Notes under the pieces: model-generated | The model's database searches: none | What the model was told of the DNA's origin: nothing | Seen by the model: only the letters and a program-made list of their open reading frames with translations | Assembly (NCBI GenBank): GCA_037445065.1 | Contig: JBBILD010000021.1 | Location: 1-59,492 of the forward strand | From: Myxococcales bacterium | Lineage (GTDB): Bacteria; Desulfobacterota; Binatia; HRBIN30 | Direction: 5' to 3' | Length of the DNA: 59,492 nt | Shown: positions 1-59,492 of the stretch, piece by piece | How the letters are laid out: each line of letters starts with the position of its first letter | Numbering within the stretch: the stretch's first letter is position 1 | Translations under genes and position numbers: made by a program

Positions 1-355
1 CATTCACCAGGCGCGACATGAGGTCGCCAGTCGATCGCCGTTGGTAGTACGCCGGGGATAACTTCAGCAAATGCGCAAACAGATCGTTGCGTAAGTCATA
101 CTCCACATCGCGACCAACATTAAAAATCAGGGCCCGGGACAAGGTCCGGGTGGCCGCCTGTACGAGGGCGACGACGGCAATCAGCGCCGTGTACCAGCTA
201 ACCCGCGACCAAGCCTCCCCCGCCGCAACCGCGTCCACCGCGTGCTTGAGCAAATACGGAATTGCCATGGCGAGCGAAGCGGTGGCGAGAAGGAAGAGCG
301 CTCCCAGTGCGTAACGAGCCCGATAGCGCCGCAGGTATGCTAGCAACCGACGCAT
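1..355 (-). CDS. ABC exporter (fused TMD-NBD, MsbA/multidrug type), N-terminal part; runs off the window edge
   Basis: Not in the ORF track. Manual translation from ATG 355: MRRLLAYLRRYRARYALGALFLLATASLAMAIPYLLKHAVD...GRDVEYDLRNDLFAHLLKYPPAYYQRRSTGDLMSRLVN. TM helices plus the LR..LF.HL and TGDLMSR motifs are typical of ABC exporter TMDs. Confidence 0.85.
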   Translation of the reverse strand, partial: MRRLLAYLRRYRARYALGALFLLATASLAMAIPYLLKHAVDAVAAGEAWSRVSWYTALIAVVALVQAATRTLSRALIFNVGRDVEYDLRNDLFAHLLKLSPAYYQRRSTGDLMSRLVN

Positions 356-466
356 ACGTGCCCATGCTCCTACTCAACCGACCCTCAGGCAACTGGGGGC
401 GGAAACGCAAGCGGCCGCAGCCGATCAACTTCGGCTGCGGCCGCCTTGCCAATACGTTTCACGATC

Positions 467-2113
467 CTAATCGAGATGTCCGCGCCAGACCTCAATAGAA
501 CCAAAAAAGCCCCGTTCCGGCGGTTTCACTGCCTCCGCCGGGGCAGCCGCCGGCTTCGCTTCCGGCTTGCGACCGAACAGGCGAGCGAAGAAGCCCGGCT
601 TTTCCTCCTTCGGCTCGGCCTTTTTCGCCAGCATGCCGCTGCGGAAGGTGGGCGGCAGCACGTCACCGAAGGCGACGCCGATGTCGAGCACGCCGTCGCG
701 GTCAATGTCCGTGAGGCCGACTCCCCAGGTACGCTCGCGCCCGTCGTGGGGGAGACCAGCGTCGGCAGGCACCATCGTGAAGTTCCCTTTGCCGTCGCCC
801 AAGAACACGTACACGCCGTACACCCCGCCGATCTCTTGTACATTCGTCTTTCCCGCCACGACCAAGTCGTTACGCCCGTCGTTGTTCATGTCACCGATTC
901 CGATCCCGAGCGCGTTCATGGGGGGCAGACCATGACCGTTCGACACCGGCGAGCACAGCCCTGGCGAGCAGCGATCCGAACGGGTCTCGGGGCTACAAGC
1001 CTCGCCTACGTTTTTGTGGAGCTGGCAACGAGGAGAAGGCGGTTCCGGCTGCCCAGGCCGTGGCGGACCGGTGCTGCAGTCGTCGTCTTGGAGGCACGCC
1101 ACGCCACGGTTGCCTTCGACGCAAATCCCTTTGCAAACGTGGCTTGTGCACGTGCCCCCTGGGCAGTCACCGTCCACAAAGCAGAACTTACCGTCCATAC
1201 TGCCGCCCACACACTGGCGTGAGTCGGTCGCGATGTATCCCCCTCCTTCGGTTTGCAAGAACACCTGCGGCCCGCGTGAAACATCTGTGGACGCTACGTC
1301 CGGACGGCCGTCGTGGTTGATGTCTCCAACGGCAATGCCCCAGAACAAGCCGTGTACTTCCGGGGCCGGCATACCCGCCGATGCTTCCTTCCACCCACCA
1401 GCACCGTCGCCCAGCCAGACTCGCGGCCCGGCCGAGTACGCCGCGATCACGTCGAGGTTGCCGTCGCCATTCATGTCCGCCACTGTCACGGAGTTGCCCC
1501 ACTCGGTAAAGGCCAAGCCCTGAGAACTCTCCTTCCACACGCCTTTGCAGTTACCCAAGAACGCGCGCACGCCTTCCTCTGACGCCGCCACGGTCACCAA
1601 GTCCAGGCACCCGTCCTTGTTGAAGTCTCCCAACGCAACGTCCTCGCACCCGATCGTGGGGAGGCCAGCAGAAGCGGTGCGCCAGTTGCCCGCGCCATCG
1701 CCGAGAAAGACAAACACGCCCTTGCAATGGTCAGCGATGGCTACATCCACGAAACCGTCGCGGTTCACGTCGCCGAAATCCATGCCACCACCGCAGAACG
1801 CTTCTCGTGGCAAGCCGTTCGAGGCATCCGTCCAATTGCCCTTGCCATCACCTTTCCAGATGTACGGGCCATCGGCCAAGCGCGAGACCGCACCTAGGTC
1901 CGCGAACCCATCGTTATTGATGTCACCAAAGGCAATTTGGCTCTTCCAAATCTTGCCGCTCGGCAAGCCGTTGCGCGCAGGCGAATAGCGGGGGAACTTC
2001 GCCACACCTTCGAGCTTGGCTGGCGCACTCGGCTTGCGGCTCGGGCAACCAGCCAGTGCAGCCACCGACAGCAGCAACAAGCCCCAACTCACACTGTCCC
2101 TAATATTCCTCAT
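467..2113 (-). CDS. FG-GAP/VCBS repeat beta-propeller lipoprotein with an inserted Cys-rich domain
   Basis: Seven GD(I/V/F/M)NxDGxxD-like repeats, lipobox LAGC and a 12-Cys insert. Start placed at ATG 2113, downstream of GAGGAG/GAGG. Confidence 0.8.
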   Translation of the reverse strand: MRNIRDSVSWGLLLLSVAALAGCPSRKPSAPAKLEGVAKFPRYSPARNGLPSGKIWKSQIAFGDINNDGFADLGAVSRLADGPYIWKGDGKGNWTDASNGLPREAFCGGGMDFGDVNRDGFVDVAIADHCKGVFVFLGDGAGNWRTASAGLPTIGCEDVALGDFNKDGCLDLVTVAASEEGVRAFLGNCKGVWKESSQGLAFTEWGNSVTVADMNGDGNLDVIAAYSAGPRVWLGDGAGGWKEASAGMPAPEVHGLFWGIAVGDINHDGRPDVASTDVSRGPQVFLQTEGGGYIATDSRQCVGGSMDGKFCFVDGDCPGGTCTSHVCKGICVEGNRGVACLQDDDCSTGPPRPGQPEPPSPRCQLHKNVGEACSPETRSDRCSPGLCSPVSNGHGLPPMNALGIGIGDMNNDGRNDLVVAGKTNVQEIGGVYGVYVFLGDGKGNFTMVPADAGLPHDGRERTWGVGLTDIDRDGVLDIGVAFGDVLPPTFRSGMLAKKAEPKEEKPGFFARLFGRKPEAKPAAAPAEAVKPPERGFFGSIEVWRGHLD

Positions 2114-2505
2114 CGACCTCGTACTCCTCTTCCCCCAAATTTTGCCGCCCACCCTCTAGCGGCCTGCTTGACCACTCGCGGACTGCGACTGCGGTCGCAG
2201 CGCTCTACCAAAGGCACCTCAGGGGCGCAAGTAATCGGGAAGCCTCGTGGCGCGCCGTTCGCCGCAGCACGCTCGCTCGATCGGTAGAAGGCTCGACAAC
2301 CGCGTCAGGCCGGAACCGCGCCGAGTTTCGACACCCTTGCTCTAGTGACAGCAGGAGCAGCTTTCGCCTCGAGGAGCATCGCCTTTGCACAGCGCAAGCG
2401 GAGCTCCCTGATGAACCAACCGGCGTTCGAGCCCCGAGCGCGCCGAACAATCGCCCAGAGCGGCAAAACAGACCGTTTTCTGTCGTACACCGCCCGCTTT
2501 TCAGC

Positions 2506-2534
2506 TTGACAAGGATTAGGGGTTGCAGTATTCG
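2506..2534 (+). promoter_or_regulatory. Putative sigma70 promoter of paralog cluster 1
   Basis: TTGACA-N17-TATTCG about 135 nt upstream of ATG 2671; resembles the promoter at 53702-53731. Confidence 0.5.
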
Positions 2535-2670
2535 AGCGAAGCCCTAGCGGGTGTTTGGCAGCGCTTGAAGGTGTGCAGTCTAGACAGGTGAGGAACCGAG
2601 CCATCCGCGCATGGTTGGGTGGCCGAAAAGACAGTTGGAGGTGTTCCCCAGAAGGGAAAGGAGAAAGCGG

Positions 2671-3858
2671 ATGCGTATGAAGAAGCGGCTTTGGGGATTG
2701 GGGACCTTCGGGCTCTCCGCTCTCGGCGTGTGGATGCTCGCCGGCGTGGTTCGAGCCCAAGAAGTTCGGCAAGCAACCACGGACCTGCCCGGTTCCATCG
2801 TCATCTTTCCAAAGGTGATCTGGAACGGAAGCGACAGAGACACAATCATCCAGATCAGCAACACGACGAACAATCTCACATTCTTGCACTGTTTCTACGT
2901 CAACGGCGCGCCGCGGAATCCGAGCTTACCACCGTCGGCAAGCAATCCGCCGGTATGGACGGTGACGGATTTTGAACTCATTCTTACGCGCCAGCAACCG
3001 ACGATGTGGGTGGCAAGTGCCGGCCGCCGGGTTGATTTTGGCAACCCGTTTGGCAGCTACGGCTCTGGTTACGATCCGGGGCTGATCCCTCCACTCCCGG
3101 CCGGGTTTACCGGCGAACTCAAGTGCATGGAGGTGGACTCGTCGGGTTCGCCGCTTCCGGGGAACCGCATCAAAGGCGAGGCAACGCTGGTCGGCCCGGG
3201 TGGAGATCTGACCACCTACAACGCCCTCGCCCTGCCGGCCAATCCACAGCCCCCTGGTACAGAGCTGGAACTGACGCTCACCGACAACAATCCAGGTGGC
3301 GAATTTGCGGCCTGTCCCGACACGATCATTTTCAACCACTTCGCGCACGGCGCCGACCAGATCGCGCTGAGTTCAGGGACCTCGCTCGGCGCTCAAAACC
3401 TCTGCGACGGTCCCGGCGGTTGTCCCGTGACCACCGAGTTGACCATGGTGCCTTGTTCGCAGGACCTTGAAAACGGCCGGCCCGGTAGAGTCACGGTTGG
3501 TTTCTTAATCTTCGATGAGTTCGAAGCTCGCCTGAGCGCAACCACCACTGTTGATTGCTGGTTCAACTTGCCGTTGAACCAAATTGCACCGGCTGGCCCG
3601 ACCAACCCATTCACGCCCGCCGCGATGGGCGGCTCCACAACTCGCCACACCCGCATCCGCCCGGCCCCGGGCCAAGGTGGTGTGCTGGCAATCGCAGAGG
3701 AAATCCGCATTACAGACCTGGGGCGCCCGGCGGGGCCGCTTACAACTTCCGCTTATAACTTGTACGTCCAGGGCAACCGATTCGATGGCGCGACCCAGGG
3801 CGATAACGATACCCCGGTTTCGGGCGTGACGGACGTCATTGTGGTTCCGGCCGAGTAG
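2671..3858 (+). CDS. Secreted protein of unknown function, paralog family member A
   Basis: AAGGAG RBS and signal peptide (VRA/QE). Family motifs GSIVIFPK, DTIIQISN, TDF..LTRQQP, GELKC, CP..NHF, VPCSQD, FDEFE are shared with four other ORFs. Confidence 0.85.
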   Translation: MRMKKRLWGLGTFGLSALGVWMLAGVVRAQEVRQATTDLPGSIVIFPKVIWNGSDRDTIIQISNTTNNLTFLHCFYVNGAPRNPSLPPSASNPPVWTVTDFELILTRQQPTMWVASAGRRVDFGNPFGSYGSGYDPGLIPPLPAGFTGELKCMEVDSSGSPLPGNRIKGEATLVGPGGDLTTYNALALPANPQPPGTELELTLTDNNPGGEFAACPDTIIFNHFAHGADQIALSSGTSLGAQNLCDGPGGCPVTTELTMVPCSQDLENGRPGRVTVGFLIFDEFEARLSATTTVDCWFNLPLNQIAPAGPTNPFTPAAMGGSTTRHTRIRPAPGQGGVLAIAEEIRITDLGRPAGPLTTSAYNLYVQGNRFDGATQGDNDTPVSGVTDVIVVPAE

Positions 3859-3904
3859 TGGCGTCATGGAGGGCCTTTTGGTGGTGAGGAAAGGAGACGA
3901 AGTG

Positions 3905-5146
3905 ATGAGCAACATGACGAGCAAACGGGCGTGGTTGACGCTGTGCGCCGTAGCGGCTGGGACCGCGCTGTTCGCGTCTGCCTCGGCGCGCGCCACGATC
4001 GGTTCGGACAGCTCCGGCGCGATCCTAGTGTTCCCTAAGATCGTGGTGGACACCAGTGGGCAGCTATTCGGTTTTCCGACCGATACGGAGGTCCAGATCA
4101 CCAATACGTCGAACTCCGTGATCGCGGCGCGGTGTTACTGGGTCAATGCGACGTCGCACTGCAGCAATAACCCGACACAAGCTTGCCGCCCTGAGACGGT
4201 GCAGGAAAACTGCGCGACGGGTGCGCGCTGCGTGGAGGGTTGGACGGAAACCGACTTTCGCTTCACGCTGACCAAGCGGCAGCCCATCTCGTTCAACGCC
4301 GCGGATGGCTTGCCCACCTTCCCGCTTTCTCAGCAGCAGGGCCCGGGAGGGCAGTCGAACGGATCGTCTTCCATCCCCCCGGTTCCTGAGGACCCGTTCA
4401 TTGGCGAGCTGAAGTGCGTCCAAGTAGATCCGAACGACTTTCGGCCCGCGATTGGTTTTAACCCAGCGAACAATGCTGCAGGCGATCTCGCCGGGCACGC
4501 CACGATCGTGACAGCGCTCCAGGCGGGTAATGTCACCGAAATCGATGCTCGCAAGTACAACGCGGTGACACTCAAGTCTACCACGGTCAACGACAACGAC
4601 GACACCCTAATCCTAGGTGGGCCGAACGCCGAGTACGACGGGTGCCCGAACGTTTGGGTGCTGAATCACTTCTTCGATGGCGCGGCTGTAGATGTCTGGT
4701 TTCTCAGTGGGCAACCGAATTTGACCCTCCGTTTCGCCACCGACCTCACTGTCGTACCGTGCAGCGAGGATTTCTTGCTGCAGGAAAACAACCTCGGCGG
4801 TGCGGTTCTTCAGTTCCTGGTTTTCAACGAGTTCGAGCAGCGCTTCTCGACTTCCACTCGCTTCACGTGCTTCCGCGAAGTGCAACTGTCGGATCTCGAC
4901 ACGCGCCCTGGCCCAGGTGACGACGCCTTCTCGATCTTTAACGTCAACGTGCAGGGAACCCTCTCTGGCCAAACCCGAATTCGCTCCGTTACAAGCGGGG
5001 ACCGCGCGAATGGCATCATCGCGGTGGCGGAACGGTTCGTCACCAACGCAGAAGGGATCCGCCCGAGCAGTGCGGAGAACGTACACTTCACCGGCTTCCG
5101 CAGCGGACTCGAAGATCGGATTATCTTGAGTCCCGACACTCCGTAG
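3905..5146 (+). CDS. Secreted protein of unknown function, paralog family member B
   Basis: AAGGAG RBS, signal peptide (ARA/TI), the same family motifs and a 4-Cys insert. Confidence 0.85.
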   Translation: MSNMTSKRAWLTLCAVAAGTALFASASARATIGSDSSGAILVFPKIVVDTSGQLFGFPTDTEVQITNTSNSVIAARCYWVNATSHCSNNPTQACRPETVQENCATGARCVEGWTETDFRFTLTKRQPISFNAADGLPTFPLSQQQGPGGQSNGSSSIPPVPEDPFIGELKCVQVDPNDFRPAIGFNPANNAAGDLAGHATIVTALQAGNVTEIDARKYNAVTLKSTTVNDNDDTLILGGPNAEYDGCPNVWVLNHFFDGAAVDVWFLSGQPNLTLRFATDLTVVPCSEDFLLQENNLGGAVLQFLVFNEFEQRFSTSTRFTCFREVQLSDLDTRPGPGDDAFSIFNVNVQGTLSGQTRIRSVTSGDRANGIIAVAERFVTNAEGIRPSSAENVHFTGFRSGLEDRIILSPDTP

Positions 5147-5165
5147 TGAAGCCGAGTCCATCCGC

Positions 5166-5205
5166 GAAAAGGGCAGAGGCGCTTTCCCCTCTGCCCTTTT
5201 CTTTT
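5166..5205 (+). terminator. Intrinsic terminator (possibly bidirectional) between paralogs B and C
   Basis: AAAAGGGCAGAGG-loop-CCTCTGCCCTTTT followed by CTTTT. Confidence 0.8.
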
Positions 5206-5237
5206 GCGGCTAGAATCGAGAGGCACAAATCACCAGG

Positions 5238-6287
5238 ATGAATCGCATGCTCCATTGGTTCCTGAGGGTCTCGCTGACTACCGGATTCGCTGCCACGCTG
5301 GCCTTGTCCTTGCCCGTTCTCACACACGCAGAGGTCAGCACCAGCCAGCCCGGGGCCATCGTCATCTTCCCCAAAATTATGCAGGACAGCACCATCGACA
5401 CGGTGATTCAGCTCGCCAATGCCACCGGGAGTGCCATCCTTTTGCAATGCCTGTACGTAAACGGGGCCCCGGACCCGGTGTCTGGAGAACCTCTGTGGAC
5501 GATCACTGATTTTCAAATTCGCCTCACTCGCCAACAACCGATCCTATGGGTTGCGGGTGAGGGGCTCGCCGCCGCACCGAGCGACGGCCGTCCGCTCGAT
5601 TTGCACCCCGGGCCCATCCCGCCAATCGCCGAGGGTTTCAAGGGCGAGTTGCGCTGCGTCGTGATTGACGAGCAAGAAAGACCGGTTTCGCGCAACGCGC
5701 TGACCGGTTGGGCGACCCTAATCGAGCGCGCAACCGGCGCCACGCGCAAGTACGCCGCGGTCTCTCTACGCGGGCTGGCAGCCAACAATGGTGACCTTTC
5801 CTTGGCGCTCAACGACATCGAGTACAGTTCGTGCCCGCGGATCCTCCTCCTCGATCATTTTTACGAGGAGGCACCGGACCCGATCTTGGGCACCCCGATT
5901 CGTTCCTCCATCACCTTCGTGCCTTGCAGTGCCGATTTCGAGCGTGCCGTGCCCGGCCATTCGACCCTGTTGTTCGAGACGTTCAACGAGTTCGAGCAAC
6001 GCACTTCTGCGAGCCTGGAGGTCACTTGCTTTGCTGATGTACCGCTCTCGAACATCGACAGCGCCGCCAATCCGGAGCGGTCGATCTTTCATTACTCCGT
6101 GCAAGGAACGCTTACCGGCCAAACACGCATTCGGCCCGTTCCGGATCGTTCGATTCCCTTCGGCCGGGGTGTGGTGGCAGTCGCCGAAGAGTTCCGCAAC
6201 AACGGGGCCGCCGCCAGCGCGATGAACCTTCATTTCATTGGAGGTTCGTTGCAAAGTGACCTGATCGTTTTGCCACCGAGCTTTTAA
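5238..6287 (+). CDS. Secreted protein of unknown function, paralog family member C (minimal core)
   Basis: Signal peptide (THA/EV); motifs GAIVIFPK, GELRC, VPCSAD, FNEFEQR, QGTLTGQT. Confidence 0.85.
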   Translation: MNRMLHWFLRVSLTTGFAATLALSLPVLTHAEVSTSQPGAIVIFPKIMQDSTIDTVIQLANATGSAILLQCLYVNGAPDPVSGEPLWTITDFQIRLTRQQPILWVAGEGLAAAPSDGRPLDLHPGPIPPIAEGFKGELRCVVIDEQERPVSRNALTGWATLIERATGATRKYAAVSLRGLAANNGDLSLALNDIEYSSCPRILLLDHFYEEAPDPILGTPIRSSITFVPCSADFERAVPGHSTLLFETFNEFEQRTSASLEVTCFADVPLSNIDSAANPERSIFHYSVQGTLTGQTRIRPVPDRSIPFGRGVVAVAEEFRNNGAAASAMNLHFIGGSLQSDLIVLPPSF

Positions 6288-6356
6288 GGACCGGAGCGTC
6301 ACGCTTCTTCGCTTTTACCCGCGTGGCCTCGAGCAGCTTACCCCGGCAAGGCCAGC

Positions 6357-8582
6357 TCACGGCTGCACTGCAACCCGAGAAGCGGCGCCTGAGTCCGAGA
6401 GCCCAACTAGGGTCAGTTGTAACCTCGCCTCCGTTTCGGCCGGATTCGTGCGGTTGCTCACCGCCAAGTCCACAGACCAGCAGTCGCAACGCGACAACAG
6501 GCGAAGCCCAGCGTAGTTTTCTAGAAAGCGGCGGGCTGGGACGTTGTACCGAGTGGCGTACGTAACCCCGATCCAGTCTGTGAGGCGAAGGACCACGTTA
6601 CCGTCCACTTGCTGCAGCACGTTGTTCGCCAATAGGCGGTACGCCACACCAGCGCTGGTACGCGTTTGCAATCGCCTGCCGATCTCTACGTCTGGCTGAC
6701 GAGGATCTTCCACGAAAAGAGCGATTTGCGAGGAACTGAACTCGGCGGAGCCCGAGTCAAAGCTCCCCCACCAGCGGAACGACAAGAACCGGCTCGGCTG
6801 CACGCGGGTTATGACGTCCACATCCGAGAAATGCGACTCGGATTGGCGTGCGGCAAGCCGCGGGATCTGGCGAGAAAGGTCGTAACTCTGCAAAAGGGAG
6901 ATGCGGCCGAGTTCGCGAATCTCGCCCGCGGAACTTGCTTGGCCCTGCCCTTCCTCGGTTGCAAAGCGACCGAGCAGACGGCTGGTCACGCCAAAGCTCA
7001 ATACATTGCGCCGATTTACCCGATCGAAGGCCTCGAAAAAGGGCAAGTCCTGCTGGTCTGTGGAGGACACGTACGCGTACGAAGCAAGCGGCTCGATCGT
7101 GTGTTTCACCCGCTGCAAGCCCAGGTGCGGAAACGCATACACTCGCTGCAAGCTCGTACCCACCTCGGCTCGCAGGTCCACCTGTTGGCGTGTGCTGGTC
7201 TCGGCCAGGTCGGTGCCCCCAGCCAGCGCCGCCCGCTCGCGCAAAGCATAGACGCGCCCGAGCAAGCCCAGCGAAATCTCGCCGCGAAGGTAGCGCTGCG
7301 TGGGAGGGAAAAGTGTCAGCACCGGGTGCGCCAGCCAGCGGCTCCCGGTGGGACCCTGTCCCCTTTCGAACTCCGACCACTCAGCTCCCCACTCCAAAAG
7401 GGACCACCGCCAGATCGGTACTTGCCCGTTCGCAGCCAACCGGGGAGCCACCTGAACGGTACGCGATTCGATCCGGTCGGAGAGGTTCTGGTAATACTGC
7501 CCTTCCAGGCCAGCGAGGAATCGGTCGCCAACATACAGGCCTCCCAGCCGGGTGAGCGTATACGGCAACGTGCGGTACAGAATCGTGCGGCCCCTCTCGA
7601 ACGCGTAGGTGTTGATCTCGCGAAAAAACCGATCGTCGCTCACCAGCAGCGCATCGGAGTACAGGCGCACTCGCTCAGCCGGACGCTCGTGTTGTTCCGC
7701 GGCCAGGCTCCAGCGATCCTGCGGTGCACCGCCGGGCCCGGTGGAGCCACGAAACAGATCATTGAAATAACTTGCCGCCAGCGTACCGCCGGTGGTGCGG
7801 CTCGAGCGGTAGCGGTATTCAGCAATGCCGCCCAAACGAGCAGCAGTTTCTAAATCCAAACCAATTGTGGCTTCTCGCGTTGGACCCATCGCCCAATAAA
7901 ATGGGAGCACAGTTTGGAAGCCCCGCTCGTTCGAGAGACCGAAGCGCGGGAAGAGGAAGCCGCTTTGCCGTTCGCGTTCCACTGGCACGATGGCACGGGG
8001 GAGGTAAAGCACGGGCACGTCGAGCACGAGGAATCTGGCCCCTTTCGCGATCCCATACCCACCAACCGTGACATCCAACTCCTGGGCCGTGATGGTCCAG
8101 CTCTGGCGCCCCTTCTCGCACCGGCAGGTGGTGAAGCGACCATTCACGATTCGAAAGCTCTGGCCCTCGCGCTTTTCGATCCGGCTTCCCCACAGCGAAT
8201 ATTGCATGCGGCGGGAGAGTAACGCCGCACCAACGAGCGCACCCGTCTCTTCCTCCAAGTTCAACTCGACTGAATCGGCAAACAGCGTCCCTTCCGGGTC
8301 GTACACCTCGACTCCGCCGTGCGCCTCCACCATGGGCACGGCGCGGTGCAAAATGACTTCCTGGGCACGCACTTCGGTATCGCCATACCGGATCACCACG
8401 TTGCCACTGGCGATCACCACATCGCGATCTCGATCATAGGTGATCTCTGCTGCATCTACCTGTACGGGCAGCTTTTCCGTGCCCTCGATCTCAGCCGCAA
8501 CGCTCGCCGCTCCGATGCCGGTCAGAGCAAGGAGCACGAGACACAAGCAGACACAGCAACGAGGGTTCTCAATCAACGGCAC
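6357..8582 (-). CDS. lptD: LPS assembly protein LptD
   Basis: OstA-like N-terminus (ASGNVVI), FTTC, RQSGFLFP, KHTIEP, C-terminal CDCW barrel end; follows folC. Start uncertain. Confidence 0.85.
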   Translation of the reverse strand: MPLIENPRCCVCLCLVLLALTGIGAASVAAEIEGTEKLPVQVDAAEITYDRDRDVVIASGNVVIRYGDTEVRAQEVILHRAVPMVEAHGGVEVYDPEGTLFADSVELNLEEETGALVGAALLSRRMQYSLWGSRIEKREGQSFRIVNGRFTTCRCEKGRQSWTITAQELDVTVGGYGIAKGARFLVLDVPVLYLPRAIVPVERERQSGFLFPRFGLSNERGFQTVLPFYWAMGPTREATIGLDLETAARLGGIAEYRYRSSRTTGGTLAASYFNDLFRGSTGPGGAPQDRWSLAAEQHERPAERVRLYSDALLVSDDRFFREINTYAFERGRTILYRTLPYTLTRLGGLYVGDRFLAGLEGQYYQNLSDRIESRTVQVAPRLAANGQVPIWRWSLLEWGAEWSEFERGQGPTGSRWLAHPVLTLFPPTQRYLRGEISLGLLGRVYALRERAALAGGTDLAETSTRQQVDLRAEVGTSLQRVYAFPHLGLQRVKHTIEPLASYAYVSSTDQQDLPFFEAFDRVNRRNVLSFGVTSRLLGRFATEEGQGQASSAGEIRELGRISLLQSYDLSRQIPRLAARQSESHFSDVDVITRVQPSRFLSFRWWGSFDSGSAEFSSSQIALFVEDPRQPDVEIGRRLQTRTSAGVAYRLLANNVLQQVDGNVVLRLTDWIGVTYATRYNVPARRFLENYAGLRLLSRCDCWSVDLAVSNRTNPAETEARLQLTLVGLSDSGAASRVAVQP

Positions 8583-9885
8583 GCTCTTGGGAGAAATCGC
8601 GATCGCTGCTTAGCCGCGCCTGCAAAGCGGTTTGCCGCACAGCGCCGAGTAAGAACAACGAGCCAGTCACCACCACCGCTTCCTCCGGACCGCAAGCAGC
8701 CAGCACAGCGCGGAAGGCGCGGAGCGGGTCTTCCTCCACCCGCACGGGCGCGTACTGTGCCCAAGCCGGAACCAGCATCTGGGGCCGAGCGGCGCGCCGG
8801 ATCTGCGGAGCAGTCAAAGTCACCGTTGTACAGAGCGGTCCCAACTCGGGAGCCATCGCCTGCCAGTCCTTGTCCGCCATGACCCCGAACAACAGGTGTA
8901 CTCTTCCCGCTAAGCCTCGCCGACGGATCTCGTCCGCGAGACAACGCACGCCGGGAAGATTGTGAGCCCCATCCAAGATTACCAGTGGCGATTCGCACAC
9001 GACCTCCCAGCGACCCGGCCAGCATAGTTGTTGCAAACCCCGAACGACCGCACCTTCGTGCGGCCGCAACGCCTCTGGCAGGCAGCGCAGTGCAGAGACC
9101 GCCACGGCGGCGTTGTCGCACTGGTGCAAGCCGCGCAAGGCAAGCGCTCCGACCTGCACTTCTCCAGCACGATCGCGAAACACCCAATCCGAGTCGCTCC
9201 CCGTCCACGAGAAATCCCTGCCAAGCCAGCGACTGGGTGCCCCTCGTTCCGCTGCCGCTGCTTCGATGACCGCAGCCGGGCCCGGATCCACGCGTCCCAC
9301 CACGACCGGTTTGCCCGGCTTGATGATCCCCGCTTTCTCGGCCGCAATGCTCTCCAACGTGCTGCCCAAGAATTCCTGGTGGTCAAGGCCAATGGAGGTG
9401 ATGACGGACACGGCCGGATCGACCACATTGGTTGCATCGAGCCGGCCCCCTAGGCCCACCTCCACCACCGCGGCCTCTACCTCTCGCTCTACGAAGTACA
9501 GGAAGGCAAGCACGGTGGTGAACTCGAAAAACGTGAGTTCAATCCCACGCACGGTAGAGGCCCGATGCACCACGGCCGCCAGTCGCACGACCTCGGCTGG
9601 TGAAATCTCCTCTCCCGCGACGCGGATTCGTTCCGAGAAGCGCACGAGATGGGGGGAGGTGTAGAGCCCGGTGCGAACCCCATGGAAACGTAGAGCTGCC
9701 TCCACCATGGCCGCCACCGATCCCTTGCCGTTGGTGCCAGCAATGTGCACCACCGGGTACCGGCGATGCGGCTGGCCACATTCCTCAAGCACCAGTTCGA
9801 TGCGCTCGAGCTTGAAATCCATCCCCCGCCGCGCCTCGAGCGCATAGAGCCAATCGAGAAGTCGTTCGTATTCCGCGAACGCCAC
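8569..9885 (-). CDS. folC: Dihydrofolate/folylpolyglutamate synthase
   Basis: HIAGTNGKGS, YTSPHL, EVGLGGRLDATN, LDGAHN, GSLFL. Confidence 0.97.
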   Translation of the reverse strand: MAFAEYERLLDWLYALEARRGMDFKLERIELVLEECGQPHRRYPVVHIAGTNGKGSVAAMVEAALRFHGVRTGLYTSPHLVRFSERIRVAGEEISPAEVVRLAAVVHRASTVRGIELTFFEFTTVLAFLYFVEREVEAAVVEVGLGGRLDATNVVDPAVSVITSIGLDHQEFLGSTLESIAAEKAGIIKPGKPVVVGRVDPGPAAVIEAAAAERGAPSRWLGRDFSWTGSDSDWVFRDRAGEVQVGALALRGLHQCDNAAVAVSALRCLPEALRPHEGAVVRGLQQLCWPGRWEVVCESPLVILDGAHNLPGVRCLADEIRRRGLAGRVHLLFGVMADKDWQAMAPELGPLCTTVTLTAPQIRRAARPQMLVPAWAQYAPVRVEEDPLRAFRAVLAACGPEEAVVVTGSLFLLGAVRQTALQARLSSDRDFSQERAVD

Positions 9886-9891
9886 GCCTCC

Positions 9892-10758
9892 TCATCCTTC
9901 CGCGCAACTGGCCCAGCGCCCTCGGGACGCGCCCGCCACTGCTGTTTTGAGCGAACGCACGAACTCCCCCACTACTTGCTCCAAGTCGGCGCGGTCGCGG
10001 TGCTGATCCACCAGGCGCATGAGCGCACTGCCCACGACCACCGCGTCAGCGAATTCCGCCACCGCTGCCGCCTGCTCGGTGGTCGCGATCCCAAAGCCCA
10101 CGCCTACAGGCAGGTCGGTCTCGGCACGCAGCCGCTGCACCACTGGTCGCACTTCGGCCGGCTGGATCGGCTTGGCACCGGTGACACCGGTGACCGAGAC
10201 GTAGTAAATGAACCCCGCTGCCCGCGACAGCACAAGCTGAACCCGGTCCGGGCCACTGGTAGGCGCGAGCAAGCAAACAAAGTGAATGCCCGCAGGCTCG
10301 GTGCACTGCAACAGCTCATCGGCCTCTTCCGGAGGCAGGTCCACCACCAAAATGCCGTCCACCCCGGCGGCAGCCGCATCGCGCGCAAACGCCGCTGGCC
10401 CGTAATGAAAAATTGGATTGTAGTATCCGTACAACACAATCGGCGTGTGCGAGATGCGCCGGAACTCTGCTACCACGTCGAACGCCACGGGAAGGGTAGC
10501 TCCGCTTTGCAGCCCGATGTGCAGGGAGCGCTGCAACACGGGACCATCAGCGGTGGGATCGGAAAACGGCACCCCGAGTTCGATCAGATCCGCTCCCGCC
10601 TCGTCCACTACGCGCAGCAGGCGCCTGGTGGCATCCACACTCGGATCACCAAGGGTCAGGAACGGGACAAACGCTGCTTCTCCCTGTTCGCGCAAGCGCG
10701 CAAACACTCGGTCAATTCGATTGTCCCGCTGCTCGGGATGGCGCCGCCGACGGCTCAC
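9892..10758 (-). CDS. trpA: Tryptophan synthase alpha chain
   Basis: [38 protein letters not shown]. Confidence 0.98.
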
Positions 10759-11948
10759 AACTGCACTCCGAACGCGGAGGCTACCGTGTTCATATCCTTG
10801 TCGCCTCTGCCAGAAAGATTCACCACGATGATTTGTTCCGGACCCAGCCGACGCGCAAGATCGGCTGCGTACGCGACTGCGTGCGCGCTCTCCAAGGCGG
10901 GGATGATCCCTTCGGTTTGCGAGAGCAGTTGGAAGCCTTCCAGAGCTTGATCGTCGGTCACCGCCACGTACTGCGCGCGCCCGGTGCTGTGCAGGTAGGC
11001 GTGTTCAGGACCCACCCCCGGGTAGTCGAGTCCTGCCGAGATCGAATGAGCCGGGCGAACCTGGCCGGTTTCGTCCTGCAAGATAAAGGTCTTCTTTCCA
11101 TGCAACACCCCGATCGAGCCAGCACTGATCGAGGCGGCGTGCTGGCCGGAGGCCAGCCCTCTACCGCCGCCTTCGACGCCGACCAGGCGCACGCTAGCGT
11201 CGTCTAGGAAGGGATAGAACATCCCCATGGCGTTACTGCCCCCGCCCACACACGCCACCAGGTAGTCCGGCAATCGCCCTTCGCGCTGCAGAATCTGCCG
11301 CCTCGTCTCGCGGCCAATGACCGACTGAAAGTCGCGCACCATCATTGGGTAGGGATGCGCGGACATGGTGGACCCAACGAGGTAGTACGTGGTTTCTACG
11401 TTTGTCACCCAGTCCCGCAAGGCTTCATTGATGGCGTCCTTCAACGTCGCGCTACCAGAGGAAACGGGATGCACCTGTGCCCCAAGAAGCTTCATGCGGA
11501 ACACGTTCAACGACTGGCGGCGCACATCTTCGCTTCCCATGAACACTTCGCAGCGGATGCCAAACAGCGCTGCCACGGTGGCAGTGGCCACCCCGTGCTG
11601 GCCCGCTCCGGTCTCCGCGATGATGCGGCTTTTCCCCATGCGCCGCGCCAGCAGGGCTTGGCCCAAGGCGTTGTTGATCTTGTGCGAGCCGGTGTGGCAC
11701 AGGTCCTCGCGCTTCAAGTAGATCTTCGCGCCGCCCAAGTGACGCGTGAGGCGCTCGGCGAAATACAGCGGCGTCTCTCGACCCGCGTAGTCCCGCAAGT
11801 ACGCACCCAGCTCTCGGCGGAATCCAGGATCGCGCCGGATGCGCCGGTATGCGGCCTCGAGCTCGAGCAACGCTGGCATGAGAGTTTCGGCCACATAGCG
11901 CCCTCCAAAGACGCCGAAGTGCCCGCGTCGGTCAGGCAGTCTTTGCAT
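10755..11948 (-). CDS. trpB: Tryptophan synthase beta chain
   Basis: [46 protein letters not shown]. Confidence 0.99.
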
Positions 11949-12540
11949 GTTCTACGAACCTCCGCATCAATTCCCGGTCCTTTTTGCCTGGCGCCCGTTC
12001 CACACCGCTGGCCACGTCCACCGCAAACGGGCGAACGCAGCGAATCGCCTGCCGCACGTTGTCCGGGTTCAAGCCACCCGCCAAAATCAGGGGGAGCGGC
12101 CAGCTCTGGTCGCGCAGCTTCTCCCATGCAAGCGTCTGCCCAGTGCCTCCATACGCACCCTCTTGGTAGCGATCCACCAAGATGTAACGAGCCGGAAAGT
12201 CCTCCCATGAGGGCAGTCGCTCTCCCGCGATGCGTACAGTCCGGATCACCGGAAGCGGAAAGTCTCGCCACTCCCAGGCTTGCTCGTCACCGTGCAACTG
12301 CACCATCTGCAAGCCGGTTGTTGCGGCGATCTTTCTTACCTCGGCAGAGGGCTGGTTGACGAACACCCCGACCACCTCCACCCTCGGCACCACTGCTTGC
12401 ACGATACGCGCGGCAACATCCACCGCCACCCCCCGCTTGCTCACGGAAGCGAAATTGAGACCGATCCAGTCGGCACCGGCATCTGCCGCCGCACAAGCAT
12501 CCTCGACTGAAGTGATTCCGCAAATTTTCACCTTCACCAT
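11932..12540 (-). CDS. trpF: Phosphoribosylanthranilate isomerase
   Basis: [30 protein letters not shown]. Confidence 0.97.
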
Positions 12541-13334
12541 GGTCCCTCGGGGGTGGAGCTCGGCTCTGCGGCGAGCAATTCAGCAAGCTTGGTACCCGGG
12601 TCTGGGCTGCGCATGAGACTTTCCCCGACCAAGAAGACGTGGATTCCAGCCCGCTCCAAGCGCGCAATATCGGCTGCGCTCTCGATACCGCTTTCCGCAA
12701 CCGCCCGTACGCCGCTCGGCAGGTTTGCCGCCAAGCGCTCGCTCACCGCGAGCGAGGTCACGAACGTATCTAGATTGCGGTTGTTGATGCCGATCAAGCG
12801 GGCGCCGCTCTCTACGGCGCGGGCTAACTCTGCCTCATCGTGAACTTCGACCAGCGCCGCCATCCCCAAACTCTCTGCAAGTTCCCGCAGTCCGTGCAGA
12901 GCAGCATCGTCCAGCATCCGAACAATCAGCAGTACGGCATCGGCACCGTAGGCGCGTGCTTCGTGGATCTGGTAGTCGTCGAACAAGAAGTCCTTGCGCA
13001 GCAAGGGTACGTGCACCGCGCTACGGATGGAGCGCAAGTGCTCGAGGTCACCCTGAAAAAAGCGCCCTTCCGTGAGCACAGACAAGGCTGCGGCACCGTG
13101 CCGTACATAGCTGGCAGCAATCCACACGGGATCGAAGTCCGTGCGAATCACTCCCTTCGATGGAGACGCGCGCTTGATCTCGGCAATGATCGCGCGCGGG
13201 CGGTTCAGAGCCGCCAGGAAATCGCGCCGCGATTCATTGTATAGAGGCCGCGCTTGCAGCTCGCACAAGGGGTGTTGCCGCTTGCGTTCTTGCAGCTCCT
13301 CGCGCTTGTGTTCGACAATGCGCTGCAGGATCAT
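12534..13334 (-). CDS. trpC: Indole-3-glycerol phosphate synthase
   Basis: IAEIKRASPSKG, LLRKDF, GINNRNL, AESGI, LVGESLM. Start ATG 13334 overlaps the trpD stop (ATGA). Confidence 0.97.
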   Translation of the reverse strand: MILQRIVEHKREELQERKRQHPLCELQARPLYNESRRDFLAALNRPRAIIAEIKRASPSKGVIRTDFDPVWIAASYVRHGAAALSVLTEGRFFQGDLEHLRSIRSAVHVPLLRKDFLFDDYQIHEARAYGADAVLLIVRMLDDAALHGLRELAESLGMAALVEVHDEAELARAVESGARLIGINNRNLDTFVTSLAVSERLAANLPSGVRAVAESGIESAADIARLERAGIHVFLVGESLMRSPDPGTKLAELLAAEPSSTPEGPW

Positions 13335-14344
13335 GCACGACTCCACTCGGCCACTTGCTCGAGTTTCTCCCATGCCCGGCCCGAGGCGAGCACGGCGCGC
13401 GCCAGGTGGATTCCCTCGGCCAGCGATGCCACTCGGTCCGCCGCGTACAGCGCAGCTCCGGCGTTCAGAACCGTAAAGTCCGCGCACGCTCCTGGTTCCC
13501 CGCGCAGCACACTCTTCATCTGGGTCGCCGCCTGTTCGAGACCGCCGCAGACAACCGCGGCCAACGGTTGCCTGGAGATCCCGAAGTCCTCGGGCTGGAC
13601 TTCGTATTCGACAAGCTCCCCACCACGCCACTCGGCGACGCGGGTCGCGTCGGAGAGAGAAATTTCGTCCAGACCGTCCCGGCTATGCACGACCAACACG
13701 TGCTGCGCCCCCAAACGTGCGAGCACTTCCGCCACCGGCCGCAACCAAGTGGGAGCGAACACCCCCACCAACTGGTGCTCCGCTCCAGCTGGGTTGGAAA
13801 GCGGTCCGATGAGGTTGAAGATCGTGCGCACGCCAATCTCGCGTCGCACCGGTGCGACGTGGCGCATCGCCGGGTGGAAACGCGGAGCGAACAAGAAACC
13901 AAAGCCCAGCACCTCGATGCAATCGCGCACGCGTTCCGGAGGCAAATCAACACACATCCCGAGGGCCTCCAACACATCCGCGCTTCCCACCGAACCCGAG
14001 GCGGATCGGTTGCCATGCTTCGCCACCCGTACCCCCGCGGCAGCGGCAACTAGGGCGGCAGCCGTGGAAACATTGAATGTGCAGCGGCGGTCTCCCCCCG
14101 TGCCGCACGTGTCCAACAGGGGCCCAGCGACCCGCACCGTGCAGGCATGCGCTCGGACCGCCCGCACCGCACCCGCCAACTCCTCCGCCGTCTCTCCCTT
14201 CATACGCCAGGCAACGAGCGCGGCGGCGATTTGCGCCGGCGTCAAGCCACCCTTGATCATTGCGGAGAGAAGCTGCTCGGCCCCCTCTTCGCCCAGCGAG
14301 TGGCCCTCGACCAGTTCGGAGATCACCTGGGGGGCCCGGATCAT
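13331..14344 (-). CDS. trpD: Anthranilate phosphoribosyltransferase
   Basis: [39 protein letters not shown]. Confidence 0.98.
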
Positions 14345-14925
14345 CGCAGTACGCTTTCCTCCGAAAGCGCGAGGAAGTTACGCAAGAGGTCCTTGCCCAC
14401 ATCGGTGAGGATGGACTCGGGGTGAAATTGCACGCCCTCCACCATGAGGTGCCGATGGCGCAACCCCATGATCTCTCCCTCCTCGGTCCAGGCGCTCACT
14501 TCCAAACACTCGGGCAGCGTGTCGCGGTCCACCAACAACGAGTGGTAGCGCGTGGCACGAAACGGCTGCGGCAAGTCACGGTAGAGCGTACGGCCATCGT
14601 GGAAGATGGGCGAGGTCTTGCCGTGCATGAGCCGCGCGGCGCGCACCACCTTACCGCCGAAGGCAACGGCCAAGCTTTGGTGGCCGAGACACACTCCCAG
14701 AATCGGAATCTGACCGGCAAATCGGCGGATCACCTCTACCGAGATACCCGCTTCTGCCGGTGTGCAAGGCCCGGGCGAGATGACGATTTGTGCTGGGTGC
14801 AAGGCTGCGATCTCGTCCACCGTCATGGCATCGTTGCGCACCACCTGCACTTCTGCGCCCAGCTCGCCAAAGTACTGCACGAGGTTGTAGGTGAAGGAGT
14901 CGTAGTTATCGATCATCAACAACAT
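14341..14925 (-). CDS. trpG: Anthranilate synthase component II (glutamine amidotransferase)
   Basis: [33 protein letters not shown]. Confidence 0.96.
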
Positions 14926-14937
14926 GAGATGAAAAAC

Positions 14938-16422
14938 TTAATGGCCAGCTAGACCTGCCGCCAGCCGAACGGCGTGCAGGGCAGCGCGGGCCTTGTTGAT
15001 GCATTCGCCGTGCTCACGCTCTGGGATCGAATCCGCCACCACTCCTGCCCCCGCCTGCACGAAGTAGCGGCCGTCCTTCACCACGATGGTACGGATCGCG
15101 ATGCACGTGTCCATGTCGCCAGAAAAGGCAAAGTAGCCGACCGCCCCGCCATACACACCGCGGCGAGAGGGTTCGAGTTCGTCAATGATTTCCATGGCGC
15201 GAATTTTGGGGGCACCCGTGAGAGTCCCGGCTGGGAAGGTCGCTTGGAAGGCGTCGAACGCATCCAAATCGCGGCGCAGGAGCCCCCGGACGTTGGAAAC
15301 CAGATGCATAACGTGGGAGTATCGTTCGACCACCATGCACTCGGTCACTCGAACCGAACCGATCTCCGCGACCCGACCCACATCATTGCGGCCGAGGTCA
15401 ACGAGCATGATATGCTCGGCAACCTCCTTGGCGTCTTGCCGCAGCTCGTTCTCCAAGGTGAGGTCGGACGCCTCGTCCGTGCCGCGCGGGCGCGTGCCGG
15501 CGATCGGCCGCACGGTAATTTCGCGCCCTTCCAAGTGGCACATGACCTCAGGAGAGGAGCCAGCCAACGTCACCTCGCCAGCGCGCAAGAAAAACATGTA
15601 CGGAGCTGGGTTCACTTTGCGCAAGCAGCGGTACACGTGAAACGGCTCCGTGCGCAGGTCACCGTCGAAGCGCTGGGCAAGCACGACCTGAATGATGTCG
15701 CCGGCGGCAATATACTCCTTGGCTCTACGTACCATTGCCTCGTACTGATCTTGGGTGAGGTTGGCGTGCGGCAACTCGAAGTGAGTCGCCGACTGCAGCT
15801 CGCTCGGTGCCCGCACCGTACGCCGCAGCCGTTCGACCATCCCTTCGAGGCGCGCCAGAGCTTGGTCATAAGCAGCGCGCAAGCTCTTACCGTCGCCAAC
15901 ACGAGCGTGAGTCACAGCGGTCACCGTATGGCGGGCATTATCGAAAACCAGAAAGGAGTCCATCAGCATCAGGTAGAGGTCGGGAACCTGCAAATCGTCG
16001 GCGGGGCCACCCGGAAGCCGCTCGAAGCGGCGTACCAAATCGTAGGCTAAGTAGCCCACCCAACCACCGTTGAAGCGAGGTAAAAACGGCACCGCCGGGA
16101 CTTGGTACTGTAACAAAATCCGGCGCGCCTCATGCAGGGGGTTCTGGCTTTCAACAACGGTGGGCTCGCCGCTACGTGTGCGAACCTCCGCTCGCTTCCC
16201 TTTGGCGGTGAGCACCATCGCGGGCTCCACGCCGAGAAAACTAAAGCGCCCCCAGCGCTCGGGCCCCTCCACGCTTTCGAACAAGAACGCATCCTGCCCC
16301 GTGTCCAATTTCAGAAACGCCGAGACTGGCGTCTCGAGATCGGCCAAAATCTCGCGCGCAACTGGGATGGTATTTCCCTGTTCTGCAAGTGCACAAAAGG
16401 TCGCAAAATCGGGCTGGATCAT
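14938..16422 (-). CDS. trpE: Anthranilate synthase component I
   Basis: LFESVEG, NPAPYM, SSPE, PIAGTRPRG, EHIMLVDLGRND, AGTLTGAPK. Confidence 0.97.
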   Translation of the reverse strand: MIQPDFATFCALAEQGNTIPVAREILADLETPVSAFLKLDTGQDAFLFESVEGPERWGRFSFLGVEPAMVLTAKGKRAEVRTRSGEPTVVESQNPLHEARRILLQYQVPAVPFLPRFNGGWVGYLAYDLVRRFERLPGGPADDLQVPDLYLMLMDSFLVFDNARHTVTAVTHARVGDGKSLRAAYDQALARLEGMVERLRRTVRAPSELQSATHFELPHANLTQDQYEAMVRRAKEYIAAGDIIQVVLAQRFDGDLRTEPFHVYRCLRKVNPAPYMFFLRAGEVTLAGSSPEVMCHLEGREITVRPIAGTRPRGTDEASDLTLENELRQDAKEVAEHIMLVDLGRNDVGRVAEIGSVRVTECMVVERYSHVMHLVSNVRGLLRRDLDAFDAFQATFPAGTLTGAPKIRAMEIIDELEPSRRGVYGGAVGYFAFSGDMDTCIAIRTIVVKDGRYFVQAGAGVVADSIPEREHGECINKARAALHAVRLAAGLAGH

Positions 16423-16434
16423 CAGAGGTTTCCT

Positions 16435-17142
16435 TCACTGAGCGGTCACGAAAGCGCCGCTCATTCCGCCTTCGCTGCGCAGCCGGCGTTGCAACTCTTC
16501 CGCCTTCGCACGGTCGCGGGGGGAAAAACGGCCGACCCGAACCCGATACCACGTGACTCCTTCACGAGTCGGCGCTTGCACCATGTACGCGTCATAGCCC
16601 CGGCTTCGCAGTCTCTGCACCAGAGCCCGTGCTTCGGCCGCGTCGGTGGTTGCAGTGACCTGCACGGTCCAACCGGCGTCGGCCCACTCCTCCGTTTGCG
16701 GCCGTGCCGGCACGCGTACGGTTGGCGTAAAGCGCGGGCGGCTGGTGGCCGTAGGACGCAGCGGTGGGCGCGTCTCCTCCGGCGCTCGGGCGGTTGGCCA
16801 TCCTTGCGGGGACGGAGCCGGGCTCGGCGCGACCGGCAACCGCGGCTCGGCGACGGTTGGAGGTGCGGTGGGCGCCTGAACGATCAGCCGCTCCTCGGCT
16901 TTTTGTTTCAAGCGCTGGTAGAAGGCCACGTCCGCAGCTTCCAGCTGCCCTTCCTCTGGCGTCGGCGTCACGACGGCCAGCGGCACCCGCACCACCGGTT
17001 CTTCTTCTAGAAGCCGGCGTTCCGTAAGATCCCGGCCCACCCACAAGCCGAGGAGAAAAATGACCACCGAGGCGAGACAAAAGCCGAGCAGGAGGATGAA
17101 CACTTGCCCGTACGTCAGGCCTCTCTGGTCCCTACCGCTCAT
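16435..17142 (-). CDS. SPOR-domain membrane protein (FtsN/DedD-like)
   Basis: N-terminal TM, Pro-rich linker, C-terminal WTVQV...WYRVRVG SPOR motif; follows argS. Confidence 0.88.
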   Translation of the reverse strand: MSGRDQRGLTYGQVFILLLGFCLASVVIFLLGLWVGRDLTERRLLEEEPVVRVPLAVVTPTPEEGQLEAADVAFYQRLKQKAEERLIVQAPTAPPTVAEPRLPVAPSPAPSPQGWPTARAPEETRPPLRPTATSRPRFTPTVRVPARPQTEEWADAGWTVQVTATTDAAEARALVQRLRSRGYDAYMVQAPTREGVTWYRVRVGRFSPRDRAKAEELQRRLRSEGGMSGAFVTAQ

Positions 17143-17148
17143 CCCTCG

Positions 17149-18798
17149 TTACATCTCCTCGGGAGCACTTACGCCGAGTAGCGTGAGTCCTTTACGAACC
17201 ACCTGGCCCGCCGCCCACGCCAAGTAAAGGCGGGCAAGACTCAGCGCGCGATCCTCGCTCAGGACACGATGCCGGTTGTAAAACCGGTGAAAATCCGCCG
17301 CCAAGTCAATGAGGTAAAATACCACTCGGTGCGGTTCGCATTGGCGTACGGCGTCCTCGACCACGTCCGGATAGGTTGCGAGTCGTTTGATCACCGCCAC
17401 CTCTTCCTCGGTGACCAAACGATGCAGCGCCGCGTCGCGAGCCGCAGGCACGACCACACCCGCAGCGCTCGCCTGCTTCATCAAGCTGCACACGCGCGCG
17501 TGGGCGTACTGGACGTAAAAAACCGGGTTTTCTGTGGACTGGCGCTTGGCCAACTCGAGGTCGAACTCCAAGTGGCTGTCAGCCTTGCGGGTGAGGAAGA
17601 AAAACCGCACCGCATCGGCCCCCACCTCGTCAATCAGCTCATCCAAAGTCACATACTCAGCCCGGCGCGTGGACATCTTCACTTGCTCCCCGCCCCGGGT
17701 CAGAGTGACGAACTGGTAAATGATGGCACGGACCCGGCCTACGTCGTACCCGAGTGCGCGCAGGGCGGCGCGCACGTCCTCATGCTCCGCAATGTGATCG
17801 GCACCCAAAACATCCACCATCAGATCGAAGCCGCGGGCAAACTTGTTGCGGTGGTACGCGATGTCGGGCAAACGGTAAGCTGGTTCGCCGGTGGACTTCA
17901 CCAGCACCCGATCCTTGTCGAGCCCAACCGCCTCGCCCTTGAGCCACACTGCGCCATCGCGCTCCTCGGCGAGCCCCTTGGCACGCAGATCCGCGAGAGT
18001 TCGCTCGAGCGAGCCGTCCCGGTACAGCGAGTCCTCGTTGAAATACGAATCAAAGCGAATGGCGAGGTGCTGTAACGTTCGTTCGATGTCCTGGAAAATC
18101 GCCCGCTCTGCTGCCTCTTTGAAGAGGCCGGTAGCGGGCTCTGCGCGCAGCGTGTCACCGTGCTCCTCGAGCAAGGCCCGCGCGATGTCGCGGATGTATT
18201 CGCCCTGATAACCTTCGTCTGGAAACTCCACGGACTCACCCAGAAGCTGCAGGTAGCGGGCTTTGACCGACTCGCCGAGCAGCTTCATCTGCCGGCCCGC
18301 GTTGTTGAAGTAGTACTCGCGCGTGACCCGCCAGCCGGCTGCACCGAGCAAGCGCGCGATCGCATCGCCAAGCACAGCATTGCGCCCGTGACCCACAGTG
18401 AGCGGGCCAGTGGGGTTGGCGCTCACAAATTCCACCAGTACGCTCTTGGTTCCCACCTGGTCGGGAGAACCAAAATCCGGCGACTCCACCTCTATCAAGC
18501 AATCGGCCCAAAATCGGTGGGTTAAATACAGATTGATGTACCCGGGTCCAGCCACCTCGATCTTGGCGAACATTCCATCCGGGTTCTCGATGAGCGGCAT
18601 GATCTGTTCCGCCAACTGGCGGGGTGCAACGCGCTCGCTGCGGGCCAACATGAGAGCAGCGGTGCAGGCAAGGTCACCCAGGGCAGGATCCTTCGGAGTC
18701 TCCAAAACCAGCGGATACGGGGGGGCGGTGCGCAGCAGCCCCTCGCGGTGTGCCTTCTCCAAGGCCCGGTACAAAATCGCTTCGACTTTCTTTTTCAT
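17149..18798 (-). CDS. argS: Arginyl-tRNA synthetase
   Basis: AGPGYIN, VEFVSANPTGPLTVGHGR, KMSTR, YVQYAHAR, C-terminal PEEM. Confidence 0.98.
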   Translation of the reverse strand: MKKKVEAILYRALEKAHREGLLRTAPPYPLVLETPKDPALGDLACTAALMLARSERVAPRQLAEQIMPLIENPDGMFAKIEVAGPGYINLYLTHRFWADCLIEVESPDFGSPDQVGTKSVLVEFVSANPTGPLTVGHGRNAVLGDAIARLLGAAGWRVTREYYFNNAGRQMKLLGESVKARYLQLLGESVEFPDEGYQGEYIRDIARALLEEHGDTLRAEPATGLFKEAAERAIFQDIERTLQHLAIRFDSYFNEDSLYRDGSLERTLADLRAKGLAEERDGAVWLKGEAVGLDKDRVLVKSTGEPAYRLPDIAYHRNKFARGFDLMVDVLGADHIAEHEDVRAALRALGYDVGRVRAIIYQFVTLTRGGEQVKMSTRRAEYVTLDELIDEVGADAVRFFFLTRKADSHLEFDLELAKRQSTENPVFYVQYAHARVCSLMKQASAAGVVVPAARDAALHRLVTEEEVAVIKRLATYPDVVEDAVRQCEPHRVVFYLIDLAADFHRFYNRHRVLSEDRALSLARLYLAWAAGQVVRKGLTLLGVSAPEEM

Positions 18799-18865
18799 GC
18801 CACTCGGTTCCCGCTAGCAGCAAGGGGGCGGTGAACTCACCGCGGGACGCGTCAGGATGCCCGCG

Positions 18866-18894
18866 GCTATATGCAGCGCCCCCGCGCGAGTCAA
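18866..18894 (-). promoter_or_regulatory. Putative sigma70 promoter of the argS-SPOR-trp-folC-lptD run
   Basis: Minus strand TTGACT-N17-TATAGC about 65 nt upstream of argS. Confidence 0.6.
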
Positions 18895-18998
18895 GGACAA
18901 CCGCGCCTCCGGTTTCGACGAAGTTGCGTTCGCTGCGCTTCGCTGCTCTGCGGCTGCGAGCCCACCTCTGCCAACGCCGCGTCTCGGGAACGAGCCGT

Positions 18999-19487
18999 TC
19001 AGGCTCCGTCCCGAAGCGGGCCGTCGCCGGCCTCGCGCGACAGAATCAGAGCATGACTGCCCTGCGCATAATAGTTGCGGCGCATCCCGACTTGGTGAAA
19101 CCCGTACGTACGATAGAGCGCGATCGCTGCCGCGTTGTCGTCGCGTACTTCGAGGGTTACCAGCCGCGCCCCCGCTTGAGCCGCAGCCCGCAACACCGTT
19201 TCCAAAAGGTGACGGCCCAGACCTTGCCGCCGGCAGTCGGGATGAACCGCCAGGTTCAGCAAGTGCACTTCGTCGCCCACCAACCACCAGCACACGTAGC
19301 CAGCAATCTGTTCATCCGGGCCGCGCGCCACCAGTGTTGTGGAAAACGGCAGCTTGAGCTCTCGCAAGAACAAGCCCGGCGTCCACGGTTCGGCAAACGA
19401 GCAGCGCTCGATCTCCATGACCGCGTCAAGATCGGCGGGTAACATGGGAGCAAGCTGCCAGCTTTTCGCGCCAACGCTCTTCGCCAT
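18999..19487 (-). CDS. rimI: Ribosomal protein S18 N-acetyltransferase (GNAT)
   Basis: SFAEPW, LNLAVHP..RRQGLG, LEVR..N..AIALY...GF...R.NYY. Start overlaps the fabH stop (TGATG). Confidence 0.9.
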   Translation of the reverse strand: MAKSVGAKSWQLAPMLPADLDAVMEIERCSFAEPWTPGLFLRELKLPFSTTLVARGPDEQIAGYVCWWLVGDEVHLLNLAVHPDCRRQGLGRHLLETVLRAAAQAGARLVTLEVRDDNAAAIALYRTYGFHQVGMRRNYYAQGSHALILSREAGDGPLRDGA

Positions 19488-20488
19488 CACCAGCGCAGAA
19501 GCACCGCTCCCCAAGTAAAACCGGCGCCAAAACCAGCGAGGCATACTAAGTGACCCGGCTGCACCCGCCCCTGTTCGATCGCCTCGTACAGGGCAAGAGG
19601 AATCGAGGCCGCTGTGGTGTTGCCGTAACGGTCAATGTTGTTCACGACCTTTTCGTCCGGTAGGCCAAACTCCGCCGCCACCATTTGATTGATTCGCAAG
19701 TTCGCCTGGTGGGGTACCAGTAGATCAATGTCTTGCGGAGTCAGTCCGTTCGCATCCAGTGCCTCGCGGATGACCTCTGCCATGCGCGTTACCGCGTGGC
19801 GGAACACGTAGCGTCCTTCCATTTTGGGGAAGATCCGGCCCTCGGGCCCAGTGATCATCTCCTCCGTCAGGCGCGGCCGTAGCCGACTGCCCGGCGCTTC
19901 GATCCACAGCTTTTCGGCGTACCTGCCTTCGGCATGCAAATGGGTGGAAAGGATTCCTCTCTGCGCATCTGGCGACGGACCAACGACCACGGCGCCTGCA
20001 CCATCGCCAAAGATCACGGCGACGTCGCGCCCGCGGGTACTGAGGTCCAGGCCTGTAGAGTGCACCTCGCCCCCGACGACCAACACGTTCCGGTAGGTGC
20101 CTGCTCGCACGAACTGGTCGGCGACTGCCAGACTGTACAAGAAGCCGGTGCACTGATTCCGCACGTCGAACGCCGGGACGCCTGGGATCTCCAGGTATTC
20201 CTGGAGCAAGAAGGCCGAGCCCGGCATGTCTACGTCCGGGCTCAAGGTTGCAAAGATGATGCAGTCAACGTCCTCGCGCCGAATGCCGGCGTTGCGCAAG
20301 GCTTCTTGCGCGGCAATGGCTCCCATGGACGCGGCACCCGTGAAGTTGTCGCTGTACCGCCGCTCCCGAATTCCCGTGCGCTGCTGGATCCAATCATCGC
20401 TGGTGTCCATTAGGCGGGTGAGATCTTGGTTGGTGACCACCCGCTCTGGGACGTAGTGTCCTACGCCTAGAATCTGCGCCCTCGGCAC
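19487..20488 (-). CDS. fabH: 3-oxoacyl-ACP synthase III (KAS III)
   Basis: WIQQRTGI, QCTGF, FGDGAGA, PHQAN, GNTTAAS (Cys-His-Asn triad). GTG start after GGAGGAG. Confidence 0.9.
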   Translation of the reverse strand: MPRAQILGVGHYVPERVVTNQDLTRLMDTSDDWIQQRTGIRERRYSDNFTGAASMGAIAAQEALRNAGIRREDVDCIIFATLSPDVDMPGSAFLLQEYLEIPGVPAFDVRNQCTGFLYSLAVADQFVRAGTYRNVLVVGGEVHSTGLDLSTRGRDVAVIFGDGAGAVVVGPSPDAQRGILSTHLHAEGRYAEKLWIEAPGSRLRPRLTEEMITGPEGRIFPKMEGRYVFRHAVTRMAEVIREALDANGLTPQDIDLLVPHQANLRINQMVAAEFGLPDEKVVNNIDRYGNTTAASIPLALYEAIEQGRVQPGHLVCLAGFGAGFTWGAVLLRW

Positions 20489-20507
20489 GACTTCTCCTCC
20501 CCTTACC

Positions 20508-21434
20508 CTACAGCTCCACCGCTGCTGCTCCCCATGCAAACCCGGCCCCACACGCAGCCAAGATCACCTTGGCTCCTGAGCGCAGCCTACCCGCGGCGAT
20601 GGCTTCGCTCAGCGCTACCGGCAGCGCGGCTGCCGTCAAGTGGCCGTGCTCCTCCGCAGGGTTCAGGGTTTGTTCCGTGGATAGCCCCAGCTTCAGCGCG
20701 CAATCTCGCGCGACTTCCGGGAAAATGTGCCCGAACACGACCGCATTGACCTCAGCCCGGCGCCAGCCCGCCTTGCTGATGGCAGCCTGTACCACCTCCG
20801 GTAGACGCTCGCGCCCAAAGCTTGCCACAGCGCCAAAGTCGAGGCGCGGAAAATGCCGGTCGAGTCCGAAGTCCTCGCGGGTCATGCGCACAGGATGCTG
20901 GCGACTCGCCGGATACTCGCACCAGAATTTGCGGTGATGGCGGCCATCCGAATGCAACAACACGCAGCGTACACCACCTGCCCCAGGGCCGAGTAAGACC
21001 ACGCCAGCCCCGTCGCCGAATAAACGCGCTACTTCCGGGTAACGTTCGTACTCGAGGCCAGAGGAGTGCACTTCAGCCCCGGCTACCAGCACACAGCGGT
21101 ATTGCTCGCTTTGCACAAAGTGATGGCCGATGTTCAAGGCGACCAAAAAGCCCGTGCATTGAGAGCGGACATCGAGCGCCGGGACGGTGTCACGATGGAG
21201 CTCGTTTTGCAGGTAACAAGCCGAGCCCGGGAAGGTTACGTCCGGGGTCATGGTTGCAAACACGATGCAGTCCACATCCTTACTGGTGAGGCCTGCCCGC
21301 TGAAACGCCCGCTCGCTCGCGCGCGCTGCGAGCCAAGACGGGCCCACGGGCTCTGTGGCGATCGGGCGGCGAACGCCTGCTCGCTCTTCGAGCGGCGGCA
21401 GAAAATGACCTGCGGCCACGATTCTCGAACTCAT
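20508..21434 (-). CDS. KAS III-like condensing enzyme, divergent (Cys-His-His)
   Basis: QCTGF, FGDGAG and GAGFAWG are present; GHIF replaces PHQAN and GHLTAA replaces GNTTAA. Confidence 0.8.
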   Translation of the reverse strand: MSSRIVAAGHFLPPLEERAGVRRPIATEPVGPSWLAARASERAFQRAGLTSKDVDCIVFATMTPDVTFPGSACYLQNELHRDTVPALDVRSQCTGFLVALNIGHHFVQSEQYRCVLVAGAEVHSSGLEYERYPEVARLFGDGAGVVLLGPGAGGVRCVLLHSDGRHHRKFWCEYPASRQHPVRMTREDFGLDRHFPRLDFGAVASFGRERLPEVVQAAISKAGWRRAEVNAVVFGHIFPEVARDCALKLGLSTEQTLNPAEEHGHLTAAALPVALSEAIAAGRLRSGAKVILAACGAGFAWGAAAVEL

Positions 21435-21675
21435 GGCGCCCTCGATAGCGTGTCCCCCTCAGGAAGGCGAGTCTGATTCCCTTGCCCTGGCCCCAGCTCG
21501 ACGAGGCGCTCGGTGGTCGTCTTTTCAGGAACGAGAGACCATTTCAGCGAACGGTATAGCCGGTCCGGTCGGATTGCCGTCGCGGCGGCGAACCGGCCCA
21601 CGCCGGAGTCGCGAAACAGGGGAACAAACGGTTCGAGGCGGCTGTGCGCCTCAGCCGCCTCGAACCCCAGCCACG

Positions 21676-22785
21676 CTACGCGCTTGATCCGTCGCCACAG
21701 CCCTGCAGGGCCAGGTTCACGACGAAAATGATCTCGTCAATCGTAACCTCGCCATCACCGTTGCGATCCATCGCAGCGCAATGCGCCAGGGGCTGCTCCC
21801 CGAGGGCGATATTCACTCCGCGGATCAGTTCGTCTATCGTCACTTCCCCATCGTCGTTACAGTCCCCCGCCTCACAGACCACAGGGGGAGAGGTCGGCGT
21901 CTCCGCAGGAGTCGGCTCCGGTGTCGGCGTCTCCTCACCTACCGTCCCCGTCGGGCTCGGCTCCGGTGTCGGCGTCTCCTCACCTACCGTCCCCGTCGGG
22001 CTCGGCTCCGGTGTCGGCGTCTCCTCACCTACCGTCCCCGTCGGAGTCGGCTCCGGTGTCGGCGTCTCCTCACCTACCGTCCCCGTCGGAGTTGGCTCCG
22101 GTGTCGGCGTCTCCTCGGCTGCCGTCCCCGTCGGGCTCGGCTCCGGTGTGGGTGTTGGCGTGGCAGTTGGGGAATCTGTGGGGCTCGCCAAGCTCACCGG
22201 CTCTCCTACGCATTCCCCCGCTCGGCACGCGTCATTTGTCGTGCACTCGTTGCCGTCATCGCAAGGCGTGCCGTCCGGAGCGTTCCCTGTGTACGTGCAC
22301 TCACCCGTTTCCGAATCGCAGCTCCCACCGCTTTTACACGGATCCTCGCACTGCACCGGGAAGGAGCCGCACTCACCGGTGAGGATGTTACAGTTGAATG
22401 TACAACTGTCCGACAGCTCACCACACTGCAGCTCTCCCAAACAGAAACCACCACGACACTGGTCGTTCGCAGTGCATGCCCCCAAAACGTCCTGACAAGC
22501 CGTCCCATCAGGGACCGCCTCACCTCGGCAAGTTCCGGCCACACACTGATCGTTGGCCGTGCACGGGTTCAAGTCGTCGCACGCGGTGCCGTCCGCCAGC
22601 GGTGTGCCCACGCAGTTGCCTTCCGCATCGCACGCGCCTACCTGGCAGGGGTTTCCGGTCGCACACGCGATCGCGCCGGAGTCCACCTGTGCCGGGAGAG
22701 CCGGCGCAACGGCTAAGACGAAAACCGCGGCCAATGCTTGCCACGCTTTCCCCAGCGTCCATTGCCACTCGTTGGCTGAGCGCAT
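21676..22785 (-). CDS. Secreted Cys-rich repeat protein with a Pro/Thr/Glu stalk and a C-terminal dockerin-like domain
   Basis: Signal peptide; CDDxNxCTxNDxCxxGxC repeats; TP repeats; GDCNDDGEVTIDEL...DRNGDGEVTIDEI. Start after AAGGAG. Confidence 0.85.
   Translation of the reverse strand: MRSANEWQWTLGKAWQALAAVFVLAVAPALPAQVDSGAIACATGNPCQVGACDAEGNCVGTPLADGTACDDLNPCTANDQCVAGTCRGEAVPDGTACQDVLGACTANDQCRGGFCLGELQCGELSDSCTFNCNILTGECGSFPVQCEDPCKSGGSCDSETGECTYTGNAPDGTPCDDGNECTTNDACRAGECVGEPVSLASPTDSPTATPTPTPEPSPTGTAAEETPTPEPTPTGTVGEETPTPEPTPTGTVGEETPTPEPSPTGTVGEETPTPEPSPTGTVGEETPTPEPTPAETPTSPPVVCEAGDCNDDGEVTIDELIRGVNIALGEQPLAHCAAMDRNGDGEVTIDEIIFVVNLALQGCGDGSSA
21916..22149. repeat. Coding tandem repeat, 5 x 45 bp (15 aa, EETPTPEP(S/T)PTGTVG)
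   Basis: Unit CTCCGGTGTCGGCGTCTCCTCACCTACCGTCCCCGTCGGGCTCGG at 21916, 21961, 22006, 22051 and 22096, with few substitutions. Confidence 0.95.
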
Positions 22786-23005
22786 CTCCTTCTCCCCCTT
22801 TCCTGGAGTCTCCTGCGATTTCGAAGGCCCACTTGCTACCGGAACCAACGAGCCGGCACAAGACAGTTTCTGCCATTCTAAAAATCCTTTTCGATTGACA
22901 CGCGCCGTGCCGCTGGCGTACAGAGCGCTGCGCTAGATCGGTGGGGCGCCCTCGAGGTCGAACAACCACAAGGGCCAAGACAACAAACAACAGAAGGAGG
23001 AATTC

Positions 23006-23326
23006 ATGACACATTCACGATGGATCTTAGGCTTTGTTGCGGTCGTTCCTTTGCTGGTCGCTGGGTGCCAACCGGTTGCCTCGCATCTCATTGGCACGCT
23101 CTACACCAACGTGAAAGGCCCCATCAATGCGACCGAAGCGAGCGTCGGCACTCGCGAGGGCAAGGCTTGCGCGCAAACCGTGCTTGGCTTGGTGGCCACG
23201 GGCGACGCGAGCATCGAGGCCGCCATGCGGGCTGGAGGCATCAAGCAGGCCAGCTCCGTTAACTACGAGGCAAACCACATTCTGGGAATTATCGGTACTT
23301 TCTGCACCGTGGTGCGGGGTAACTGA
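23006..23326 (+). CDS. TRL-like family lipoprotein
   Basis: AAGGAGG RBS, lipobox VAGC; LYT..KGP, GKAC..VLGLVATGDASIEAA, C-terminal CTVVRG. Confidence 0.85.
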   Translation: MTHSRWILGFVAVVPLLVAGCQPVASHLIGTLYTNVKGPINATEASVGTREGKACAQTVLGLVATGDASIEAAMRAGGIKQASSVNYEANHILGIIGTFCTVVRGN

Positions 23327-23478
23327 TGCGGCTCGAGGGTGGCCCCACCGATCGTGCCTCCCTGAACTCGTATCACACCCACGGCTCGGCCAGCCGTGCC
23401 TATGCGCCGGGGAGATTCGGCCCGTGTTCGTGCCGCCCTCGTTGCTTGCCGCGTGGTTTCCGTTTAGCAAGCTAGGCC

Positions 23479-23748
23479 ATGCGCGTGCGGCAAGGAGAAC
23501 TCGTGTGTTTACCCCGCTTCGCGCCGTATCCACGCTACGGGCGGGTGGTACGGCAAGTGGATGAAGAACACGTCCTGGTCACGCAGGTACAATGCGCCGA
23601 TCCTCGGTGTTCGAGCGAACACCAGCATGCCGACGCAGTCTGGTCGCTCGCCGAGGTCGAGTCGGCGCATGCCTACCAAGGACGGGCACAGTGGGAACAA
23701 GGGCGATTGAACTCGCCGAATCCGGTTTTGTTGAACAACGCTGCCTGA
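23479..23748 (+). CDS. Small hypothetical protein
   Basis: 89-aa ORF fills the gap and ends 10 bp before the glucosidase; beta-rich, with CxxxxCxxxHxH. Confidence 0.5.
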   Translation: MRVRQGELVCLPRFAPYPRYGRVVRQVDEEHVLVTQVQCADPRCSSEHQHADAVWSLAEVESAHAYQGRAQWEQGRLNSPNPVLLNNAA

Positions 23749-23758
23749 GCCGAGTACC

Positions 23759-25378
23759 ATGCCTGCCGAGTGGTGGCGCACTGCCGTCTTTTACGAAATC
23801 TACGTGCGCAGTTTTCAAGACTCGAACGACGACGGCGTGGGCGACTTGCGTGGGATCGTCCAGCGACTGGACCACTTGAACGACGGCACTGAGGGCTCGC
23901 TCGGCATCGACGCCATCTGGCTCACCCCCATTTATCCTTCGCCGATGGCGGACTTCGGCTACGACGTAAGCGACTACTGCGCCGTTGATCCGCTGTTCGG
24001 GACGCTCGCGGATTTCGACCTCCTGGTGCGCGAAGCGCACCGCCGCAACATTCGCGTGATCCTCGACCTGGTGCCCAACCACACTTCCTCAGAGCATCCT
24101 TGGTTTCTCGAGTCGCGTTCCTCGCGGCACAGCGCGAAGCGCGACTGGTATATCTGGCGCGACCCTGCAGCGGATGGCGGCCCCCCGAACAATTGGGTGA
24201 GTTCCTTCGGCGGGCCGGCTTGGACCTTGGACCCCGCTACTGGGCAGTACTACTTGCACTCCTTCCTCCCGGAGCAACCGGACCTCAACTGGCGGAATCC
24301 GCAGGTACGGGAGGCGATGCGGGAGGTGCTGCGCTTTTGGCTGGAGCGGGGGGTAGATGGGTTTCGCATTGACGTCGTCCACAAAATGGTGAAGGACGCC
24401 TCGCTGCGCGACAACCCCAAGCCTCCTCCCGAACAAGAGCACCCTGTCTACCACTTTGGCGGGCAGATTCACGCTTACGACGAGGACCAACCCGAGGCAC
24501 ACGAGATCTTGCGCGATTGGCGCGCTCTGCTCGACTCCTACGGCGCCCGCATGATGGTGGGCGAGGTGTACCTGTTCGATGCAGAGCGCATCGTACGCTA
24601 CTACGGCCGCGGGCACGATGAGCTGCATTTGGCCTTCAATTTCCGCTTCCTGTGGAGTCCGTGGGACGCTTCTGCCTTTCGAGCCGAAGTCGACCGGATC
24701 GAGTCTTTACTCCCTCCTGGTGCGCAACCCACCTGGGTGCTTTCGAGCCACGACGCTCCGCGCCACCGCACCCGCTTCGACCACCCGCAATTCGGAGCGC
24801 AGCGGGCGCGGCTTGCCGCGCTCATGCTTCTCACACTGCGTGGCACGCCGTTTCTGTACTACGGAGAAGAGATCGGAATGCCGGACGCTGTGATTCCACC
24901 GGAGCGGATTTGCGATCCGGTGGGCAAGCGCTTTCCCGGTCTGGGACGCGATCCGGAACGCACACCTATGCAATGGAGCGCCGCTCCCAATGCCGGTTTT
25001 TCGCGCGCGACGCAAACCTGGCTCCCAGTGGGGGATTCCTTCCGCGAGATCAACGTAGAGCAGCAACGCCGCGACCCGCACTCTCTGCTCTCTTTCTACC
25101 GCAGGCTACTCTGGAAAAGGAAACGAAGCCTCGCATTGCGCGAGGGCCGCTACCGCTCCCTCCCCTCGGCGCCGGACGTGTTTGCGTACCTGCGGGAGCA
25201 CCCGGAGGAGCGCCTGCTCGTTTCCTTGAACTTCGCCAGTGAAGCGCGCTCGATCACGGCGCCGACGAATGCCAAAGTCTGGCTCGCCAGTGACGACCAG
25301 GTGCGACCCGCTTCACCGACGACTTGGGAACTCCCGCCTTGCAGCGGTGTCGTACTGTCGCTGGGGCCCGAACGCTGA
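23759..25378 (+). CDS. GH13 alpha-glucosidase / oligo-1,6-glucosidase
   Basis: YEIYVRSFQDS, DFGYDVSDY, DLVPNHTS, QPDLNW, GFRIDV (nucleophile), VGEV, SHD, YYGEEIGM. Confidence 0.95.
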   Translation: MPAEWWRTAVFYEIYVRSFQDSNDDGVGDLRGIVQRLDHLNDGTEGSLGIDAIWLTPIYPSPMADFGYDVSDYCAVDPLFGTLADFDLLVREAHRRNIRVILDLVPNHTSSEHPWFLESRSSRHSAKRDWYIWRDPAADGGPPNNWVSSFGGPAWTLDPATGQYYLHSFLPEQPDLNWRNPQVREAMREVLRFWLERGVDGFRIDVVHKMVKDASLRDNPKPPPEQEHPVYHFGGQIHAYDEDQPEAHEILRDWRALLDSYGARMMVGEVYLFDAERIVRYYGRGHDELHLAFNFRFLWSPWDASAFRAEVDRIESLLPPGAQPTWVLSSHDAPRHRTRFDHPQFGAQRARLAALMLLTLRGTPFLYYGEEIGMPDAVIPPERICDPVGKRFPGLGRDPERTPMQWSAAPNAGFSRATQTWLPVGDSFREINVEQQRRDPHSLLSFYRRLLWKRKRSLALREGRYRSLPSAPDVFAYLREHPEERLLVSLNFASEARSITAPTNAKVWLASDDQVRPASPTTWELPPCSGVVLSLGPER

Positions 25379-25398
25379 GACACAGGCGACTGCTGACC

Positions 25399-26826
25399 AT
25401 GGGTGCGCCCTCCGACTCTACTGCACCCTGGATCGCGCGACTCGAGAAGGTGACCGTAGTCTTTGGTCCGACCAGAGCGCTCTGCGACTTGTCTCTGGAA
25501 TTCGCGCGTGGCGAGATCCACGCTTTGCTCGGCGAAAACGGGGCGGGCAAGTCCACGGCGCTGCGGGTATTGGCGGGCATGGTCCCCCCACACAGTGGCA
25601 CCTGCCAAATGGCCCCCAAAACGCGGGTCGCCTGGGTCCCTCAGGAAATCGAGCTCCCGCAAGACTTGGCGATCTGCGACTGGCTGTTTCTGGGCCGCGA
25701 GCCTACGCACCTTGGGTTTCTGCGACAACGCGATATGCGGATCGCCACCGAGCAGGCGCTCGCCCTCTTTTCCTTGCCGCTCTCTCCCCTCACACCGATT
25801 GCTCACCTCTCTCCCGCAGCGTGTAAAATTGTCCAGTTCCTCCGTGCCCTCCACGATGGTCCCGACCTCTTGTTGCTAGATGAGCCTACCGCCGTGCTGA
25901 GCGAAGCCCACTGCCACGTCCTGTTTTCGATTGTGCGCGAGCTGCGCGCCCGCGGCACGGCCGTGGTCTACGTATCACACCGCATGCCAGAGGTGCTCGC
26001 GATTGCGGACCGCATCAGCGTGCTGCGCGACGGCACGTTGGTGTGGAGCGGGAGGCGCGAGGCAACCGACGAGCCCAGGTTGCTCTCCCTAATGGCGGGA
26101 CCTCTGACGGAAGAGCGACCGGAGCCTGCATCCAGAAGCACCGACATTGCTCTCGAGGTCACGGGCCTGCATTGCGGGCGGGTGGAAAACTTCTCGTTGA
26201 CCGTGCACCGCGGCGAGATCGTGGGCTTGGCCGGACTCACCGGCTCCGGGCGTTCTACAATTCTCGAATGTCTCGCGGGCCGCCTTCCGCGACAAGCGGG
26301 AAGCATCCGCACGCGGGGCTCCGTGGCGCTGGTTCCGGAAGACCGCCGCCGCAAAGGGTTGGCCTTCGATCTCTCGGTGCGTGAAAATGTTTTCCTTCCC
26401 GCGAGTTCGTGGTGGATCGCACCGTCACACGAACGCCGGGAGGCACGGTTTTGGCTCACCCGACTCCAGATCCGCGCTCCCGGCAGCGACGCTCCGGTAC
26501 GTCTTCTTTCCGGGGGCAACCAGCAAAAGCTCCTTTTCGCGCGCGCCCTGCGGAGCCAGCCGGACGTTTTGCTTGCCGACGAGCCCACGGCGGGCGTGGA
26601 CGTCGCCACCAAGGCCGCCATCCACAACATTTTGCAAGAGCGAGCTGGTCAGGGTGCGGCAATTGTAATCAGCTCGAGCGAGGTCAGCGAGCTCCTTCGC
26701 CTCTGCCACCGCATTGTCGCGCTTCGAGCTGGCCACAAAGTGGCCGAAGCCCCCACCGACTCGGTCCATGAGGAGCAGGTCGTGGGTTGGATCACCGGCG
26801 CGCAAGGCGCGGCGCATTCTCGGTGA
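25399..26826 (+). CDS. Sugar ABC transporter ATP-binding protein (CUT2, two NBDs)
   Basis: GENGAGKST, LDEPT, VSHR, PEDRR, LSGGNQQK, DEPTAGVDV. Confidence 0.93.
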   Translation: MGAPSDSTAPWIARLEKVTVVFGPTRALCDLSLEFARGEIHALLGENGAGKSTALRVLAGMVPPHSGTCQMAPKTRVAWVPQEIELPQDLAICDWLFLGREPTHLGFLRQRDMRIATEQALALFSLPLSPLTPIAHLSPAACKIVQFLRALHDGPDLLLLDEPTAVLSEAHCHVLFSIVRELRARGTAVVYVSHRMPEVLAIADRISVLRDGTLVWSGRREATDEPRLLSLMAGPLTEERPEPASRSTDIALEVTGLHCGRVENFSLTVHRGEIVGLAGLTGSGRSTILECLAGRLPRQAGSIRTRGSVALVPEDRRRKGLAFDLSVRENVFLPASSWWIAPSHERREARFWLTRLQIRAPGSDAPVRLLSGGNQQKLLFARALRSQPDVLLADEPTAGVDVATKAAIHNILQERAGQGAAIVISSSEVSELLRLCHRIVALRAGHKVAEAPTDSVHEEQVVGWITGAQGAAHSR

Positions 26827-27806
26827 TGGTCCGGGCAGCGAACGGGCGTTTGAGGCACCTCCCGGCAGGCGCGAGCGCAGCGCTCGTCCTCGCGCTCGAG
26901 ATCGCCTTTTTTACGTGGTACCTCTGGCCACCCTACGGGGGCGCTCACCCGTTCGCCAACCTCTCGAACTTCGCGTTGATCCTCAAGTACTCTTCCATCT
27001 TCGCGATTGGTGCCATTGCTGCGGCCTTCATCATCGGCAGCGGTGGAATTGACCTCGCGCCGGGGGCAGTGATGGCGCTCGCCTCGGTGGTGGTGGGACA
27101 TCTCTTCGTCGAAGAGGGCTGGTCGTTACCCGCAGCGGTTGCCGCTGGCTTGAGCGTCGGTCTCCTCAGCGGCGGGCTCGCCGCGATCCTGATCACACGC
27201 GTTCGGCTACCGCCGTTCATTGCCACGTTGGGGGTGATGGGAGTCGCACGTGGCAGCGCTTTTTTGGTAACGGAAGGGGCGTTTTACGACCTTTCCGCGC
27301 GCTTGCCTGCATCGTTTGCACCGCTCGGAATCCCGCTCGGGGTTTGGCCGGGGATCGTCTTGGTCGTCCTGACAGCTACCTTCCACATCCTGCTCCGCTT
27401 GACCGCCGTCGGCCGCCACGTCCTTGCGGTGGGCTCGAACCCGATCGCTGCCCATTACGCTGGTGTGCGCGTGGCCCGCGTGCTTGCGTTCGTGTACATC
27501 ACGGGCGGGCTGCTGGCCGCACTTGCCGGCGTGATGCTGGCGGTGGTGCAAGGCCAAGGCAAAGCAGATCTCGCCATGGGCTACGAGCTAGACATCATTG
27601 CCGCGGCCGTCGTGGGCGGGGCTTCGCTGAGCGGCGGACGGGCCTCGGTGGCTGGTGCCGTGTTCGGGGCGCTGATCTTTGGGGTGCTGCGCAACGCCCT
27701 CACCCAAATTCCCGGGGGCACCTACGCAGACCGCCTGATTCTCGGACTGGCTGTGGTTGTGGTTGTTGTGTTGGACCGGATTGCACGCGGCAGGAAAGAG
27801 GCATAA
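26826..27806 (+). CDS. Sugar ABC transporter permease (RbsC-like)
   Basis: GGIDL, PPFIATLG, GYELDIIAAAVVGGASLSGG. TGATG coupling to the upstream gene. Confidence 0.93.
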   Translation: MVRAANGRLRHLPAGASAALVLALEIAFFTWYLWPPYGGAHPFANLSNFALILKYSSIFAIGAIAAAFIIGSGGIDLAPGAVMALASVVVGHLFVEEGWSLPAAVAAGLSVGLLSGGLAAILITRVRLPPFIATLGVMGVARGSAFLVTEGAFYDLSARLPASFAPLGIPLGVWPGIVLVVLTATFHILLRLTAVGRHVLAVGSNPIAAHYAGVRVARVLAFVYITGGLLAALAGVMLAVVQGQGKADLAMGYELDIIAAAVVGGASLSGGRASVAGAVFGALIFGVLRNALTQIPGGTYADRLILGLAVVVVVVLDRIARGRKEA

Positions 27807-27809
27807 CGG

Positions 27810-28799
27810 ATGCGCATGTTTGGCCGATGGCTCTGCGCAAGCACGCGTAGCGTGTACCCGTGGCTTGTACTCCTGTCGCTTGCCACGTTCAGTGCGGCTT
27901 GCCGCAAGCCAGAAGCACCGGCTCAGCGGCCGCTCCGCTTCGCCTTTGTTCCAAAAGCGCTGCACATTCCGGTGTTTCGCTACGCCCGCACCGGTGCCGA
28001 ACGTGCCGCACGGGAGATCGGCAATGTGGAAATCCTGTGGCGCGGTCCGGAGACAACCGACGAGTTGCGACAAAAGGAAATCCTCGAGTCCTTTATCGCG
28101 CAACGCGTAGACGGGATTGCCATTTCGTGCCTGAACGGAGACTTGCTGACCGATGCCATCAACCGCGCCGTAGACAGTGGGATTCCCGTGGTGACCTGGG
28201 ATTCGGATGCACCCCGCAGCCGCCGGCAAGTGTTTTACGGGGTGAACGATTTCGAAGCCGGTGAGGCTTTGGGAGAGGGGCTGGCCCGCCTGATCGGAGG
28301 GCGCGGCTCGGTCGCACTCATCACATCGCTTGGCGCGGACAACCTGCAAAAACGCCTCGACGGCGCGAAGGCCGCTCTCGCGCGTTACCCCGAGATTCGC
28401 ATCGCAGAGACTTTCGACATCAAGGACGACGCCGTGCGTGTGGTCGAGGTACTGGCTACCGGGACCCAGCGCTACCCCGATCTGGCCGGTTGGCTGTCCG
28501 TGGGTGGCTGGCCGGTGTTCCTGCGCAATGCCCTCGATCCGGTGGACACCGGTCGCACCAAGGTCGTGGCCTTCGACACCATCCCGCCTGCCCCAGATTT
28601 ACTGCGAGCCGGAAAGGTCCACCTCCTGGTTGGACAGAAGTACTTCGGTTGGGGCGAGCAATCCGTGCGCTTCCTGCATCGCCTCGTGCAAGGCGAGCGA
28701 GTGGAGCCGGCCATGCAGTACTCGGGGATTGACCTGGTGACGCGCGACAACCTGGATGCCTATCTCGAGCAATGGCAGCGCTGGGAACGGGGTGGATGA
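27810..28799 (+). CDS. Sugar ABC transporter substrate-binding lipoprotein
   Basis: Lipobox SAAC, FVPK, VDGIAIS, GIPVVTWDSD (periplasmic binding protein type I). Confidence 0.9.
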   Translation: MRMFGRWLCASTRSVYPWLVLLSLATFSAACRKPEAPAQRPLRFAFVPKALHIPVFRYARTGAERAAREIGNVEILWRGPETTDELRQKEILESFIAQRVDGIAISCLNGDLLTDAINRAVDSGIPVVTWDSDAPRSRRQVFYGVNDFEAGEALGEGLARLIGGRGSVALITSLGADNLQKRLDGAKAALARYPEIRIAETFDIKDDAVRVVEVLATGTQRYPDLAGWLSVGGWPVFLRNALDPVDTGRTKVVAFDTIPPAPDLLRAGKVHLLVGQKYFGWGEQSVRFLHRLVQGERVEPAMQYSGIDLVTRDNLDAYLEQWQRWERGG

Positions 28800-28925
28800 T
28801 CGGGCCACTGCGGGCGCAAGGACCCGTAACGGGCCACGCTCCAGCAGTCACTATGGACTGGCGGCGCGGAGGCACTCGGCAACCGCCGCCCCTGGCAGAA
28901 TCGAGAGAATTGCGAGCGCGACAGC

Positions 28926-29993
28926 TTACCAACGGGTATTTTCGAGGTACGGGGCGAGCACCTCGAGTACGGCTCGCTCGTGTTCTTCGACTCTGTCTCG
29001 TTCGGGAATGCTCACGCCGGCGAACAGCCACCAGTCTTCCGGGAGAACGATTTCCTCTCTTGGCGCGAGGGTGGTGAGTGGACCGAGGTTTTCCAACTCC
29101 AAAAACTCCCAACTCGAATACACTTCCGTGGTGGCGCCTCCATCCGGATACTCGCCTGGCGCCTTTGCCGGAAAGCGTTTGAGGAAGAGTTCGTTTCCCA
29201 ACAGGTAAGCCGCCCATCCCTGACGCGAGTCCGTACCGATCTTGCTCTCGTCCGCGCGGCGCTTCGAGCCCACGCGTGGCGAAACCGTCGGCACTTTCCG
29301 ATGATCAACCTCGATCAGTTGGTCCCCCCAGCGGTAGCGGGGGTCGTCCATACGCGTATAGCTCCACAGGATGTAGCGGCGCACCGCGTCGAACGCCTCC
29401 AGCGGGCCTACATCCATGGGCAAGAAGGCACGTCCACCCGGCCGCAGCACAGGCAAGCTCCAGGCCGCATAGCGCACCGAGGTGGCGCCGATGTTGCGGA
29501 TGCGGCTTTTGAGCCGCACCCGCGGCTCCCCAGGCGAGAGCGTGATTTCCACGATCTTTTGAATCCCGGCTTGGCGTTGCTCTGGACCTTCCACGATCAG
29601 GCGGGCCCCTTCGATGCGGGCTCTGCATGGGTGGTTGTCGGGCACGTAGGTGGTCTCCTCCCTCTCGGGGGCAACCCACAGCCGCCAACCGCCGCGAAAC
29701 ACCCAGGATGACTCGCCGCTCTTCCCGGCCTCGGCGGAACGCACATAAAGAGCGTTTTCCCCGCCCAAACGACGGAAGTCCATGATCCGCGGCCCGACGT
29801 CCGTGACCACCCGTACCTCCACCACGCCGTTGCGCAGGGCGTACGTGTTCGGCCAGCCCAGGTACGTTTCCTTTTCGATGGATACCGCCACGGCTACACT
29901 CTCCTTCGCTGCTCTTTCTGCACCAACACGGACGCTGGCGAGGCTAATAGCCACGACAAGCGCCGCACCGAACCACCCGCTTCGAAATTCCAT
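28926..29993 (-). CDS. Secreted hypothetical protein, probable galactose-mutarotase-like supersandwich (DUF4380-like)
   Basis: Signal peptide; DVGPRI, GGWRLWVAPE, YPDGG..EVY, FLELENLGP motifs. Family call from memory. Confidence 0.6.
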   Translation of the reverse strand: MEFRSGWFGAALVVAISLASVRVGAERAAKESVAVAVSIEKETYLGWPNTYALRNGVVEVRVVTDVGPRIMDFRRLGGENALYVRSAEAGKSGESSWVFRGGWRLWVAPEREETTYVPDNHPCRARIEGARLIVEGPEQRQAGIQKIVEITLSPGEPRVRLKSRIRNIGATSVRYAAWSLPVLRPGGRAFLPMDVGPLEAFDAVRRYILWSYTRMDDPRYRWGDQLIEVDHRKVPTVSPRVGSKRRADESKIGTDSRQGWAAYLLGNELFLKRFPAKAPGEYPDGGATTEVYSSWEFLELENLGPLTTLAPREEIVLPEDWWLFAGVSIPERDRVEEHERAVLEVLAPYLENTRW

Positions 29994-30045
29994 TTCGCCC
30001 TCCCGCTCTTTTTCTCCTCCCATTTCTACCCGTCGCACAAGCGTC

Positions 30046-30074
30046 TTGTCCCTGTGCCGGAGCGGTCGTATAAG
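30046..30074 (+). promoter_or_regulatory. Putative promoter giving a leaderless transcript
   Basis: TTGTCC-N17-TATAAG, 7 nt before ATG 30082; no SD. Confidence 0.55.
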
Positions 30075-30081
30075 CCGCAGC

Positions 30082-30855
30082 ATGCCGTACCGCAGCGAAG
30101 TGCGCCGCGTGCGCGACTCCGAGGTGCATCTCTTGCGCAGCGGACGCGGTGCGCCGCTGCTGATCCTCCATCCCGAGTTCGCTGCGGGCCGCTGGTTTGC
30201 TTACCATGACGATCTGGCAGCGCATTTCCAGGTGGTCGCTCCGGATCATCCCGGGTTTGGACGCAGCAACCGCCCCGATTGGCTGGACACGGTGCAGGAT
30301 CTCGCGTTCTTTTACCTCGACTTCCTCGACGATCTCGATCTGGAGCGGGTTGCGGTGGTCGGAATCTCCTTTGGCGGTTGGGTCGCGGCAGAACTCGCCA
30401 CCCTAGCCCCGCACCGCGTCACTCGCTTGGTGCTCGCTGGCGCGGCCGGGCTTCGTGTCCCTGGGGCGGACCGCTTTGATTTGTTCGCACGACCGTTCGA
30501 GGAAACGCTAAAGTCGTTCTTCCACGATCCAGATCGCTGGGTCGCCCTCCTGCCAGCGGAAGCCGGCCCGGAAGTGCTGGTGAACACCTACCGCGAGTCG
30601 AGCACGCTCGCTCGCTTGAGCTGGAACCCGTACTGGTACGACCCCAAGCTCCCCGAGCGCCTGCATCGTGCAAGCTGCCCGGCGCTTGTGCTGTGGGGGG
30701 CAAACGACCGCTTTTTAGCCGTAGCCCACGGGGAGGCGTACGCGCGGTTGTTACCACACGCCCGCTTGGTCGTGATCCCGGACTGCGGCCATTTGCCCTT
30801 GCTCGAGAAACGCAGCGAGACGCTACCGTTGCTGCTCTCCTTCCTTCGCGACTGA
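30082..30855 (+). CDS. Alpha/beta-fold hydrolase
   Basis: PDHPGFGRS, GISFGG nucleophile elbow, WGAND, CGH. Confidence 0.9.
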   Translation: MPYRSEVRRVRDSEVHLLRSGRGAPLLILHPEFAAGRWFAYHDDLAAHFQVVAPDHPGFGRSNRPDWLDTVQDLAFFYLDFLDDLDLERVAVVGISFGGWVAAELATLAPHRVTRLVLAGAAGLRVPGADRFDLFARPFEETLKSFFHDPDRWVALLPAEAGPEVLVNTYRESSTLARLSWNPYWYDPKLPERLHRASCPALVLWGANDRFLAVAHGEAYARLLPHARLVVIPDCGHLPLLEKRSETLPLLLSFLRD

Positions 30856-30859
30856 ACCT

Positions 30860-32041
30860 ATGGAGTTTTTCTACTTCCATCTGATGCCCTGGCCGCACTT
30901 GCCCGCCGACTTCGAGACGCGCGAGGCCAGCGCCTGGGTTACGTTGTCGAACACGCACTACGATCCCGAACGCGGCCACCACTTGTACAACGAATACCTC
31001 GACGAACTCGAGCAAGCAGAGAAACTCGGTTTCGACGGGGTGGCAGTCAACGAGCACCACCAGACTGCATACGGCACCATGCCGTCCCCGAACCTGATGG
31101 CTGCTGCGCTCATCCGGCGCACACAACGGGTGCGCATCGCAATCCTCGGGAACGCCATCCCACTACGCGAGCATCCATTGCGGGTGGCTGAGGAAGTGGC
31201 CATGCTGGACGTTCTTTCAGGGGGGAGAATCATCTCTGGGTTCGTACGCGGCATTGGCTGCGAGTACCTCTCCCTCGGCGTCAATCCCGCCCACTCGCGC
31301 GAGCGCTTTTACGAAGCTCACGAATTGATCCTGCGGGCGTGGACGGAGCCTGGTCCGTTTTGTTTCGAGGGCAAATACTACCGCGTCCGCTACGCGAACC
31401 CGTGGCCGCGCCCGCTGCAAAAGCCCCATCCCCCGATTTGGCTTCCCTCGCAGGGAAGTACGGAAACGATCCGCTGGGGGGCCAGCCGGCGCTACCCGTT
31501 CGTCTGCGTGTTCAACTCCTACCAGCAGACTCGCAAGTGGATCGAAGAGTACAAGGCGGCGGCAATTCGCTGCGGGTACGAAGCGCCCCCAGACCAGATC
31601 GGCTTTGCGATCCCGGTGTACGTGGGCGAGACCGACGCGCAAGCGGAAGAAGAGGCGCGCCCCCACATTCTGTGGTTGTTCCGGCGGGGCCTCAAAATTC
31701 CACCACAGTACCTGCTCCCTCCCGGCTACATCAGCGAGGAGTCGCTGCGCAAATTCCTTTCTGCCGGAGTGCGCAATCCTGCCGACCTCTCCTACTCCCA
31801 ACTCATCGAGAAAGGGTATGTGCTGGTGGGTAGCGCCGCCACCGTCGCGCAACGGCTCGAGGAAATCGAGCGAGATCTCGGTGCCGGCATTTTTCTCCTC
31901 AGCGGGCGCACCGGAGATATGCCGCGCAAAAAGGCGTGGGCGAGCATGGAACGCTTTGCACGCCTTGTCATTCCGCGCTTTCGGCAGAAAACCGGTACCG
32001 AGGCAAATCCGCAATTGCCTCATCGGTCAGATTGCACTTGA
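30860..32041 (+). CDS. LLM-class (luciferase-like) flavin-dependent oxidoreductase
   Basis: GFDGVAVNEHH, MPSPNL, PLRVAEEVAMLD.LSGGR, PRPLQKPHPPIW. Confidence 0.93.
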   Translation: MEFFYFHLMPWPHLPADFETREASAWVTLSNTHYDPERGHHLYNEYLDELEQAEKLGFDGVAVNEHHQTAYGTMPSPNLMAAALIRRTQRVRIAILGNAIPLREHPLRVAEEVAMLDVLSGGRIISGFVRGIGCEYLSLGVNPAHSRERFYEAHELILRAWTEPGPFCFEGKYYRVRYANPWPRPLQKPHPPIWLPSQGSTETIRWGASRRYPFVCVFNSYQQTRKWIEEYKAAAIRCGYEAPPDQIGFAIPVYVGETDAQAEEEARPHILWLFRRGLKIPPQYLLPPGYISEESLRKFLSAGVRNPADLSYSQLIEKGYVLVGSAATVAQRLEEIERDLGAGIFLLSGRTGDMPRKKAWASMERFARLVIPRFRQKTGTEANPQLPHRSDCT

Positions 32042-32050
32042 AGGAGTTCC

Positions 32051-33751
32051 ATGAAGCGAGGGGACCAACACCAAACCGGGGAGACTGGACTGGACCATCG
32101 CGCGGTCGCGGTTCTCGCAACGGCATTGCGCGACACGTTGTTCGAAGCACGCGCGATCGTGGCGCGTGAGGCGGCTTACGTCAGCGAGGGCACACTGGAG
32201 CGCCTTTCAACACTGCTCGAGAAGTTCGAGCAGCACCGCATCCGCATCGCGTTCTTCGGGGAGGTCAAGGCGGGCAAGTCCACGCTCGTCAACGCCGTCG
32301 CCGGGCAGGTGCTCTCCCCGGTGGCGTTCGACCCGCTCACCTCGGTACCCGTGCGGATCACCTACGGGCGCGAAACTTCCTGGTGTGTGAACGGGCGGGT
32401 GCTGCGCGAGTTGAGCGAACTCGAGCAGTGGATGCGCCAAGATCCGTCCTCTGCGACCGAGGTCGTCGTCACCACACCTCTCGAGCTGCTTTCGCTCGGC
32501 GGCCAAGTGGACCTCCTGGACACCCCAGGGCTCGGTGGGCGCGACGAGCATTTCGACCGCATCACCGAAGAAACGATCCGTGCCCTGGATGCGGCGGTGT
32601 TGGTGGTCCGCTACCCCGCCCTGTTCACGCGGTTTACCCACGAACTCGTGGAGCGACTCGCAAGCCACGTGAGTACCTTGTTCGTGGTTTGGAACCTCGA
32701 TCCCACGAGCCGGGAACTGTCGCCGAGTGAGCGCGAGCGGCACGCCCGCTCGCTTGCCGAGAACATCGGCATGCCGCACCGCCTCTTCCTGGTCGACGCC
32801 CGGACCGCACTAGTGCAAGGTTGCAACGGAGATGCTTGGCAGGCGAGCGGAATGGCCGAATTTTCCACCGCGCTACGTGACTTCGTCTTGTCCACCGGGC
32901 GCGAAGTGGCGGCCATGCGCGAGACGGCAAAGGCTGGGATCGAGTGGGTGGCAAGCGTGGTCCCACCCCTGCAGCAGCGCTTCAAACAGGTGCAGGCGGC
33001 AGTGGCTGAAGGGCGCGCCAAAGTGGCCCAAGTCGAGTTCGAGGCTGAGCAGGAACTGGCTGAAGCGCGCGCCCGCCAATCCCAGTTCGAGGCGGCGATG
33101 GAACGGTTTGCGCACCAGGCCCGCCAGCAAGCGGCGCGGCGGGCGCACGCCCTCAGGCAGAATCTGCATGCCGCTCGCCGCGCTTGGATGCGCACTGGCC
33201 ACCTGTTGAAGCTCGAGCGCGCGGTGGCGGAGGCGGTGCGCAAGTACGCGCATGAGGTCGCAGAACTCGCCAAAGCCAGCCGCGATGAATTGGTGACAGC
33301 CGCGGCGGCCTTCGGGGCGGACGTGTCGATCGCTGCACGCCCTCGCCTCGAACCAAGCCTTGCGCGGCTTACCTCCGAAGACCGAAACGTACGCGCCAAC
33401 AGTGGTAGCCTCCGCTGGATACGGCGCATGGTGTGGGCGCAGTGGTACTTGCCTGGTCTGGCGCGCTTCGAGGCCGAGGCGATCCCTGCAGACTTGGCGA
33501 GTTTCGATCAGTGGCTGCAGGCGGGCGTAAACGCGGCTCTCCAAGCAGCACGCACGACCACGGGAGAACGGCTGCGGCAAATCCGCGACCGGGCTGATGA
33601 GCGGTTGCGTCACGTGCGTGCGGAGACCCAGCTCGAGGCGTTCGAAGCGGAAGCAGCGGAACTCGAGAAAGGCCTTCCTGCGTTAGAGAGCCACTTAGGA
33701 AAAATCGAGGAGCTAGCCCATCACGCGCAACTCCTCCTCCGCTCGGGGTAG
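32051..33751 (+). CDS. Dynamin-like GTPase
   Basis: G1 GEVKAGKST, G2 LTS, G3 DTPG, followed by a long helical or coiled-coil C-terminus. Confidence 0.8.
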   Translation: MKRGDQHQTGETGLDHRAVAVLATALRDTLFEARAIVAREAAYVSEGTLERLSTLLEKFEQHRIRIAFFGEVKAGKSTLVNAVAGQVLSPVAFDPLTSVPVRITYGRETSWCVNGRVLRELSELEQWMRQDPSSATEVVVTTPLELLSLGGQVDLLDTPGLGGRDEHFDRITEETIRALDAAVLVVRYPALFTRFTHELVERLASHVSTLFVVWNLDPTSRELSPSERERHARSLAENIGMPHRLFLVDARTALVQGCNGDAWQASGMAEFSTALRDFVLSTGREVAAMRETAKAGIEWVASVVPPLQQRFKQVQAAVAEGRAKVAQVEFEAEQELAEARARQSQFEAAMERFAHQARQQAARRAHALRQNLHAARRAWMRTGHLLKLERAVAEAVRKYAHEVAELAKASRDELVTAAAAFGADVSIAARPRLEPSLARLTSEDRNVRANSGSLRWIRRMVWAQWYLPGLARFEAEAIPADLASFDQWLQAGVNAALQAARTTTGERLRQIRDRADERLRHVRAETQLEAFEAEAAELEKGLPALESHLGKIEELAHHAQLLLRSG

Positions 33752-33904
33752 ACCAGGCGCGCGGCCGCGGTGAGAGACGGTGCGCAGCTCAACTCCAACG
33801 CGTGGGTCGAGCCCGCCACCACCACCGTTCGCCTGCGTGAGCACCCCAAACGCTAGGAGCGCGGTTTTGTGGCCTCGCTTGCCTTGCCTTGCTAACTCCC
33901 GCTC

Positions 33905-35512
33905 ATGCGCCGTATCGAGACAAGAATCCGCCCGCGGGACCCGGAGTTCCAGGAAAACTACCGTTTCCACACCGAGCTTGCGCAGCAGTTGCGGGAGCGA
34001 GTTCGGACCGTGCAACAGGGAGGCCCGGAGGAGCATCGCCAAAGACACACCCAGCGGGGCAAACTGCTGGCGCGGGAGCGGATCCAAGTGCTCACAGATC
34101 CCGACAGCCCCTTCCTCGAACTCTCCCCTCTGGCAGCCTACGGAATGTACGGCGATGAGGCGCCCAGCGCGGGTATCGTAACCGGTATCGGGATCATCCA
34201 CGGGCGCGAGGCAATGATCGTGGCCAACGACGCCACGGTCAAAGGGGGCACGTACTACCCGATCACCGTAAAAAAGCACCTTCGCGCTCAAGAAATCGCT
34301 CTCGAGAACCGGCTCCCCTGCGTGTACCTGGTCGACTCTGGCGGTGCGTACCTTCCGCTGCAGGCAGAGATCTTTCCGGACCGCGATCACTTTGGCCGCA
34401 TCTTTTATCACCAAGCGCGGATGTCCGCCCTCGGCATCCCGCAAATCGCGGTGGTGATGGGCTCCTGCACGGCAGGCGGCGCGTATGTTCCAGCGATGAG
34501 CGACGAAACCATCATCGTGCGCGGAACGGGAACCATCTTTCTGGGCGGCCCTCCTTTAGTCAAGGCGGCAACGGGAGAGGAGGTCAGCGCCGAAGAGCTG
34601 GGCGGCGGCGACGTGCACACCCGCGTCTCCGGGGTGGCAGACCATCTGGCCTTCGACGACCGTCACGCTCTGGAGATCACGCGCTCGATCTTCGAGAATC
34701 TCGGCCCGCCTCAGCGCGCCGCGCTCGACTACACAACACCCGAGGATCCGGCCTACGATCCGAACGAACTCTACGGCATTTTGCCGCGCGATCCGCGCCG
34801 CCCCTTCGAGGTGCGCGAGGTGATCGCACGCCTGGTGGATGGCAGTCGCTTCCACGAGTTCAAGGCGCTGTACGGCACAACCTTGGTCACCGGCTTTGCC
34901 CGCATCCACGGATACTTGGTGGGAATCGTGGCCAACAATGGGATCCTGTTTTCCGAGTCCTCGCTCAAGGCGGCCCATTTCATCGAACTCTGCGGGCAGC
35001 GGAAGATCCCCCTGGTTTTCCTCCAGAACATCACCGGCTTCATTGTCGGTAAGCAGTACGAGCACGGCGGCATCACCAAGGACGGCGCCAAGATGGTGCA
35101 CGCCGTCAGCACTGTAGCGGTACCGAAATACACAGTGATCATTGGCGCCTCGCACGGAGCAGGCAACTACGGGATGTGCGGCCGCGCTTATCAGCCACGC
35201 CTGCTGTTTTGCTGGCCCAACGCGCGCATTTCGGTGATGGGGGGCGAACAGGCGGCCAACACCTTGCGCACCGTAAAGCTGCAACAGCTTGCCGCCCAGG
35301 GCAAAGAAATGTCCGCGGAAGAGCAAGAGGCGTTCGTGGCGCCGCTGCGGCGCAAATACGAAGAGGAAAGCAGCGCCTACTATTCGACTGCGCGACTCTG
35401 GGATGATGGCATCCTCGACCCCGTAGAGACCCGCCACGTCCTCGGCCTTGCTCTCAACGCGGCACGAAACGCCCCGATCGAGGAAACCAAACCCGGCGTC
35501 TACCGCATGTAA
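33905..35512 (+). CDS. liuB: 3-methylcrotonyl-CoA carboxylase beta subunit (carboxyltransferase, LiuB/MccB-like)
   Basis: [50 protein letters not shown]. Confidence 0.88.
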
Positions 35513-36171
35513 CCGGCAGTTGTGCCCAGCGCTGTTTGCGTTGGGCTGTGCGGCGCTAACCACCAACTCGAGGCGAGGGTCCTTCCCAGTGCAGGCACGT
35601 TTTCACTTGCACTGGGGCACATTCGGAATTCTCGTCGAGTTGGTTACCGCGGAGGCCTCGAGCCCAATCCAACGCCCTCTCCGCGGCCTGGGCGCTCTAG
35701 GCAAGCTGCTGCCAACCTCTCAGGCGAAAGCGCTGACCCAACGGGCGTTCCGGAAGTGCTCAAGCAACCTGGGGCATCCCAGCACCAGTTACGGCACAGC
35801 CGCTCCTCGCTCAATGGGACCTCAGCAAGCTCGTACCCAAGTGAGTGGCTCTGGCCGGTTCTCCGCTGATTCTCGGATCGTAACCGCCTGCCTTGGCACT
35901 GGTCCGACCGAGCTGTCTCCGAGGCCGCTTTGGTACGGCTACCCGGCTGCAAGAAGCGGCGCATTTCTCAACTCCTCCCCCCCACCTGCCGCGTTGGATC
36001 AGCCACTCCCCTCCGGGAAGCACAGTTGCTCAACGCACTGACTGGTAGTCCTCCGCCCACGACGGGGGGCAGCCCCTATTGCAGAGGCTGGGTGAACTTC
36101 ACCACGAGGCGGGACTTGCAAAAAAGGGTTTCCCTGCCCCAATTTTAAATTCTGTGATGGCCCCGAACAGT

Positions 36172-36957
36172 ATGAAAATCCAGTGCAGGAGCGAAAACCA
36201 AGAAGCGTCCTATTCGAAGGGGAAGCAGTGCGTCTGGGTCCAGCGTTTTGTCCGACTGGCACAGCGAGTACCCGCAGCGTTTGTCCTGGGAACGCTTTGC
36301 GGCTGGTTTTGTGTGCCCCAGTCCACCGCTGCCGAGGGAGATCAGGCGCTAAGAGCGATCGTGCATGAAGCCCCCTCGTCGTCCTCGGTGCAAAAGGAGC
36401 CCCTTATTTGCCCGCCAGACCCTTCCCCTTGCGGGGGCGATTGCAATGGGGACAAGGAGGTCACGGTGGACGAGGTCGTGCGCGGGGTCGGAATTCTGCT
36501 CGGCTTGGCTGAGCTGGCAAGCTGCCCGGCGGCGGACCGGGATGGGAACGAGATCGTTACGGTGGACGAACTGGTGGAGTCCGTGAGCCACCTGCTTTAC
36601 GGCTGCAACCAGGCTCCGTTCCGGACCTTTCTCGTTCGCGCCTGCTCCTCGCTCGAGAATCCAGAAGGAGAAACGTTCACCGTTCGCTTCGTCGATCCCG
36701 AAATGATTTCACTGGCGGAGCGGATCGCGGCGGGCAAGGAGCCGCAACGGATTGTGACCGGGCGTTTGCGCTGTGGCGACGGCGGGTTCAACCGAGGTTG
36801 GAGCTGGCACCTAGACCCGAACAGCACGAGCCTGGTAGTGGCCTCGATCGAGCTGTGCGACGGGTGCCCGTCGTTCGTAGAAGCCGAACTCGACTACTGG
36901 TTACGGCTCGGGCGCTACTGCCCCTGGAGCACGGAGATTCTGCGGCCTTTGGACTAG
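36172..36957 (+). CDS. Secreted dockerin-like domain plus BP74/CAM-BP15-like domain protein (start uncertain)
   Basis: CGGDCNGDKEVTVDEV...CPAADRDGNEIVTVDEL...GC, then WSWHLDP...IELCDG.PSFVE...YCPWS. Confidence 0.7.
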   Translation: MKIQCRSENQEASYSKGKQCVWVQRFVRLAQRVPAAFVLGTLCGWFCVPQSTAAEGDQALRAIVHEAPSSSSVQKEPLICPPDPSPCGGDCNGDKEVTVDEVVRGVGILLGLAELASCPAADRDGNEIVTVDELVESVSHLLYGCNQAPFRTFLVRACSSLENPEGETFTVRFVDPEMISLAERIAAGKEPQRIVTGRLRCGDGGFNRGWSWHLDPNSTSLVVASIELCDGCPSFVEAELDYWLRLGRYCPWSTEILRPLD

Positions 36958-37082
36958 CTGGCACCCAAAAGGATTCGGCCGGCAGCGCTGAGCCAGAATG
37001 GACAAGCCAAAGCCGCGACACCCGCCAGGCGACGACCCAACGGCCACCCGTGCCCCCGCTCAAAGAGCCGCAGCCGGTGCGC

Positions 37083-38006
37083 TCAACCCAGGGGGCCGAG
37101 CTGGGCCCCGCGGGCGAGCCCGATCTCCGCTGCCACTTCCCGTGCCGCCTTTTTCGCCCCTGTCCCCCAGCGCAAACGACCCGCGCGGATGGCACCACCG
37201 GAAGCAGCCACCACCACCCCACTGTCATCTACAGAGAGAACGCGCCCTGGCTCCGCGGATAGCGTCTCCACCTTGCGTGCATCGAACAGGCGCAACTTCT
37301 CGCCACGCCAGAACGAAAAGGCGCCGGGCTGCGGATCGCAGCCGCGAATCAAATTGTACACTTGGGCAAGCGGCTTGCCCCAATCAATGGCAGCGTGCTC
37401 GTCCCGGCACAGCGGGTCATAGGTGGCCTGGGATTCGTCCTGTGGGATGCGCGGAGCACGTCCTTGCGCAATGAGGTCCACCGCCTCGATGACTGCCTCC
37501 ACACCCAATGGAAACAGTTTGTTGAAGTAAAGAGACGCAGCGGTATCGTCTGGATCGATCGGCGCTGGCTTCTGCAAGAGGATCGGGCCCGTATCGATGC
37601 CTTCATCCACCCAAAACACCGTGACTCCGGATTGGGTCTCGCCTTTGATGATCTGCCAAGGAATGGCGCTACCTCCCCGGTACTTCGGGAGCAACGACGG
37701 ATGGAAGCAAATCGCACCCATGCGGGGGATCGTAAACACCTGCGGCGGAACGATTTGCGTCACGTAGGCAAGAACAGCTAGGTCCGGAGCGAACGCTCGC
37801 CATTCGTCTTGCACCTCCGGCTTCTTGAGCGAAGAGTGCTGGCGTACTGGAATCCCCAGGGCGAGCGCTCGAGCCTTCAGCGGATCCGGGCGCGCCGACG
37901 ATCCGTCCGGCGGACAATACACCGCCACGACTTCATGGCCCCTTTCCACCAGCCGTTCCAATACCGCTTCGGCAAACGCGGCCTGGCCCACCAGCACGAT
38001 TCTCAT
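37083..38006 (-). CDS. Fmt-like formyltransferase
   Basis: GQAAF N-terminus, FHPSLLP, G.DTG, IRGCDPQPGA. Confidence 0.85.
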   Translation of the reverse strand: MRIVLVGQAAFAEAVLERLVERGHEVVAVYCPPDGSSARPDPLKARALALGIPVRQHSSLKKPEVQDEWRAFAPDLAVLAYVTQIVPPQVFTIPRMGAICFHPSLLPKYRGGSAIPWQIIKGETQSGVTVFWVDEGIDTGPILLQKPAPIDPDDTAASLYFNKLFPLGVEAVIEAVDLIAQGRAPRIPQDESQATYDPLCRDEHAAIDWGKPLAQVYNLIRGCDPQPGAFSFWRGEKLRLFDARKVETLSAEPGRVLSVDDSGVVVAASGGAIRAGRLRWGTGAKKAAREVAAEIGLARGAQLGPLG

Positions 38007-38012
38007 CGCGAC

Positions 38013-38756
38013 TCAAGTCCGCAAATGGGCAGAGAAAAAGCGCAACATTCGCTGCCATGCGTCTTGCGCTGCTTGCGGCCGGTACGAATCCCGCTCGTCG
38101 CAAAAGAAGCCGTGCGGCGCCCCTGGGTAAACTACCACTTCGGCTTGCTTGCCCAATTCGCGCAAGCGGTTTTCGATCTTTTGCACGTCATCGAGCGGAA
38201 TGAACGGATCGTTCTCCCCGAAGAACAACAGCATGGGCGCTTGCAGATCCGGCGCGTACTCGAGGGGCGCTTTTGGCGTCTTCTCGCTCGGCTGCATCAC
38301 CGAGGCGATACCTCCTCCGTAAAAGGGCACCGCAGCCTTCACGGCCGGATTGCGGCAGGCGGTGAGAAACGTGATCCGCCCCCCCATGCAGAAGCCTGTG
38401 ACCCCGATACGGTCGGCGCGCACCGCCGGATGGCGCTGCAGGAAGGAAATCGCCGAGTTCATGTCGGCCACTACGTCGTCATCCTTGAGGCTGGTCAACA
38501 AGCGGATCGCTTCGGGCAGGTTGTCATAGCCCACAACGGTGTTCGGGGAGACCCGGTGATACAGGTCTGGCGCCAGGGTTACGTAGCCTTCGCGCGCGAA
38601 ACGCTCCGCTACCGCCTTGATGTGCTGGTTCAGCCCGAACGCTTCCATGACCACGACGATGGCGGGGTACGAGCCTGCCTGCTGGGGGGTCACGAGAAAC
38701 GCAGGCAGCGTCCCGTCGGATACTGGGACCGACACCATTTCAGCACGAACTTCCAT
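38013..38756 (-). CDS. Dienelactone hydrolase family protein
   Basis: EAFGL, APDLY, GFCMGG, YPGAPHGF. Confidence 0.93.
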   Translation of the reverse strand: MEVRAEMVSVPVSDGTLPAFLVTPQQAGSYPAIVVVMEAFGLNQHIKAVAERFAREGYVTLAPDLYHRVSPNTVVGYDNLPEAIRLLTSLKDDDVVADMNSAISFLQRHPAVRADRIGVTGFCMGGRITFLTACRNPAVKAAVPFYGGGIASVMQPSEKTPKAPLEYAPDLQAPMLLFFGENDPFIPLDDVQKIENRLRELGKQAEVVVYPGAPHGFFCDERDSYRPQAAQDAWQRMLRFFSAHLRT

Positions 38757-38898
38757 GGACTAACCTCCCTGGTTTGCCCGCCGCTTCATACGACCCTGCT
38801 CTTCCTTTTGCAACGCGGGCAGGACGACAAACCGCGTTTGCATCGCCTAGGGAGCTCGACTAGTAAACCGCGCCTGCCCACAGAGGAGGGCCCACAAC

Positions 38899-39678
38899 GT
38901 GCGGCGCGACAAAAGCAATTACGTGATTCAATCTGTTTCCCACGCGCTCGATGTCCTCGAACAGTTCACGGGCAGCCAGGACGAACTCGGGGTGACGGAA
39001 CTCAGCAAACGGCTCAAGCTCCATAAAAACAACGTTTTCCGGTTGCTGGCTACACTGGAGGCCCGGGGGTACATCGAGCAAAACAAACAAACGGAAAATT
39101 ATCGTCTCGGAGTTCGGTGCCTTTACCTCGGCCAGCGTTACCTGAGCCAACTCGGGCTGGTCCGGCAGGCGCGGCCGGTTCTCCGCCAACTGGCGCGCGA
39201 GAGCGGGGAGACGGCGATGCTCGTCGTCTTTCGCAACGGCCAAGCGGTCCCGATCGAGGCCAGCGATGGCGAGCAGCCTGTGCGCGTAGTGGCCCGGGTC
39301 GGCGAGCCAGCGCCGTTGCATGCCACCGCGGCCGGAAAGATCGCTCTCGCCTTCTCGGACCCGTCGTTACGCGAGAACTTGCCAGACGTTCTGCAGGGCG
39401 GCACCAGCCGTACGATAACCACCAAGGCAGCGCTCTTCGCGCAAGTCGAGGAAGCGGCCCGGCTCGGGTACGCGCAAGAGGTGGGCGAACATATCGAGGA
39501 CGCGGCCTCGTTGGCTGTTCCGGTGCGGGATTACACCAGTAGTCTGGTGGCGGCCTTGGCGCTTTGGGTTCCCCTGCATCGTTTCGAAAACGAGCGGGTA
39601 GAACACAAACTCCTGCCCCTGCTGCGTGCCGCCGGTCAGAGCCTCTCGCAGCGACTTGGATACGCCACAGAAGGGTAA
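38899..39678 (+). CDS. IclR-family transcriptional regulator
   Basis: IQSV..ALD.LE, HTH (GVTELS...KNNVFRLLATL), PLHATAAGK. GTG start after GAGGAGG. Confidence 0.93.
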   Translation: MRRDKSNYVIQSVSHALDVLEQFTGSQDELGVTELSKRLKLHKNNVFRLLATLEARGYIEQNKQTENYRLGVRCLYLGQRYLSQLGLVRQARPVLRQLARESGETAMLVVFRNGQAVPIEASDGEQPVRVVARVGEPAPLHATAAGKIALAFSDPSLRENLPDVLQGGTSRTITTKAALFAQVEEAARLGYAQEVGEHIEDAASLAVPVRDYTSSLVAALALWVPLHRFENERVEHKLLPLLRAAGQSLSQRLGYATEG

Positions 39679-39736
39679 AACGGCGGGTGCAGGCCCGCTT
39701 CCTTGACCGATTTTTGCCCCTATGGTACCGGCGGTA

Positions 39737-39774
39737 GGTTCATCAGTTCGGATCGGTTCATCCATTCGGAACGG
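39737..39774 (+). promoter_or_regulatory. Tandem 18-bp direct repeat (candidate operator) just upstream of the etfB RBS
   Basis: GGTTCATCAGTTCGGATC followed by GGTTCATCCATTCGGAAC; TTGACC at 39703 lies upstream. Confidence 0.45.
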
Positions 39775-39786
39775 AGGAGGTACTCT

Positions 39787-40581
39787 GTGAAAGTCCTTGT
39801 CACTGTGAAACGTGTGCCCGACCCCAACGCGACCATTCGGGTCAAGCCCGATGGCACCGGGATCGTCACGGACAACTTGAAGTACGTGGTCAACCCCTTC
39901 GACGAAATCGCGATCGAGGAAGCCCTGCGCATCAAAGAAAAAGGCGGCGGAGCGGAAGTCGTGCTCGTGAGCATCGGCGCCAAGAGCGCCGCCGAGCAGT
40001 TGCGAACCGGCTTAGCCATGGGTGCCGACCGAGCCATCTTGGTGGTCGCGGAGCACGACCTCGATCCGCTGGCGGTTGCCCGCGTGTTGCGCAAGCTGGT
40101 CGAGCAGGAAAAGCCGGATATCGTGCTTATGGGCAAGCAGGCCATTGACGACGACGCGAACCAAACCGGGCAGATGCTCGCCGCTTTGCTCGACTGGCCG
40201 CAGGCCACCTTCGCATCGAAGAAAGAGAGCCTCGAGTCCGAGGCAGAAAAGAATGGCCTGCCGGGTATTCAACTTGGTAACGGGCGCGCGACCGTCGTGC
40301 GCGAGGTAGACGGTGGCCTCGAGACCCTGGAACTCCCCCTGCCTGCGGTGATCACCGTGGACCTGCGCTTGAACGTTCCTCGCTACGCTTCACTGCCCGG
40401 CATCATGAAAGCGCGCAAGAAAGAACTCAAAGAGATCCCCATTGCCGAGCTGGGAACGGACACAACCCCGCGTCTTCGCGTGCTGCGTTCCGACCCACCA
40501 CCCAAACGTCAGGCCGGACGGATTGTGGAGTCAGTACAGGAGCTGGTGCAGGTCTTGCATAACGAAGCCAAGGTCATCTGA
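39787..40581 (+). CDS. etfB: Electron transfer flavoprotein beta subunit
   Basis: VKRVPD, NPFDEIAIEEA, LAMGAD, GKQAIDDD, PRYASLPGIMKA. GTG start after GGAGGAGG. Confidence 0.96.
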   Translation: MKVLVTVKRVPDPNATIRVKPDGTGIVTDNLKYVVNPFDEIAIEEALRIKEKGGGAEVVLVSIGAKSAAEQLRTGLAMGADRAILVVAEHDLDPLAVARVLRKLVEQEKPDIVLMGKQAIDDDANQTGQMLAALLDWPQATFASKKESLESEAEKNGLPGIQLGNGRATVVREVDGGLETLELPLPAVITVDLRLNVPRYASLPGIMKARKKELKEIPIAELGTDTTPRLRVLRSDPPPKRQAGRIVESVQELVQVLHNEAKVI

Positions 40582-40602
40582 AGGCAAGGAGACAGGGAAA
40601 CC

Positions 40603-41577
40603 ATGGGAAACGTTTTAGTTTTTGCAGAGCATCACGGCGGCAAGCTGGCCAAGGCTGCCCTCATTTCTGTACAGGCGGGAAAACTCCTCGCAACACGCTC
40701 TGGCGTGGAGTGCCACGCCATTGTCTTGGGGAAGGGAATCGAACCGCTAGCCAACGAACTGGCCGAGTATGGAGTTGCAAAAGTGTACGCGGCCGAAGAC
40801 GGGGCCTTCGAGCACTACACGGCCGACGCCCATGCAGCGGCCTTGGCCCAGATCGTCAAGGAAAAGGGCTTCGAAACGTTGCTGGCCGCTTCGACGGCCG
40901 TAGGGAAGGACCTCCTGCCGCGTGTGGCTGGCTTGTTCGAAGTGGGCATGGCCAGCGACGTACTGCATTTTAACGACGATGGCACGATGACCCGCCCCAT
41001 GTACGCGGGAAACGTAATCGCCACCGTCAGTCTCGATTCGAATCCGCGTGTGATCAGCGTGCGTACCACCGCCTTCGACGCCGCCACCAAGGACGCGAGC
41101 AAAGGGTCTGTGGAGAAGATTTCAGTCTCTCTACCGGCCACCGCGACGCGCACGAAGTTCGTCGAGTTCAGTGAAACAAAGTCGGACCGCCCCTCCCTAA
41201 CCGACGCGCGCATCGTGGTTTCTGGAGGACGGGCGCTCAAGTCCGGCGAGAACTTCAAAACCATTCTGGAGCCGCTCTGCGACGTGCTCGGGGCCGCTAT
41301 GGGGGCCAGCCGAGCCGCGGTGGACGCTGGTTTCGTCCCCAACGACTTGCAGGTCGGCCAAACTGGTAAGGTTGTCGCTCCGGAACTCTATATCGCGGTA
41401 GGCATCTCGGGCGCCATTCAGCACCTGGCCGGCATGAAAGATTCGAAGATCATCGTCGCGATCAACAAGGACCCGGAGGCACCGATCTTTCAGGTAGCCG
41501 ACTACGGGCTGGTGGCGGACCTGTTCAAAGCTGTACCCGAACTCACCGAGGAAATCCGGAAGTTAAAGGCGAGCTGA
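40603..41577 (+). CDS. etfA: Electron transfer flavoprotein alpha subunit
   Basis: VVSGGR, GASRAAVDAG, QVGQTGK, GISGAIQHLAGMK. Confidence 0.97.
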   Translation: MGNVLVFAEHHGGKLAKAALISVQAGKLLATRSGVECHAIVLGKGIEPLANELAEYGVAKVYAAEDGAFEHYTADAHAAALAQIVKEKGFETLLAASTAVGKDLLPRVAGLFEVGMASDVLHFNDDGTMTRPMYAGNVIATVSLDSNPRVISVRTTAFDAATKDASKGSVEKISVSLPATATRTKFVEFSETKSDRPSLTDARIVVSGGRALKSGENFKTILEPLCDVLGAAMGASRAAVDAGFVPNDLQVGQTGKVVAPELYIAVGISGAIQHLAGMKDSKIIVAINKDPEAPIFQVADYGLVADLFKAVPELTEEIRKLKAS

Positions 41578-41605
41578 ATCGGCAGGGCGCACCGGCGGTT
41601 TGACG

Positions 41606-41647
41606 AAAAAGGGCGGCGGGAAGCATTCCTGCCGCCCTTTGCTTTTT
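41606..41647. terminator. Bidirectional intrinsic terminator between etfA and the convergent Fe-S gene
   Basis: AAAAAGGGCGGCGGG-loop-CCTGCCGCCCTTTGCTTTTT. Confidence 0.8.
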
Positions 41648-41661
41648 GGCAAAACGCGCGT

Positions 41662-43752
41662 TCAGGCGGAGGGTTGCATGCGCTCGGCAACAATTTCCAT
41701 CACGTCCAACGCCTGCACGGTTTCCTCGGCACCTTTCGCCTTCAAGCCGTCGTCCACCATGGTCATGCAGAACGGACAGGCCACCGCCACCGTTTGCGCT
41801 TTGGTGGCCAGCAATTGCTCCACACGGCGCAAGTTCACCCGCTTGTCCGGGTCCTCTTCCATCCACATGCGCCCGCCGCCCGCTCCACAGCACATACCGA
41901 AGCGCTTCGCACGTTCCGGTTCGGCTAGCCGTACCCCAGGGATGCTTTGCAAGATTTGCCGGGGCGCATCGTAAACGTCGTTGTAGCGCCCGAGGTAGCA
42001 GGAATCGTGATAGGTAACGGTGCGCGCGCCGTCCTGCCGGAACTGGACCCGGCCGTGCGCGATCAGGCGCTGGACAAACTCGGTCGCGTGCACCACCTCG
42101 TAGTTCCCACCGAACTGCGGATACTCGTTTTTGAGCGTGTTGAAGCAGTGCGGGCAATTGGTGATGATCTTCTTCACGTTATACCCGTTGAGCACCTCGA
42201 CGTTCATTTGCGCCATCGTCTGGAACAAATACTCGTTGCCGATCCGGCGCGCCGTTTCTCCGTTGCAAAGCTCTTCCTTGCCGAGGATCGCGAAGTCCAC
42301 CCCGGCCTGCTTGAGGATTTTGGCCACCGCCTGAGTGGTGCGTTTGGCGCGGTCGTCGAAGGCACCGGCGCAACCCACGTAGTACAGGTACTCCGCATCT
42401 GGCCTCTCCGCCAAGGTGGGAATCCCCAAACCCTGCGCCCACGCATCGCGCTGGGACGCATCCACGCCCCATGGGTTGCTCTGCGTTTCCATGGCCTTGA
42501 AGGTACGCGTGAGTTCGCTCGGAAAGCGCGATTCCTCCTGCACGAGGTGGCGGCGCATGTCTACGATTTTGTCCACGTACTCGATGAGCACGGGGCAAGC
42601 CTCCTCGCAGGCCCGGCACGTGGTGCAGGCCCATAACACTTCGTCCAAGATGAGCCGCTCGCCGACGACATTCTCCCCCGCGTTGGCGGTTTGCTCACCG
42701 GCACTAACCGCTGAGCTGGCAGGCGGCAGCTTCAGAACCTCATCCTCGTGCTCGTATAGGTAATCGCGCAGGTTGAGCAACAACTGGCGCGGCGCCAGCA
42801 ACTTGCCACTGTATGTTGCCGGGCAGTGCGACGAGCACCGACCGCACTCGGTACAGGAGTACATGTCCAGCACTTGCTTCCAGGTAAAGTGATTGATGTG
42901 GGAAGAACCAAAGCGCGTGGCATTCTCCAAATCCTGCTTACCGAGGGCACCACGCGGCGCGGTCTTTAGGAAGAACACGTTGGGCAATGAAGTGATGATG
43001 TGAAAGTGCTTGGAGCGCGGTAGCAAATTCATGAACACCAAGATCACGATGTTGTGGAGCCACCAGCCCAGGTCACTTAAGAACCTCGCCCCCTCCACGC
43101 CAAACCAAGCGAGCAGCCACTGGCCCACCGCGTGGCTGAATGGCTGCCAACCCGCCTCCGCTTGCACCTCGGGATTGGATCCGGCGTAAATCATCCTGCC
43201 ACCGTCGTACAGTTTCCCACCCACCATGATGCTGGCAATAAAGAGGAGGATCACATACGCTTCCCAGTGCGATTGCTTTGCCAACCGCTCCTCGGCAGGC
43301 AGGAATCCGTACAGGCGCTTCGGGTGGGTGATCGCCCAGCGTACGAGCAGCAGGCTGACGCAGATCAAAACGATCACCTCCATGACGTCCTTGAGGAAAA
43401 AGTACGGCCCGCCTAGCAATCCAGGGCTAAAGAGAGGAACGTAAAAATGCTCCGAATACGCCCGCCCGAACATGGTGAGCACCTGCATGGCCAAGATGAT
43501 GAAGCCCCAAAACACGAAGAAGTGGAGCCAGCCTGCCTTCCACTCGCTGATGGGGGAGGTTGGCGGGGGATCCGGACGGATGAATTTGAACTGGCCAAAC
43601 GCATACAACAACACCGCCTTGATCCGCTCGGGAATCTGATCGAAACGGTCGTCCGCTTGCACCCGAAGCAAGACGGCGAAGCGCCGGTACAAGGTGCGCC
43701 CCAGCACACCGAGGGCAGTAAGCAGCAAAACGCTGAAAATCAGCGCAGTCAT
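41662..43752 (-). CDS. Membrane Fe-S oxidoreductase (FadF/DUF224-type, probable ETF:quinone oxidoreductase)
   Basis: N-terminal TMs with His ligands (LHFF, LHN, KHFH); CTECGRC..CP and CTTCRAC...CP; two CCG domains (CPHC, HDSCYLGR, CCGAGG, CPFC). Confidence 0.9.
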   Translation of the reverse strand: MTALIFSVLLLTALGVLGRTLYRRFAVLLRVQADDRFDQIPERIKAVLLYAFGQFKFIRPDPPPTSPISEWKAGWLHFFVFWGFIILAMQVLTMFGRAYSEHFYVPLFSPGLLGGPYFFLKDVMEVIVLICVSLLLVRWAITHPKRLYGFLPAEERLAKQSHWEAYVILLFIASIMVGGKLYDGGRMIYAGSNPEVQAEAGWQPFSHAVGQWLLAWFGVEGARFLSDLGWWLHNIVILVFMNLLPRSKHFHIITSLPNVFFLKTAPRGALGKQDLENATRFGSSHINHFTWKQVLDMYSCTECGRCSSHCPATYSGKLLAPRQLLLNLRDYLYEHEDEVLKLPPASSAVSAGEQTANAGENVVGERLILDEVLWACTTCRACEEACPVLIEYVDKIVDMRRHLVQEESRFPSELTRTFKAMETQSNPWGVDASQRDAWAQGLGIPTLAERPDAEYLYYVGCAGAFDDRAKRTTQAVAKILKQAGVDFAILGKEELCNGETARRIGNEYLFQTMAQMNVEVLNGYNVKKIITNCPHCFNTLKNEYPQFGGNYEVVHATEFVQRLIAHGRVQFRQDGARTVTYHDSCYLGRYNDVYDAPRQILQSIPGVRLAEPERAKRFGMCCGAGGGRMWMEEDPDKRVNLRRVEQLLATKAQTVAVACPFCMTMVDDGLKAKGAEETVQALDVMEIVAERMQPSA

Positions 43753-43776
43753 ACGCAATCCTCCGTGTTCCTGCGG

Positions 43777-44283
43777 ATGGAAGGTGCGGCGAGTCCTAAG
43801 AGAATCCCTCTGCAAACGCAAGCGCGAGTCGCCCTCCGGATCCTCCCTGCCGCGTTATTGGCCTCTCTGATTCTCATCCTGGCCGTAGCCTGCGAGGCAC
43901 GGCCGGGGGTGACTCTTTACACCCAGCGCGGACCCGTGCGGGTGCTAGTGGAAATCGCCAACACCCCCGAGGCGCGTGCCCGCGGCCTCATGTATCGGAA
44001 GGAGCTACCGAGTAATGCTGGGATGCTGTTTGTGTTTCCCGAGGAAGACCAACTCGAGTTCTGGATGAAAAACACGCCACTCTCGCTCGATATGATTTTT
44101 ATTGGGGCCAACCTGGAAGTGGTCGGGATCGTGGAACGAGCCCAACCGTTCACCACCACGCCCCGCGGGCCCGGCGTGCCTGCCAAGTACGTCTTGGAAG
44201 TCAACGCAGGCTTTGCTGAGAAGCACGGTCTGCGGGTCGGCGATCGGGTGCAACTCGACGGCGTTCCAGCCGCCGTTCGGTGA
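43777..44283 (+). CDS. DUF192 family protein (probable lipoprotein; start uncertain)
   Basis: EIANT...RARGLM.R, GMLFVF, FWMKNT..SLDMIF, YVLEVNAG; lipobox AVAC. Confidence 0.88.
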   Translation: MEGAASPKRIPLQTQARVALRILPAALLASLILILAVACEARPGVTLYTQRGPVRVLVEIANTPEARARGLMYRKELPSNAGMLFVFPEEDQLEFWMKNTPLSLDMIFIGANLEVVGIVERAQPFTTTPRGPGVPAKYVLEVNAGFAEKHGLRVGDRVQLDGVPAAVR

Positions 44284-44480
44284 GCTGCACTTGCCGGCCT
44301 GAGTTTTCCTGGTAAAAGTACGCGTCCGCATGCTCCACGGAAGAGCGCAGGCACGTGCGCGACTCTCAAGGGCAGCGCTGCGCTGCGTGGGCTCCGTCTT
44401 TGCTGTAGGTGGGTTGCGCGCCCCTTCCCTGATCCGAGCCGGGCACGTCGGTCAGCAGGTGGAGGGAGAGGAGGAAGCCG

Positions 44481-46238
44481 ATGGCCATTGCCAGAGCTAA
44501 ATCGAAAGAGCCAAAAGCTCGTCGAGAGTCGGAATTGCTCCCCCCGACGTTAGAAAATCCGTTGGAAGAAACGCCCAGCACAGCGGCTGCTGAGACAGCG
44601 CCGGGGCTGTACGAGGAAGCGCTACAACAGGGCGAGGAGCTGCGCCGGCGGCCGTTCGTGGCCGCAGGCGTTTTGCAAGTGATCCGCCAGCACGCCAAAG
44701 GCCGGATGACGGTATGGGAGCGGATCGAGGTGCTGCAAGACCGTGGGGTTCAACCCATGATCCTGTACCAGAACTGGGGTCGTAACCTCGACGGCGCCTC
44801 GATCGTCACTGCGATTCTCAAAATCCGCGGGCGCGACGTGGCGCTTTACGGGCACGACTTCACGGTGCGTGCCGGATCCATGGACGCCACCAATGGGCGC
44901 AAGTTGGCAAACTTGATTTACCTGGCCGGGAATCGGGGCATCCCGCTGATCGGGATGAACGACAGCGCGGGCGCCTACGTGCCGGCCGGGGTCGGCGGCT
45001 TGGACGGCTACGCCGAAGCCTTTACTGCCCTGCGCAAGATCAGCGGCGTGGTGCCGAGCATCATGTGCATGTTCGGCTTCAACGCCGGCGGTGGTGCGTA
45101 CCTGCCCCGGCAAGGCAGCTTCATGATTCAGCCGGCCAACACGTTCTTCGGGCTCACCGGACCCGGAGTGGTCAAGAGCGCCCTGGGGGAAGACGTCACG
45201 CCCGACGAGTTGGGCGGGCCCAAGGTGCACGGGGCCAGTGGCGTTACCGACATCACCGTGGCAGACGAAGTCGCGGCCTTGCGCACCGCGCAGCGGCTCC
45301 TCAGTTACCTTCCCGACTCCAACAAAGTCGCCCCTCCTTACCAGCCGACCAGCGATCCGGTGGACCGCCGCACGGTGGAAATCGACACCCTGCTGCGCAA
45401 GGCGTTCAATTCACCCACTGGCTTCAACACCCCTTTCGATGTCTCCATTGTGATCCAACAGGTTTGCGATCACGGCGACTACTTCGAGCTTCAGCCCGAC
45501 CGTGCTCGCAACGCGATTACCGCTTTTGGCCGCCTCGGTGGGCATGTGGTCGGCTTTGTCGCCAATAACAGCGCGGTCGCCAGCGGCCAAATTGACATCG
45601 ATGCCGCGTACAAGATCGCGCGCTTTGTGCGTTTTTGCAGCATCTACAACATTCCGGTGATCTTCATGGAGGACACCACGGGCTTCCTCCCCGGCAAAGA
45701 CCAGGAAAGCCGCGGTATCGTCCAAGCCGGGCGCGCCATGCTGGATTCGATCATTGACTTGCGCACCCCGCGCATCTTGCTGATTTTGCGGAATGCGTTC
45801 GGCGGTGCTTACGCGGCTTTCAACTCTTACGCCACGGGAGCGGACGTGGTGCTCGCGTTGCCAACAACGCGGGTCGCGGTCATGGGTACCGCCGGAAAGG
45901 AGTACACGTACAAACGGGAACTCCAGCAAGTGCGAGCCGCAGCCGCAAAGATGGTAGAAGAAGGCACGCGCGCCAAAATCGAGGCGGGGGCAGACCCCGA
46001 TGAAGCGCGGCGGCAAGCACAACTCGAGGCAAACGAATGGCTCAAGGCACAAGAGACTGAATTTAACCGGCGCTACGAGCGAGAACTCATGAACCCGCGA
46101 GAGGCACTGAGCCTCGGGTCCATTTCAGAAATCGTCATGCCGACAGACTTGCGCTGGGTTCTGTGGCGCAACTTGAAGTTCCTGCTCGACCACTACGAGC
46201 CTGGCCCGTGGCAGTCTGTTCAAAGGGAGTTTCACTGA
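44481..46238 (+). CDS. Acyl-CoA carboxylase carboxyltransferase subunit
   Basis: [43 protein letters not shown]. Confidence 0.92.
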
Positions 46239-49069
46239 TGTACAGCCCCGCCATTCCGAGCCCAGAGTCATTCAACCCGCTCGTCCACCGGGACCGGCGA
46301 TTGAGCCAGGCTGTGTCGCCTTGGGTGCGCTCCTTCTCTTGCGAGGACATGCGCATTCTCATCGTGTGCCGGGGGCCCATCCGCAAAGAGGCCATCGATG
46401 TGTTCCGGGAAATGGGGGTCGAAAAGGTGGGAATGTTGCTGTCGGAGCGCGACAGCATCGTCTTCCCGCGTGCCCTCTCGCCGGAACTTCGCATCATGGA
46501 CCCGAAGTGCGTCCACCCAGTCCCCGACTACACAGGGGCCACAAAGGACGAGCGCGTTGAGCGGATCCGGCAAATCATCGAGATCTGCCGCGAGCATGGG
46601 TACGATTACATTTTCGCCGGATACGGCTTCATGGCGGAAGATGCGTACTTTGTGCGCTCCATCGAAGAAGCCGGACTCAAGTTCATTGGCCCTGGCTCGC
46701 ACGTGCAGCAAGCAGCCGGAGCCAAAGACGAAGCCAAGCGTACGGCGATCGCAAATCGGGTCTCCGTGACGCCGGGAGTCAACAACGTTACGGCGCGCTT
46801 ACTGTTGCGCAAGTATCCCGACCGCGAAGCGCTAGCGCGGGTGGTGCGGGAACACGGGCTCGAGGTGCCGCAAATTTGTTCCGCCAACGTTGAGCTCACC
46901 GATCTGGCGGAGGCGGTGCTCGCTGCTTCGTACCAAAAGCACATTGACCTCTACACCATTGACGAGCTCGCCGAGCAGGTACAGCGCGAAGCGGAGGAAC
47001 TGTTGCGCCAAAACCCCGGTCGCCGCTTTCGCCTGAAGGCAATTGGCGGCGGCGGGGGAAAGGGGCAACGGATCTTCTCCGACGCATCGGTGGTCCCCGG
47101 CCTCGTGCGGGAAGTCCTAGCCGAGGTCAAGGCCACGGGCGTGGGCGACAACAAAAACATTTTGATTGAACTCAACATCGAAAGCACCCGCCACAACGAG
47201 ATTCAGATGATCGGCAATGGGCATTGGTGCATCACACTCGGGGGGCGCGACTGCTCGCTGCAAATGCACGAGCAGAAGCTCGTCGAAATTTCGATCACGG
47301 AAGAGGGACTCCAGCAAGCGATCGCCGAGGCAAACGCTCGTGGAGACTCCCGCCGGGCGGAGATCCTGTCCACGGATCTCGAGGTGCTGCGCCGGATGGA
47401 GGCAGAGGCCGAACGCTTTGGCCTCGCCGTGGGTCTCGATTCGGCTTCCACCTTCGAGTGCATTGTGGAGGGAGACCGCCACTACTTCATGGAGGTCAAC
47501 ACCCGAATCCAAGTCGAGCACCGCGTCTCCGAGCTGTGTTACGCACTGCGCTTCGCCAACCCAGAAAATCCAAACGAGTTCTTCGACGTGCATTCGATTG
47601 TGGAGTGCATGGCGCTGATTGCGCGCCACAAAGAGCGCCTGCCCCGCCCGGTACGGGTACAACGTGAGATGGCAGCGATCGAAGCGCGCCTCAATGCAAC
47701 CGACCGTGCGCTGCAACCGGCCGCAGGCGGTGTGATTGTGTCGTGGTCCGAACCGATCCCTGGTGAGATTCGCGACGATCAAGGGATCTGCATCAAAAAT
47801 CCCGACACTGGCCTCTTTATGCGCTACCGCATCGCGGGCGCGTATGACTCCAACATTGCCTTGCTCTTGGCCACCGGGGAAAGCCGAGCTGCGAGTTTCG
47901 AGCGGTTGGCGGAAGTTTTGCGCTGCACGACCCTGCGGGGCATCGACTTGGCCACCAACCGCGAGTTTCTTTACGGGATCGTGGTTTGGTTCCTGTCTCG
48001 GGACGAGTGGGCGAAACCCACCACCAAGTTCGTCTTGCCTTACCTGACCGCGGTGGGGGAGCTTGCCGCTGAAGCGCGTACGATTGATTTGGACTTCGCA
48101 TTCGAGCGCATCGCCCAACACTTTGTTCACACCTACAGTGTGCTGTCGAAAGAGGCCGCGGCGGCCGCCCGAGAGGTCCTCGATCTGAAAGACACGCTGC
48201 TCAAGCGACCTATTGCAGCCCTCTTCGAGGAGCCGCACTTTCTTTCCGCCTGGCTGAGCCAGCACCGGCGCGACTTCGAGTTCGTGGGTGACCGCTTTCG
48301 CTGGCTGCGCAACCCGATCGACGTGCTGGCGGATACGTACCACCTGTTGCATCTCGACGACCGCCCCGACGAGCCAGCAGCGCACCGGATCTGGGATCAC
48401 GACCAGGCTTTGCTCGATAAGGCCCGCTCCTTTTACCGCAAGCTCATGGCTCGCCCTGGCACACCCAACGATTGGCCTGCGCTGGATGCGCTCTTGCGGC
48501 AACCGGAACCAGCCCTTGGCTTCGATCCCGCACTGTGGGCTCGCATCCGAGCGGCGCACGCAGGGTATCAGGCTGGCTTCGAGCTGCTCGCCTTGCTGCC
48601 CGCAATCGGACGCAAGACGGGATTCTACGACCTGCACCTGGCCGAAGACCTTACGGTTGTCATTCCGGAGCGACTGTTGGACCCGAAGCACCAGGAGGCG
48701 ATGCGTAAGGTGCTGGTGCCTCCCCCGGCGGCCGCTTCCGACGAAATCGTGGCCGCCATGGGAGGAACTCTCTATCACCAAGAGGCTCCGGGCCTGCCTC
48801 CTTTCGTGGAGAAGGGAAGTCACTTCGAAGCGGGGCAGCCGCTCTACATCATCGAAGTGATGAAGATGTTCAACAAAGTGTATGCCCCGTTTTCCGGCAC
48901 GATCCTCGAAGTTTTGGTTTCGGAAAGCGGCGTGGTGGTGCGGAAGGGGCAGCCCCTGTTCAAAGTGAAGCCCGACGAAGAAGTCGCTCACCTGCATCCG
49001 GCCGAGGAAGCCCGCCTTCGCCGCGAGGCCACAAATCGGTACCTCGACCCTCTTTTAGTTTCCGCCTGA
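46238..49069 (+). CDS. Biotin carboxylase fused to a biotin carrier domain (atypical, long)
   Basis: AGYGFMAE, KAIGGGGGKG, RDCSLQ, MEVNTRIQVEH, YDS, C-terminal EVMKM biotinylation motif. TGATG coupling. Confidence 0.92.
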   Translation: MYSPAIPSPESFNPLVHRDRRLSQAVSPWVRSFSCEDMRILIVCRGPIRKEAIDVFREMGVEKVGMLLSERDSIVFPRALSPELRIMDPKCVHPVPDYTGATKDERVERIRQIIEICREHGYDYIFAGYGFMAEDAYFVRSIEEAGLKFIGPGSHVQQAAGAKDEAKRTAIANRVSVTPGVNNVTARLLLRKYPDREALARVVREHGLEVPQICSANVELTDLAEAVLAASYQKHIDLYTIDELAEQVQREAEELLRQNPGRRFRLKAIGGGGGKGQRIFSDASVVPGLVREVLAEVKATGVGDNKNILIELNIESTRHNEIQMIGNGHWCITLGGRDCSLQMHEQKLVEISITEEGLQQAIAEANARGDSRRAEILSTDLEVLRRMEAEAERFGLAVGLDSASTFECIVEGDRHYFMEVNTRIQVEHRVSELCYALRFANPENPNEFFDVHSIVECMALIARHKERLPRPVRVQREMAAIEARLNATDRALQPAAGGVIVSWSEPIPGEIRDDQGICIKNPDTGLFMRYRIAGAYDSNIALLLATGESRAASFERLAEVLRCTTLRGIDLATNREFLYGIVVWFLSRDEWAKPTTKFVLPYLTAVGELAAEARTIDLDFAFERIAQHFVHTYSVLSKEAAAAAREVLDLKDTLLKRPIAALFEEPHFLSAWLSQHRRDFEFVGDRFRWLRNPIDVLADTYHLLHLDDRPDEPAAHRIWDHDQALLDKARSFYRKLMARPGTPNDWPALDALLRQPEPALGFDPALWARIRAAHAGYQAGFELLALLPAIGRKTGFYDLHLAEDLTVVIPERLLDPKHQEAMRKVLVPPPAAASDEIVAAMGGTLYHQEAPGLPPFVEKGSHFEAGQPLYIIEVMKMFNKVYAPFSGTILEVLVSESGVVVRKGQPLFKVKPDEEVAHLHPAEEARLRREATNRYLDPLLVSA

Positions 49070-49251
49070 AATGCGAATCGGTTCCGCCAGCCGCGGTGGT
49101 GCTTCCTGACGAGCGGTAAAACTGCCAGTAAGCACAGTTCGCGTCCGCACCCAGGTCGCTAACCGCAGGCTACCTAGCGCAGCGCCAGCGAAGGGCTCCT
49201 CACCCCTCCGCTTCGAGGAGGAGTATCGCACCGGCCACCTAGCCTGCGCGG

Positions 49252-51183
49252 CTACTCGCGCGTCAGGTAGGTGTAGGCTTGCAGGCCTTGCTCGTAGTGG
49301 CGCCTGAGCCGGGCTGACTCCTCCAGAGTGATTTGGCCGGCACGCATCGCATCCTCGATCGTGCGCCGCACCCGCTCCACGAGTGCCCCTTTGTCGTACT
49401 CCACGTAGCGCAGGACGTCGGTGACCGAGTCCCCCTCGACCACGTGCTCCACCTCGTAACGACCATCCGACCCGAGGCGGACATGGACCGCGTCCGTATC
49501 GCCAAACAAGTTGTGCAGGTCCCCTAAAATTTCCTGGTAGGCGCCAACCAAGAACACCCCCACGTAGTACGGCTGCCCGTTCCACGCGTGCAGCTCAAGC
49601 ACATCGCGCACGTCACGAGGATCAATGAAGCGGTCGATCTTGCCGTCGCTGTCGCAGGTCAAATCCGCAAAGATCCCACGGCGGGTGGGCTTCTCGTCCA
49701 GACGGTGGATGGGCATGACGGGGAAAAGCTGCTTCACCGCCCAGTGGTCGGGGGCTGACTGAAATACGGAAAAATTCCCGTAGTAAGTGTCCGCGAGCCC
49801 CTTCTCGAGCGGCTCCAGCTCCTCGGGTACATACGGCATGTCGCGAACGATGCGCAAAATCTTCTCGCAACAATCCCAGAACAGCCGCTCGACACGAGCC
49901 CGCTCCCGCAAGTCGAGGAAACCAAGATTGAACAGGTGGGTCGCCTCCTCCTTGAGCTGCAGGATGTCGTGGTAGGACTCGAGCACGTTTTTCTCGGAAA
50001 TCGTCTCGTACACCTCAGCCAGGTTCTGCACCACCTTCGGATCGCTTTCCGTCACCGGCTGCGGTGGGCGACCGGAAACCAGTTCGTGGACGCCGAGGAC
50101 GTCGAAGACCAGCACCGAGTGATGCGCCGTCATCGCCCGCCCGGCTTCCGTCACGATGTCCGGGTGCGGGATGCCCTTGCTGTCGCAGGCCTCCTGGATC
50201 GTGGCCACGACGTCATTCGCGTACTCCTGCACGGTGTAGTTCATGGAGGAGTGGAAATTGGTCTGCGAACCGTCGTAATCCACCCCCAAGCCGCCTCCGA
50301 CGTCGAGCAAATCCGGGCACGCGCCCATTTGGTGCAACCCCACGAAAATCATCGAGGCTTCCTTGAGCGCGTCTTTATGCGCGCGGATCGCCGTGATTTG
50401 CGACCCAATGTGGAAGTGAAGCAGTTTGAGGCAATCGAGCATGTCTTCTTCGCGCAGCTTCTCGATCGCCTCGACGATCTCCACCGCTGTGAGTCCGAAC
50501 TTGGAGCGGTCCCCCGTAGATTCCACCCACTTTCCGGCCCCCTTGGTGGTCAACTTCGCGCGAATTCCAATATTCGGCCGAATATTGAGGTCTCTCGCCA
50601 CACGAACGATCAGCTCCACCTCGTGCGCCCGATCGATGACGATGATCGGCGTCCGGCCCAGCCGCTGGGCGAGCAGTGCGGTTTCAATGTAGGTTCGATC
50701 CTTGTACCCGTTGCAAATGATGAGCGCCCCGGGCGTGTCGAGGATGGCGAGCGCGATGAGGAGTTCGGGCTTGCTCCCCGCCTCCAGGCCTACCTGAAGC
50801 GGTGCCCCATACTGCACGATCTCTTCCACCACGTGGCGCTGCTGGTTGACCTTGATGGGATAGACACCGCGGAACCGTCCCTGGTAGCCGTATTCTTGAA
50901 TTGCTCTCTGGAAAGCCCCGCACAAACCGCGCACGCGACTGGCCAAGATGTCGGAGAAGCGGATCAGCATGGGTGTGCGCAAGCCGCGCCGCTGCAGATC
51001 CTCGACCAGGTCGAGCAAATCGATTGCCGGGCCGCCCTCCCCTCGCGGGCGCACCTCCACGTGCCCGCGGTCGTTGATACCAAAAAAACCCGCGCCCCAA
51101 TTGGCCACGTTGTACAGTTCGGCACTGTCGCGCACGGTCCAGCCGCGAATCAACGAGCCGTTTTCCCGGATTCTCAAGTTCAT
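49252..51183 (-). CDS. speA: Biosynthetic arginine decarboxylase
   Basis: YPIKVNQQ, GLEAGSKPEL, HFHIGSQ, DVGGGLGVDYDG, DLTCDSDG, GAYQEILGDLHNLFG. Confidence 0.97.
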   Translation of the reverse strand: MNLRIRENGSLIRGWTVRDSAELYNVANWGAGFFGINDRGHVEVRPRGEGGPAIDLLDLVEDLQRRGLRTPMLIRFSDILASRVRGLCGAFQRAIQEYGYQGRFRGVYPIKVNQQRHVVEEIVQYGAPLQVGLEAGSKPELLIALAILDTPGALIICNGYKDRTYIETALLAQRLGRTPIIVIDRAHEVELIVRVARDLNIRPNIGIRAKLTTKGAGKWVESTGDRSKFGLTAVEIVEAIEKLREEDMLDCLKLLHFHIGSQITAIRAHKDALKEASMIFVGLHQMGACPDLLDVGGGLGVDYDGSQTNFHSSMNYTVQEYANDVVATIQEACDSKGIPHPDIVTEAGRAMTAHHSVLVFDVLGVHELVSGRPPQPVTESDPKVVQNLAEVYETISEKNVLESYHDILQLKEEATHLFNLGFLDLRERARVERLFWDCCEKILRIVRDMPYVPEELEPLEKGLADTYYGNFSVFQSAPDHWAVKQLFPVMPIHRLDEKPTRRGIFADLTCDSDGKIDRFIDPRDVRDVLELHAWNGQPYYVGVFLVGAYQEILGDLHNLFGDTDAVHVRLGSDGRYEVEHVVEGDSVTDVLRYVEYDKGALVERVRRTIEDAMRAGQITLEESARLRRHYEQGLQAYTYLTRE

Positions 51184-51242
51184 CGTCTCTCTTGTCCGAA
51201 CTTTCTACGCCGCATTAGTGGTTTTGGGCAATTTACGCAATG

Positions 51243-51279
51243 AAAAAAGGGACCGGGTGCTACAAGCACCCGGTCCCTT
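51243..51279 (-). terminator. Intrinsic terminator after paralog B'
   Basis: Minus strand AAGGGACCGGGTGC-TTGTA-GCACCCGGTCCCTTTTTT. Confidence 0.85.
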
Positions 51280-51315
51280 GACGCTCTTCCTCCGGCAAAC
51301 CGAGCGCGGACCGAA

Positions 51316-52458
51316 TCACAAACCAGACGGCTGCGCAGCGGGCAGCAAAATGATGTCTGCTTGGGTGCGAATCCCCCGTTGGTGAACATTCGACGCGTTC
51401 GAAAAGGCCGCCTGACCTGCCGTGTGGAACTCCTCGGTAATCGCCAACAGCCCCGTGCCCCGCACCGGATCGTTGGTCTGAACTCCACGCACGATGGTCT
51501 GGCCGGTTAAGGTTCCCTGCACCGCCACGTTGAAGATCGAGAACGCATCGTCTCCGGTTCCGGGCCGCGTATCGATATCAGAGAGCGCGATTTCCTGGAA
51601 GCAGGTCACGCTACGGCTCGTCGAGAAACGCTGCTCGAACTCATTGAACACCAGGTACTGCGCCACCACGCTCCGCGGGGCCTGGAAGTTGAAGTCCTGC
51701 GAGCACGGCACAAGGGTGAGATCCGTTCGAATGGTCGGGCTTCCAACGACCCGCGGGCCCGCGCCGTCGAAGAAGTGATTCAGCAACAACAAGTTCGGGC
51801 AGCCATTGTACTCTGCACCTAGGACCAGCGTATTGTCGCGGTTGTTCGCGCCTTCGATGGCCTGGATGCCGATGGCGTTATAGCCGCGCACATCCACACC
51901 TTCCTGGATGGTGGCTTCACCCTTGAGCCAGTTTTGATCCACCGGCAACTCGTCGTCCCCAACTTGCACGCATTTGAGTTCCCCCACCATTGGATCGTCC
52001 GGGGAAGGCGGAATGCTGCCCGAGTTAAACTCACCCTTGGGCCCAGGCTGATTCGCAAGGGGCAGATCCGGCAACCCGTCCCGAACCGAAAACACGATGG
52101 GCTGCTTCGAGGTCAGGCGGAACGCAAAGTCCGTCTCTTGCCATCCGGGAACGCAAAAGCCCGGCTGCGAGCAGGTGTTGGGGCCATTCGGATTACACAC
52201 CTCGAACGGAGCACTCGAACAGCGACCGTTCGCGTTTACGTAAAAGCAGCGAACGTTGACTGGCTGATTTTCAACGTTCGAAATCTGAATCAGGGTATCC
52301 ACTCCGTTGCTGGAATCCACCACGACTTTCGGGAACACCAGAATTGCCGCCGGATTCGTGGAAGACACGTCGGCCCGCAACGCGCCAACCCCGAACCCCA
52401 AACCGGCCAGCAGCCCCAACGCTCCAGTCCCTTTCCGCATCCAGTTGACCGTACGCAT
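51316..52458 (-). CDS. Secreted protein of unknown function, paralog family member B'
   Basis: AAGGAG RBS, signal peptide (LRA/DV), family motifs and a 4-Cys insert; DTRPG.GDDAFSIFNV is shared with member B. Confidence 0.85.
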   Translation of the reverse strand: MRTVNWMRKGTGALGLLAGLGFGVGALRADVSSTNPAAILVFPKVVVDSSNGVDTLIQISNVENQPVNVRCFYVNANGRCSSAPFEVCNPNGPNTCSQPGFCVPGWQETDFAFRLTSKQPIVFSVRDGLPDLPLANQPGPKGEFNSGSIPPSPDDPMVGELKCVQVGDDELPVDQNWLKGEATIQEGVDVRGYNAIGIQAIEGANNRDNTLVLGAEYNGCPNLLLLNHFFDGAGPRVVGSPTIRTDLTLVPCSQDFNFQAPRSVVAQYLVFNEFEQRFSTSRSVTCFQEIALSDIDTRPGTGDDAFSIFNVAVQGTLTGQTIVRGVQTNDPVRGTGLLAITEEFHTAGQAAFSNASNVHQRGIRTQADIILLPAAQPSGL

Positions 52459-52518
52459 CGTTCTTCTCCTTTCCCTCACCTCGCTCGGCGCTCCTCTACC
52501 GCTTCCCAGGCCACCGCT

Positions 52519-53598
52519 TTACTCGCGCGGGGCTAACAAGATCGTGTCCGGCCCGTTTGGCGGGATGAAGCTTCCCGTGGTATGGAGACTGTGCATGACC
52601 GTCCCTTGACTTCCGCCAGTCGAAACGAACCGCCGAGCCACACCAATCACGCCGCCAGAGTCACCATTCGGCTGTACAACCGGAGTGATCTCGGTCATCG
52701 CTACGGTCGTGCCAAGCACCGTATCAGAGAAAACAGAGTTGTTGAGCCCACCAAAGTCCAGCGTATTCAGGAACTGCGACAGATAGCAAGTCACCGTGGT
52801 GCTCGCCGAGAAGCGCTCCTCGAATTCGTTCCAAACCAAGAACTGCACAGTTACCGACTTTGGCTGCTGATTCTCCAAGTCCTGGGCGCAAGGGACCAAC
52901 GTCAATTCCGTCAACGCCCTGCCCCCGCCATGCTCGGCGTCCTCAGCAAAGTGATTGAGCCAGAGCTTTTCAGGGCAAGCGGCGTAGACTTCGCCGTCCA
53001 ACACCAGCGGATTCGAGGGCTGCGCGTCCGGGTTGGCCTCGATGCCAATGGCGTTGTAACGCGAGGTATCTCCAGACGAGGCTACCAGCACCGCCGAGCC
53101 CCGCAGGTGGTTTCCAGCCACCGGCTCACCCGATGCCGTAACCTCAACGCACTTAAGTTCGCCCTCGAAGTCCGGCTTCGGAGGAATGTGGCCGGGATCG
53201 AAACCGGATCCGTCGTTGCCGATCCCATCCGTGAGGTCCACCTGCCGCCCATTGGCCACCGACCAGTGCGTCGGCTGCTGTCGGGTGAGCCATATGTCAA
53301 AATCCGTCTCTTGCCACAAAGCCTGGCATGTTGCGCTCGGGCGCGAACAGCGCTGACCCGTCACAACATCGAACAGCCGCGCATCAATGTAATTGCAGTG
53401 CGCCTGAATCAGCGAGTTGCTCGTGTTGACAATTTGGATGATCGTATCCTCGGACGCAGAAGCGACCACCTTTGGAAAGACGAGGACCGAAGCCGCCTTC
53501 TCCGACGTCACGTCAGCCCGCGCTGCCGACGTCAAGACCCCCAGGACGACGGCGATCCCAAGTCCCGAGAGGAATCCATCCCACTTCACCATTCGCAT
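52519..53598 (-). CDS. Secreted protein of unknown function, paralog family member A'
   Basis: AAGGAGGAGG RBS, signal peptide (ARA/DV), family motifs; G.DPG.IPP and QDLEN are shared with member A. Confidence 0.85.
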   Translation of the reverse strand: MRMVKWDGFLSGLGIAVVLGVLTSAARADVTSEKAASVLVFPKVVASASEDTIIQIVNTSNSLIQAHCNYIDARLFDVVTGQRCSRPSATCQALWQETDFDIWLTRQQPTHWSVANGRQVDLTDGIGNDGSGFDPGHIPPKPDFEGELKCVEVTASGEPVAGNHLRGSAVLVASSGDTSRYNAIGIEANPDAQPSNPLVLDGEVYAACPEKLWLNHFAEDAEHGGGRALTELTLVPCAQDLENQQPKSVTVQFLVWNEFEERFSASTTVTCYLSQFLNTLDFGGLNNSVFSDTVLGTTVAMTEITPVVQPNGDSGGVIGVARRFVSTGGSQGTVMHSLHTTGSFIPPNGPDTILLAPRE

Positions 53599-53701
53599 TG
53601 CCCTCCTCCTTTCCAGTCGACCGAACCTGCCCTCACTCCCTCCACCCTGCCTTTCTCCTCAGAGCGGATGCGCCTCCCTCGGCACCGCGGAAGTGGGCGC
53701 T

Positions 53702-53731
53702 TACATACTCAAAAACTCGTGGCATTGTCAA
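53702..53731 (-). promoter_or_regulatory. Putative sigma70 promoter of paralog cluster 2
   Basis: Minus strand TTGACA-N18-TATGTA about 100 nt upstream of ATG 53598. Confidence 0.55.
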
Positions 53732-53891
53732 GGAAGAAACGCGGTTGGGCGCAATTCCACGCCGGGCAAGCCCAGGTGCGCAGATCGCTGCCCAATGCCC
53801 CTTGGCCGCCCTGCTCGGCCGTACAAAGGACCAATCCTCTAGCTCTTCTCTCACGATCCCAACCCCACCGCGTTCCCACCGGCTGCAACTG

Positions 53892-55250
53892 TCAGGCACG
53901 AACGATCTTTTCCCGACCCGCACGCACTTCCTTGGTCGCGTTACGCGTGTCGATGACGAGCCTGCTCTTGGCAACGATGAACTCATAATCGAATACGGAG
54001 TGATCCGTCGCGATCACCACCGCATCCGCTCGCTCCAACTCATCACGTGTCAGCGGCACAGAGGACATGTTAAAATCATATTTCCGCGATCGCTTCAAGA
54101 CCGGAACGTACGGATCGTGGTAACTGACCCGCGCACCTTTTTGCAAAAGAAGTTCGATGAGTCGCAAGGCCGGCGATTCGCGCGTGTCATCCAGATCCTT
54201 TTTATATGCGACCCCCAAAACCAGCACCCGTGCGCCTTTGATACTTTTTTGCTGTTCGTTGAGTGCATCCGCGAGCTTTCCAATCACGTACGCCGGCATG
54301 CTGTGATTGATCTCGCCGGCTAACTCGATGAAGCGGGTGGTCAGCTCGTACTGGCGCGCCTTCCAGGTAAGGTAAAAAGGATCGATCGGGATACAGTGCC
54401 CCCCCAGTCCAGGCCCGGGGTAAAACGGGGTGAAGCCAAACGGCTTGGTGGCAGCCGCGTCAATCACTTCCCACACATCGATCCCCATCCGGTCGAACAG
54501 GACCTTCAGTTCGTTGACCAGCGCGATGTTCACACACCGGTAGATGTTTTCCAGCAGCTTTGCCGCCTCCGCGACACGCGCAGAACTCACCGGGACTACC
54601 TTTTCCAACACCGATGCGTACAGGGCCACGGCCACTTCTCCGCAGGCCGGCGTGACTCCGCCCACTAGTTTGGGGATGTTACGCGTCCGAAACGTTGGGT
54701 TGTTTGGGTCTTCCCGCTCAGGAGAAAACGCCAAGTAAAAGTCCACGCCGACCCGTAGCCCCGATGCCTCCAGGATCTCCCGTACCACTTCATCGGTGGT
54801 CCCTGGGTAGGTGGTACTCTCCAGCACCACGAGTTGGCCTGGATGCAGGTTCTGGGCAATCGTGTGGGCGGTGCCTTCCACGTACGAAAGGTCCGGATCT
54901 CGGTTTGCACTGAGCGGTGTGGGGACACAAATCAGCGCGGCGTCGCAAAGCTGCAGTTGCGAAAAATCTGCGGTCGGTAAAAAGCGCCCGTCGCCCCGCG
55001 ACACGCTCTCCCGAGCCAGGATTTGCTTCAATCGTTCAGACGGGATATGGCGGATGTAGCTGCGCCCCGCCTTCAACTCTTCCACCTTGCCTCGGTCCAC
55101 ATCGAAGCCGATGACCGAGACTCCGCCCTCGGCAAAGGTCGCTGCTAGCGGCAAACCGACGTAGCCGAGACCGATGATCCCCACGATCCCCTGCCGCGAA
55201 CGGAAGCGGTCAATGACTTCGTCGAATGAAGGACGTTCTGGCACTGGCAC
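53892..55250 (-). CDS. Nucleotide-sugar 6-dehydrogenase (WbpA/WecC-like, likely UDP-GlcNAc)
   Basis: GLGYVGLP, ICVPTP, ESTTYPGTT, FSPER.DP, KLLEN, GGHCIPIDP, D.RESP. Confidence 0.93.
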   Translation of the reverse strand: MPVPERPSFDEVIDRFRSRQGIVGIIGLGYVGLPLAATFAEGGVSVIGFDVDRGKVEELKAGRSYIRHIPSERLKQILARESVSRGDGRFLPTADFSQLQLCDAALICVPTPLSANRDPDLSYVEGTAHTIAQNLHPGQLVVLESTTYPGTTDEVVREILEASGLRVGVDFYLAFSPEREDPNNPTFRTRNIPKLVGGVTPACGEVAVALYASVLEKVVPVSSARVAEAAKLLENIYRCVNIALVNELKVLFDRMGIDVWEVIDAAATKPFGFTPFYPGPGLGGHCIPIDPFYLTWKARQYELTTRFIELAGEINHSMPAYVIGKLADALNEQQKSIKGARVLVLGVAYKKDLDDTRESPALRLIELLLQKGARVSYHDPYVPVLKRSRKYDFNMSSVPLTRDELERADAVVIATDHSVFDYEFIVAKSRLVIDTRNATKEVRAGREKIVRA

Positions 55251-55268
55251 CTCGCGCGGCGAAGGATC

Positions 55269-56831
55269 CTAACCCCTCTCGATCCGGTTGCGCTTTCTCC
55301 ACCATAACAACGCCGCGGGCAGCAACAACCAAGCAGACGACCAGCCCCGGCGATGCGCTCCCGCGATGTTGCAATCGCAGCCATCACCTTCTGCCGACAC
55401 CGCCGTCGCGGTTGCGGTGGGGGTGCGAACCGGCGTGCGGGTCACCGTGGGGCCGGTTACCGTCCCTGTCACGGTGGGCGACGCCGGAATGGGCGTTGCC
55501 GTGGGTGTGCGTGTCGCGCTCGGTGAGACCACACCCGTGCTTGTGTGCGTGGGTGTGAGCGTGACTGTCGCCGCAGGCGTCGTGGGGCTTGGCGTCGGGG
55601 TGGGTTCGACGCATACAAGGCCTTCCCGGCCCGTGGCCGACGGAATCCGTTGGCCTTGCGCGTCGCTCGCGATCACGTTGGTCACCGCCAGGGTGGTCTC
55701 CTCCGCGTTCACCGTCACATTACACCGGTACAGCTCTGAACCGTCGGGGATCGGGTTCGTGTTTTCAAACGAAATCACCACGGCGCGCACCGCCCGGCAC
55801 TCGTTCTCAGGGCAGTGCGCAGGAAGGAAAGCGAACGCCGAACCTTCCTTGCCAAGGGCTGGGTTCACTGTACAATCCGGCCGCCCATTGTTCAGCCGGT
55901 TCACTCGAACTCCCGTACCGAATTCCAAGTCGTTCTGAGTGGCCACCACCTCGCTGCCTCCCGCCACCAAGCGGACAACGACCGTCCCTTGCCCTTGAGT
56001 GGCAAGCACCAGGTCCTCGGCAAACACCGCCGGGCCGCTCGGCGCCGGACGCGGCGACGGGCAAGGTGTGCGTCCGACGGGAGGCGTGGTCGGCCCAGGA
56101 GATACTGGAGTCGTCGGTACTTCGGTTGGCGTATCGGTGTGAGTCGGGGTGGGCGTCGGTGTCGAGGTTGGAGGAGTGCCGGTATTCGTAGGCGTGAAAG
56201 TCGGGCCCGGGGTGCCGGGGACGATCCTGCCTGGGTGCAACATGATCTCCCCAGGCAACGCTCGGGCGGGGATCGAGTTATCCGCCACCTGCAACCGCTC
56301 TGCAGTGATGCTCAACGGCCCTTCCTCGGCATCCGCGCGGATCGCAAACACGCAGCGCAAAATGTCTCCGTCCGTTATCGTCGGTAGTGGCAGCTGCGTT
56401 CCCACGACCGCGAAGCGAAGCCGGTATGCATTGGGGCCCACGTTCTGGAAGTCGGGCGGAATCACTTCGAGGAGGTGCTCTGACAGGCGCGGGTCGAGCG
56501 CACACTCGCCAGGCGCAAAGCGGCACGGGTCCCCATCCGCGCACTGCTCAGAAAGGGTGCAGCCCTGGCCATTCGTGCAACGTCCCCCGAGGTTCCACTG
56601 CCGGGTGTCGAACAGGAGATCGAAGTTGATTGTCGCTACGGCACCGTCCTGCGCGTCGCGCGTCATGCGCACATCCAACACGACTTGCCCGCCAGGAGCC
56701 GAGTCGGTCGTCGTCACGTGAAGTACAACAGCCGCCTTGGCACTCGCGGCAGAAAGCATCATCCCCAGGGCCGCCAAGAGGCTCACCCCCGGCCCTCGCC
56801 TACGCCCCCGTTTTGTTCGCTCCAGCACCAT
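55269..56831 (-). CDS. Surface scaffold protein: two cohesin-like domains, Pro/Thr linkers and a MYXO-CTERM-like anchor
   Basis: Signal peptide (AKA/AV); two beta-sandwich modules (V.V...VAT..DL.F...DG.L.RC.F...V.D); C-terminal GDGCDC...WLLLPAALLWWRKR. Start after GGAGG. Confidence 0.7.
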   Translation of the reverse strand: MVLERTKRGRRRGPGVSLLAALGMMLSAASAKAAVVLHVTTTDSAPGGQVVLDVRMTRDAQDGAVATINFDLLFDTRQWNLGGRCTNGQGCTLSEQCADGDPCRFAPGECALDPRLSEHLLEVIPPDFQNVGPNAYRLRFAVVGTQLPLPTITDGDILRCVFAIRADAEEGPLSITAERLQVADNSIPARALPGEIMLHPGRIVPGTPGPTFTPTNTGTPPTSTPTPTPTHTDTPTEVPTTPVSPGPTTPPVGRTPCPSPRPAPSGPAVFAEDLVLATQGQGTVVVRLVAGGSEVVATQNDLEFGTGVRVNRLNNGRPDCTVNPALGKEGSAFAFLPAHCPENECRAVRAVVISFENTNPIPDGSELYRCNVTVNAEETTLAVTNVIASDAQGQRIPSATGREGLVCVEPTPTPSPTTPAATVTLTPTHTSTGVVSPSATRTPTATPIPASPTVTGTVTGPTVTRTPVRTPTATATAVSAEGDGCDCNIAGAHRRGWSSAWLLLPAALLWWRKRNRIERG

Positions 56832-56881
56832 GCCCCTTTCCTCCTGCCTCATGGCCATCTCGATACCAATCCACACGCTCT

Positions 56882-59428
56882 TCACGGGCAACCCCTCGCC
56901 AGTCGCAAGACGGCTCGGGTGAGGTCACCTACGGTCACCTCGCCATCACCGTTCGAGTCTGCAGCGGGGCATTCCGCCAGGCCAGTGCGTCCCGCCATGA
57001 TTTGCACCACGGTTGTGATTTCCGTGCCCACCACTTGCCCATTTCCATCGCAATCGCCCGGGCAACTTGCCGACGGAGTCGGCTGAGGCTCGGGACTCGG
57101 AGCCTCGAGAGGTACCACCGCGCCGATGGCACGAGCCTGGAAGGTGGTTGCGCGCGCGTCGCCTACGTTCAAGCGATCGGCAGAGAAGCTCGCGTTCCCA
57201 CTATTGCCGCCAACTCGCTGGAATGCGCAACGGAACACCCCACCGTCGGCAAACGACTGGATTGGGTAGGCCAAATCGCCAGCAAACAAGCGCAAGCGCT
57301 TGAGTCCTTCCGGGGCGGGCGGGCTCGACGGCTGGGTCGCCAGCAGCACGTGCGAGGACCGCAGACGCTCCTCGAGCTTGCAGGCACGGCTAGCATCTCC
57401 AATGTCGAGCAGGGTTGCGTCGTACAGCAAATCGAGTTGCACGGTAGCGAGATCCCCGCCACCACCAGAAGCACCGACCGTCACCACCACGCTCTCCGCT
57501 CCCTGCGACTCGGCGTGGATGTTGAGGGTTACCTCCTCTGGCCGGTCGTGCGCAAAAATCAAGGGCCGCCCTTCTTGCACGCACCCCCGCGCCAAGTTCA
57601 GCACAATCTGGGTGATCTCGTTCCCCATTACGTTCCCGTCGCCGTCAATGTCGGCAGCTTGGCAAGCACTGAGCGGCAGTAGCCCACCCAGCACGAACAC
57701 CGCGTTACTGACCTCGCTGCCGAACACGAACCCGTCGAGGTTGCAGTCTCCACCACATTCGCAAAGGCCATCCACGCACGCTTCTCGGTCGAAGCACTGT
57801 AAGCGGTCCACATTCGGGTCCGCGTCGTCACACGGCCGCTTCTTCTTGCAAGTACCGCCGCGGCAATGCTCATCCGGTGCACAGTCCTGATCGCCGGCAC
57901 ACGGCCGGAACGTCGGCGTCGGTGTCGCCGTCCGGGTCGGAGTACGCGTCAGCGTCGGCGGAGGAGTACGGGTCAAGGTGGGCGAGGGACTCGGGGTGAG
58001 ACAGAACCCCCGCACGCATACCTGGCCCGCTGGGCACACACCGTCTGGACATGCTCCCGGACCGAAGAACGGATTCGTCCCGGCATAGACCTGCCCGGCG
58101 AATGCGCCGCCCGCGCCCAAATTCGTCGCAAAAGAGACAAACGCGACCTTCTCCCCGTCCGCGGAAATCGCGAACGGCACGTCGGGCACGCCGTTATTTC
58201 CCAGCTCGCCGCGCTCGTTCACATCTACGGCGACGGTGACGCCAATCGCCATGTCGCGCACGAATACATTCGAGGCGTTGTTAGCGTCGTTAAAAATCAG
58301 ATTTGTCGCCGCCGATCCGAAGACCACGAACCGACCGTCTTGGCTGATCGCGGGGGGAAACGAAAAATCGTTTGCATCACGGTTCGCAAAGCTCACGCTC
58401 ACCCGCTGGATCTTCCGCTCTTGGCGGTCGAAGCGGAATACGTCCACCACACCGTTGCGGTCGTCCGACACCAGGTTGGTGGCGATGGACTTGAACGCTA
58501 CGAAGCGCCCGTCCCCACTGATTGCAGGCAGGATGCTGTCCCCGTTCCCCTGCTGCCCGGCATCAGACACGCTCACCCGCTCAATCGTTCCCGTGCGCCG
58601 GTCACAAACGAAGATATCCAGCGCTCCATTCGTGTCCCCAGGCACCAAGTTGGTCGCGGCCGAGGAAAAAGCCACCAACATCCCATCGTCACTGATCGAA
58701 GCATGGGAACTCGCCCCATTGCCTTGCACGCCGCACAAGCGCTCGGTGATCCCCGTGGCTCGATCGTGAACAAAAATATCCGATCGCCCATTGGTGTCGC
58801 CTGTAACGAGGTTGGTCGCCTCGGACTGAAAGACCACAAACCGGCCATCGGCGCTGATGTCGGGGAAAAAACTGTTCCCGTTGGCCTGTGTACCGTCGGA
58901 GGCCACGCTCACCCGCTCGGTTACCCCGCTCGCGCGCACCCGCACGAACACATCGGACCGAGCGTTGGTGTCGCCGGGAACCAAATTCGACGCGCGCGAG
59001 TCAAACGCCACCACAGAGCCGTCGCCACTCAGAGAAACGTTACCGCCAGCCGACTGGCTCGGACCGTTCGCCTGAGCCCCTGAGGAACTCACACTGACTC
59101 GCTCGATAGTCCCCGCGTCCAGGTCACGCACAAAGACGTCGCGCGCCTGGTTGGTGTCGCCAGGAACGAGGTTACTGGCGTCCGAGTAAAACCCCACGAT
59201 CTTACCGCTCTGGTCGGAGCCAACGCCGTTCGACAGGCCATTCCCGGGACGCCCAGCCACGGTGGTACTGACGACTTGCACCGATCCGGCAGGCTGTGCA
59301 CGGACTTCCAACGGCACCATCGCCGCACCAAGCCCAATGGCCACGAGCCATAAGGCCTGGCACATCAAGGAAGCCCCCAACACGCCCGGCTTGTCCCGAT
59401 GAACAGAAGCCCCGCTGCGGACCCTCAT
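56882..59428 (-). CDS. Secreted multidomain protein: PD40/TolB-like beta-propeller, Cys-rich region, dockerin-like, cohesin-like, dockerin-like
   Basis: Repeats IS.DGRFV.F.S.ATNLV..DTN...D.FV.D; two CxGDCxxxGxV...C.AAD.xGDG.V...GC modules flank a cohesin-like unit. Start after AAGGAGG. Confidence 0.8.
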   Translation of the reverse strand: MRVRSGASVHRDKPGVLGASLMCQALWLVAIGLGAAMVPLEVRAQPAGSVQVVSTTVAGRPGNGLSNGVGSDQSGKIVGFYSDASNLVPGDTNQARDVFVRDLDAGTIERVSVSSSGAQANGPSQSAGGNVSLSGDGSVVAFDSRASNLVPGDTNARSDVFVRVRASGVTERVSVASDGTQANGNSFFPDISADGRFVVFQSEATNLVTGDTNGRSDIFVHDRATGITERLCGVQGNGASSHASISDDGMLVAFSSAATNLVPGDTNGALDIFVCDRRTGTIERVSVSDAGQQGNGDSILPAISGDGRFVAFKSIATNLVSDDRNGVVDVFRFDRQERKIQRVSVSFANRDANDFSFPPAISQDGRFVVFGSAATNLIFNDANNASNVFVRDMAIGVTVAVDVNERGELGNNGVPDVPFAISADGEKVAFVSFATNLGAGGAFAGQVYAGTNPFFGPGACPDGVCPAGQVCVRGFCLTPSPSPTLTRTPPPTLTRTPTRTATPTPTFRPCAGDQDCAPDEHCRGGTCKKKRPCDDADPNVDRLQCFDREACVDGLCECGGDCNLDGFVFGSEVSNAVFVLGGLLPLSACQAADIDGDGNVMGNEITQIVLNLARGCVQEGRPLIFAHDRPEEVTLNIHAESQGAESVVVTVGASGGGGDLATVQLDLLYDATLLDIGDASRACKLEERLRSSHVLLATQPSSPPAPEGLKRLRLFAGDLAYPIQSFADGGVFRCAFQRVGGNSGNASFSADRLNVGDARATTFQARAIGAVVPLEAPSPEPQPTPSASCPGDCDGNGQVVGTEITTVVQIMAGRTGLAECPAADSNGDGEVTVGDLTRAVLRLARGCP

Positions 59429-59492
59429 AACTTCCTCCTTGACACTCTCCACCTCAACGTGCCCCCCTCGCGCCCCAAGGCACCACGCCACC

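Follow-up and report, generated by a model that had tools for sequence, protein, structure and literature searches.

Paired secreted proteins of Binatia as a candidate two-part, NpdA-like surface layer

The 59,492-nucleotide stretch of Binatia DNA analysed here (the window) carries two clusters of related, apparently secreted proteins, in each of which an A gene precedes a B gene, and it raises the question of what such pairs would build outside the cell. A sequence-only reading of the window had proposed a new, five-member S-layer, sheath or filament system. We examined the family across genomes, its predicted fold and complex, and its relationship to known surface-layer proteins.

A fifteen-gene family with a conserved A-B order

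A check of the sequence found all five ORFs of Table 1 open, and they are mutual paralogues (29-49% identity, BLASTP E-values from 7e-33 to 1e-107) with 51 columns invariant across the five proteins in an alignment that contains the motifs of the sequence-only reading in their listed order. The Sec signal peptides that it had described were likewise borne out: by eye, each protein appears to begin with a basic N-region, a hydrophobic stretch and an A-x-A site, and the cleavage-site Ala is invariant in the alignment. The mature parts contain no hydrophobic segments, as expected from its claim that a TM anchor is absent, and their computed pI of 4.5-4.8 is acidic in a way typical of S-layer proteins. 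Pfam and NCBIfam scans gave no match above cut-off for the five proteins, and the family was not found described in the literature searches made.

Table 1. Features of the two A-B clusters and their surroundings in the window.
Feature	Coordinates	Strand	Description
Subunit A1 (P0001)	2671..3858	+	395 aa; putative signal peptide and two tandem, predicted ASRAH-like beta-sandwich domains
AAAGGAG ribosome site	upstream of A1
Subunit B1 (P0002)	3905..5146	+	413 aa; 4-Cys insert in domain 1; predicted A1 partner
Intrinsic-terminator-like hairpin, B1/C gap	5166..5205	+	14-bp stem at 5166-5201, then T-run; RNA fold
Subunit C (P0003)	5238..6287	+	349 aa; minimal member, small clade of its own on the B side
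Subunit A2 (P0004)	52519..53598	-	359 aa
Subunit B2 (P0005)	51316..52458	-	380 aa
Strong terminator-like hairpin after B2	51247..51279	-	15 pairs
FG-GAP repeat protein	467..2152	-	left flank of locus 1, MsbA-like exporter beyond; context
LptD (LPS assembly), then FolC	6357..8582	-	right flank of locus 1; context
Nucleotide-sugar dehydrogenase	53892..55250	-	upstream of locus 2; context

The family is larger than the five members first proposed. Sixteen matches in the genome represent 15 genes (six A, six B, one C and two divergent D), since the end of contig C19 and the start of contig C17 overlap by 129 bp at 97.7%; apart from this overlap, blastn searches with the two contig ends turned up no second, nearly identical copy. 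The proposed grouping of A with A' and B with B' is recovered in a 286-row tree, with 157 rows in clade A (support 97) and 121 in clade B (support 99), and the 4-Cys insert given as a mark of the B type is present in both B1 (Cys 86/94/103/109) and the B' protein B2 (Cys 80/88/96/102). Subunit C had been described as a minimal hybrid placed after a terminator. The terminator stands, its hairpin being absent from the output of a simple terminator scan and found by folding, but the hybrid does not: clade C (6 rows, support 100) joins B at a weak support of 78, so C branches off on the B side and is not a demonstrated hybrid. C occupies locus 1 in three of six genomes, which with the hairpin agrees with an optional subunit.

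The family is matched in all 31 of the 31 genomes of the order, and the A-before-B order seen in the window proved to be conserved. Across six genomes from four families, 41 of 43 A ORFs are directly followed by a B; one exception lies at a contig end and the other involves an A gene broken into two ORFs that overlap. Arrays alternate A and B strictly, with 15 B-A junctions and a single A-A junction, which is the split gene. B genes without an A do exist (a B-B pair in L033, L037, and the last B of L024). Among the fetched homologues, the eight multi-module fusion chains all combine one A-type with one B-type unit, with no A+A or B+B fusion. Most members stand alone without a catalytic or anchor domain; in others, as in Acidobacterial relatives, the module forms the C-terminal end of a large passenger protein. 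The passengers fused in the family are propellers, FG-GAP, dockerin-like or Thr/Pro-rich stalks.

The left flank of locus 1 (FG-GAP/MsbA-like) is kept in 5/5 other genomes and the right flank (LptD/FolC) in 4/5; the MsbA-like exporter and LptD, between which locus 1 lies, would fit an LPS-dependent layer, yet both are on the opposite strand and their proximity may be passive synteny. A nucleotide-sugar dehydrogenase lies near an A-B pair in 4/5 other genomes. The genome's type II secretion (T2SS) cluster, on contig C2, is unlinked to the family genes, and no gsp gene lies beside them in four G000 contig neighbourhoods or in the 77 of 118 called neighbours scanned. A promoter scan detected no sigma-70-like promoter. 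By codon index, used as a proxy for expression, eight of 14 family genes exceed the 93rd percentile and the window's A-B-C genes fall at 43-61; GroEL, the positive control, reached only 14-24.

A predicted ASRAH-like fold and closed A-B complex

The AlphaFold2 model is all-beta, with two beta-sandwich domains (pLDDT 94.8), in keeping with the beta-rich secreted proteins anticipated from the sequence. In a wide VIA structure search, domain 1 matched TM1070 with a Z of 13.4 and an rmsd of 1.8 over 106 of 116 residues; the ASRT Z was 8.6 and the next structural match reached 6.6. Foldseek returned generic sandwich matches alone, at low TM (0.12-0.19). Domain 2 may be inferred to be ASRAH-like from the repeated strand order and an NpdA-like model (see below); an internal-repeat test found nothing between the two domains by sequence (0.17%). 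An outer-membrane barrel or autotransporter, suggested by the C-terminal passenger fusions, was rejected, as the model consists of two sandwiches.

ASRT/TM1070, of the ASRAH superfamily (PF07100; PDB 1NC7, 2II7), has the eight-stranded sandwich in common with the Binatia family. The Asn that closes ASRAH strand 2 is present in domain 1 in 100% of 124 sequences, and Pro-Cys stands at the equivalent site of domain 2. In contrast, the strand-1 Trp is missing, this strand reading G-S-I-L-V-F-P-K with Trp reaching 6% at one position and falling outside the top residues at the others, and the ASRT pocket signature SHEshChhN does not occur, His and Cys being replaced by conserved Asp (98%) and Gln (94%) when counted back from the Asn. 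A sequence link to ASRT was not found: PF07100 matched neither the five proteins nor the genome, with a positive Thermotoga control, and hhalign gave 0.2% against a single-sequence template of low power. ASRAH domains form dyads or tetrads, TM1070 being a tetramer, and three ASRAH families have been described, namely intracellular solo, amidase-fused and actinobacterial lipoprotein (PMC2739507). None shares the Binatia architecture, which would comprise two ASRAH domains in each chain and, as predicted, four in each A-B pair.

The complex prediction for A1+B1 scored 0.93 in three runs, against 0.00 for the best of three controls; the runs share at least 95% of contacts, with a partner pLDDT of at least 87. 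Solved pairs attain the score mark in 116 of 157 cases and mismatched pairs in 2 of 215, figures that hold only roughly because we used our own alignments. In the model, the four domains close into a pseudo-two-fold unit reminiscent of the ASRT tetramer. Its pseudo-symmetry is reflected in the interface, where both chains contribute at 59 of 87 columns (p 2e-33); invariant polar residues are also over-represented there (10/87 vs 6/182, p 0.012). The A/B heteromer proposed earlier is thus upheld as a prediction. Obligate heteromery is not implied, because subtype-specific residues are not enriched in the interface (3/87 vs 4/182, p 0.68) and close cousins likewise pass the complex-prediction test.

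These features also suit a different role, in which lectin-like heterodimers, soluble or tethered to the surface, would serve as ASRAH glycan-binding units and passenger attachment tags, fixing A-B units to LPS, matrix or substrate without a crystalline layer, with paralogues diversifying the ligands. ASRAH domains have been proposed to bind sugars, the cleft lying at the dimer interface (PMC2739507); the Asp, Gln and Asn in the pocket register are conserved, and the Asp and Gln fall inside the predicted interface. A closed predicted dimer, a module carried at the end of large passengers in Binatia and Acidobacteria alike, and fifteen stable paralogues would all fit a binding repertoire. Nevertheless, the prevalence of stand-alone members argues against this role, sugar-uptake and hydrolase genes are not recurrent in the neighbour scan, where housekeeping or envelope genes make up most of the flanks, and the closest relatives of tested function are S-layer proteins. 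We therefore regard it as unlikely.

An indirect link to NpdA-type S-layer proteins

The resemblance to G.VL.(F/Y)PYY-type surface proteins, which the sequence-only reading had loosely noted, leads to the NpdA-type S-layer family. As judged by profile comparison, the link to NpdA is transitive, running through two bridging families. A2 matched the bridge family A5 at 97.3%, and A5 matched the motif family A6 at 98.1%; against a Delftia-type set, A6 gave about 100% and the bridge family 92.5%. Domain 1 of A2 without its signal matched A6 at 85.7%, a similarity that is in part circular because A6 was chosen by motif; strands 7-8, outside the selecting motif, gave 62.7% vs 0.4% for a reversed control. 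When compared directly with the 19-sequence Delftia-type set, the domain 1 profile scored 1.8% and the domain 2 profile 0.2%; against A6, domain 2 scored 1.3%. No PDB entry matched A1, A2 or A6 by sequence. The A6 model has the parallel strand order, and its first match is TM1070, through A6 domain 2 (Z 8.5, rmsd 2.4, 109 aligned).

The Delftia-type set was taken as NpdA from names, signal length and context; orthologues were defined by BLASTP in the NpdA paper. One of the set, P0515, is a probable NpdA orthologue: it groups with 'cell surface protein [Delftia tsuruhatensis]', its signal is 25 residues long, and its gene is located downstream of a gsp cluster, the position described for npdA (PMC10765051). 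NpdA itself is reported to lack conserved domains (PMC10765051).

NpdA (Delftia acidovorans Cs1-4 and Paracidovorax citrulli; PMC3110197, PMC10765051) is, like the Binatia proteins, secreted and without a Pfam domain. Both have the N-terminal pattern G-x-V-L-x-F/Y-P, D/T-x-x-x-x-x-N, D-F-x-x-x-L, both are modelled with a parallel two-domain strand order and TM1070 as top match, and NpdA-like genes also form tandem paralogue arrays. With such relatives and an ASRT/ASRAH-like fold, a reading of the family as a new system without known relatives is not supported. The differences are also clear: Binatia mature chains have about 330-380 residues vs about 470-490 in NpdA, carry conserved cysteines, and come as two fixed subtypes in A-B pairs vs one lattice protein, with 15 copies at ancient fixed loci; npdA lies beside a gsp cluster, and the Binatia genes do not.

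Other S-layer systems offer looser comparisons. Tannerella TfsA/TfsB are two co-encoded lattice proteins, and the sap genes of Campylobacter fetus form a multi-copy S-layer gene set; both, compared by description only, involve several paralogous or co-encoded genes as in Binatia. The Binatia loci are scattered, 29-49% identical and orthologous across four families, unlike a sap-type switching cassette, which is unlikely here. TfsA/TfsB are named among S-layer proteins (PMC10765051). The nearest named cluster by language-model score (0.78) is Slr4 of Pseudoalteromonas (PF19526), a lead only, with the name Slr4 on 22% of its members; PF19526 gave no match for the five proteins at E up to 1, and a genome search was silent, as were its controls. 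Fifteen family genes, set beside the one or two proteins of most known S-layers, as stated for archaea (PMC5744192), count against an S-layer reading.

The NpdA precedent bears on two further alternatives. One is that the chains form S-layer-like homo-oligomers, the A-B order being an ancient tandem duplication frozen by co-regulation, or that they form two layers. NpdA is reported to build its lattice from a single polypeptide (PMC3110197), Simplicispira is reported to carry a double S-layer (PMC10765051), lone B genes occur, and the predicted interface is mostly made of residues shared by both chains, without enrichment of subtype positions; the strict A-B alternation and the consistently mixed fusions nevertheless render this improbable. 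A filament or sheath, with A/B units joined end to end as fibres or as a tube enclosing cells, is slightly more improbable still: the chains are all-beta, Cys-rich and secreted, and NpdA makes nanopod tubes around vesicles (PMC3110197), but the predicted dimer is closed, using both domain-domain faces symmetrically, the terminal D-x-I strand is not named in its interface, which leaves a filament built by strand donation unsupported, and pilin, usher and amyloid-type folds are absent among the top fold matches.

A proposed heteromeric coat and its possible meaning

On balance, and with moderate confidence, we favor an NpdA-like S-layer that is heteromeric, is built from several paralogues and doubles as a display platform for passenger domains. 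Each chain would be exported by Sec and fold into two ASRT/ASRAH-like sandwiches, and one A and one B would pair head-to-tail (A-D1 with B-D2, A-D2 with B-D1), closing into a four-domain unit that resembles the ASRT/TM1070 tetramer. The type II secretion system encoded in the genome may carry the folded pair across the outer membrane. By analogy with NpdA, whose sheet assembly is reported to require LPS (PMC3110197), the conserved Asp/Gln cleft at the ASRT ligand-pocket register could bind LPS or another surface glycan, and A-B units could pack sideways into a lattice. The six ancient A-B pairs at fixed loci would be different tiles, used jointly or depending on conditions, and C, the D pair and the passenger-fused copies would be minor tiles, the last perhaps displaying their propellers, FG-GAP, dockerin-like domains or stalks.

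Our searches found nothing on the surface layer of Binatia, an uncultured group, and no work linking S-layers to TM1070/ASRT. A bolder proposal, which we hold as tentative and rather doubtful, is an order-wide combinatorial mosaic S-layer of at least six ancient A/B tiles, ASRAH pseudo-tetramers with glycan clefts, in which the same module plugs into large adhesin-like passengers as a display tag; it would include chains with a membrane-anchored B plus a second, signal-bearing A. If true, Proteobacterial NpdA S-layers and related Acidobacterial surface modules would join one ASRAH-fold superfamily, and a lattice made from many versions of an obligate heterodimer, with natural fusions to passengers, would represent a novel S-layer architecture that could readily serve as a scaffold for display. 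The analysis offers a fold for the NpdA-type S-layers, for which sequence comparison gives no relative of solved structure. The A-B family names a likely Binatia coat and gives it a concrete building unit; where the known bacterial coat uses one protein, this version probably uses two.

Size, distribution and gene order of the family

The five ORFs that the sequence-only reading had called in the window as one secreted family are correctly placed and stop-free, share pairwise identities of 29-49% (E <= 7e-33) and carry all of the motifs listed for them in the order proposed. Judged by eye from sequence, each has an N-terminus like that of a signal peptide, with A-x-A as its last residues. The mature regions have no hydrophobic segment. 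Pfam and NCBIfam scans of the five proteins gave no match above cut-off. The terminator proposed ahead of C corresponds to a 14-bp hairpin with a T-run, which came from RNA folding and was missed by the terminator scan; a 15-pair hairpin lies 3' of B2.

Coordinates of family ORFs and associated features (window positions unless a locus, L, or protein, P, is named)
Feature	Position	Strand
A1 (locus 1)	2671-3858	+
B1 (locus 1)	3905-5146	+
Hairpin and T-run between B and C	5166-5205	
C (locus 1)	5238-6287	+
B2 (B', locus 2)	52458-51316	-
A2 (A', locus 2)	53598-52519	-
Cohesin-like and propeller proteins	55269-59491	-
Thr/Pro/Ser-rich proteins, contig C7	L250:31-4835 and 8523-11363	
Transposase-like ORF	L250:5769-6809	
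Split family genes, genome G020	L017:8181-9435 and L020:7559-8696	
npdA-like gene neighbourhood	L249:599-5434	
Between-module region, P0125	about 440-530	
Between-module region, P0152	about 430-490	

The family proved larger than the five members first claimed. Sixteen matches lie across five contigs of the genome; because two of them are halves of a single gene at the ends of contigs C19 and C17, which overlap by 129 bp at 97.7%, they amount to 15 genes (six A, six B, one C and two of the divergent D subtype). The order ilvE, A-B-A-B, gshB across this break is found uninterrupted in another genome (G008). In a survey of the order, every one of the 31 genomes gave matches, 10-27 apiece (match numbers, not copy numbers). 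With only 9-13 candidates scored per genome, a class sample gave matches in 29/29 same-order genomes and, weakly, in 1 of 171 others, and a phylum sample gave none in 149 genomes outside the order. A representative library yielded 1968 clusters at E <= 0.001, 150 of them among the matches listed. Named homologues are mostly hypotheticals of Ca. Binatia, HR30 or Deltaproteobacteria, and a literature search covering few subscription journals found no paper on the Binatia family.

A FastTree tree of 286 units splits four ways: A (157 rows, support 97), B (121 rows, support 99), the D pair, and C (6 rows, support 100), which is placed with B at a support of 78. Genes in cluster regions from five well-assembled genomes of four families were typed with subtype HMMs partly built from the very genomes typed. 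As had been proposed, A directly precedes B, for 41 of the 43 A ORFs (six genomes with the present one); of the other two, one is at a contig end and one is broken into a pair of overlapping ORFs. Arrays take the forms A-B, A-B-C, A-B-A-B or longer, and D-D; the first gene is A in 27/36 clusters, D in 6 and B in 3, which all come from G019 and include one at a contig end, and B occurs without A at L033, L037 and L024. In genome G020, two family genes are split into overlapping ORFs by frameshift or assembly error, the arrays being otherwise whole.

The family loci are old. With 77 of 118 called neighbours scanned, locus 1 borders on FG-GAP and MsbA-like genes in 5/5 other genomes and has LptD-FolC on its opposite flank in 4/5; a nucleotide-sugar dehydrogenase near locus 2 and the ilvE-linked A-B-A-B array each recur in 4/5. 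Two proteins are encoded upstream of locus 2 (matches below curated cut-offs): one is cohesin-like and MYXO-CTERM-like, the other is a propeller protein that bears dockerin-like repeats. The genes immediately upstream of the A-B-A-B array on C7 encode three very long Thr/Pro/Ser-rich proteins; their N-terminus is dockerin-like and they have an unnamed C-terminal domain in common. By eye, a similar domain ends the fusion P0141. Also by eye, an ORF among these genes resembles a REP-associated tyrosine transposase.

Fold and predicted A-B assembly

The AlphaFold2 model of mature C (124 rows; pLDDT 94.8, pTM 0.92) is all-beta with two domains. Foldseek returned generic sandwiches only; a wide structure search found TM1070 (Z 13.4, rmsd 1.8, 106 of 116, model residues 6-148) and ASRT (Z 8.6), the next match reaching 6.6. 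In the accessible text of De Souza et al. (PMC2739507), the ASRAH domain is defined by a Trp in strand 1 and an Asn in strand 2, His25 and Cys29 line a ligand cleft located where the dimer has its interface, and the domains occur as dyads or tetrads. The Asn is invariant in the Binatia family, whereas the Trp is missing and the His and Cys registers are filled by Asp (98%) and Gln (94%). Since the fold matches TM1070/ASRT but there is no Trp, and a search for a sequence link to PF07100 found none, the modelled fold is ASRAH-like, short of established membership. Glycan-binding dimers outside any lattice are a reading that we regard as unlikely, though worth keeping in mind, beside the S-layer proposed below.

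Eight two-module chains were found among 273 fetched proteins plus 11 genome ORFs, each with one A-type and one B-type module, including the A-B fusion P0141. In P0125 and P0152, divergent chains from metagenomic records, one ORF runs from B through a Thr/Pro linker, a MYXO-CTERM-like anchor with basic tail and a signal-like stretch to A, a sequence suggesting a possible polyprotein that would yield anchored B and released A. Five passenger chains, of which four have a lipoprotein-like signal at their start, combine only the N-half of A with a complete B; the half-domain assignment is thin for P0242 (35 vs 34 and 28 bits). Further chains carry a single module before or behind propellers, FG-GAP repeats, CARDB or EF-hand/dockerin-like tails. 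Fusion records are mostly single and metagenomic, with two members for P0212, two contigs for P0152 and three for P0157.

With its own subtype alignment for each chain, A1+B1 scored 0.93 in three runs (best control 0.00). About 310 contacts were predicted, the runs agreed on at least 95% of them, and the partner pLDDT was at least 87; the score mark was reached by 116/157 solved complexes and 2/215 mismatches, counts that are only roughly valid with custom alignments. The tightest predicted contacts are those of A domain 2 (281-283, 324-326) with B Gln126-Pro127 and of A 362-365 with B 217-219. As 59 of the 87 interface columns are used by both chains (p 2e-33), the A-B unit is predicted to be a tetrad that is closed and pseudo-two-fold. 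This predicted interface is enriched in polar invariants (p 0.012) but not in all invariants together (19/87 vs 30/182, p 0.31). The A/B heteromer claimed earlier finds support in gene order, fusions and the predicted complex, but not in subtype-specific positions, which are unenriched there (p 0.68). Because cousins can also pass the complex test, ASRAH tetramers have been solved, a likeness that the A1+B1 pass may partly reflect, and the score covers the A1+B1 pairing rather than homodimers, the case for heteromery rests on gene order and fusions above the score. Homo-oligomers we consider improbable.

Relationship to NpdA S-layer proteins

The sole weak match outside the order led to P0274, whose family occurs in other Binatia and reaches 97.3% against the Binatia profile over domain 1; the P0274 profile reaches more tandem-array families within the class. 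A further related family, with the motif P-A-A-T-L-L-L-P-Y-F-E-V, is found in other Binatia as 2-4 genes in tandem (L045-L055; G307, G021, G260, G263, G208, G229, G275, G027, G316, G266, G306), coexisting with the A/B family in G021, G027 and G316.

The resemblance to G-x-V-L-x-(F/Y)-P-Y-Y proteins, noted in the sequence-only reading, proved fruitful, leading to the motif-selected, mostly proteobacterial family A6. Compared with the Binatia profile, A6 scores 96.7% when signal peptides are included and 85.7% when they are removed; strands 7-8, which lie outside the motif, give 62.7% (0.4% for the reversed control), and domain 2 gives only 1.3%. Its model has a parallel strand order and likewise has TM1070 as its top match, via domain 2, at a Z of 8.5, not far from values that may reflect a common arrangement alone. 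A scan of GTDB genomes for G-x-V-L-x-F/Y-P-Y-Y-T gave at least 134 stretches (chance estimate roughly 35); the matches listed are mostly from Proteobacteria, often in arrays, and the gene upstream was a T2SS secretin in 4/4 loci scanned there. Motif-carrying genera include Dokdonella, Ca. Nitrotoga, Wenzhouxiangella, Tahibacter and Rhodanobacter, npdA carriers according to the accessible part of PMC10765051.

An A6 search finds P0515, whose cluster holds a 'cell surface protein [Delftia tsuruhatensis]'. Its 25-residue signal and upstream gsp cluster are as described for npdA in the same part of PMC10765051, and it is probably an NpdA orthologue; the npdA accessions in that part are absent among the P0515 cluster matches listed. 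Two results speak against NpdA membership of the Binatia family: its profile matches P0515 and relatives directly at only 1.8%, and the T2SS cluster of the genome is unlinked to family genes. The P0274-type family matches the same Delftia-type set at 92.5%. In the accessible part of PMC3110197, NpdA is an SDS-resistant oligomer that forms a tetragonal layer from a single polypeptide and requires LPS for assembly.

Relatives with S-D-Q-K-x-G-S-V-L-x-F-P-Y-Y occur at L076 and L106 (Acidobacteriota records), L169 and L180; some are C-terminal modules behind other domains, and, compared with the proteobacterial proteins, they score nearer the Binatia profile. Downstream of npdA-like genes, adjacent or one gene further on, comes a PPIase gene, often with ABC-2 (Wzm/Wzt-like) transporter genes (L249, L071, L083, L090), possibly a folding and glycosylation module of NpdA S-layers. 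Some Proteobacteria have arrays of 3-5 NpdA-like paralogues (G685, G704, G776; L127-L133).

A proposed surface layer

A filament or sheath is the least likely arrangement, and a very doubtful one. The analysis established signals for secretion, the division into two subtypes, the fixed order of A and B, chains in which the two are fused, the fold of domain 1 and an unlinked T2SS. In the heteromeric, NpdA-like S-layer that we favour, A and B would be exported through the T2SS, assemble as the predicted tetrad, bind LPS or glycan at the Asp/Gln cleft, pack into a lattice and display passengers; C, with a terminator ahead of it, a weak ribosome site and a presence in 3/6 genomes, would play a minor role. 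On a codon index, 8 of 14 family genes rank above the 93rd percentile, but A, B and C of locus 1 only at 43-61 and GroEL, a positive control, at 14-24. Such a heteromeric layer is in our view probable: the family would act in the manner of an NpdA-type S-layer protein with an ASRT-like fold, but it departs from NpdA in direct similarity and T2SS linkage, and from ASRAH in the missing Trp and profile link.

Follow-up and report, generated by a model that had tools for sequence, protein, structure and literature searches.

The window, that is, positions 1 to 59,492 of contig JBBILD010000021.1 (assembly GCA_037445065.1) of an uncultured member of the Binatia (HRBIN30), carries a pair of minus-strand genes encoding an anchor protein (A) and an adaptor protein (B), together with two genes for cargo proteins. 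Their features are as follows.

21676..22848, minus strand: cargo 1, with Cys-rich repeats, a Pro/Thr/Glu linker and a C-terminal common-type dockerin (21691-21876; model pLDDT 94)
36079..36957, plus strand: cargo 2, with a common-type dockerin (36430-36618) and a BP74_N domain (36655-36945; 98 bits)
55269..56831, minus strand: anchor A, ~520 aa, with a signal peptide, two cohesins, Pro/Thr linkers and a MYXO-CTERM-type tail
56217..56732, minus strand: A cohesin 1, type b, by profile homology (Pfam Cohesin E 0.0017)
56064..56216, minus strand: Pro/Thr linker 1 of A (69% P+T)
55602..56039, minus strand: A cohesin 2, type a (model pLDDT 97), of the same family as the tandem-repeat scaffolds
55398..55601, minus strand: Pro/Thr linker 2 of A (56% P+T)
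55290..55388, minus strand: MYXO-CTERM-type sorting tail of A (TIGR03901), with two Cys, a TM helix and a basic cluster
56882..59428, minus strand: adaptor B, ~848 aa, with a signal peptide, a beta-propeller, a Cys-rich and Pro/Thr region and dockerin-cohesin-dockerin
58076..59284, minus strand: TolB/PD40-like beta-propeller of B (PD40 30 bits; TIGR02800 E 8e-6)
57572..57757, minus strand: B dockerin 1, B-type, with F-G-S-E and M-G-N-E at loop positions 9-12
57104..57541, minus strand: cohesin-like domain of B, type b, by alignments and a phmmer link to A domain 1 (E about 1e-3)
56885..57064, minus strand: C-terminal B dockerin 2, B-type, with V-G-T-E and T-V-G-D (Dockerin_1 16.6 bits, below the cut-off)

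The A ORF spans 55269-56891 on the minus strand, and its likely start is the ATG at 56831; an alternative GTG at 56885 overlaps the upstream stop. B starts at the ATG behind AAGGAGGA. Cohesin 1, which holds a four-Cys loop insertion, is the conserved core of A, and many orthologs consist of cohesin 1 and the tail only. The dockerin-cohesin-dockerin layout of B is repeated in two families, f1 and f4. Same-looking propellers encoded at C4:18097 and C12:58726 in the same genome end in a MYXO-CTERM-like tail, not in dockerins. A sequence-only reading had described an anchor with two beta-sandwiches, linkers and a Cys-TM-basic C-terminus, an adaptor with its modules behind a propeller, and two more dockerin-like proteins at 21.7 and 36.4 kb. 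This description was confirmed, and the window turned out to hold only a minor share of a system that extends across the genome. The host is a diderm, as had been proposed, since LptD and BamA are present in the genome.

Folds of the cohesin and dockerin modules

The model of A domain 2 formed a nine-stranded jelly-roll beta-sandwich that superimposed on solved cohesins (Z 16.7, rmsd 2.1 Å and 131 residues aligned against 6KGC). Among the matches listed by Foldseek and VIA, its neighbours were cohesins throughout, the best Foldseek match being the Archaeoglobus fulgidus cohesin 2XDH (E 3.4e-8), although its identity to known cohesins was only 7-22%. A CBM- or Ig-like sandwich was rejected, as no CBM or Ig entry occurred among these matches; a partial IgE profile match (E 0.008) was without support from the fold. 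The earlier cohesin call is thus borne out by a fold model for A domain 2, while for A domain 1 and the B cohesin it rests on profile homology. The type-b profile alone had cohesin 6KGC as its top PDB match at only E 0.051; with four C11 cohesins included, 6KGC was matched at E 2.5e-5. Two cohesin homologs in the same genome exceeded the Pfam cut-off (C11:104185, 89.5 bits; C15:64855, 25.5 bits). When inward and outward positions were assigned from residue alternation, not from coordinates, the putative outward positions of strands 3 and 6 were conserved (mean entropy about 2.2 bits versus 3.2 bits for the opposite sheet), and those of strand 8 were variable. The conserved strand 3/6 patch differs between types a and b.

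The dockerin of cargo 1 was modeled as a loop-helix-loop-helix, with a duplicated 12-residue Ca loop and helix, no preceding E-helix, and antiparallel helices 1 and 3. In VIA run on Foldseek's own candidates, dockerins occupied ranks 1 to 26 (best Z 7.7, rmsd 2.5 Å over 57 residues), compared with Z 3.4 for the best EF-hand. The Foldseek E-values of this 62-residue module were all above 0.04, with dockerins filling the top ranks. In the sequence profile search, EF-hand proteins ranked above dockerins, the best dockerin having E 0.036 among the 60 matches listed. A calmodulin-like EF-hand pair was nevertheless rejected because the fold differs (TM at most 0.39 and rmsd 9.5-13 Å against EF-hand proteins in Foldseek). 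The common module is therefore a dockerin by its modeled fold, in agreement with the earlier call. The flanking Cys residues noted at the outset are real: all four are kept in 155 of 165 distinct dockerins, and the loop spacing is 32 in 153. Disulfide stabilization is supported by Cys co-loss, counted for the dockerins by motif indexing, with two predicted disulfides per module. Position 12 of the loop is mostly Glu (206/226).

Pfam PF00963 (Cohesin) gave 19 bits on A and PF00404 (Dockerin_1) 16.6 bits on B, under the gathering cut-offs of 24.1 and 22.9, respectively, and only 3 of 54 other dockerin proteins exceeded that of PF00404. Pfam alone would therefore miss most of the system. Self-built dockerin and cohesin HMMs gave no match at E<0.01 on reversed versions of 37,760 ORFs, so that detection lies far above chance. 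A search with full-length A matched in 41/41 cases, a result inflated by the Pro/Thr linkers and therefore disregarded in favor of domain profiles. Scanning named genomes with one protein revealed no relative; a tighter alignment succeeded.

Sequence classes, cargo and distribution

The modules of the window split into two sequence classes. One comprises the two dockerins of B and the type-b cohesins of A domain 1 and B; the other, common class comprises the second cohesin of A and the dockerins at 21.7 and 36.4 kb. At the level of sequence, the cohesins (three) and dockerins (four) do not form one interchangeable set. The profile of B-type dockerins matched only B's own two in this genome, and in loci outside profile building, B-type dockerins flanked a type-b cohesin in 15 of 19. 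By sequence, the dockerins of B are a class of their own, which occurs together with the cohesin type of A's first domain. The earlier interpretation was accordingly supported with two corrections, namely this split and the genome-wide scale.

In this genome, 62 ORFs encode a dockerin and 14 a cohesin. Roughly 50 dockerins are of the common T-[IV]-D-E type, and those of B are x-G-[NST]-E. Common-dockerin cargo includes proteases, FG-GAP/NHL/BNR propellers, MbnH/MbnP, a P460 fusion and an MtrC decaheme; 36 of 54 dockerin proteins are without an identified cargo domain. No glycoside hydrolase family was matched by any of the 58 dockerin proteins scanned, a search for GH9 found none, and both GH5 proteins of the genome lack a dockerin. 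A cellulolytic system was therefore rejected, as the sequence-only reading had anticipated. GH48 also gave no match, but neither did its control.

Anchored multi-cohesin and adaptor scaffoldins are represented by A, a tandem-repeat MYXO-CTERM scaffold (C11/C22) and a three-cohesin lipoprotein. Cohesins number up to 7 per ORF in relatives and 8 in one representative. Among the best 150 multi-cohesin representatives, 54 carry the tail, 39 carry their own dockerin and none carries both. The 39 with a dockerin, and B itself with two dockerins and one cohesin of matching class, would suit a cross-linked coat or cell-cell matrix as the main product, in which B and Coh(n)-Doc proteins polymerize and display is secondary. 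Cohesin and dockerin proteins are likewise discussed as adhesins of ANME and their partners in the available text of PMC10553843 and PMC5244752. However, most dockerin ORFs have one dockerin and no cohesin (only 3/62 have a cohesin), and for enzymes and cytochromes with a single dockerin, display is a better match than cross-linking. We consider such a matrix quite improbable.

Both modules were found, expanded together, in all 26 genomes of the order versus 4 and 6 of 175 others, and they are rare elsewhere in the class; the functional support is comparative throughout, and the genomes compared are related. The co-occurrence of the two modules by lineage, operon and subtype also speaks against a loss of mutual binding. 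On that reading, they would have spread together as stable disulfide-clamped extracellular units that no longer bind each other, the dockerin being a binder of another polymer or a secretion tag and the sandwich binding carbohydrate. The low identity to known cohesins, the EF-hand-like position 12 of the dockerins and the description of non-cellulosomal modules as being of unknown function, in the part of PMC5244752 available, are in line with this idea. On the other hand, every structural match listed for the sandwich is a cohesin, and there are scaffolds that combine identical cohesins in tandem with a sorting tail. Absence of mutual binding appears the least probable of the readings considered.

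Sorting tail and apparent replacement of the lipobox by a dockerin

The C-terminus of A has the layout GDGCDC-TM-RKR, and the N-terminus carries a signal peptide. The tail scored 15.0 bits (hmmscan) and 20.6 bits (genome search) against TIGR03901, whose cut-off is 20, and three A orthologs scored 20.5-25.1 bits, upholding the proposed MYXO-CTERM-like tail. About 9-10 proteins in the genome carry a tail of this type. The T2SS secretin GspD is present (TIGR02517 577 bits; cut-off 351). The proposed search for a sortase succeeded in part: Mrt_core is single-copy in 52/52 genomes of the order (29 over the cut-off) and in 0/14 controls, but the candidate of this genome, G000:C15:24609-24911, scored 94-97 bits with NF040914, under the cut-off of 100.

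The best functional evidence for tethering is an apparent anchor swap among MtrC/OmcA decahemes, which are cell-surface proteins according to the accessible literature. Of 30 such proteins, 20 have a lipobox, 10 have a dockerin instead and none has both, and a quick tree places the origin of this exchange at two or more points. The MtrC/OmcA of this genome (G000:C7:151986-154454; TIGR03507 379 bits, cut-off 209; 10 CxxCH motifs) carries a leader of the signal-peptidase-I type, followed by an N-terminal dockerin where a lipobox would otherwise be, and is the first gene of a cluster with 7-, 4-, 18- and 6-heme ORFs. Genome-wide, a lipobox or tail occurs in 0/62 dockerin ORFs versus 19/81 other ORFs with Pro/Thr linkers (p 8e-6). 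MbnH carries a C-terminal dockerin in 21 of 30 cases, with a lipobox in none of the 20 having a readable N-terminus; among nine dockerin-free MbnH proteins, only 3 to 5 have a lipobox.

MbnH, MbnP and cytochrome P460 are usually periplasmic in other bacteria. Their presence as cargo, the borderline tail and sortase scores, and a cohesin ORF at C11:103704 with only an N-terminal hydrophobic anchor would fit a scaffold that stays on the inner membrane and organizes bound cargo in the periplasm. Against this location, the dockerin replaces the lipobox of cell-surface proteins, long Pro/Thr linkers and large Ig/NHL proteins suit exposure, and Myxococcus MYXO-CTERM proteins reach the surface via T2SS (PMC11980579, available part), whose secretin is present here. 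We regard a periplasmic scaffold as unlikely.

Probable tethering to the cell surface and comparison with known systems

With a probability of roughly two in three, the gene pair A-B belongs to a cohesin-dockerin system, spread over the genome, by which secreted proteins lacking a lipid of their own are tethered to the surface. It is likely that membrane-anchored cohesin sockets, those of this pair included, hold dozens of unrelated secreted proteins at the cell surface, among them proteases, propellers resembling adhesins and an electron-exporting cytochrome, replacing the lipid anchor. Scaffolds and cargo would be exported by Sec and gain their disulfides in the periplasm. On the model of Myxococcus TraA, the tail Cys of A and of the tandem scaffold would be the processing site of the single myxosortase-like CPBP protease, with T2SS then moving both proteins out; the other cohesins include lipoproteins. 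Ca-loaded dockerins would bind the 8-3-6-5 face of cohesins according to at least two codes: common dockerins would bind type-a cohesins, and those of B would recognize the type-b cohesins. The partner of B would then be the first domain of A and possibly also the cohesin of a further B molecule, so that B could build outward from A. A wider proposal, to which we give somewhat less than even odds, is that the disulfide-clamped pair is in one Binatia order a general third way of surface anchoring, interchangeable with lipobox and MYXO-CTERM tail, with at least two codes, a self-extending adaptor B, and a protein scaffold from which even the decaheme cytochrome that ends an electron-export conduit is hung.

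The same two folds and Pro/Thr linkers occur in cellulosomes (type I cohesin-dockerin pairs 6KGC, 1OHZ and 2VN5; adaptor and anchoring scaffoldins of Acetivibrio cellulolyticus and Ruminococcus flavefaciens). As in clostridial and ruminococcal cellulosomes, there are many single-dockerin cargoes, few anchored multi-cohesin scaffolds, Coh(n)-Doc adaptors and more than one sequence class. In contrast to these, the Binatia system has a diderm host, non-glycoside-hydrolase cargo as scanned above that includes multiheme cytochromes, anchoring through MYXO-CTERM tails or as lipoproteins rather than by SLH or sortase, and modules with two predicted disulfides each and Glu at loop position 12. Other non-cellulosomal cohesins are 2XDH of A. 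fulgidus and 2JH2 and 2VO8 of Clostridium perfringens.

A literature search whose coverage lacked most subscription journals listed no publication that treats dockerins or cohesins of Binatia. Work by Peer et al. in 2009 on non-cellulosomal modules reportedly may list deltaproteobacterial examples. Because orthologous proteins switch between lipid anchor and dockerin, the tethering role is open to direct tests on small domains expressible in E. coli. If true, the reading would establish a cellulosome-scale display system in a diderm, extend MYXO-CTERM sorting to Binatia, and offer both a novel means of placing a cytochrome for extracellular electron transfer and disulfide-stabilized, probably orthogonal cohesin-dockerin pairs for surface-display engineering.

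The word 'cohesin' is absent from the main text of PMC8262859 as available, and the role of these modules outside cellulosomes is called unknown or speculative (PMC5244752, in part). Non-cellulolytic cohesin-dockerin systems have already been proposed elsewhere, in ANME and, in diderms, as the planctosome of Nemodlikiaceae (PMC6461901) and the Ca. Stygibacter complex (PMC8542988); Limihaloglobus sulfuriphilus has a Coh-Doc-Coh protein with 13 dockerin fusions (PMC11557425). In the accessible portions of these three sources, the systems share with ours a genome-predicted anchor, an adaptor, and non-cellulase and peptidase cargo in Gram-negative-type cells. They differ in having Pfam-detectable modules and other anchors, whereas the Binatia modules are Cys-clamped, mostly score under Pfam cut-offs, reach about 60 per genome throughout an order and visibly take the place of the lipobox in orthologs.

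The Binatia tails resemble the MYXO-CTERM/myxosortase system (TIGR03901; MrtX, MrtC, MrtP) in the Cys signature, TM helix, Arg cluster, single-copy Mrt_core and T2SS secretin, but in Binatia some of the tailed proteins are scaffolds whose cohesins would indirectly display many further proteins. Myxosortase sorting is placed in Myxococcota and Bradymonadales in the available text of bioRxiv 10.1101/2023.06.07.544157, and neither there nor in that of PMC11980579 are Binatia mentioned. ANME too have large cohesin/dockerin expansions, for which a role in multiheme-cytochrome adhesion is speculated (PMC5244752, PMC10553843); the portions of these papers on ANME and syntrophic SRB describe no cytochrome-dockerin fusion or anchor swap, whereas here OmcA/MtrC carries the dockerin directly. 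This decaheme resembles Shewanella MtrC/OmcA in its TIGR03507 match and heme motifs, and differs from it in the N-terminal dockerin at the site of the lipobox.

Modules of the anchor and adaptor genes

The host genome measures 3.79 Mb and is 97.7% complete, and the window is its entire contig C21. Because lptD lies inside the window (6357-8582) and two Omp85 genes of the genome exceed the cut-off, the host is a diderm. The translated ORFs of the neighboring genes A (anchor) and B (adaptor) bore out the domain order given by the sequence-only reading, and the two extra dockerin proteins it had claimed in the window were found at 21.7 and 36.4 kb.

55269-56831 or 55269-56885 (alternative starts), minus strand: A, two cohesins, Pro/Thr linkers and a MYXO-CTERM-type tail; adjoins B
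56882-59428, minus strand: B, propeller and dockerin-cohesin-dockerin; adjoins A

Library HMMs detected the cohesin and dockerin modules below the cut-off only. The second cohesin-like domain of A was modeled with a pLDDT of 97 from an alignment with 63 homologs. Among the matches listed by Foldseek there were only cohesins, the best being 2XDH (E = 3.4e-8), an Archaeoglobus non-cellulosomal cohesin. A VIA comparison run on the Foldseek candidates gave a Z of 16.7 to 6KGC (rmsd 2.1 Å over 131 residues), and 50 of the 50 entries among the matches listed were cohesins. Independently of the fold, the sequence profile of this domain reached the ruminococcal cohesin 5N5P (E = 2.5e-5). Judged from its model, the sandwich of A domain 2 is a cohesin, which upholds for this domain a call first made from pattern alone. 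A domain 1 and the B domain constitute a second, putative cohesin type (type b); its sequence profile alone ranked 6KGC first with an E-value of only 0.051, and homologs in the genome exceed the Pfam cut-off.

The best scores of the small Cys-flanked module in the sequence profile search were EF-hand proteins, and a fold comparison was therefore required. The 21.7-kb module was modeled as loop-helix-loop-helix (pLDDT 94, 82 homologs). Among the Foldseek matches listed, dockerins occupied the ranks down to 22 with TM scores of 0.62-0.71, and EF-hand proteins had TM scores of 0.39 or less; all E-values were above 0.04. In VIA, 26 dockerin entries preceded the first EF-hand (best Z 7.7 versus 3.4). 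An EF-hand identity was rejected on these TM and Z values, and the model comparison identifies the module as a dockerin, as had been proposed.

All four Cys are kept in 155 of 165 distinct dockerin modules. Loss of the first Cys goes with loss of the last (p = 1e-9), and the loop-1 Cys likewise disappears along with the Cys before loop 2 (p = 4e-4), both p-values being inflated by sequence kinship. In type-a cohesins (A domain 2 and the tandem-repeat scaffold cohesins), almost no variation is seen at two Cys, and a pair of loop Cys is co-lost (p = 6e-60, inflated by related sequences). From this co-loss, two disulfides per module are predicted, in support of the earlier view of the modules as disulfide-stabilized.

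A UDP-sugar dehydrogenase gene (53892-55250, minus strand) is located immediately downstream of A; a link to envelope polysaccharide or to glycosylation of the Pro/Thr linkers is possible. Housekeeping genes read from translations occupy 8569-18798 on the minus strand (trpE/G/D/C/F/B/A, folC, a SPOR-domain protein gene and argS). The window also encodes five secreted-looking paralogs of 350-435 aa without a Pfam match (2611-3858, 3839-5146 and 5238-6287, plus strand; 51316-52479 and 52519-53598, minus strand). This family comprises 16 ORFs genome-wide, frequently in tandem and none with a dockerin; its atlas neighbors are unnamed Binatota clusters, at a recognition value slightly under the reliable range.

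Distribution of cohesins and dockerins and their sequence classes

Iterated HMM searches of the 37,760 ORFs of the host genome gave 64 dockerin matches in 62 ORFs, of which a handful are fragments and one at 19.6 bits is doubtful. Cohesins were matched 17 times in 12 ORFs; two further cohesin ORFs were obtained via Pfam. No reversed ORF matched the dockerin or cohesin HMMs. A signal peptide was recognized by a crude rule in 49 of the 62 dockerin ORFs. The following scaffolds were found outside the window.

C11 end / C22 start: tandem-repeat cohesin scaffold, gene split by the assembly
C11:104185: three-cohesin lipoprotein
C3:15624: one-cohesin lipoprotein

The two pieces of the tandem scaffold share identical 477-base repeats and a 127-base contig overlap, and its tail scored 21-24 bits; in many relatives the gene stands behind two dockerin genes. 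The repeat-cohesin profile had matches of 77-86% identity in Candidatus Binatia bacterium and Bacterium HR30. Within the host's order, type-a cohesins and dockerins (8 to at least 31 dockerins each) were both present in 26 of 26 genomes; elsewhere in the class, type-a cohesins were found in 4 and dockerins in 6 of 175 genomes. The family amounts to 2,446 representatives at 50% clustering. The modules are real, and the system is order-wide in scale.

Several other loci were observed. At C11:103704-106497, the three-cohesin lipoprotein (Pfam Cohesin, 89.5 bits) precedes a protein that has one cohesin and a hydrophobic anchor at its N-terminus; the cohesins of this locus are of a further type. 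Another repeated-cohesin gene is broken at the C40 end and C41 start, the pieces having one repeat in common; a direct end overlap between them was not found. Dockerin proteins at C11:144691-145707 and C4:27772-29650 contain another domain that is cohesin-like by eye and was missed by the profiles, and the cohesin count may therefore be too low. C15:153-1301 encodes a weak cohesin-like domain and a Pro/Thr linker, and the C-terminal tail there is of a different kind, with an IP-rich motif, a TM and Arg, resembling IPTL-CTERM; two more such tails occur at C29:3 and C38:2.

At loop positions 9-12, common dockerins, including the 21.7- and 36.4-kb modules, have T-[IV]-D-E, and the B dockerins x-G-[NST]-E. 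In the host genome, only the two dockerins of B matched the B-type profile at an E-value of 1e-15 or better. Outside the profile-building set, B-type dockerins flank the cohesin in 15 of 19 type-b loci, and a second type-b gene is adjacent in 13 of these 15. Since many A orthologs consist of a type-b cohesin and the tail and nothing more, A domain 2 is an add-on. In solved complexes, the binding face is the cohesin 8-3-6-5 sheet, according to the available text of PMC5429695; the residues of strands 3 and 6 inferred to point outward show conservation within type a and differ in type b. The simplest reading of these sequence patterns would be that type b pairs with the B dockerins and type a with the common ones. 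If so, B could attach to A and to additional B molecules, as predicted from class matching.

A minority dockerin class (C8:37826, C8:173089, C12:109761, C14:75084 and C18:1585) has fewer Cys and an Asp at loop position 12, three members being above the Pfam Dockerin_1 cut-off. Another class has a longer Cys linker (C4:28478, C46:79 and C11:23012).

Cargo, sorting tail and probable anchoring

Pfam was scanned with 58 of the 62 dockerin ORFs (54+3+1; four fragments omitted), and none matched a glycoside hydrolase, in agreement with the non-cellulolytic nature proposed earlier. GH9 had no match in the host genome, and its two GH5 genes are without a dockerin. A GH48 search gave 0 matches, and no positive control rang in it either. 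The cargo includes peptidases (trypsin-like, M10 and M28), propellers (FG-GAP/UnbV, NHL, BNR and PD40), DUF3604, Ig-like repeats, MbnH, MbnP, a P460 fusion and an OmcA/MtrC decaheme; 36 of 54 dockerin ORFs have no cargo domain by Pfam. In the available text of the respective reports, non-cellulolytic cohesin-dockerin assemblies are proposed from genomes of Planctomycetes (PMC6461901), Cloacimonadota (the Ca. Stygibacter complex; PMC8542988), Limihaloglobus (PMC11557425), and ANME and partners (PMC5244752, PMC10553843). In the literature searched, we found no description of dockerins or cohesins in Binatia.

Against a cut-off of 20 bits, the MYXO-CTERM-like tail noted for A reached 15.0 in hmmscan and 20.6 when the genome was searched; the tails of three A orthologs scored 20.5-25.1 bits, which favors the assignment. 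The search for its sortase yielded a candidate: every one of 52 order genomes has a single Mrt_core gene (29 above the cut-off, the host copy slightly below it), and none of 14 control genomes has one. GspD is above the cut-off in the host. In Myxococcus, MrtX cleaves the MYXO-CTERM tail in a Cys-dependent manner, and the working model, as far as the available text of PMC11980579 goes, involves tail lipidation and T2SS delivery. By analogy, we infer that such processing and delivery may apply to A.

In the host genome, a lipobox or MYXO-like tail was found in 0 of 62 dockerin ORFs; of the 81 remaining ORFs with a Pro/Thr linker, 19 have one (p = 8e-6). The rules were crude, and the latter set contains spurious ORFs. 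Of the best 150 multi-cohesin representatives, 54 carry a tail and 39 carry a dockerin, no protein has the two together, and 57 have neither; this exclusion is due in part to both being C-terminal in position. Among the 52 order genomes, 34 encode an MtrC/OmcA protein above the cut-off. Among the matches listed, 10 of 30 loci have a dockerin straight after the leader and 20 have none; a lipobox was detected in 19 of these 20 by rule and in the 20th by eye. The single lipobox match in the 10 dockerin-bearing proteins is located within the dockerin itself. A quick tree required four lipobox/dockerin changes, at least two of them forced by strong branches. MbnH, above the cut-off in 33 of 52 order genomes, is a weaker case of such an anchor swap: 21 of 30 loci have a C-terminal dockerin, with no lipobox by eye in the 20 with a readable N-terminus, and of the nine without a dockerin three have a clear lipobox, two a possible one and four none by eye. 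The exclusion counts and the swaps in both families are evidence for the dockerin as an anchor, and the swap makes its tethering role testable.

A multiheme cluster lies at C7:145762-154454, where the dockerin-MtrC gene is followed by a 676-aa ORF without a Pfam match, which could be a porin, and then by 7-, 4-, 18-heme and NapC/NirT-like 6-heme ORFs; the cluster looks like a porin-cytochrome conduit. Adjoining it, C7:156934-163887 encodes a secreted-looking protein of 2,318 aa, the start of which resembles YD/Rhs-repeat proteins.
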